Of a stretch of 27,096 bases of DNA, positions 1-27,096 are shown piece by piece. Origin of the DNA: a bacterium. GTDB lineage: Bacteria > Fidelibacterota > Marinisomatia > Marinisomatales > UBA1611. Position 1 is the first letter of the stretch, and every line of letters begins with the position of its first letter. The stretch is taken from positions 1-27,096 of the forward strand of contig JAYPIC010000006.1 of the NCBI GenBank assembly GCA_038127595.1. The letters run 5' to 3'. The notes below the pieces were generated by a model, which saw only the letters and a list, made by a program, of their open reading frames with translations, was not told the DNA's origin and did no database searches. A program made the translations under genes and the position numbers.

Positions 1-75
1 CACCGCAGTCAGTACCCTTACGCTTTCATCATTTTTGTAAGAAATATTTGATATAGATATCTTCTGATTAGCCAT
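1..75 (-). CDS. 5' end of an unidentified CDS running off the left edge (MANQKISISNISYKNDESVRVLTAV...)
   Basis: ATG at 75-73 on the minus strand, preceded by an A-rich leader, with 25 open codons to the window edge. Divergent from the 141 gene. Too short to assign a function. Confidence 0.45.
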   Translation of the reverse strand, partial: MANQKISISNISYKNDESVRVLTAV

Positions 76-140
76 TTTTTTATTTTGAATTAATAATTCG
101 TATTAATGTTATAATTTTATTTTAGATATATTTACTCTAT

Positions 141-1721
141 ATGTTAAGGAATATTCTTACTCTTTCAGCTAGTGTTATATTTTCTCAAAATATAGAAAAT
201 ATATCTTATGATTTTATTAATCATCAAGGTCATATTTTGAATAAGGGCAGTTTAGTTTGGAATGAAGATTGGCACTCTAATGGGCTGTTTTTTGACGGGA
301 CGTTCGCTAATTATCCGTCGATGTATGGACCAATAATAGAAAAGAGACTCCTTAAACCAATTGAAGATATATCAAACTTAGATTCCTCCAAAACATTATC
401 TTATTTTGATTATGTACAGGGTGATTATTACTTGGACAATTTAGATTTAGGAATAAAATATTCAAATCCTGGTAGCATAATAAACCTACATGCATTTAAA
501 AGAAGATATGCTGGAGCATATAATCAATATAATTATGGTATTGGAACAATTAGTCCAATTCATTACACTTTTTTAGGTGATTATAATATCAGAAAAAATA
601 ATGAAAAATTATTTATATCTGTGGGGAATTTTAATTCTGATTATGGTTTGTTAGACTCATCAAATACCTCATTTTTAGATTCAAGAATAACCTCATCAAG
701 TTTAAAATATGAGAATCAATATGATAGCCTATTATTAACATTAGATTATAATATTTTTTTCCAGCGTTTAAATGGTCTTCATTCATCTTCTATCTTTGAA
801 GGTGTAATTTATCTGACTAGAACAAAAATTGATGGTTCAATGATGATTCTAAGTTCAAACAAATATAATTATGGTTTATCATATAATTTGAACAAAAGGT
901 CTTTAAACCATTATGATGTCAAAAATTTTAATTGGAATGTTATTGATCTCTTTATTCAAAATAAAAAATTAAAATACAGTATAGGCCTAAATACCTTTAA
1001 AGATGGTCATGATTTAATTTTTAGCAGCAGATCAAATTTTCAGTTAGGATTAATAATATCTAAGATCAATTTTGAAAGGTCTTATAAACCCTATCATATT
1101 GCTTATACAGACTCATTAAACTTTGAACAAAATGATTGTATATGGATTGAAAATAGTTTGCAGATGAAAAGATTTAAGATTGGTTTTGATTTTGCTTTTC
1201 AAAATTTTGAAAGAAAAATTGATCAAATGGGGTTACCCACTAAAGGTAATAATCTTTGGATGTCGCTTTATCTGAGTCCTGTTTTTCAAAATGATTTAGA
1301 ATTTAGTATTAGATACAATAGATCAATTAGCAATGAATATATAAATGATGGTATTGGAGATAGAATGAAAATTCAGCTTGGTAATAAATTTAATTTATTT
1401 TCAAATGCAATGACTATAAAATATCATGTTTCAATGGATGGTTACATGAATAGAAAAAATGGTTATGCTCTAAATCCAATAGAGCGTTACCCAGTCTATC
1501 AACCAGAACAAGCTTCGCTTAAGAATTTGTGGATACCTAGTTTTACTGTTACAAGCTTTGTTAAAAACGTAGAAATCAGTTATGCAATGCATCACTTAAC
1601 AAATATTATTGATGACTATTTAAATCGTAGTTATGATAGCAATCAAATAGTTTTTAATAAATATTATCCTAGTATCACCAGGCTAGCTTCCTTGGCAATT
1701 AAATGGAATTTTTATAACTAA
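141..1721 (+). CDS. Putative outer-membrane beta-barrel protein (putative porin-like, FCB type)
   Basis: 526 aa. N-terminal signal-like segment (MLRNILTLSASVIFSQ), many alternating aromatic/polar beta-strand segments, and a C-terminal barrel signature ...SLAIKWNFYN resembling the ends of FCB putative porins. Confidence 0.6.
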   Translation: MLRNILTLSASVIFSQNIENISYDFINHQGHILNKGSLVWNEDWHSNGLFFDGTFANYPSMYGPIIEKRLLKPIEDISNLDSSKTLSYFDYVQGDYYLDNLDLGIKYSNPGSIINLHAFKRRYAGAYNQYNYGIGTISPIHYTFLGDYNIRKNNEKLFISVGNFNSDYGLLDSSNTSFLDSRITSSSLKYENQYDSLLLTLDYNIFFQRLNGLHSSSIFEGVIYLTRTKIDGSMMILSSNKYNYGLSYNLNKRSLNHYDVKNFNWNVIDLFIQNKKLKYSIGLNTFKDGHDLIFSSRSNFQLGLIISKINFERSYKPYHIAYTDSLNFEQNDCIWIENSLQMKRFKIGFDFAFQNFERKIDQMGLPTKGNNLWMSLYLSPVFQNDLEFSIRYNRSISNEYINDGIGDRMKIQLGNKFNLFSNAMTIKYHVSMDGYMNRKNGYALNPIERYPVYQPEQASLKNLWIPSFTVTSFVKNVEISYAMHHLTNIIDDYLNRSYDSNQIVFNKYYPSITRLASLAIKWNFYN

Positions 1722-2806
1722 TTAATTTCCCAAGTAGCATAATCGCCAGGTGCTGCGCCTACTTCAAATAATTTTTCAATACCACCGTCTAGAACATAAA
1801 CACTATCTGGTGCAACATAGTCATTCGTTATACCGAAGAAAATTTGATCATCAATTGAATGAGATGAATATAAATTTGCATTATAATAAGAATCCTTACT
1901 TGCATAATTCCCAATTCTAGCTGATGTATTTAGGCTTAAATTATTTTGGTCAATAGGAACTATTCCACCAAGGCTAGTTCTATACACTTGCTCTTGATAT
2001 ATCATAACATTTCCACCACAAACAATACCTTCTCCATGTTCTATTGTTATTACCTCATCAGTAGTTAAATTTACTTGAGCAGTACCAAAAAAAGTTTGGT
2101 ACCAATTTTCGCTATAATATGTCCTGGAAATAAAAAGATTTCCATTGTGAATAATTAGATGCTGAGGTCCTTTACCAACTTCATATGTTTTGGTAATTTG
2201 GTTTGTTAGTGGATCTATTTTAACAACATCAGTTCCATTACCTTGATCATATAGAGCTAAATGTGGAATGCTAGCATAAAGATTTGAGCCATCTGTAGTA
2301 ATATCCTCAGGCAAACCGTTTAATGATATACTCTGCTCGATAGAAAAAGTATTTAAATTTAAAACTTTGATATCTTTTGAATTCCAATTGCTAAAATATA
2401 GTTTATTATTTAGTACGCACATCTCCCTGGGACTTGAGTTATTTGTTGAGATAGTTATTCCAGGTAATGTTAATCCAGTTTCTGATATTGCGTATCGTTT
2501 AATCTCGCTATTACCATTAATTATAGCGTATAAATGACTATCATGTACTAGAATCGATTGTAAAACATCGCCAACATTCAAAAGTTCTTGAATTTTTTCG
2601 TTATCTTTAAATACAGATATGGACCCATTATTTTGGCCAAAATTACCCTCACTTGCTATAAATAATAAATTGGTAGAAATATTATTATCCGTTGTAGATG
2701 CAATTTCACAATTATAACTAAATGCAATTATTCCTGATAAAATAAATAGCTTTATTTTTGATATGATAGTTTCTAATAGAATAATGATTTTTAAATGTCT
2801 TTTCAT
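1718..2806 (-). CDS. BtuG/YncE(DUF5074)-like beta-propeller lipoprotein, probable cobalamin-binding surface protein
   Basis: LFIASEGNFGQNNGSISVF motif typical of BtuG-like propellers, repeated blades (SPREM, LPEDI, GPQHL, APGDY) and a lipobox-like FSYNC. Lies directly downstream of a cobalamin riboswitch. Start moved from 2878 (inside the aptamer) to ATG 2806, which has a GGGAG SD at 2818-2814. Confidence 0.8.
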   Translation of the reverse strand: MKRHLKIIILLETIISKIKLFILSGIIAFSYNCEIASTTDNNISTNLLFIASEGNFGQNNGSISVFKDNEKIQELLNVGDVLQSILVHDSHLYAIINGNSEIKRYAISETGLTLPGITISTNNSSPREMCVLNNKLYFSNWNSKDIKVLNLNTFSIEQSISLNGLPEDITTDGSNLYASIPHLALYDQGNGTDVVKIDPLTNQITKTYEVGKGPQHLIIHNGNLFISRTYYSENWYQTFFGTAQVNLTTDEVITIEHGEGIVCGGNVMIYQEQVYRTSLGGIVPIDQNNLSLNTSARIGNYASKDSYYNANLYSSHSIDDQIFFGITNDYVAPDSVYVLDGGIEKLFEVGAAPGDYATWEIN

Positions 2807-2990
2807 GACTTTTCTCCCGAAAGTTGTTAGGTGATTGTGATTTAACTTACCAAGGTTTCCTGACTTATGTAGTGTCATCTAATTTTACCTTCTCTCCAAG
2901 TTTGGAAATGGCGATTAAAAATTAGTATTCTACAAATACAGTAGCGGGGACTGTGCCTGATTCCAACAAGCTTCCCTTTAGTAAACAAAT
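2807..2990 (-). ncRNA. Cobalamin (B12) riboswitch, class I-like, with translational expression platform
   Basis: Minus strand reads AAAGGGAAG-CUUG UUGGAAU CAGG-C-ACAG UCCCCGCUA CUGU-A, then UGUAG/CUACA and CUAAUUUU/AAAAUUAG stems, GCCAUUUCCAA..UUGGAGAGAAGGU (B12-box) and AAGUCAGGAAACCU. A downstream hairpin ACUUU-CGGGAGA-AAAGU holds the SD, and its loop is complementary to the CCCG of L5. Confidence 0.92.
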
Positions 2991-3102
2991 TTTGAAATCG
3001 AAATTAACTAAACAAAAATCATAAATGAAACATTGTATATGATATATTTTTTAAAAGGTGTTGTTAAATTTTAATAAACAAACAACTACTTTTTAAGGGC
3101 TA

Positions 3103-3837
3103 ATGATAAGAAAAAAATTTGTGATAAGATCTTTAGTAGCGCCATGCTACTCAAAACCATCTTTTTCTTCAGCAAAAATTACTGAGGCTGTATTTGGAGA
3201 AACAGTTGAAGTACTTGAGGTAAAGGATAGCTGGATACATATAAAACAGAAGGATGATTATAAAAGTTGGTTGAAAAATTTTTATGGTACTTTTGAAGCG
3301 AAGCCAATGGAATGTGATTACATTGTGATTGATAAATATCCTTTATTAGTTGGCAACAAACTTTTCAAGAACCATCAATTATATAAGACCATTAATGGTC
3401 ATAATTATGACTTTAGGAAAAAGCCAATAAGAATTGGCGCAGTAAATGAATTTGAACAATTGCTTAGTTATGCAAAAAGTTTAATTGGATGTCCTTACAG
3501 GTGGGGAGGTAAAACTTCGGGAGGATTTGACTGTTCAGGATTTGTCCAGACTATCTTTTTATTAACTGGCATGCTGCTTCCAAGGGATTCTTGGCAGCAA
3601 TCAGAAAAATTTAATCATGCAATTATTGATGGGAAAACAAGCAAACCTGGCGATCTACATTTTTTTGGGAGTGATGGTAAAATATCTCATGTTGGTATTT
3701 CTACAGGAGGTTACAATTTAATTCACTGCCAAGGGTGGGTTAAGGAGGAGTCTTTTGAACATATAGATTCCGCAAACAAAAAATTAGCAGATATGTACAT
3801 GCATACTTGTTCAGTTGAATTAAATTCAGCGCGATGA
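3103..3837 (+). CDS. SH3 + NlpC/P60 (C40) peptidase, YkfC/dipeptidyl-peptidase VI-like
   Basis: N-terminal SH3-like part (TEAVFGETVEVLE..W.HI...DDYKSW), catalytic PYRWGGKTSGGFDCSGFVQ, LPRDSWQQ, SHVGI and IHC. No signal peptide. Confidence 0.88.
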   Translation: MIRKKFVIRSLVAPCYSKPSFSSAKITEAVFGETVEVLEVKDSWIHIKQKDDYKSWLKNFYGTFEAKPMECDYIVIDKYPLLVGNKLFKNHQLYKTINGHNYDFRKKPIRIGAVNEFEQLLSYAKSLIGCPYRWGGKTSGGFDCSGFVQTIFLLTGMLLPRDSWQQSEKFNHAIIDGKTSKPGDLHFFGSDGKISHVGISTGGYNLIHCQGWVKEESFEHIDSANKKLADMYMHTCSVELNSAR

Positions 3838-4373
3838 AAATAAAATTTTCTAATAATAACTTATTAAGCAGCGCAGTATTAGTGCTAAATGCGAATTATT
3901 CTCCGATGACTGTCTGCACTGCTAAAAGAGCTATATCGCTATATTTTTTAGATAAAATTGATATACTATCAAACTATGATGAAAGTATCAGTAGCCCATC
4001 TTTATCGTTAGAGTTACCAAGCGTCATAAAAATAAGGACTTATGTAAAAAATAATAATATGGCAGTTGAAATTAGTAGAAAAAATGTCCTAGTAAGAGAT
4101 AATTATGAGTGTCAATATTGTGGTAAAAAAAGTAAATCGTTAACTGTGGATCATATAATTCCAAAATTTAGAAATGGCCAAGACACTTGGGAAAATCTCG
4201 TTGCTGCTTGCAAAAACTGTAATCAGGCGAAAGGTGAAAAAACTCCTGAGGAAGCAAATATGCCACTAATAAGAAAACCAAAAAGGCCAAATAGAATTCA
4301 TTATTTTCAAAGGTTAGTTAGGAAAAAGCAAGCTGATTGGCGCCCTTATTTATTTATGGAACCTTTGAATTAA
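3834..4373 (+). CDS. HNH endonuclease (Zn-binding, 'VLVLNA' family)
   Basis: VLVLNANYSP N-terminus; RDNYECQYCG..LTVDHIIPK..G.DTWENLVAACKNCNQAKG. ATGA overlap with the upstream gene. Confidence 0.9.
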   Translation: MKIKFSNNNLLSSAVLVLNANYSPMTVCTAKRAISLYFLDKIDILSNYDESISSPSLSLELPSVIKIRTYVKNNNMAVEISRKNVLVRDNYECQYCGKKSKSLTVDHIIPKFRNGQDTWENLVAACKNCNQAKGEKTPEEANMPLIRKPKRPNRIHYFQRLVRKKQADWRPYLFMEPLN

Positions 4374-4379
4374 TATTTT

Positions 4380-5360
4380 ATGAGCAAAATCAAAAAAAGA
4401 GTTCTAAGTGGTATCCAACCTTCTGGAAAATTGCATCTAGGTAATTATTTTGGTATGATGTCTAGAATGATTAATTATCAAGATGAAAACGATTTGTTTT
4501 GTTTCATTGTTAATTATCATGCACTAACAACAATTCAAAATAAAGCTGAACTTGAAAAAAATACTATAAATGCTGCCTTAGATTTTTTAGCTCTAGGTAT
4601 GGATCCAGAAAAATCTACTTTTTGGGTACAGTCTGACGTGCCACAGGTAACAGAACTAACATGGCTTTTATCAAATATAGCTGGAGTAGGTCTGATGGAA
4701 AGATCTACATCCTACAAAGATAAAATTGATAAAGGACTCAGTCCCAATATGGGTCTTTTCTCGTACCCAATATTAATGGCTGCTGATATTTTACTTTATG
4801 GTAGCGAAATAGTGCCAGTTGGTAAGGACCAGAAACAGCATCTTGAAATTACTAGGGACATAGCAATAAGATTTAACAATATTTATGGTAAAGGTTTATT
4901 AGTGGTTCCTAGTCCAGATATTAATGAGGACACAATGTTAGTTCCGGGCATTGATGGTCAAAAAATGAGCAAATCTTACGCTAATACGATCCCGATTTTT
5001 GCTGATGAAAAATTAATTAAAAAGTCAGTTATGTCTATTACAACAGATTCAGCTGGTATTAATGAACCTAAAGATAAAGATTCGCCATTATTTAAAATAT
5101 ATTCTCTATTCTTAAATTCTGAAGAGAAAAATATCTTAAGCGATAGGTATGATACCCCTGGTTTAAAGTATGGTGATGTAAAAAAAGAATTATTGAGCAA
5201 GATTATCGAGCATTTTTCTCCTTACAGAGAAAAAAGGGAATACTTATCAAAGAATATTGATCAGGTTCAATGCCTTTTGGATCTTGGAAGAGATAAAGCT
5301 TCAAAAGTAGCTGATGAATATATCAAAAAAATTAGAGACGCTATGGGACTTAACTACTGA
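4380..5360 (+). CDS. trpS: Tryptophan--tRNA ligase
   Basis: SGIQPSGKLHLGNY (HIGH motif), YPILMAADIL, VPVGKDQKQH, KMSKS. Confidence 0.98.
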   Translation: MSKIKKRVLSGIQPSGKLHLGNYFGMMSRMINYQDENDLFCFIVNYHALTTIQNKAELEKNTINAALDFLALGMDPEKSTFWVQSDVPQVTELTWLLSNIAGVGLMERSTSYKDKIDKGLSPNMGLFSYPILMAADILLYGSEIVPVGKDQKQHLEITRDIAIRFNNIYGKGLLVVPSPDINEDTMLVPGIDGQKMSKSYANTIPIFADEKLIKKSVMSITTDSAGINEPKDKDSPLFKIYSLFLNSEEKNILSDRYDTPGLKYGDVKKELLSKIIEHFSPYREKREYLSKNIDQVQCLLDLGRDKASKVADEYIKKIRDAMGLNY

Positions 5361-5361
5361 A

Positions 5362-6084
5362 ATGTATAAGGTTCAACTAAATAATTTTGAAGGGCCTATA
5401 GATCTCCTGTTATATTTTATAAGGAGGGACGAGTTAGACGTATATGACATCCCAATTTCTAAAATAACCAAGGAGTTTATTCATACAATTGAAGAATGGA
5501 AAAAGATGAATTTACATGTAGCTGGTGATTTCATAGTAATGGCATCTACTTTAATGCGAATTAAGGCAAAATTATTGCTTCCAAGACCAGAGCTTGATGA
5601 GGAGGGAGTAATTATCGATCCTAGAACTGAATTAATACAGCAGCTTGTAGAATACAAAAGGTTTAAAAATGCAGCAGAATTATTGAATAATCTTTCGGCC
5701 GAAAGAGAATCAAACTTTTCAAGGCAGCTAAAACCTATAATTAAAAATGAAACATTAGATGATAATGAAAACATTATAATAAATGCTTCTCTTTTCGACC
5801 TAGCCAGAGTATTTAAAACTGCAATTGACAATATGCCTGTTGTTTCTCAATTTGAATTGTCTAGAGAACCGGTAAAACTAGAGGAGCAAAAAGATTTTAT
5901 TTTTAAACATTTTGATGGAGATGGAAAATTAAAGTTTTCAATTATTTTAAATAAATTGGATACACGGATGAAGATTGTAGTAACATTTTTAGCAATATTA
6001 GATTTAGTTAGGGAAGGTTTATGTAGTATTAGCCAAGAAAAAGTTTTTGGAGAATTAGAGCTGCAGAGAGTTACTACTGCTTAA
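5362..6084 (+). CDS. scpA: Segregation and condensation protein A (kleisin)
   Basis: FEGPIDLLLYFI, DIPISKIT, F.VMA..L..IK, DPR.EL..QL.EY, IVVTFLAILDL. Start moved to ATG 5362, one base after the trpS stop. Confidence 0.95.
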   Translation: MYKVQLNNFEGPIDLLLYFIRRDELDVYDIPISKITKEFIHTIEEWKKMNLHVAGDFIVMASTLMRIKAKLLLPRPELDEEGVIIDPRTELIQQLVEYKRFKNAAELLNNLSAERESNFSRQLKPIIKNETLDDNENIIINASLFDLARVFKTAIDNMPVVSQFELSREPVKLEEQKDFIFKHFDGDGKLKFSIILNKLDTRMKIVVTFLAILDLVREGLCSISQEKVFGELELQRVTTA

Positions 6085-6090
6085 TTAATT

Positions 6091-6714
6091 ATGAAAGAAA
6101 AAGAATTAGATAAAATAATTGAATCACTATTGTTTGCTAGTTCAGATCCTTTAAGTCAAACATTATTAAATCAGGTTTTCGATAAGCCATTTCCAAATTT
6201 AAATAAAACTGTAAATAGGCTAAATGAATTCTATCATAAACATGAAAAACCGTACCGTATTGATAAAATTGCAGGAGGTTATCAATTGGTTACTAAACCA
6301 GAATTTGAAATTTGGATTCGTAGACTTCTCGGAAAATCAAATAAGTTAATTTTATCAGCTGCTGCTTTAGATACATTAGCAATAATTGCTTACAAACAAC
6401 CCATTGGCAGATATGACGTTGAAGCAATTAGGGGGGTTGACTCATCTGGTGTGATAAAAACGCTTCTTTCTCGGAATTTAATAGTAATAAAAGGCCGCGG
6501 AGATGGACCAGGTAGGCCATTGTTATATTCAACCACCAAACTCTTTTTAGAAAAATTTGGTTTGAATAGTCTTTCTGATATGCCAAAACTAAAAGAGGTT
6601 TCAGAAATAATTGAGTCTGACCCTAGTCTTGGAGAGCAAATAACTGTTTTTGAGGATGAAGATATAAAAAATAAAAAAAGTAGCGATGAAGAGGTGTCTG
6701 ATGCGGTTGAATAA
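6091..6714 (+). CDS. scpB: SMC-Scp complex subunit ScpB
   Basis: IESLLFAS, IAGGYQL.T, LS.AALDTLAIIAYKQP, IRGVDS, GPGRPLLY.TT..FL..FGL..L. Confidence 0.96.
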   Translation: MKEKELDKIIESLLFASSDPLSQTLLNQVFDKPFPNLNKTVNRLNEFYHKHEKPYRIDKIAGGYQLVTKPEFEIWIRRLLGKSNKLILSAAALDTLAIIAYKQPIGRYDVEAIRGVDSSGVIKTLLSRNLIVIKGRGDGPGRPLLYSTTKLFLEKFGLNSLSDMPKLKEVSEIIESDPSLGEQITVFEDEDIKNKKSSDEEVSDAVE

Positions 6715-7405
6715 GTTTTTAGCTAGATCAGGTGTTGCATCAAGAAGAAGGTCAGATGAGTTAATAAGAATGGCAATGGCGACTGTTAATAATAAAATAA
6801 TTTTAGATCCAGCATATGATGTACAAGAATCAGATATAATTAAATTTGATGGCAAGTTGCTTAAAATAGATGAAGAAAAGATTGTCATTGCATTTCATAA
6901 GCCAAAAAATGTTATAACCTCTGTATCAGATCCTTTTGGAAGAAAAACTGTAATGCATTTTATTAAATCAAATAAGCGCTTAGCGCCCATAGGTAGATTG
7001 GATAAAGATACAACAGGATTAATTTTTTTGACAAACGACGGTGATTTACATCAATATTTAACTCACCCTAAAAATCAAATACCAAGACAGTACGATGTAT
7101 TTTTAGAAAAAATTATAGATTCCACTAAGCTTAAACGCTTAAATAGAGGTCTTAGCATAGGCGAAGGTGAAATAGGGAGAGCGAAAGTTATAAGTCAAGT
7201 ACTCGTAAAAGGCAGGTGTAAAGCAAGGTTAGAACTTAAACAAGGTAAAAAACGAGAGATAAAAAGAATTTTTAGGTCTTTGAAGATTAAGCTATTTAGC
7301 TTGCATAGAGTTAGTTATGGAGAGGTAAAAATTGGTAATTTAAAAGAGGGTGAACATAGATATTTAAATGAAAATGAAATTAAAGGTTTAAAAAGAAAAT
7401 TTTAA
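6701..7405 (+). CDS. rluB: 23S rRNA pseudouridine synthase (RluB/RsuA family)
   Basis: MRLNKFLARSGVASRR (S4 domain), HKP..VITSVSDP.GR, catalytic GRLDKDTTG, located after scpB. Start moved to ATG 6701, with a GAGGTG SD at 6691-6696. Confidence 0.88.
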   Translation: MRLNKFLARSGVASRRRSDELIRMAMATVNNKIILDPAYDVQESDIIKFDGKLLKIDEEKIVIAFHKPKNVITSVSDPFGRKTVMHFIKSNKRLAPIGRLDKDTTGLIFLTNDGDLHQYLTHPKNQIPRQYDVFLEKIIDSTKLKRLNRGLSIGEGEIGRAKVISQVLVKGRCKARLELKQGKKREIKRIFRSLKIKLFSLHRVSYGEVKIGNLKEGEHRYLNENEIKGLKRKF

Positions 7406-7430
7406 TTTTAATGTTAATAATTTTTCATAT

Positions 7431-7467
7431 TTTGCCAATGACTAATTTTTCTTGTAAGTTCGCCGGC
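7431..7467 (+). promoter_or_regulatory. Candidate promoter for cmk-rpsA with GC-rich discriminator
   Basis: TTGCCA (7432-7437), a 17-bp spacer, TAAGTT (7455-7460), then CGCCGGC. Lies in the largest intergenic gap of the plus-strand run. Confidence 0.45.
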
Positions 7468-7486
7468 TTATTGAGAGTTAAAAAAA

Positions 7487-8161
7487 ATGATAGTTGCTAT
7501 TGATGGACCTGCCGCTTCGGGAAAAAGCACCGCAGCAAAAGGAGTAGCCAAAGCATTAAACATTACTCATCTTGATACAGGTGCGATGTATAGATCTATA
7601 ACTTATGGTTTATTAAAAAATAAAATTGAATTTACTGATTTGGATGGTGTGGAAGCATACTTAGAAAGTGTGAATTTGAAATTTTTTAAAAATGATAATG
7701 TTACAAAGCTTTTGCTCAATAATTCAGATGTAACTGAAAACATTAGATCTAATAATATCAATGAAAATGTTAGTGAAGTGAGTGCAATAAAGATAGTAAG
7801 AGATTTTATGGTGAAGTTTCAAAGAGAAATGTCTTGTGATATTGATTGTGTGTTAGAAGGCAGAGATATTGGAACAGTTGTTTTTCCTAATGCTGATTTT
7901 AAATTTTTTATTATTGCTAGTGACGAGGCTAGAGCAAACAGACGGCTTGATGATTTGATAAAAGTTGGAGATAAAAAACCTGGTGATTTTGAGATTGTAC
8001 TGGAAGAATTGATTATAAGAGACTATAAAGATTCAACTAGAGATCATTCTCCATTAAAGAAAGCAGATGACGCTCTTGAAATTGATACAACACATTTAAC
8101 AATCAATGAGGTAGTGAATAAAATCGTAAATACAGTTAACCAAAAAAGGACATTATATTAA
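7487..8161 (+). CDS. cmk: Cytidylate kinase
   Basis: IAIDGPAASGKST-type P-loop (VAIDGPAASGKST), LDTGAMYR, EGRDIGTVVFP, RD..DS.R..SPL. Confidence 0.98.
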   Translation: MIVAIDGPAASGKSTAAKGVAKALNITHLDTGAMYRSITYGLLKNKIEFTDLDGVEAYLESVNLKFFKNDNVTKLLLNNSDVTENIRSNNINENVSEVSAIKIVRDFMVKFQREMSCDIDCVLEGRDIGTVVFPNADFKFFIIASDEARANRRLDDLIKVGDKKPGDFEIVLEELIIRDYKDSTRDHSPLKKADDALEIDTTHLTINEVVNKIVNTVNQKRTLY

Positions 8162-10065
8162 TGTTAAATGAAATAACCAATGATAATGCAGTTGAAGAGG
8201 TAGAGAACTCTCGTATTGGAGAAAACGATACCAGTGTAGGGGATACTACACCTACTGTTGACCAAAAAGAAATTAAAGATTACTTAAGCAGTTCATTATT
8301 TGAGAATGTTAAATCAATATCATCTGATGATCTTGGTACTCAAGATGAAGATGCATCAGAAGTGAAAGAACTTAGTGAAGCATATTCAAATACGTTAGTT
8401 GATATTTCTGAAAATCAACTTATTAATGGTAGAGTAGTGGGAATGAATGATAGGGATGTGTTAATTGACATCGGGTTCAAATCTGAAGGATTAATTGATA
8501 GAAGTGAATTTAATGAGGATAGTTTACCATCTATTGGTGATCAAGTTGAAGTATACTTAGAATATCTTGAGGACTCTAGTGGTAATACGATTTTATCCAA
8601 AGAGAAGGCTGACTTTATGCTTAGGTGGAGAAGCCTTCGTAAGGCATATGATGAAGAAGAAATAATTTCAGGAAAAATAATTAGAAGAATCAAAGGTGGT
8701 ATGATTGTGGACTTGGGGGTAGTTCAAGCATTTTTACCAGGATCGCAATTAGACGTAAGACCTATTACTGATTTTGATATTTATGTAGATAAAGAAATAG
8801 ACCTTAGAATTGTGAAATTAAATGAGGCCAGGAAAAATATCGTTGTATCTCATAAAATGATTATCGAAGAAAGCTTAGTAGAGCAACGTCAGGCTTTATT
8901 TGAAGAAATTGAAATTGGTTCAATTATGGACGGTAGAGTTAAGAATATTACTGATTTTGGAGTATTTGTTGATTTAGGTGGTATAGATGGATTGCTTCAT
9001 ATTACGGATTTATCATGGGGAAGAGTGAATCATCCATCAGAGATGATCGAATTGAATGATGACATTACTGTAAAGGTTATTGAATATGATCCAGAAAGAA
9101 AACGAGTTTCTCTTGGTTTGAAACAATTAACTCCGCACCCATGGGAGGAAGTTGAAGTAAAATATCCAATTGGTTCAGTAGTTAAAGGTACCATTGTAAG
9201 TTTAACTAACTATGGAGCTTTTATTGAAATCGAACCCGGAGTGGAGGGCCTTATCCATGTATCAGAAATTTCTTGGACGCGTCATGTAAAAAATCCGTCT
9301 GAGGAATATTCTATGGGTGATAACGTAGAAGCGAAGGTTATCTCTATAGACTCTGATGAAAGGAAAATAAGTTTAGGAGTTAAACAATTAAGACCAGATC
9401 CTTGGGATGCAATTGAGAAGGAGTTTGAAGTAGGTAGTAAATACAAAGGTAAAGTTCAAAATCTAACTCAATTTGGTGCTTTTGTCGAATTGAAAGAGGG
9501 CATTGATGGGCTCATTCATGTATCAGATTTATCTTGGACTAAAGTTGTTAGACATGCTAAGAATGTGTTGGAAAAAGATCAAGAAGTGGAAGTCGTCATT
9601 TTGGAAGTTTCTAGAGAAAATAGAAAAATTTCCCTTGGTATGAAACAACTTCAAGATGATCCATGGCAAAGTATAATAGAGTATTTTGAATCTGGTAAAG
9701 AGGTTAGCGGGGAGATTATTAGAATCTTAGATAAAGGAATAATTATTCAACTAGAAATGGATGTTGAGGGTATAATTCCATTTGGTAAAATGTCGAAAAA
9801 AGATCGGAGAGTGCTCGCAAGCCAATACGAGGTAGGAGCAAACTTATCAGGTATCGTCATGAAAGTATCGCCTGAAGACAAAAAGATAATTCTTTTTAAA
9901 GAAGAGTTAGCTGGTGGTGGTAGTACACAATCAGCAACAGATGAAGTAAAAGATTATTTAAAGAACCAACAAGTAGATACTGGCGGAAAAATAGACATTC
10001 CCCAAGAGCTTCTAGATAATGCTAAGGATGCTGAAAAGGAAGATAGGCCATCTGATCCTGATTAA
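8161..10065 (+). CDS. rpsA: 30S ribosomal protein S1
   Basis: Six S1 repeats (DIGFKSEG, AFLPGSQ, NITDFGVFVDLGGIDGLLHITDLSW, YGAFIEIEPGVEGLIHVSE, FGAFVELKEGIDGLIHVSD, and a degenerate sixth). Canonical cmk-rpsA order. Confidence 0.98.
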   Translation: MLNEITNDNAVEEVENSRIGENDTSVGDTTPTVDQKEIKDYLSSSLFENVKSISSDDLGTQDEDASEVKELSEAYSNTLVDISENQLINGRVVGMNDRDVLIDIGFKSEGLIDRSEFNEDSLPSIGDQVEVYLEYLEDSSGNTILSKEKADFMLRWRSLRKAYDEEEIISGKIIRRIKGGMIVDLGVVQAFLPGSQLDVRPITDFDIYVDKEIDLRIVKLNEARKNIVVSHKMIIEESLVEQRQALFEEIEIGSIMDGRVKNITDFGVFVDLGGIDGLLHITDLSWGRVNHPSEMIELNDDITVKVIEYDPERKRVSLGLKQLTPHPWEEVEVKYPIGSVVKGTIVSLTNYGAFIEIEPGVEGLIHVSEISWTRHVKNPSEEYSMGDNVEAKVISIDSDERKISLGVKQLRPDPWDAIEKEFEVGSKYKGKVQNLTQFGAFVELKEGIDGLIHVSDLSWTKVVRHAKNVLEKDQEVEVVILEVSRENRKISLGMKQLQDDPWQSIIEYFESGKEVSGEIIRILDKGIIIQLEMDVEGIIPFGKMSKKDRRVLASQYEVGANLSGIVMKVSPEDKKIILFKEELAGGGSTQSATDEVKDYLKNQQVDTGGKIDIPQELLDNAKDAEKEDRPSDPD

Positions 10066-10094
10066 ATTAATCCTTTCTTTTTTAATTTGAAATA

Positions 10095-11069
10095 ATGGTT
10101 AAAATAAGTTTTTTTACTTCATTTTTCAAAAACATTGCATTCCCTGTTGGTGCTTTTCTTCTTGCTGTTTTACTGTGGTTATTTGTAGTTAGCGGTGATC
10201 AGTACACAATGATGCTAGATTTACCCATCGAAGCTCGTAATCTAAATTCTCAAAAGACATATTTAGAAGAAGTTCCCGGTTATGCTTCAGTCATTCTAAA
10301 AGGAAAAGGAAGAGATCTTTTTAAAAGTTATATTTTGCAAAACTATTCTGACATTAAATTGGTCTTGGATTTAGATGGTATTTCTCAAGAGTATGAATTT
10401 ATTTTAAATGATTATTTTGAAAAAAACCCTCGTAAAGTTGTAATTCCGCCATCACATAATGTTAGCTTCATTGAAGTAGTTTATCCAAATCGAATTAATA
10501 TAAGATTAGATGAGGTTATGGAGAAAAAAGTTCCTATTATATCCAATATTCAGAGTTTAGTAAAAGATGGTTATCTTCAAATTGGAAATACCCAGTTTGA
10601 GCCAGACAGTTTGATTATTATAGGTCCTAAAGTAGAATTAAATAAGATTAATGAAGTTCATACAGCGAAAGACACATTATTTAACTTGTCAAAAAGCATT
10701 AGAGGTACGATTGATTTAATTTCACAAAACAGGTTAATTAAATTTTCCCTAAAAAAAATTAATTATTTTCTTGATGTACAACAGATAAGTGAGCGTATAA
10801 TAGTTGATATTCCTGTTAAAGTTATAAATAAGGTAAGGGGTATACGAGTCTTTCCATCCCCACAAACTGTATCACTAACAGTGGTTGGAGGAGTGAATAA
10901 AATCGCAGACATAAAACCTAACGATATATCAGTAATTGTTGATTTTAATTCATGGAAGCTTGAAAAAAACTTTTATACTCCAAAAATAGCTGTCCCATTT
11001 GACATTCTGAATTGGAAAGATTTGTCCCCAAGAACAATAGAGCTTGGCGTAGCAAGGGAGTCAAAATGA
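10095..11069 (+). CDS. YbbR/CdaR-like membrane-anchored protein
   Basis: N-terminal TM AFLLAVLLWLFVV followed by YbbR-type repeats (VILKGKG, EPDSLIIIGP, PSPQTVSLTVVG). Confidence 0.8.
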   Translation: MVKISFFTSFFKNIAFPVGAFLLAVLLWLFVVSGDQYTMMLDLPIEARNLNSQKTYLEEVPGYASVILKGKGRDLFKSYILQNYSDIKLVLDLDGISQEYEFILNDYFEKNPRKVVIPPSHNVSFIEVVYPNRINIRLDEVMEKKVPIISNIQSLVKDGYLQIGNTQFEPDSLIIIGPKVELNKINEVHTAKDTLFNLSKSIRGTIDLISQNRLIKFSLKKINYFLDVQQISERIIVDIPVKVINKVRGIRVFPSPQTVSLTVVGGVNKIADIKPNDISVIVDFNSWKLEKNFYTPKIAVPFDILNWKDLSPRTIELGVARESK

Positions 11070-12061
11070 TAATATTAGGTATAGAGACTTCCTGTGATGA
11101 AACGGCGGTTTCAGTTTGTATGGATGGTAAAATATTATCAAATATTGTAGGTTCTCAATTAATTCATTCTAATTTTGGTGGAGTAGTTCCAGAAGTTGCT
11201 TCAAGAGAACATGAAAGACTGTTGAATGACCTAACTGTTAAAGCTATTGATTCAGCCAAAATAAGCATAAATGCGATTAATGGTATTGCAGTAACTAATG
11301 GGCCTGGCTTAGCTGGAGCATTACTTACAGGTGTTAGTTTTGCTAAAGGATTAGCAATTGGTCTGGGAATTGAAATAGTATCAATAAATCATTTAGAGGC
11401 GCATATTATCGCTAATTTATTGGAAAGAGATGATATTAATTACCCTTTTTTATGTTTATTGGTATCTGGAGGGCACACTCAATTATGGTTGATAAAAAAA
11501 ATGGATGATTACACATTGCTAGGTGAAACTAGAGATGATGCTGCTGGAGAGGCGTTTGACAAAGGCGCTAGAATTTTAGGATTGGGTTATCCTGGTGGGC
11601 CAGAAATTGAAAAATGCGCTCAATTTGGCGATAGTAATCTAGTTAAGTTTCCCAGAGCCTTTATTAATTCCCGGACAATTGAATTTAGTTTTAGTGGTTT
11701 AAAAACTTCCTTGCTTTATTATATGGATTCATTTCAAGAGACTAATGAATGTACTTTAAACGATGTAGCCGCAAGTTATCAAAGTGCCATAATTGATTGC
11801 TTGGTTGCTAAAATGAAATTGGCAACCAAGTTAACTAGTGTAAATACAATTTCTATAGCAGGTGGTGTAGCAAAAAATAAATTCTTAAGACAATCAATTG
11901 ATAAAAATTTATCTGATAAAAACATAATTTTTCCTGATTTAAAATATTGCACTGATAACGCAGCTATGATTAGCTACCTTGGAGAGAAAAAATTTCAAAT
12001 GGGTAAGAAAACTAATCTTGATTTTAGCATAAATCCAAATTTCAAAAACAATTTAGATTGA
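11066..12061 (+). CDS. tsaD: tRNA N6-adenosine threonylcarbamoyltransferase TsaD
   Basis: ILGIETSCDET, GGVVPEVASREH, GPGL.GAL, NHLEAH, LLVSGGHT, DDAAGEAFDK, CTDNAAMI. Start moved to ATG 11066 (ATGA overlap, GGGAG SD upstream). Confidence 0.97.
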   Translation: MIILGIETSCDETAVSVCMDGKILSNIVGSQLIHSNFGGVVPEVASREHERLLNDLTVKAIDSAKISINAINGIAVTNGPGLAGALLTGVSFAKGLAIGLGIEIVSINHLEAHIIANLLERDDINYPFLCLLVSGGHTQLWLIKKMDDYTLLGETRDDAAGEAFDKGARILGLGYPGGPEIEKCAQFGDSNLVKFPRAFINSRTIEFSFSGLKTSLLYYMDSFQETNECTLNDVAASYQSAIIDCLVAKMKLATKLTSVNTISIAGGVAKNKFLRQSIDKNLSDKNIIFPDLKYCTDNAAMISYLGEKKFQMGKKTNLDFSINPNFKNNLD

Positions 12062-14187
12062 AAATACAAATTAATTCTGCTTATGATTTAATAATCATAA
12101 CGATAATAATCTCAATTTTAGTTGTATACTTCTCTTATAGATATAGTCTCTCTAGCTCTGAGAATTCAGTTCTTATTTTTTTTAGAGTTTTAATTTCAGC
12201 TCTTTTAATTTTATTAATTTTTAATCCTGTAATTGAGAAAAAAGGCAGTAATAAAATAAGCTTACCTTGGCACATATATATTGATGAGTCTTTAAGTATG
12301 AAATATCATAAACAGCCTTCAGAGTTAGCTTATAAACAGGGAATTCAAAATTTTATTAAAAAAATAAAAGAAAAAAATGTAGACTTTGAAGTTTTTTCAT
12401 TTGGTTCAGACATCGATTCTATAATTGACATATTTGATATAAGTTTAGATGGTAATTCTACAAATCTTGGATTGATATTTGATGAAGTTAATAGCGATTA
12501 TCAACAAAGTCTTGGTGGATTAATTATTTTTACGGATGGTCAAATTAATCAGGGACCTCCATTAGAGGAATTTTATGATGGCGTAGGTAAAGTTCCAGTT
12601 TATACTATAGGTGTAGGAGATACTACTCCCATGCTTGATGTTTTTATTCGTTCTATAGATTCTCCGCCATTAAGTGTTAAAGGTCAAAATGTAAACATTG
12701 ACGTAATTATTTCCAGTACCGGTAATATTAATGAAAGGGTGAATGTTAATTTATTTGATGAAAAAAACAAATTGATTGGATCTAAACTGATAACTATATA
12801 TGGACAAGGTGAAAATGAAATAATTCGCTTTCAAATAAGCCCTGATAAGATTGGTGAAAACCATTTTTCTGTTAAATGTAGCGCATTATCTGATGAAATA
12901 AATATCCATAATAACCAACAGAAAATTAAAATACATGTTATGAAAGACCAATATAACATTGCATTGGTCACAGGTGCTCCAAACTATAATACTAGACTGA
13001 TTAAAAAATTTTTACATGAGCAGGGAAATAATAATATTGATCATTATATAATGAACCAAAAAAATTTCAACCAAAAATTGAAAGATTTTTTAGAGAAAAA
13101 ATATGAAGTTATAATTTTTGATAATAATCCAGTTACATCAAATGCTAAAAAGTGGGAGTCAGTTGCTAGAGTGTTTGCGAAAAAAATAATTTCTCATAGT
13201 TCCAGTTTCTTTATCATACCTGGTCCTGAAGTCGATTTGAGTTCACTTAATAAATACTTAAAAATAATAGATATAGAAGCAGAAATAGTAAATGAAGATT
13301 TAAAAACTAAAACTGATTGGAGGTTTTTAGATTCTTGGCATAGTTTTAATTCATTAGGCAATGAAAAATCCCTACTAGGCAATTATGATACTTATCCTCC
13401 ACAAATTCCTTCCTTTAAATTGGATAATAAATTTGGTGGTGGATTAAATACAACATACGCTACATATTTTGATGGTGAATTTGAGAGCTCTCTTTTAGTA
13501 ATGGGTGAAAAACAACAAATAAGGTATGCACTTTGGAACTCCATTGATTTAGCATCATTAAAGTATATGCTTTCAAATTCTGATTTAAATTATCTATTTG
13601 AGAATTCTATGAGAAAAATTTCGAATTGGCTAATGAAAAAAAGTGATAGCAGAGAGTTTGTTTTTCGAACAGACAAAAATTCATACCAGCATGGAGAATT
13701 GATATCATTAACTGGAGTTTCATCTGATCTGAGTGATAATATAAAAATTAATGACGCTGTTGTAGAACTATACCACAATAATCAATATATTAGCTCAAAG
13801 CCTTTACTTTATGATTTAAATGATAAAAGCTATAAATCAAAATTCTGGGCTCCAAAACCAGGTTTGATAGATTATAAAATAAAGGTAAATAAAGGCATTG
13901 ATAGTTATGAAGTCAACAGTGGCTCATTTAAAGTTCAAGAGAGTCATATTGAATTAAATAAAATATTTTTAAACAAAAATAAATTAACCATTTTAAGTGA
14001 AAAAAGTGGCGGAATTTTTAGAAATTGGGAAGATAGAGATGAAATTATTTCTGAAATAAAAGATGTCGAAAAGATTGAATACTATGTCTCATTTTTTTCA
14101 TTTAGATATAATTATTTTTATGTTAGCTTAATTTTTATATTACTCTCGTTAGAGTGGTTTTATAGAAAAAAAATTGGATTGATTTAA
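12058..14187 (+). CDS. Membrane protein with vWA (MIDAS) domain and Ig-like domain
   Basis: Two N-terminal TMs; IDESLSM (DxSxS), STNLG, FTDGQ; beta-rich middle region; C-terminal TM ending LLSLEWFYRKKIGL. TTG start in a TTGA overlap with the tsaD stop. Confidence 0.75.
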   Translation: MKIQINSAYDLIIITIIISILVVYFSYRYSLSSSENSVLIFFRVLISALLILLIFNPVIEKKGSNKISLPWHIYIDESLSMKYHKQPSELAYKQGIQNFIKKIKEKNVDFEVFSFGSDIDSIIDIFDISLDGNSTNLGLIFDEVNSDYQQSLGGLIIFTDGQINQGPPLEEFYDGVGKVPVYTIGVGDTTPMLDVFIRSIDSPPLSVKGQNVNIDVIISSTGNINERVNVNLFDEKNKLIGSKLITIYGQGENEIIRFQISPDKIGENHFSVKCSALSDEINIHNNQQKIKIHVMKDQYNIALVTGAPNYNTRLIKKFLHEQGNNNIDHYIMNQKNFNQKLKDFLEKKYEVIIFDNNPVTSNAKKWESVARVFAKKIISHSSSFFIIPGPEVDLSSLNKYLKIIDIEAEIVNEDLKTKTDWRFLDSWHSFNSLGNEKSLLGNYDTYPPQIPSFKLDNKFGGGLNTTYATYFDGEFESSLLVMGEKQQIRYALWNSIDLASLKYMLSNSDLNYLFENSMRKISNWLMKKSDSREFVFRTDKNSYQHGELISLTGVSSDLSDNIKINDAVVELYHNNQYISSKPLLYDLNDKSYKSKFWAPKPGLIDYKIKVNKGIDSYEVNSGSFKVQESHIELNKIFLNKNKLTILSEKSGGIFRNWEDRDEIISEIKDVEKIEYYVSFFSFRYNYFYVSLIFILLSLEWFYRKKIGLI

Positions 14188-14210
14188 TTTTTAATAGGTA
14201 AAAATAAATA

Positions 14211-15524
14211 ATGAAAAACATCACAATAATTGGAACTGGTTATGTTGGATTAGTAACTGGCGTCGGTCTGGCTGAATTTGGCAATAAAGTTGTTTGCGTA
14301 GATATCAATAAAGATAAGATTGCTCAATTAAAATCAGGATCGATACCAATTTATGAGCCAAGTTTAGAAGAAATCACAAAGAGAAATATAAAAAGTGAGA
14401 GATTATTTTTTAGCGATGATATATCAAAAGCAATTCAAAAATCTCAAGTTGTAATAATTGCTGTTGGTACACCTCCAACTAGTAGTGGTGATGCTAATAT
14501 GGAATATGTTTATTCTGTAGTAAGGGCAATTAAGCAAAATTTAAATGATTATAAAATTATATGCACAAAAAGTACGGTCCCTATTGGAACAGGAGGGGAA
14601 ATTATAAAAACTTTGAGCAATGATTTTGAAGAAGGGTTTGATTTTGACTATGTATCAAACCCAGAGTTTCTAAGAGAGGGTTCTGCTGTTAAAGATTTTT
14701 TGTGGCCGGATAGAATAATAATTGGGACAACTAGTGACAAAGCATATGAGACAATGTGCGATATTTATAGGCCATTGTATATTAATAAAAACCCAATTAT
14801 GCATACTACCATAGAAACAGCAGAAATGATTAAATATGCTTCTAATTCATTTTTAGCATTAAAAATTAGTTATATAAATGAAATCGCAAATCTTTGTGAA
14901 ACAGTAGGTGCAGACATTCATGATGTGGCTAGTGCCATGGGAAAAGATGGTAGAATAAGTGATAAGTTTTTACATCCAGGCCCTGGTTTTGGAGGCTCTT
15001 GTTTCCCAAAAGACTTAGAATCATTAATCGCCAAGTCAAAAGAAAAAAACATACCGATGGAGACCTTAAGGGCTGCAAAAAAAGCGAATGATAATCAAAA
15101 AGCGAAAATGGGTACAAAACTTGAAAATCTAATTAGCTCTAGTCTTAAAGGTAAAAAAATAGCTGTGTTGGGTCTATCATTTAAAGCAAATACTGATGAT
15201 ATAAGAGAATCTTCATCTATAGATATTATTGAATTTATTTTAAGTAAAGGCGGTATTGTTAGGGCGTATGACCCTATTGCAAATGCCTCAATGATGGAAC
15301 TTTTTAATAATATATCATATTTTGAGGATGTTTATGATGCTATAAAAGGTGCTGATGCTTTAGTAGTAATGACTGAATGGAATGAATTTCGAGCTCTTGA
15401 TTTACCTAGGATAAAGAATATCATGGAAAGTGCTTTTGTTCTAGATACGAGAAACATAATTAATATGTCGGAACTTTCTAAGTTGGGATTCGTATATGAT
15501 AACGTTGGAAGGATAAAAATTTAG
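14211..15524 (+). CDS. ugd: UDP-glucose 6-dehydrogenase
   Basis: IIGTGYVGL, IAVGTP, KSTVP.GT, SNPEFLREG, KYASN.FLA.KIS..NE, catalytic GFGGSCFPKD. Confidence 0.95.
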   Translation: MKNITIIGTGYVGLVTGVGLAEFGNKVVCVDINKDKIAQLKSGSIPIYEPSLEEITKRNIKSERLFFSDDISKAIQKSQVVIIAVGTPPTSSGDANMEYVYSVVRAIKQNLNDYKIICTKSTVPIGTGGEIIKTLSNDFEEGFDFDYVSNPEFLREGSAVKDFLWPDRIIIGTTSDKAYETMCDIYRPLYINKNPIMHTTIETAEMIKYASNSFLALKISYINEIANLCETVGADIHDVASAMGKDGRISDKFLHPGPGFGGSCFPKDLESLIAKSKEKNIPMETLRAAKKANDNQKAKMGTKLENLISSSLKGKKIAVLGLSFKANTDDIRESSSIDIIEFILSKGGIVRAYDPIANASMMELFNNISYFEDVYDAIKGADALVVMTEWNEFRALDLPRIKNIMESAFVLDTRNIINMSELSKLGFVYDNVGRIKI

Positions 15525-15525
15525 T

Positions 15526-16068
15526 TTGGTTTTTGAAGAACAAGCGTTAAAAGGAGTTTTCATAATTAATCCTACTATTTTTTATGATGAAAGAGGTAGT
15601 TTTTTTGAATCTTTTAAAAATAACGTATTTGAAGAAAAGTTAAATTGTAAATTTGTTCAGGATAATGAAGTTTTTTCTAAAAAAGTAGATACACTTAGAG
15701 GATTGCACTATCAAATAGAGAATCCTCAGGCTAAATTGATTCATGTTGTTTCAGGAGCTATAAAAGATGTAATCGTAGATTTAAGGGTGAATTCAAAAAC
15801 TTTTGGTGAAAGTTTTTCAGTGAACCTTGATCATAAAAATCATAAAATGCTATTTATCCCTGGAGGTTTTGCTCATGGATATTTAGTTCTAAAAAAAAAC
15901 ACTATCGTTCAATATAAATGCACTGACTATTATAATCCCAATTCGGAATATGGCATAAGGTGGAATGATTCAGAGATTAACATCAATTGGGGCGTTACTA
16001 ACCCTTATATATCGCAAAAAGATAGTGATCTACCTTTTTTAAAAGACCAAAAGATGTTACCTGTATAA
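15526..16068 (+). CDS. rmlC: dTDP-4-dehydrorhamnose 3,5-epimerase
   Basis: DERGSFFESF, FVQDN, LRGLHYQ, VDLR..S.TFG, IP.GFAHG, YKCTDYY. TTG start. Confidence 0.96.
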   Translation: MVFEEQALKGVFIINPTIFYDERGSFFESFKNNVFEEKLNCKFVQDNEVFSKKVDTLRGLHYQIENPQAKLIHVVSGAIKDVIVDLRVNSKTFGESFSVNLDHKNHKMLFIPGGFAHGYLVLKKNTIVQYKCTDYYNPNSEYGIRWNDSEININWGVTNPYISQKDSDLPFLKDQKMLPV

Positions 16069-17111
16069 TGAAAAATGTTTTAGTTACAGGAGGTTGTGGT
16101 TTTATAGGCTCAAATTTTGTGAAATATTTAATTTCGCTTGAAAACTATTTTCCAATTATAGTTGATAAATTAACATATGCTGGAAGTATAGAAAACTTAA
16201 AACATATCAATACAGAACTTTTTCAGTTTATTGAAGGTGATATATGTGATGAGCAATTGCTTCATAATATTTTTGAAGATTATAAATTTGATGGCGTTTT
16301 TCACTTTGCTGCAGAAAGTCATGTTGATAGATCAATTGATGGTCCAAAAGAGTTCATTGATACAAATATCATAGGAACATTTAATCTCTTACAAGCTTCT
16401 AGAGCTAATATTAGTAAAAATAAAAATAATTTCAAGTTCATTCATATATCTACTGATGAAGTTTATGGTGATCTTGGTCAAGATGGTTATTTTGATGAAG
16501 AAAGTCCTTACAGACCAAATTCGCCATATTCTGCATCCAAAGCAGCTTCAGATCATTTATCAAGGTCATGGGGTAGGACTTTTAACCTACCTGTCATAAT
16601 AACTAATTGCTCAAATAATTACGGAGCTAATCAATTTCCAGAAAAATTAATACCTCTTATAATAATTAATTGCATTGATTGGAAGCAGTTGCCAGTTTAT
16701 GGCAATGGGGAAAATATCAGAGATTGGTTATTTGTTGAAGACCATTGTATTGCATTAGAAACAATTTTTTTGAAAGGCGAAGTAGGAGATACTTATAATA
16801 TTGGAGGGTCTAATGAAATTAGAAATATAGATATTGTGAAAATTATTTGCGACATAATGGATGAACTAAAACCATCAAAAAATGGTAGTTATAGAGATTT
16901 GATAACTTTTGTGGATGACAGGCCTGGACATGATAAAAGGTATGCAGTAGATTCAACTAAACTTCAAAATACCTTAAAATGGAAACCTAGAGAATCATTT
17001 CAATCAGGGATCAAAAAAACAATTGAATGGTATTTAAATAATGAAGATTGGTGGCGTAAAATTCAAAAAAATAATTACAACCAACAAAGATTAGGATTAA
17101 AAAATAAATGA
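16068..17111 (+). CDS. rmlB: dTDP-glucose 4,6-dehydratase
   Basis: [53 protein letters not shown]. Confidence 0.97.
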
Positions 17112-17980
17112 AAGGTATTGTGCTTGCTGGTGGAAACGGAACTAGGCTATATCCATTAACAAAAGTAGTGTCAAAACAATTATTACCAATCTATGACAAA
17201 CCAATGATTTATTATTCGTTGTCCACATTACTACTATCCGGCATTAAGGATATTTTAATTATTTCTACTCCTCAAGATATTAACTTTTATGAGCAATTAT
17301 TTTCTGATGGCAGTCAGTTTGGATTAAGTATCCAATATAAAATTCAACCTAGCCCTGACGGACTAGCACAAGCATTTATTTTAGGAGAAGACTTCATTGG
17401 TGATGATAATGTTGCAATGGTTTTAGGAGATAATATTTTTTACGGTTCTGGGTTTTCAAGTACATTAAAAAAATGTGTAAAAATTGTAAATGATGATAAT
17501 AAAGCTGTGGTTTTTGGTTATGAAGTGAAAAATCCAAAACGTTATGGTGTAGTAGATTTTGATAATAAAGGGAATGCTATAAGCATCGAGGAGAAGCCAC
17601 GATATCCGAAATCAAATTATGCAGTGGTAGGGTTGTATTTTTATCCTAATAGTGTTATAAATATTGCAAAAAGCATCAAGCCATCTCAAAGAGGTGAGTT
17701 AGAAATAACTTCGGTGAATTCGTATTACCTAAATAAAAGTGATTTAAAAGTGAATATTTTAGGTAGAGGATTTGCTTGGCTAGATACTGGTACTATTGAT
17801 TCTATCAATAATGCTTCAAATTTCATAAGAACAATTGAAGAAAGGCAAGGTTTGAAGATAGCTTGTCTAGAAGAAATTGCATACTTAAATAAATTTATCA
17901 ATGAAAGTCAACTTAAAGAATTAATCAAAAAATTACCTGATGATTATGCGAATTATTTGCGTAGATTAATTACCAATTAA
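17108..17980 (+). CDS. rmlA: Glucose-1-phosphate thymidylyltransferase
   Basis: [55 protein letters not shown]. Confidence 0.98.
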
Positions 17981-17993
17981 TTTAACGCAATGT

Positions 17994-19223
17994 ATGTCAA
18001 AAGTATATATAATTTCTACAGCAATTAGTCTAATATTGGGCAATGCCCGGGCTCAAGTTTCTCAGGTTGATATGAGGATTGGCTCTTTTGATAATCTCCG
18101 AAGACAAGATATATCAAGGGAAGATGATAATCTTAAATCACTTGATTTAGAATCTTATAAAGATGTTGCATCCCTTGAGAGTGCCATCTCTCCAGATAAA
18201 TATATTTTAGGACCTGGTGACGAATTGGGTATTAGTATCATAATGGGAGAAAATCTAACTTTACCAACAAAAGTCACGCCCACGGGAGACTTATTTATTC
18301 CTTCTGTTGGGCTTGTAAATGTTTCTGGACAGACATTGGATGAAGCTAGAAAAAAAATAAAAGCATTTATAATTGAAAATGCCTTTCCAAGCGCTAAGGT
18401 TAGCATAGCATTATTGAATATTAGAAAATTTCAAATACAAGTTGTTGGCGCTGTTAATTCCTCAGGTTTCAAAGAGATCTCAGCTTTAGATAGGCTAGAT
18501 AAAATTATTTTTAATTCAGAGGGTTTTCATCCTCTAGCAAAAGAATTTGATATTTCCATAGAGCGCGGGAACGGTGAAAAAGAAAAAATTAATTTTTTAA
18601 ATTTTTTACGTATAGGCGATTTAAAATCTAATCCAACTTTCCTTGAGGGTGATATTATCCTTGTTCCTTTTGGAGATCTATATTTGAATTCTGTTTCAAT
18701 TAGAGGACACATTGAGAATGCTGGTTATGATATTATTGAAGAGAATGAAAGTCTATTAAGTTTCTTGAACAGATCTGTTGCTTTAATTAATGAGACAAAC
18801 TTAATGAGTATCCTTGTTACTAGAAATGAAAATGGTACAGATAAAATTTACAATGTTAGTCCGAAAGATTTTTCTAATTTTATTTTGTCTAATGGTGATA
18901 TCGTAGATATACCTAGAGATGATGGCATAATGGTCAACGGTTTCGTTCAAAAGCCAGGCGCATATGCTTATGTCCCAGGGTACTTAGCTTATAATTATAT
19001 AAGCATGGCAGGTGGTAATACCAAAGATGGAAGTATAGATAAGATAAAGATAATTCACTCTAATGGTTCTAGCAGTAGGAATGTTAACACTATTCTTAAA
19101 CGGGGAGATGTAATCATTGTAGAGCGCTCTACTATAAATACATTAGCCGGCAATATGAGTATACTACAAATTGTTGCATCTTTATTAACAATTTATATGA
19201 CTTATTTAAGCTCCTCAAAATAA
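17994..19223 (+). CDS. Polysaccharide export protein, OPX family (Wza/KpsD-like; Poly_export + SLBB repeats)
   Basis: Signal peptide ending ARA-Q. YILGPGDEL..VTPTGDLFIPSVGLVNVSGQTL export motif, SLBB repeats (VVGAVN, L.EGDIILVP, VNGFVQKPGAY, AGG, LKRGDVIIV) and a C-terminal hydrophobic helix. Confidence 0.88.
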   Translation: MSKVYIISTAISLILGNARAQVSQVDMRIGSFDNLRRQDISREDDNLKSLDLESYKDVASLESAISPDKYILGPGDELGISIIMGENLTLPTKVTPTGDLFIPSVGLVNVSGQTLDEARKKIKAFIIENAFPSAKVSIALLNIRKFQIQVVGAVNSSGFKEISALDRLDKIIFNSEGFHPLAKEFDISIERGNGEKEKINFLNFLRIGDLKSNPTFLEGDIILVPFGDLYLNSVSIRGHIENAGYDIIEENESLLSFLNRSVALINETNLMSILVTRNENGTDKIYNVSPKDFSNFILSNGDIVDIPRDDGIMVNGFVQKPGAYAYVPGYLAYNYISMAGGNTKDGSIDKIKIIHSNGSSSRNVNTILKRGDVIIVERSTINTLAGNMSILQIVASLLTIYMTYLSSSK

Positions 19224-20452
19224 TGAAGCTAACTCCTCACGAAAAAAAGATTCTCGCACTAATTGAAAAGAACCCTGAAATAATAACCGACACAAAAAAA
19301 CGTTCAGTCATAGCAGAGGAAAATGGACTAACTGAAAAAACGCTAAGAAACAGAATTGGGGATCTTAAAAAATATGGTGTAATAAACCTCGAAAATAATT
19401 TTAAATCTAAAGTAGCACAAAATTCAACACCAGCTGATGTAATTAATGAAGAAAATATTTCCGATACTTTTTCAGTTTTAAAAAAGGAGCGAAGATTTAT
19501 ATTTAAAATTTCAAGTATAGCAGGTTTAATAGGATTAGTTTATGCTTTAATAGCTACTCCATTTTATCAATCTACTACAACGATGTATCCGGCTTTAGAA
19601 TCTGAAAGCTCTGGCGGAATACTTGGTAGTAGTATCAAAGGATTAGCAGAGTCTTACGGTTTGATGGGTTTGGGATCTGCACCAACTTATAATATTCCTG
19701 ATATCGTATTAAGTAGAAGAATAAAAAAGAATATCATTTTATCTAAATGGCAATCTAATGCTTTTCCTGATAGTTCAAATTTGATAAAGTTCTGGGAAAT
19801 AGATAAACCAAATAAGTTTTCACCTTTCATTATTCTTGACGTTTTTAAATCATTAATGCCCAGCGGGCAAGGTTTTTCAACGAGCGCAGATAAATTACAC
19901 TTGGAGAATGCGATCGAAAAGCTTCAAAGACTCATTTCTGTCAGTGAAGAGCAGTCTGGCTTGATTGTTGTATCTGTACTAATGGAAGATCCGAACCTAG
20001 CTGCTAGTATTACAAATTACATAGCAGATTATGTTAAAGAGTTCATTTCAATCGAACAGGAAAAAGAAGCAATAAAACAAAAGGAATTCATTTATGATCA
20101 AATGTTATCAGCAAAGAGTGATCTATCGGATTCTGAATTGAAGTTAACAAACTTTTTTAAAAAATACCCTCTAGCATTAGGTAACCCAGATTTGCAACTA
20201 CAGCAAGGTAGGCTTGCACGTGAAATTGAAGAAAATCAGGCTGTATATATTACACTGCGACAACAATATGAGATAGCTAAGATAGAAGCAGAAGAAGATA
20301 AGTTATTTATAAATATTTTAGATACTGGTGATGTTGCTGTAAGGAAGAGCAAACCCAAAAGATTATTAATATTATTATCCTCAATTATGTTTGGTATGAT
20401 GAGTTCGGTTCTAATAATTCTGAATAGAAATAAATTATTATTCAAACAATAA
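19223..20452 (+). CDS. Wzz/PCP-type polysaccharide co-polymerase with an N-terminal helix-turn-helix domain and no tyrosine-kinase domain
   Basis: aa 1-54 are HTH-like. aa ~75-123 are a Wzz N-terminus with TM1 and PFYQSTTTMYP. Periplasmic region has SGLIVVSV..EDPNLAA.I.N and a coiled coil. C-terminal ILD...A.RKSKPKRLLIL precedes TM2, and the protein ends ~10 aa later. Confidence 0.85.
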   Translation: MKLTPHEKKILALIEKNPEIITDTKKRSVIAEENGLTEKTLRNRIGDLKKYGVINLENNFKSKVAQNSTPADVINEENISDTFSVLKKERRFIFKISSIAGLIGLVYALIATPFYQSTTTMYPALESESSGGILGSSIKGLAESYGLMGLGSAPTYNIPDIVLSRRIKKNIILSKWQSNAFPDSSNLIKFWEIDKPNKFSPFIILDVFKSLMPSGQGFSTSADKLHLENAIEKLQRLISVSEEQSGLIVVSVLMEDPNLAASITNYIADYVKEFISIEQEKEAIKQKEFIYDQMLSAKSDLSDSELKLTNFFKKYPLALGNPDLQLQQGRLAREIEENQAVYITLRQQYEIAKIEAEEDKLFINILDTGDVAVRKSKPKRLLILLSSIMFGMMSSVLIILNRNKLLFKQ

Positions 20453-21625
20453 ATGTTAATAGACTACATTAATCATTTAGCTTTATTTCAATACATAGGC
20501 GGGTTATTAATTTGGTTTTTTTTATTATTTTTACTTGAACAATATTTAGCTTCATCTAAAAATCTAAGTTATTTTGAAAAAAAGTATTTTTTAGGATATT
20601 TTGTAATTCTATCACTATTTGCTATAGTACGTATCTATACCAACTACCTTCCTTATACTCTAGACACTAAAACATATCTATCCGTTGCTGAAAGTATATC
20701 TCAAAAAAATGAATTTTATTTTTTTGGTGCATTCCTTTATAGCAGTTTCATTTATATAATTCAGGCCATTACTTTTAATAATCACTATGCTATTTTATTT
20801 ATAAATAACTTCATATTTATCATAGCACTAATTGATCTTCTTGGCATGATTCCTAATAACCAAAAAAAATCATTATGGTTATGGTCCTTATTTTTATTTC
20901 TGTACCCATCGATATATTGGTTTATACCTAATGTTTTAAGGGAAGCTGTTTTCTTTTTATGTTTGGTTAGAGTACTTAAACATTCAATCTTAATTAAAAA
21001 TTCAAGGTTAATTAGTTATAACTCAATACTACTAGTAATTTTTTCAATTCTTTGTGTCGCGCTTCGACCTCAGGTGCTTCCAATGATTTACCTATGGGTA
21101 ACTTTCATGCTATTTAAAAAAAGCATTTTTAATTTGATTTTTGTATCATTATTTGGTGTCGTCCTTCTTTCGAATGACTTTATGACATCTGAATATTTAA
21201 ATAAAGTTTCTTTTGAATATCTAGAGGCAAAAAAAACAGAGGGTGCTACAAACGTACCTACAATTGCATTTCAAGAAAACATCATTCCTACCAGTTTTTC
21301 GGAATTAGTATCATTATCTCCATATCTAGTTTTTAGATTTTTATTTGCGCCATTTCCATGGGAATTATCTAACCTTAAGTATTTGTTTGCTTTTTTAGAT
21401 TCTACAATTATGCTTTTACTTTTTATTACGTTCGCTTGGATTGTTTTAAAGGGATATGTACATAGTTGGGATTTTATAATATTCCCCTTTATGTTTATTG
21501 TTGTACTGGGAATATTTGAAATCGCATTTACTGGTGCTGTTAGACATCGCATGCCGTATGTATTAATAATGTCTACGCTTTTACTAAATCTTCCAACCTC
21601 CTTTGTCCGCAAAGGTAACTATTAA
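20453..21625 (+). CDS. wzy: Wzy-like polysaccharide polymerase (multi-pass membrane protein)
   Basis: About 10 TM segments, LREA and LRPQ loop motifs, FLFAPFPW and G.VRHRMP near the C-terminus. Sits between the PCP and the flippase. Confidence 0.65.
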   Translation: MLIDYINHLALFQYIGGLLIWFFLLFLLEQYLASSKNLSYFEKKYFLGYFVILSLFAIVRIYTNYLPYTLDTKTYLSVAESISQKNEFYFFGAFLYSSFIYIIQAITFNNHYAILFINNFIFIIALIDLLGMIPNNQKKSLWLWSLFLFLYPSIYWFIPNVLREAVFFLCLVRVLKHSILIKNSRLISYNSILLVIFSILCVALRPQVLPMIYLWVTFMLFKKSIFNLIFVSLFGVVLLSNDFMTSEYLNKVSFEYLEAKKTEGATNVPTIAFQENIIPTSFSELVSLSPYLVFRFLFAPFPWELSNLKYLFAFLDSTIMLLLFITFAWIVLKGYVHSWDFIIFPFMFIVVLGIFEIAFTGAVRHRMPYVLIMSTLLLNLPTSFVRKGNY

Positions 21626-21660
21626 CAAATGGTTTAAATTTTATAATTTAAATTAAATAG

Positions 21661-23091
21661 ATGTCTAAAGGTCTCATTGGTAAAAGAAGTATAATATATA
21701 CTCTTTCAAAAATAATCTCAGCTATTTTAAGTTTATTAAGTATTAGTCTTTTTACAAGGATATTCGATGCTGATGCATATGGGCAGTATCTTCTTTTTGT
21801 TTCGTATGTTACTTTAATTTGCTCACTTTTTTTTTGGTGGCATAGATTATCTGTATATAGATATTATCATAAGTACAAAGATCAATATAGCTCTTTTTTG
21901 AAAACTAGTTATATTTCTTTCTTAATTATTGTTTTATTGCTTCTGTCAGCTTCATTAGCAATATATTTTTATCCATTTGAAAATCAAAAATTAATTCTTG
22001 GATTAATACCATTTTGCATTTTTGCTGCAATTTTTAAATCAAATTTTGATTTAAATCAGAGTTTATTCAATATTAGTCGAAGAGATAATTTATTTTGTTT
22101 TAATATAATTTTTAGACCTTTGCTATTTGTTTCACTTAGTTTGATTTCCCATCAATATTTAAAAGTATATGATCATGCTTTAATGTATGCTTTTATTATA
22201 TCATTTTTTTTAGTAGCAATTATTTCAGATTTTTTAATTTTTAAAAATACTTCAGTTGGCGGTTTTGAAAAAAAAATAATAACAAAGTTCTACTCATATG
22301 GTTTTCCCCTGACGGGATTGTTTATTTTTGATTATATATTGACCTTTTCAGATAGATTATTAATTGGCCATTATTTAGGTTCCGAAATGGTAGGAATGTA
22401 TGGAGCTAATTATGATTTAATAAAGATGATGGTTCTTTTCGGTATGGTAATCCAAGGTTATATCATTTATCCAGAATTAAATAAAACATTTGAAAAAAAT
22501 AATATAATTGAGGTCAAAAAATTAATGACCTTTAACCTTAATATTTTCGTAACTGTTTTTTTACCTTTGTGCATTTTTATTATTTATTTTAACGATTCAA
22601 TTAGTTCACTTTTCATTGGGAACCAGTTTACTAGACAATCATCAGAATTGATTCCTATTTTTTCAATTATTTTTCTTATATGGGGATTGAAGATCCATCA
22701 TATTGATTATATTTTTCAATTAAAGGAAAAAACTTCTGTTTCCATGTACATTTTATTTTTTGGTAGTTTAATTAATTTAATTCTTAATTTCATATTAATA
22801 CCAAGAATAGAACTAATTGCTGCAAGTTACGCTACGCTTTCATCCTATTTCATAATATTATTAGTAAGTTTTTTTATTAGTAGAAATTATTTAAAAGTAA
22901 AAATTGACATACTTATTATAGCAAAAACCATAATGTTTTTAGGATCTGGTTTAATATTCTCAATTATTTTAGGTAGGTATTTTCAAAATGAGGTATTAAG
23001 TATGGTTGCATTTTTAATCATTTATATTACTTTAGCTTTTAAATTTAATTATCACTCTCTAAAACCTTTTTTATCTAAATTATATTTTTAA
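21661..23091 (+). CDS. wzx: Wzx oligosaccharide flippase
   Basis: 12-14 TM segments; SIIY..SKII, FTRIF..DAYG.Y, YGFPL, SDRLLIG.YLG...VG.Y, N..LNFILIP. Confidence 0.88.
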   Translation: MSKGLIGKRSIIYTLSKIISAILSLLSISLFTRIFDADAYGQYLLFVSYVTLICSLFFWWHRLSVYRYYHKYKDQYSSFLKTSYISFLIIVLLLLSASLAIYFYPFENQKLILGLIPFCIFAAIFKSNFDLNQSLFNISRRDNLFCFNIIFRPLLFVSLSLISHQYLKVYDHALMYAFIISFFLVAIISDFLIFKNTSVGGFEKKIITKFYSYGFPLTGLFIFDYILTFSDRLLIGHYLGSEMVGMYGANYDLIKMMVLFGMVIQGYIIYPELNKTFEKNNIIEVKKLMTFNLNIFVTVFLPLCIFIIYFNDSISSLFIGNQFTRQSSELIPIFSIIFLIWGLKIHHIDYIFQLKEKTSVSMYILFFGSLINLILNFILIPRIELIAASYATLSSYFIILLVSFFISRNYLKVKIDILIIAKTIMFLGSGLIFSIILGRYFQNEVLSMVAFLIIYITLAFKFNYHSLKPFLSKLYF

Positions 23092-23094
23092 AAT

Positions 23095-23901
23095 ATGTCA
23101 ACTCCTACACTTAGCATAGTTATTTCAACGATTGACAAAAATTTTGAAAAATTTGTTAAAAATTTCCAGTTTGGAAAATTACAAAACGCTGATGAGGTCA
23201 TTATCATAGTTCAAGGTAATGGAAAACTGGTGCATCATTCTGAATTAGCATCTTTCAATGTAATAGTTGAAAAGCGTTATGGCTTAAGCATAAGTAGAAA
23301 CATTGGCATTGAAAATTCAAGCTCTGATTTTATTTGGTTCTTGGATGATGATGTTTACTTATTTGATTATAGCATTGATAAAATAAAAGATCATCTAAAT
23401 AGAAATCCATCATTTGACTTACATACTATTAGAATGGAATGCCATGACGCTGCACCATATAAAAAATATTCAAATAAGACTAGATTTGGTCGATTTGATT
23501 CTCTTAAAATTTCTTCTGTAGAATTGATTGCTTCAAAAAAGTTTATCAAGGAGCACAATGTGAGGTTTAATGAAAATTTAGGTTTAGGTTCAAATTATCC
23601 TTCAACTGAGGAGAATATTTTTTATCTAGATCTATTTGATAAAGGCGGACTGGTATCTCACTATCCAGAATTTCTTATAAAGCACGAATATATAAATCGT
23701 AAAGTTATTCATTTTAAGGACGAATTCATCCTAAAAGCAAAAGGTGCATTTTGCAGAAGATATGGTGGCCTAGTAGGTTTTATGATTTTGGGATATTATT
23801 CATTAAAGTGTTTATTTATAAGTAAAAACTTTTTAATGATGCTAAATCTATTTTTTGGGTATGTAAATGCTCAAACAATTTTTGGGCTTTATGATGAGTG
23901 A
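23095..23901 (+). CDS. Glycosyltransferase family 2
   Basis: LSIVIST, GLSISRNIGI, WFLDDD (DxD), FNENLGLG...EE. Confidence 0.88.
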   Translation: MSTPTLSIVISTIDKNFEKFVKNFQFGKLQNADEVIIIVQGNGKLVHHSELASFNVIVEKRYGLSISRNIGIENSSSDFIWFLDDDVYLFDYSIDKIKDHLNRNPSFDLHTIRMECHDAAPYKKYSNKTRFGRFDSLKISSVELIASKKFIKEHNVRFNENLGLGSNYPSTEENIFYLDLFDKGGLVSHYPEFLIKHEYINRKVIHFKDEFILKAKGAFCRRYGGLVGFMILGYYSLKCLFISKNFLMMLNLFFGYVNAQTIFGLYDE

Positions 23902-24649
23902 TCTTGTTACAGTTATTACTCCGATGTATAACTCTGGTAAATATATAGAAGAAACTTTGAATTCCGTAATCAGTCAGACTTATGAAAATTGGGAGTTATT
24001 TATTATTGATGATGGGTCATCAGATAATTGTGTTGAATTAGTTAGTGATTTTAAAAAAAATGATGATAGGATAAAACTTATTATAAATGTAGAAAATCAA
24101 GGGGCTGCTATATCAAGAAACATTGGAATAAGAGAAGCAAATGGAAGGTACATTGCTTTCCTAGATAGTGATGATTTATGGGTCCCAACTAAGTTGGAAG
24201 AACAAATAAATTTCATGTCAAAGAATCAATTAGCTTTATCATATAGCTCCTACGAGAAAATTGACGAGTTCGGTAATCATATAAAAAATATAAATGTAGT
24301 TAATACTCAGACCACTTATCATAATTTATTAAAAAGCAATTATATTGGTTGTTTAACCGCGATGATAGATTTAAAAATGATGGAGCAAAAAAAAATATAT
24401 ATGCCCAATATTACAACTCGGCATGATCATGGACTTTGGTTAGCTATCGTAAGAAAAGGATTTAATGTGTCTGGCAATCCTAAGGTCTTAGCTAAATACC
24501 GTTACAGAAAAGGCTCAATTTCATTTAGCAAATTTAAAAGCGGGTATTATCAATGGAAACTTTATAGAGATGTTGAAAAAATAAATTTATTAAGTAGTAT
24601 TTATTACATGGTTTGCTGGGCTTGGTATGGATCTTTAAAGAGGATTTAA
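23891..24649 (+). CDS. Glycosyltransferase family 2 (TuaG-like)
   Basis: LVTVITPMYNS, QTYENWEL.IIDDGSSD, GAAISRN.GI, IAFLDSDDLW, IGCLTA. Start moved to ATG 23891 (or 23894). Confidence 0.92.
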   Translation: MMSDLVTVITPMYNSGKYIEETLNSVISQTYENWELFIIDDGSSDNCVELVSDFKKNDDRIKLIINVENQGAAISRNIGIREANGRYIAFLDSDDLWVPTKLEEQINFMSKNQLALSYSSYEKIDEFGNHIKNINVVNTQTTYHNLLKSNYIGCLTAMIDLKMMEQKKIYMPNITTRHDHGLWLAIVRKGFNVSGNPKVLAKYRYRKGSISFSKFKSGYYQWKLYRDVEKINLLSSIYYMVCWAWYGSLKRI

Positions 24650-24658
24650 AAACTTTGT

Positions 24659-26266
24659 TTACCAATTAATATCAATGCCCATGATGAATTCTTTATTTTT
24701 TTTATTCTGATTTTCAAATCCATACGAATGTGGATTGTCTATTTGGCTAGTTCTGTATGTACCAATTATTTTGATCATATTAGTTAGATACAAGTGTAAA
24801 TGAATTTCCATAATGTTTTTTGAATAGTTTTGATCTAGAAGAAAATCAGTATTAAAATCATTTTCCTTGTTGCGGCTATCATAATTATCTTGAATATTTG
24901 ATCCTAGTCCAATGCCTTTATGAATTTTTTCAAACGAAAATTGTACCATTACATTAGGATTTGGGGTGTAGAAAGATTCAGCTCGGAATGAAGCGCTGCT
25001 AGGTCCATTTATGGCGCCAATTGTAACATTTCTATTAGAAAAAGAAAAATCAGGGTGAGTAAATGTCCAAGGCCTTGTTGCCGTATATTCTAATCTCAAA
25101 TCAGGTAATTTCATATTTGATGAAGAAAGAAAAATGCCAAATTGATAAGAATACTTATTACCCCACCAATCGCTGAATAAATCTGACCAAGAAAGTTCAT
25201 CAATTACTAAAGTATTATAAACAATTGCACCTGGAAACAAAACATACCCAAAATCAAATGATAATAAGATATTATCTAAATCTCCTAGATTATGTTCTTG
25301 AGCCCAAAAGAACGAAATAGGATTTAAATAACCTAACTCAGGGGATCTATTACCATAAACCACGATTTCAGAAATAGAAAATTTAAATTTATCTGTCGGC
25401 TTGTATTGGATCCTATGACCTGCAATAAATTTTTCTAATTTTTTATTATCTTTATGTATTTCATCTATTGATTTATCAATCAAGGATCCATGAAAATATT
25501 CAAAATTAAATTTTTCAGATTTCTTTAGTAAACTAAAACGGTTGAAGGGAATTGCACTTGCAGATATTAAAGGTGAATTACCTGACGACCATCCCCAAGA
25601 AAAGGGTCTATTTGACATTTCAATATCAAACAATACACCCTTTAAATATAGAGAGGTATGATTTTTATACCAAAAAGTTGTATTGATTTCGTCAAAATAT
25701 TTTGTCCATTCACCCTGATAATCATTTGAAATCCAAATCTGCTTACCCGTGTGACGGAACATTGAAAATGTTGAGTTAAAGAACAGCTTTTGTCCAATAA
25801 TGCCGTTGATAGTAATTTTATCTGTAAAAAGATATTCATCTGAATTTTGGATTGGCTGATAGATAAATTTTTCATTAAAACTCATCCAAAGCAATGTGGA
25901 ATCTGAACTTACTTTTAATAAGTAGTCCTTTTTAATGTTTAAATTTTTGTTTTTCAGAAAATCAAAATGACTAATAAGTTGGTTCTTTTTTTTAGAAACT
26001 AATTCAGAGGTATCTTGGTTAGGAATGTTGATATCCCAAATACTTCGCATTATTAATGCTTCATTCTTATTCCCGAATAATTTATTTAAATCAACGGAGC
26101 TTATATGGTTTTGATCAAAATAATTTAGATTGACTTCTGCCCGAGCAGCTAATCTTTTTGCAATTATGTTAGAGAGATGATTTAATTCAGTGGGTATTTG
26201 ACTGTTTAAAATACTTTTATTTAAAAAAAATATAAAAAAAACTATTTTAGTCATTACTTTTTTCAT
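24659..26266 (-). CDS. Capsule assembly Wzi-family outer-membrane beta-barrel
   Basis: Signal-like N-terminus; FSWG..SGNSPLIS, FIAGHRIQY, SEIVVYG.R, YLNP, DNILLSFD, YQFG, LRLEYT.TRPWTFTH; C-terminal ...MGIDINW. Confidence 0.7.
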   Translation of the reverse strand: MKKVMTKIVFFIFFLNKSILNSQIPTELNHLSNIIAKRLAARAEVNLNYFDQNHISSVDLNKLFGNKNEALIMRSIWDINIPNQDTSELVSKKKNQLISHFDFLKNKNLNIKKDYLLKVSSDSTLLWMSFNEKFIYQPIQNSDEYLFTDKITINGIIGQKLFFNSTFSMFRHTGKQIWISNDYQGEWTKYFDEINTTFWYKNHTSLYLKGVLFDIEMSNRPFSWGWSSGNSPLISASAIPFNRFSLLKKSEKFNFEYFHGSLIDKSIDEIHKDNKKLEKFIAGHRIQYKPTDKFKFSISEIVVYGNRSPELGYLNPISFFWAQEHNLGDLDNILLSFDFGYVLFPGAIVYNTLVIDELSWSDLFSDWWGNKYSYQFGIFLSSSNMKLPDLRLEYTATRPWTFTHPDFSFSNRNVTIGAINGPSSASFRAESFYTPNPNVMVQFSFEKIHKGIGLGSNIQDNYDSRNKENDFNTDFLLDQNYSKNIMEIHLHLYLTNMIKIIGTYRTSQIDNPHSYGFENQNKKNKEFIMGIDINW

Positions 26267-26456
26267 TATCGTTGCATTTACTACACTTGAATGTTAATTT
26301 TAAATTCCAATTTAAGGAATCCTATCGAAAAAAAACGCTATCAGTTTGTCATTTAATAAATAGAAGTCATTACCCTTATCTGGCAAGCCTGGAGGCGTCA
26401 CTCCATAATTTTTAATTGACGTTAAATATCTAATATAGTTATTTGATTAATATTAT

Positions 26457-27096
26457 ATGGAAATAATAAATCAGTTATTAGTACGAATACCTAAGTGGAT
26501 TGTATCATGGATATTAGTCTTTTTGGATGCAACTGCTGGATATATCGTTTTAAAGAATATATTCATCCAATTTGAATTAGATTTTTCAGTTTCCTCTGTA
26601 TTTGTTGCTTTGCAAATTTTCTGGTGCTTTCTTTTTTGGATTACAAATTTATACAGTGGTGATGCACAAACATCAAGGTTCGTAGAAACTGAAAATCTAA
26701 TAAAATTAACATTTTTCATAATGGCTGCTGCAGTATTTTTGATTGGTATTGAAGTAGATCTTGGCCCTTTACGGTCCCAATATATAATTCGATACTGGAT
26801 ATTCTTCTCATCCTCTGTAATATTAATCAGATGGATAGTTAGAACAATTCAAAAACAATTGCTTAAAAAAGGTTTCGGTCGGCATAATGTTATTGTGGTG
26901 GGTACAGGTGAAAATTCAAAATATGTCACAGAAAAGTTATTAAACCATGGACAAAAATTATATAATGTCTTTGGCACCATTAAAGCAGATGGTGAAATAA
27001 ATGGGGATATAGAATCATTGGTGATAAATCTTGGCAATGAGGAAGATATAAAAGCTATAATTTCAAAAAACCCCGTTTCTGATATTGTTATAGCAT
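26457..27096 (+). CDS. Initiating polyprenyl-phosphate sugar phosphotransferase (WcaJ/WbaP-like), 5' part; runs off the window and is absent from the ORF track
   Basis: Own translation from ATG 26457: MEIINQLLVRIPKWIVSWILVFLDATAG...FWITNLYSG...SRFVETENLIK...IRWIVRTIQKQLLKKGFGRHNVIVVGTGENS...LGNEEDIKAIISKNPVSDIVIA. This is four TMs followed by the Rossmann-like domain, open to the window edge. Confidence 0.85.
   Translation, partial: MEIINQLLVRIPKWIVSWILVFLDATAGYIVLKNIFIQFELDFSVSSVFVALQIFWCFLFWITNLYSGDAQTSRFVETENLIKLTFFIMAAAVFLIGIEVDLGPLRSQYIIRYWIFFSSSVILIRWIVRTIQKQLLKKGFGRHNVIVVGTGENSKYVTEKLLNHGQKLYNVFGTIKADGEINGDIESLVINLGNEEDIKAIISKNPVSDIVIA

Follow-up and report, generated by a model that had tools for sequence, protein, structure and literature searches.

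In the order Marinisomatales of the phylum Fidelibacterota, a polysaccharide co-polymerase (PCP) carries a helix-turn-helix (HTH) domain at its N-terminus. The fusion is real and order-wide; as far as searched it is undescribed, and it joins two known kinds of protein, the PCP and the membrane-anchored regulator. Comparison of loci indicates that a DNA word under selection, the 8-bp palindrome GCCCGGGC, travels with one class of these HTH domains, here called the type I head. The type I head very probably binds GCCCGGGC, and it is reasonably likely, with less assurance, that it does so while anchored in the inner membrane, at the start of its own cluster, and thereby tunes transcription of the export genes. 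The subject touches two open questions, namely how Wzx/Wzy machines are controlled without a BY-kinase and whether an envelope machine can talk directly to the chromosome. The 55-residue domain and the 8-bp site form a precise, cheaply testable pair, for which nature offers controls in family f12 (no head and no site), genus g21 (no site) and the XRE-type heads (another repeat). If the proposal is true, secretion-machine subunits join the transmembrane regulators, an operator maintained in synonymous codons and rebuilt from gene to gene provides a rare case of its kind, and control of surface polysaccharide is described for an abundant uncultured marine phylum.

The polysaccharide locus

The window, which is the whole stretch of DNA analysed (27,096 nucleotides; GenBank assembly GCA_038127595.1, contig JAYPIC010000006.1), contains the following genes:

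14211..17980, + strand, ugd, rmlC, rmlB and rmlA-type sugar-nucleotide genes (family matches)
17994..19223, + strand, wza-like outer-membrane export (OPX) gene (Pfam Poly_export and SLBB)
19223..20452, + strand, HTH-PCP fusion gene, 409 aa, with type I head and Wzz/GNVR co-polymerase, no kinase
20453..21625, + strand, 390-aa hydrophobic ORF, likely the Wzy polymerase (position only; no family match)
21661..24649, + strand, Wzx-type flippase and two GT2 glycosyltransferases (family matches)
24659..26266, - strand, Wzi-like capsule assembly protein (below the Pfam cut-off, E 4.5e-5)
26457..27095, + strand, start of a WcaJ/WbaP-like initiating transferase (below cut-off, partial; resumes past an N gap)

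The fusion gene is thus placed in a Wzx/Wzy cluster with wza, flippase, GT2, Wzi-like and WcaJ-like genes, the putative Wzy being assigned from position, and wherever a locus extends far enough, it comes after wza. In one arrangement, that of the window, the gene lies inside the housekeeping run rluB-cmk-rpsA-ybbR-tsaD-709-aa gene-ugd-rml; the other, present in 14 loci of family f1, is inverted and lies behind a 230-410-bp gap adjoining serS; rluB, cmk, rpsA, serS, scpB and similar names in the locus maps are labels read from BLAST clusters. Within the own genome (95.8% complete), no BY-kinase scored over the TIGR01007 cut-off, two weak matches being ParA- and Mrp-like; a pseudokinase of the EcpK kind, as treated in the accessible part of PMC12004946, may remain. 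A search of Rfam with the conserved leader gave no match, and a dedicated NusG-type antiterminator was rejected, as the own genome has one NusG only.

The fusion gene and its product

The ATG of the fusion gene overlaps the stop codon of wza, and the 409-codon ORF (19223-20452, + strand) has no internal stops. Its parts are as follows:

19223..19387, + strand, type I head, residues 1-55, Lrp/AsnC-like HTH (Pfam HTH_24, AlphaFold, fold comparison)
19334..19375, + strand, predicted recognition helix, residues 38-51, with EKTLRNRI core (conservation among heads; Csa3 match)
19388..19459, + strand, variable linker, residues 56-79 (column conservation)
19496..19558, + strand, transmembrane helix TM1, about residues 92-112 (hydropathy peak; inside the Pfam Wzz match)
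19559..20362, + strand, predicted periplasmic PCP body (between both TM helices; location from PCP topology)
20363..20425, + strand, TM2, about residues 381-401, followed by an 8-residue tail (hydropathy, Pfam)

The sequence-only reading had taken this gene to encode one polypeptide with a linker of about 20 residues. Inspection of the linker codons (residues 56-80) confirmed that they hold no in-frame ATG, GTG or TTG; the linker itself exists in frame, at a length nearer 24 residues, and is unconserved, with none of its 24 columns conserved at 90% or more, compared with 22 of 56 columns in the head. An assembly artefact, or read-through of two genes, is ruled out by homologues and by independent DNA contigs. 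The head is present in 119 of 121 sequences (the query and 120 listed of 506 matches), and the two sequences without it, among the matches listed, start within or past the linker. Contigs from two independent public DNA runs (X4, 19256-19821; X8, 19343-19786) span the whole junction from head through linker to TM1, free of indels and with 0 differences. Contigs from RNA runs overlap parts of wza and the fusion gene and are silent on transcription, strand and start.

Based on the ORF, Pfam, the DNA-run contigs and AlphaFold, a DNA-binding-type domain and a TM helix thus share a single polypeptide. Pfam Wzz (PF02706) matches residues 80-129 at 29.7 bits against a cut-off of 25.5, and GNVR (PF13807) matches residues 329-403 at 44.4 bits against 27.7; NCBIfam Wzc, EpsF and WzzB matches to the PCP body all fall below cut-off. 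HTH_24 scores 23.3 bits (cut-off 21.9) with residues 1-60 alone and 16.8 bits in the full-length protein, which is why databases miss the head. By hydropathy, two hydrophobic helices flank a large predicted extracytoplasmic domain, and the ToxR-like topology proposed earlier is accordingly the predicted one, with an N-terminal HTH and two TM helices in one chain. The absence of a BY-kinase domain, likewise proposed, follows from the short tail after TM2, and Pfam found no AAA_31/CbiA match C-terminally in the fusion protein, whereas a true Wzc in locus L132 does have AAA_31/CbiA.

Fold and conservation of the head

That the N-terminus folds as an HTH, also foreseen from the sequence, is supported by an AlphaFold model based on an alignment of 37 heads (pLDDT 93.2), in which helices are predicted at residues 5-16, 18-21, 24-33 and 38-51. 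The top VIA match is PH0061 (2dbb), with Z 7.4 and rmsd 1.6 A over 50 residues, and among 48,161 solved chains the first nine places all go to Lrp/AsnC folds (Z 6.7-7.4, rmsd 1.6-2.3 A), a range of Z that alone may reflect a common arrangement. The top Foldseek rows are also Lrp/AsnC, yet at E>=0.11. HTH_24 matches 27 of the 37 heads at E<=0.01, and sequence comparison with the PDB ranks the Csa3 recognition helix highest (E 1.7e-5). The head differs from Lrp/AsnC regulators by the extra helix at 18-21, by Pfam HTH_AsnC-type scores below cut-off and by the lack of a C-terminal RAM effector/oligomerisation domain, in place of which the linker and Wzz follow. Of an earlier assignment to Lrp/AsnC/MarR-like winged HTH domains, the Lrp/AsnC likeness therefore stands and the MarR-like wing does not, given the extra short helix and the absence of a conserved wing. 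The recognition helix had been singled out beforehand, and it is indeed conserved: EKTLRNRI is unchanged in 54 of 61 heads, six have a single conservative change and one has an ambiguous residue. The invariant residues of the head are basic and placed on this helix.

Distribution and history

Named homologues of the fusion protein belong to the Marinimicrobia/Neomarinimicrobiota (Fidelibacterota in the Atlas). The head was found in 104 of 401 genomes of the phylum, i.e. 101 of 214 in the own order and 3 of 187 outside it, the latter comprising one weak 96-aa frame and two matches on short, possibly misbinned contigs; one copy per genome is the rule, with 2 exceptions among the 104. For comparison, 60 of the matching loci were retrieved. 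Because the sampled genomes are related, the independent gains and losses behind these counts are few, a handful rather than dozens.

Searched against 1.84 billion representatives, a profile of the head gave 113 matches. All 22 full-length matches (>=380 aa) with an N-terminal head are PCPs by hand count, the short matches resemble cut fragments, and about nine weak matches in the tail are unrelated HTH proteins; no intact stand-alone relative is among the 113. This last result speaks against release, in which cleavage within the variable linker or TM1 would free the head as a soluble regulator of the site. The unconserved linker of variable length would suit such a scheme, and regulated proteolysis is known among membrane regulators; however, there is no conserved cleavage motif, and a lone 55-residue head would be without a dimerisation element for reading a palindrome, making release very improbable.

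The head is better conserved than the PCP body. In loci whose bodies share only 18-28% identity with the query, the heads still match it at 47-73%; by comparison, head-less PCPs from sister orders reach 32-44% identity with the query's body. In unrooted trees (118 rows, and 43 chosen rows) the type I head sits on two separate PCP-body clades, and holding both clades together was rejected (p-AU 5.9e-61; 43-row subset of the 118, LG+G4 quick tree). Such a pattern requires either repeated loss or a domain swap, between which unrooted trees cannot choose.

Relation to known systems

According to the accessible text of PMC12004946, PCPs have two TM helices, cytoplasmic ends and ring oligomers such as the Wzc octamer, and the PCP classes have a kinase in the chain or as a partner, with no HTH mentioned in that text. 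The fusion protein resembles PCP-2a (Wzc), PCP-2b (CapA/CapB) and PCP-1 (Wzz) in its two TM helices and Wzz plus GNVR domains, and its gene likewise lies near those for an OPX protein (wza), a flippase and a putative polymerase; it differs from PCP-2a in having an N-terminal HTH and no fused BY-kinase. With ToxR, CadC, TcpP and ChiS/TfoS it shares the plan of a cytoplasmic DNA-binding-type domain, a TM anchor and a periplasmic domain in one chain, but its periplasmic part is a component of a secretion machine rather than a dedicated sensor. Neither Wzz nor GNVR occurs in the text or the nine supplement files of a survey of transmembrane regulators (PMC10269533), although HTH_3 appears 6,259 times in its architecture table; the survey names no Marinimicrobia, and the lineage may therefore not have been sampled.

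The closest functional analogy, as far as the accessible part of PMC8875755 goes, is CpsA of Streptococcus agalactiae, a capsule-locus membrane protein of the LCP family in which, according to earlier work cited there, the N-terminal part binds the cps promoter and the remainder takes part in assembling the capsule. CpsA is, however, a Gram-positive LCP ligase and not a PCP, and no homology is expected. In Streptococcus pneumoniae, RocS-CpsD brings an HTH protein at the membrane together with DNA and the capsule machinery, but RocS is a separate protein with an amphipathic anchor that works via the BY-kinase and ParB in chromosome segregation, according to the part of 10.1101/359943 available. 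No description of an HTH-PCP fusion was found in the literature covered, a coverage outside which most subscription journals lie.

A palindrome that travels with the type I head

GCCCGGGC was first seen as one invariant word in AT-rich DNA, in an alignment of the 14 gaps between serS and wza. In an unbiased ranking of 8-mers it came first, being present in 49 of 53 full 6-kb upstream stretches of head-bearing loci (1.4 expected), in 1 of 17 head-less loci and in 0 of 52 downstream stretches; with the 14 discovery loci removed, it was upstream in 35 of 39. A prediction fixed beforehand was then set against a new sample of 20 loci, two of which were too short to be counted: the word occurred in 17 of the 18 newly sampled full-length upstream stretches, the sole miss being the predicted genus g21, and eight control words occurred in 0-1 of the 18 each. 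GCCCGGGC is present in 50 of 61 loci with a type I head and in 2 of 20 lacking one, and 6 of the 11 type I loci missing it have <2.4 kb of upstream DNA. Counting only coding positions at which the protein permits the word, it fills 57 of 300 upstream (2.4 expected), 1 of 75 downstream and 1 of 86 in head-less loci.

The position of the site varies by lineage, among the serS-wza gap, wza +51, wza ~+200, ugd +146, +309, ~+720 and +765, and the 3' end of the 709-aa gene. Seven families have it at ugd +146, whereas most of family f5 has it at ugd +309 with 7 of 8 letters still at +146, and the window's genus has it at wza +51 with the ugd +146 site decayed; such different places in different lineages imply that the site was re-made after loss. 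By hand count, 30 of 37 head-bearing genes have the codons CCC GGG at ugd +146, against 0 of 11 without a head, and many loci have two copies of the site, 230-620 bp apart. The placement of the site, which in some loci precedes a promoter and in others lies as far as 770 bp into a gene, fits no single regulatory geometry. By inspection, 12 of the 14 inverted loci have it 9-10 nt before a -35-like hexamer, followed by a 17-nt spacer and a TAnnnT box, and in the other two the palindrome is about 60 nt before TTGACA. The fixed spot before a weak -35 box in the inverted loci suits an activator as well as a repressor.

Exceptions to the pairing of head and site speak against the proposed binding of GCCCGGGC by the head and bear on a second alternative, that a soluble regulator or methylase co-inherited with the head reads the palindrome and the head is a protein-contact module. 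The HTH of RodZ contacts MreB, and HTH folds also make protein contacts (e.g. 2xvc among the fold matches). The link between head and site is a correlation, moreover, and genus g21 has an intact head with no site even at one mismatch (3/3 loci), while both genomes of genus g28 (2/2; 45-49% GC, with about 90 copies of the word each) carry it at ugd +717 though the wza-wzz cluster is absent there. Three further genomes (G012, G148, G202) have 7-of-8 matches only. Among 15 in-order genomes without the head, from which the f12, g28 and G160 cases were drawn, those of family f12 keep an orthologous wza-wzz without the head and, in keeping with the pairing, have no upstream site (2/2 genomes), and the head-less G160 has the word inside the 709-aa gene; G174 has a copy downstream of a head-less wzz. 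Against a separate reader, three unrelated HTH classes occupy the same position on PCPs and have DNA binding, not one partner surface, as their common property; the invariant positions are basic and belong to the recognition helix; and the site tracks the type I head rather than others, with GCCCGGGC in 0 of 21 loci with type II-IV heads. A separate reader is on these grounds improbable.

Across whole genomes, the word is rarer than a reversed control in 17 of 27 head-bearing genomes (control count >=8) and in 0 of 70 such genomes outside the order by hand count, and 8 of the 27 are without depletion, a single control word having been used. Depletion would be expected if stray anchors were costly, and is thus a point for pure tethering, i.e. 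for a head on GCCCGGGC that holds the locus at the membrane by the export machine with no direct change in transcription rate, whether to couple transcription, translation and insertion or to position capsule synthesis relative to the chromosome. The freedom of the site within about 5.5 kb, mostly inside genes, fits a tether as well, and precedents exist in RocS/CpsD (10.1101/359943) and in ChiS, which recruits its locus to the membrane (PMC11856585), each as far as the accessible text goes. However, the sites always lie upstream of the fusion gene at the cluster start, the distance to a promoter-like box is fixed in 12 of 14 inverted loci, the repeat of the XRE-type heads overlaps a -35 box, and the eight undepleted genomes and single control word tell against the depletion argument; a tether with no regulatory role is rather unlikely.

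The site in the window

Three elements are relevant in the window itself:

18045..18052, no strand, palindrome GCCCGGGC, candidate binding site of the head, the sole perfect copy in the window
18038..18041, + strand, extra GGGC half-site, 3 bp before the palindrome, present in most family-f1 sites
14357..14364, no strand, decayed site at ugd +146, Glu-Pro-Gly codons, here GCCAAGTT, intact in other families

The palindrome forms wza codons Ala18-Arg19-Ala20 (GCC CGG GCT), 1178 bp upstream of the fusion gene. From local codon usage the chance of GCCCGGGC at these codons, which are rare synonymous ones, is 0.002, and the same wza position holds it in 5/5 genus-g1 loci examined. The targets suggested from the sequence alone had been 26267-26456, 21626-21660 and 14188-14210; none of these holds GCCCGGGC, the conserved site being inside wza.

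Other roles for the word were considered and rejected. The own genome has five copies compared with 1.0 expected, the four others being in or near non-polysaccharide genes. A genome-wide regulon found no support since, although the word ranks first of 256 palindromes, its 4.8x enrichment compares with 4.5x for the next and those four copies are not near polysaccharide genes. An internal promoter 14 nt past the site (18067-18095, 10 of 12) was dropped because promoter-like hits numbered 66 against 83 in shuffles and G239 does not keep it. An RNA hairpin was set aside, as a perfect 8-bp palindrome leaves no loop and the site is upstream of promoter-like boxes in inverted loci. A serS control element is contradicted by the own serS, which is without a copy, and by the way the site tracks wza/HTH-wzz.

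A proposed mechanism

Since the head sits on the co-polymerase and the palindrome lies upstream in nearly all carriers, the machine likely grips and regulates its own genes. The sequence-only reading had offered autoregulation, perhaps according to polymerisation or export state, or tethering; comparison of loci has since singled out one candidate target, binding to which is deduced from sequence. In Lrp proteins, the C-terminal domain pairs the HTH domains. The type I head is without its own dimerisation domain, and the PCP ring would therefore supply paired heads, which would contact the two GCCC half-sites; two sites 230-620 bp apart would permit a DNA loop. Occupancy of the site would report the amount of assembled co-polymerase and feed back on transcription of the cluster, a readout that could stand in for the kinase control that the locus lacks. 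A feedback repressor is more likely than an activator, because sites are intragenic and paired and the XRE repeat lies over a -35 box, although the position in the inverted loci is activator-like.

Other HTH heads on PCPs of the order

A survey of 42 other PCP genes, chosen partly for long frames, revealed further heads. XRE/HTH_3 heads, with HTH_3 over cut-off, occur on the PCPs of L108 and L111-L113, and that of L109 is on another body; PF01381 was found together with PF02706 in 18 of 53 matches of one search. Seven loci have heads resembling the CI repressor, 4 of the 6 scanned scoring over the Phage_CI_repr cut-off; nine have a second CI-like type, of which 1 of 7 scanned is over cut-off. 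These other heads align to the type I profile over only 19-20 generic HTH columns and, judged by sequence, the XRE and CI-like heads are unrelated to type I beyond the generic HTH. It is tentatively suggested, with a confidence just short of even, that Marinimicrobia made the ring PCP a multi-headed DNA binder more than once, by four or more fusions involving at least three unrelated HTH classes. The type I machine would physically clamp an 8-bp address that can be rewritten within its operon, and the state of the channel would be read directly onto genes with neither kinase nor soluble regulator.

For the two CI-like types, the 7 and 8 loci searched yielded no common motif, and a 10-mer match in L111 was discarded as lying inside wza. 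In the XRE-type loci, TTGAC-N5-GTCAA lies over a TTGACA box before wza in all three loci with upstream DNA, from two genera; the pattern is also in two unrelated loci. The complete genome G185 carries a type I head, a head of the second CI-like type and a plain PCP.

Possible exchange of co-polymerase bodies

In one genus, the window and L045 (a locus of genome G382) share the type I head (the N-terminal Lrp/AsnC-like HTH), the site position and the locus, yet their co-polymerase (PCP) bodies are only 27% identical and belong to two different clades. This pattern suggests that swaps of capsule cassettes involve recombination at the head or directly behind it. Separately, the HTH-PCP proteins of L124 (G199) and L126 (G290) are identical though the genomes represent two families, and L088 (G241) is an f5-like type I contig inside the genome of another order; both reflect either misbinning or recent transfer.

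PCP paralogues at second polysaccharide loci also bear N-terminal HTH heads, either XRE-type or of two CI-like types, and for the XRE-type heads a repeat is a candidate DNA target.

XRE-type HTH-PCP: L108, L109, L111-L113
First CI-like HTH-PCP: L114, L117, L119, L125, L128, L134, L147
Second CI-like HTH-PCP: L120, L122, L124, L126, L129-L131, L133, L137

Abundance of the palindrome

The candidate type I site, GCCCGGGC, is strongly rarer than its reversed control word in many head-bearing genomes (3 vs 46 in G148, 2 vs 32 in G012 and 9 vs 55 in G313); some head-bearing genomes are without this depletion, e.g. G230 (42 vs 3). Outside the order, the palindrome is always commoner than the control where counts are large. 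The source genome of the window, G000, has four further copies (labels by inspection), of which three are intragenic, in ribBA-like, cytochrome c biogenesis-like and outer-membrane-protein-like ORFs, and one lies in a 59-bp gap, 37 bp ahead of a 377-aa synthase-like gene.

Further copies in G000: C41:992, C80:5042, C100:2184, C126:1911

A second conserved element

26314-26350: conserved element in the wzi|wcaJ gap, core GGAATCCTATCGA at 26316

This element occurs once in its own genome, had no match in an Rfam search, and is matched by the leader preceding wza in the inverted family-f1 loci; it may serve polysaccharide genes as a family-specific promoter or leader. An N gap directly follows the window end and breaks the adjoining wcaJ-like gene (L157 458-1866; window end and beyond); the break is an assembly gap, and a real split is rejected. 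Fragmented rmlB/rmlA, wza or CI-type PCP genes in L031 (G182), L035 (G243) and L147 (G239) represent either frameshifts or assembly errors.

Other genes of the window

141-1721: 526-aa ORF
2835-3020 (-): cobalamin riboswitch, matched by Rfam RF00174 at 72.7 bits
3103-4373: SH3-NlpC/P60 peptidase and HNH protein, at the start of a long housekeeping run
12058-14187: 709-aa ORF between tsaD and ugd

A family search with the 526-aa ORF gave nothing better than E 0.02. The riboswitch lies upstream of a 386-aa ORF (1718-2878) that has a weak DUF5074 match and a likely role in B12 uptake. Pfam gave no match for the 709-aa ORF. Across the class, 52 of 81 mapped loci keep this ORF between tsaD and ugd.
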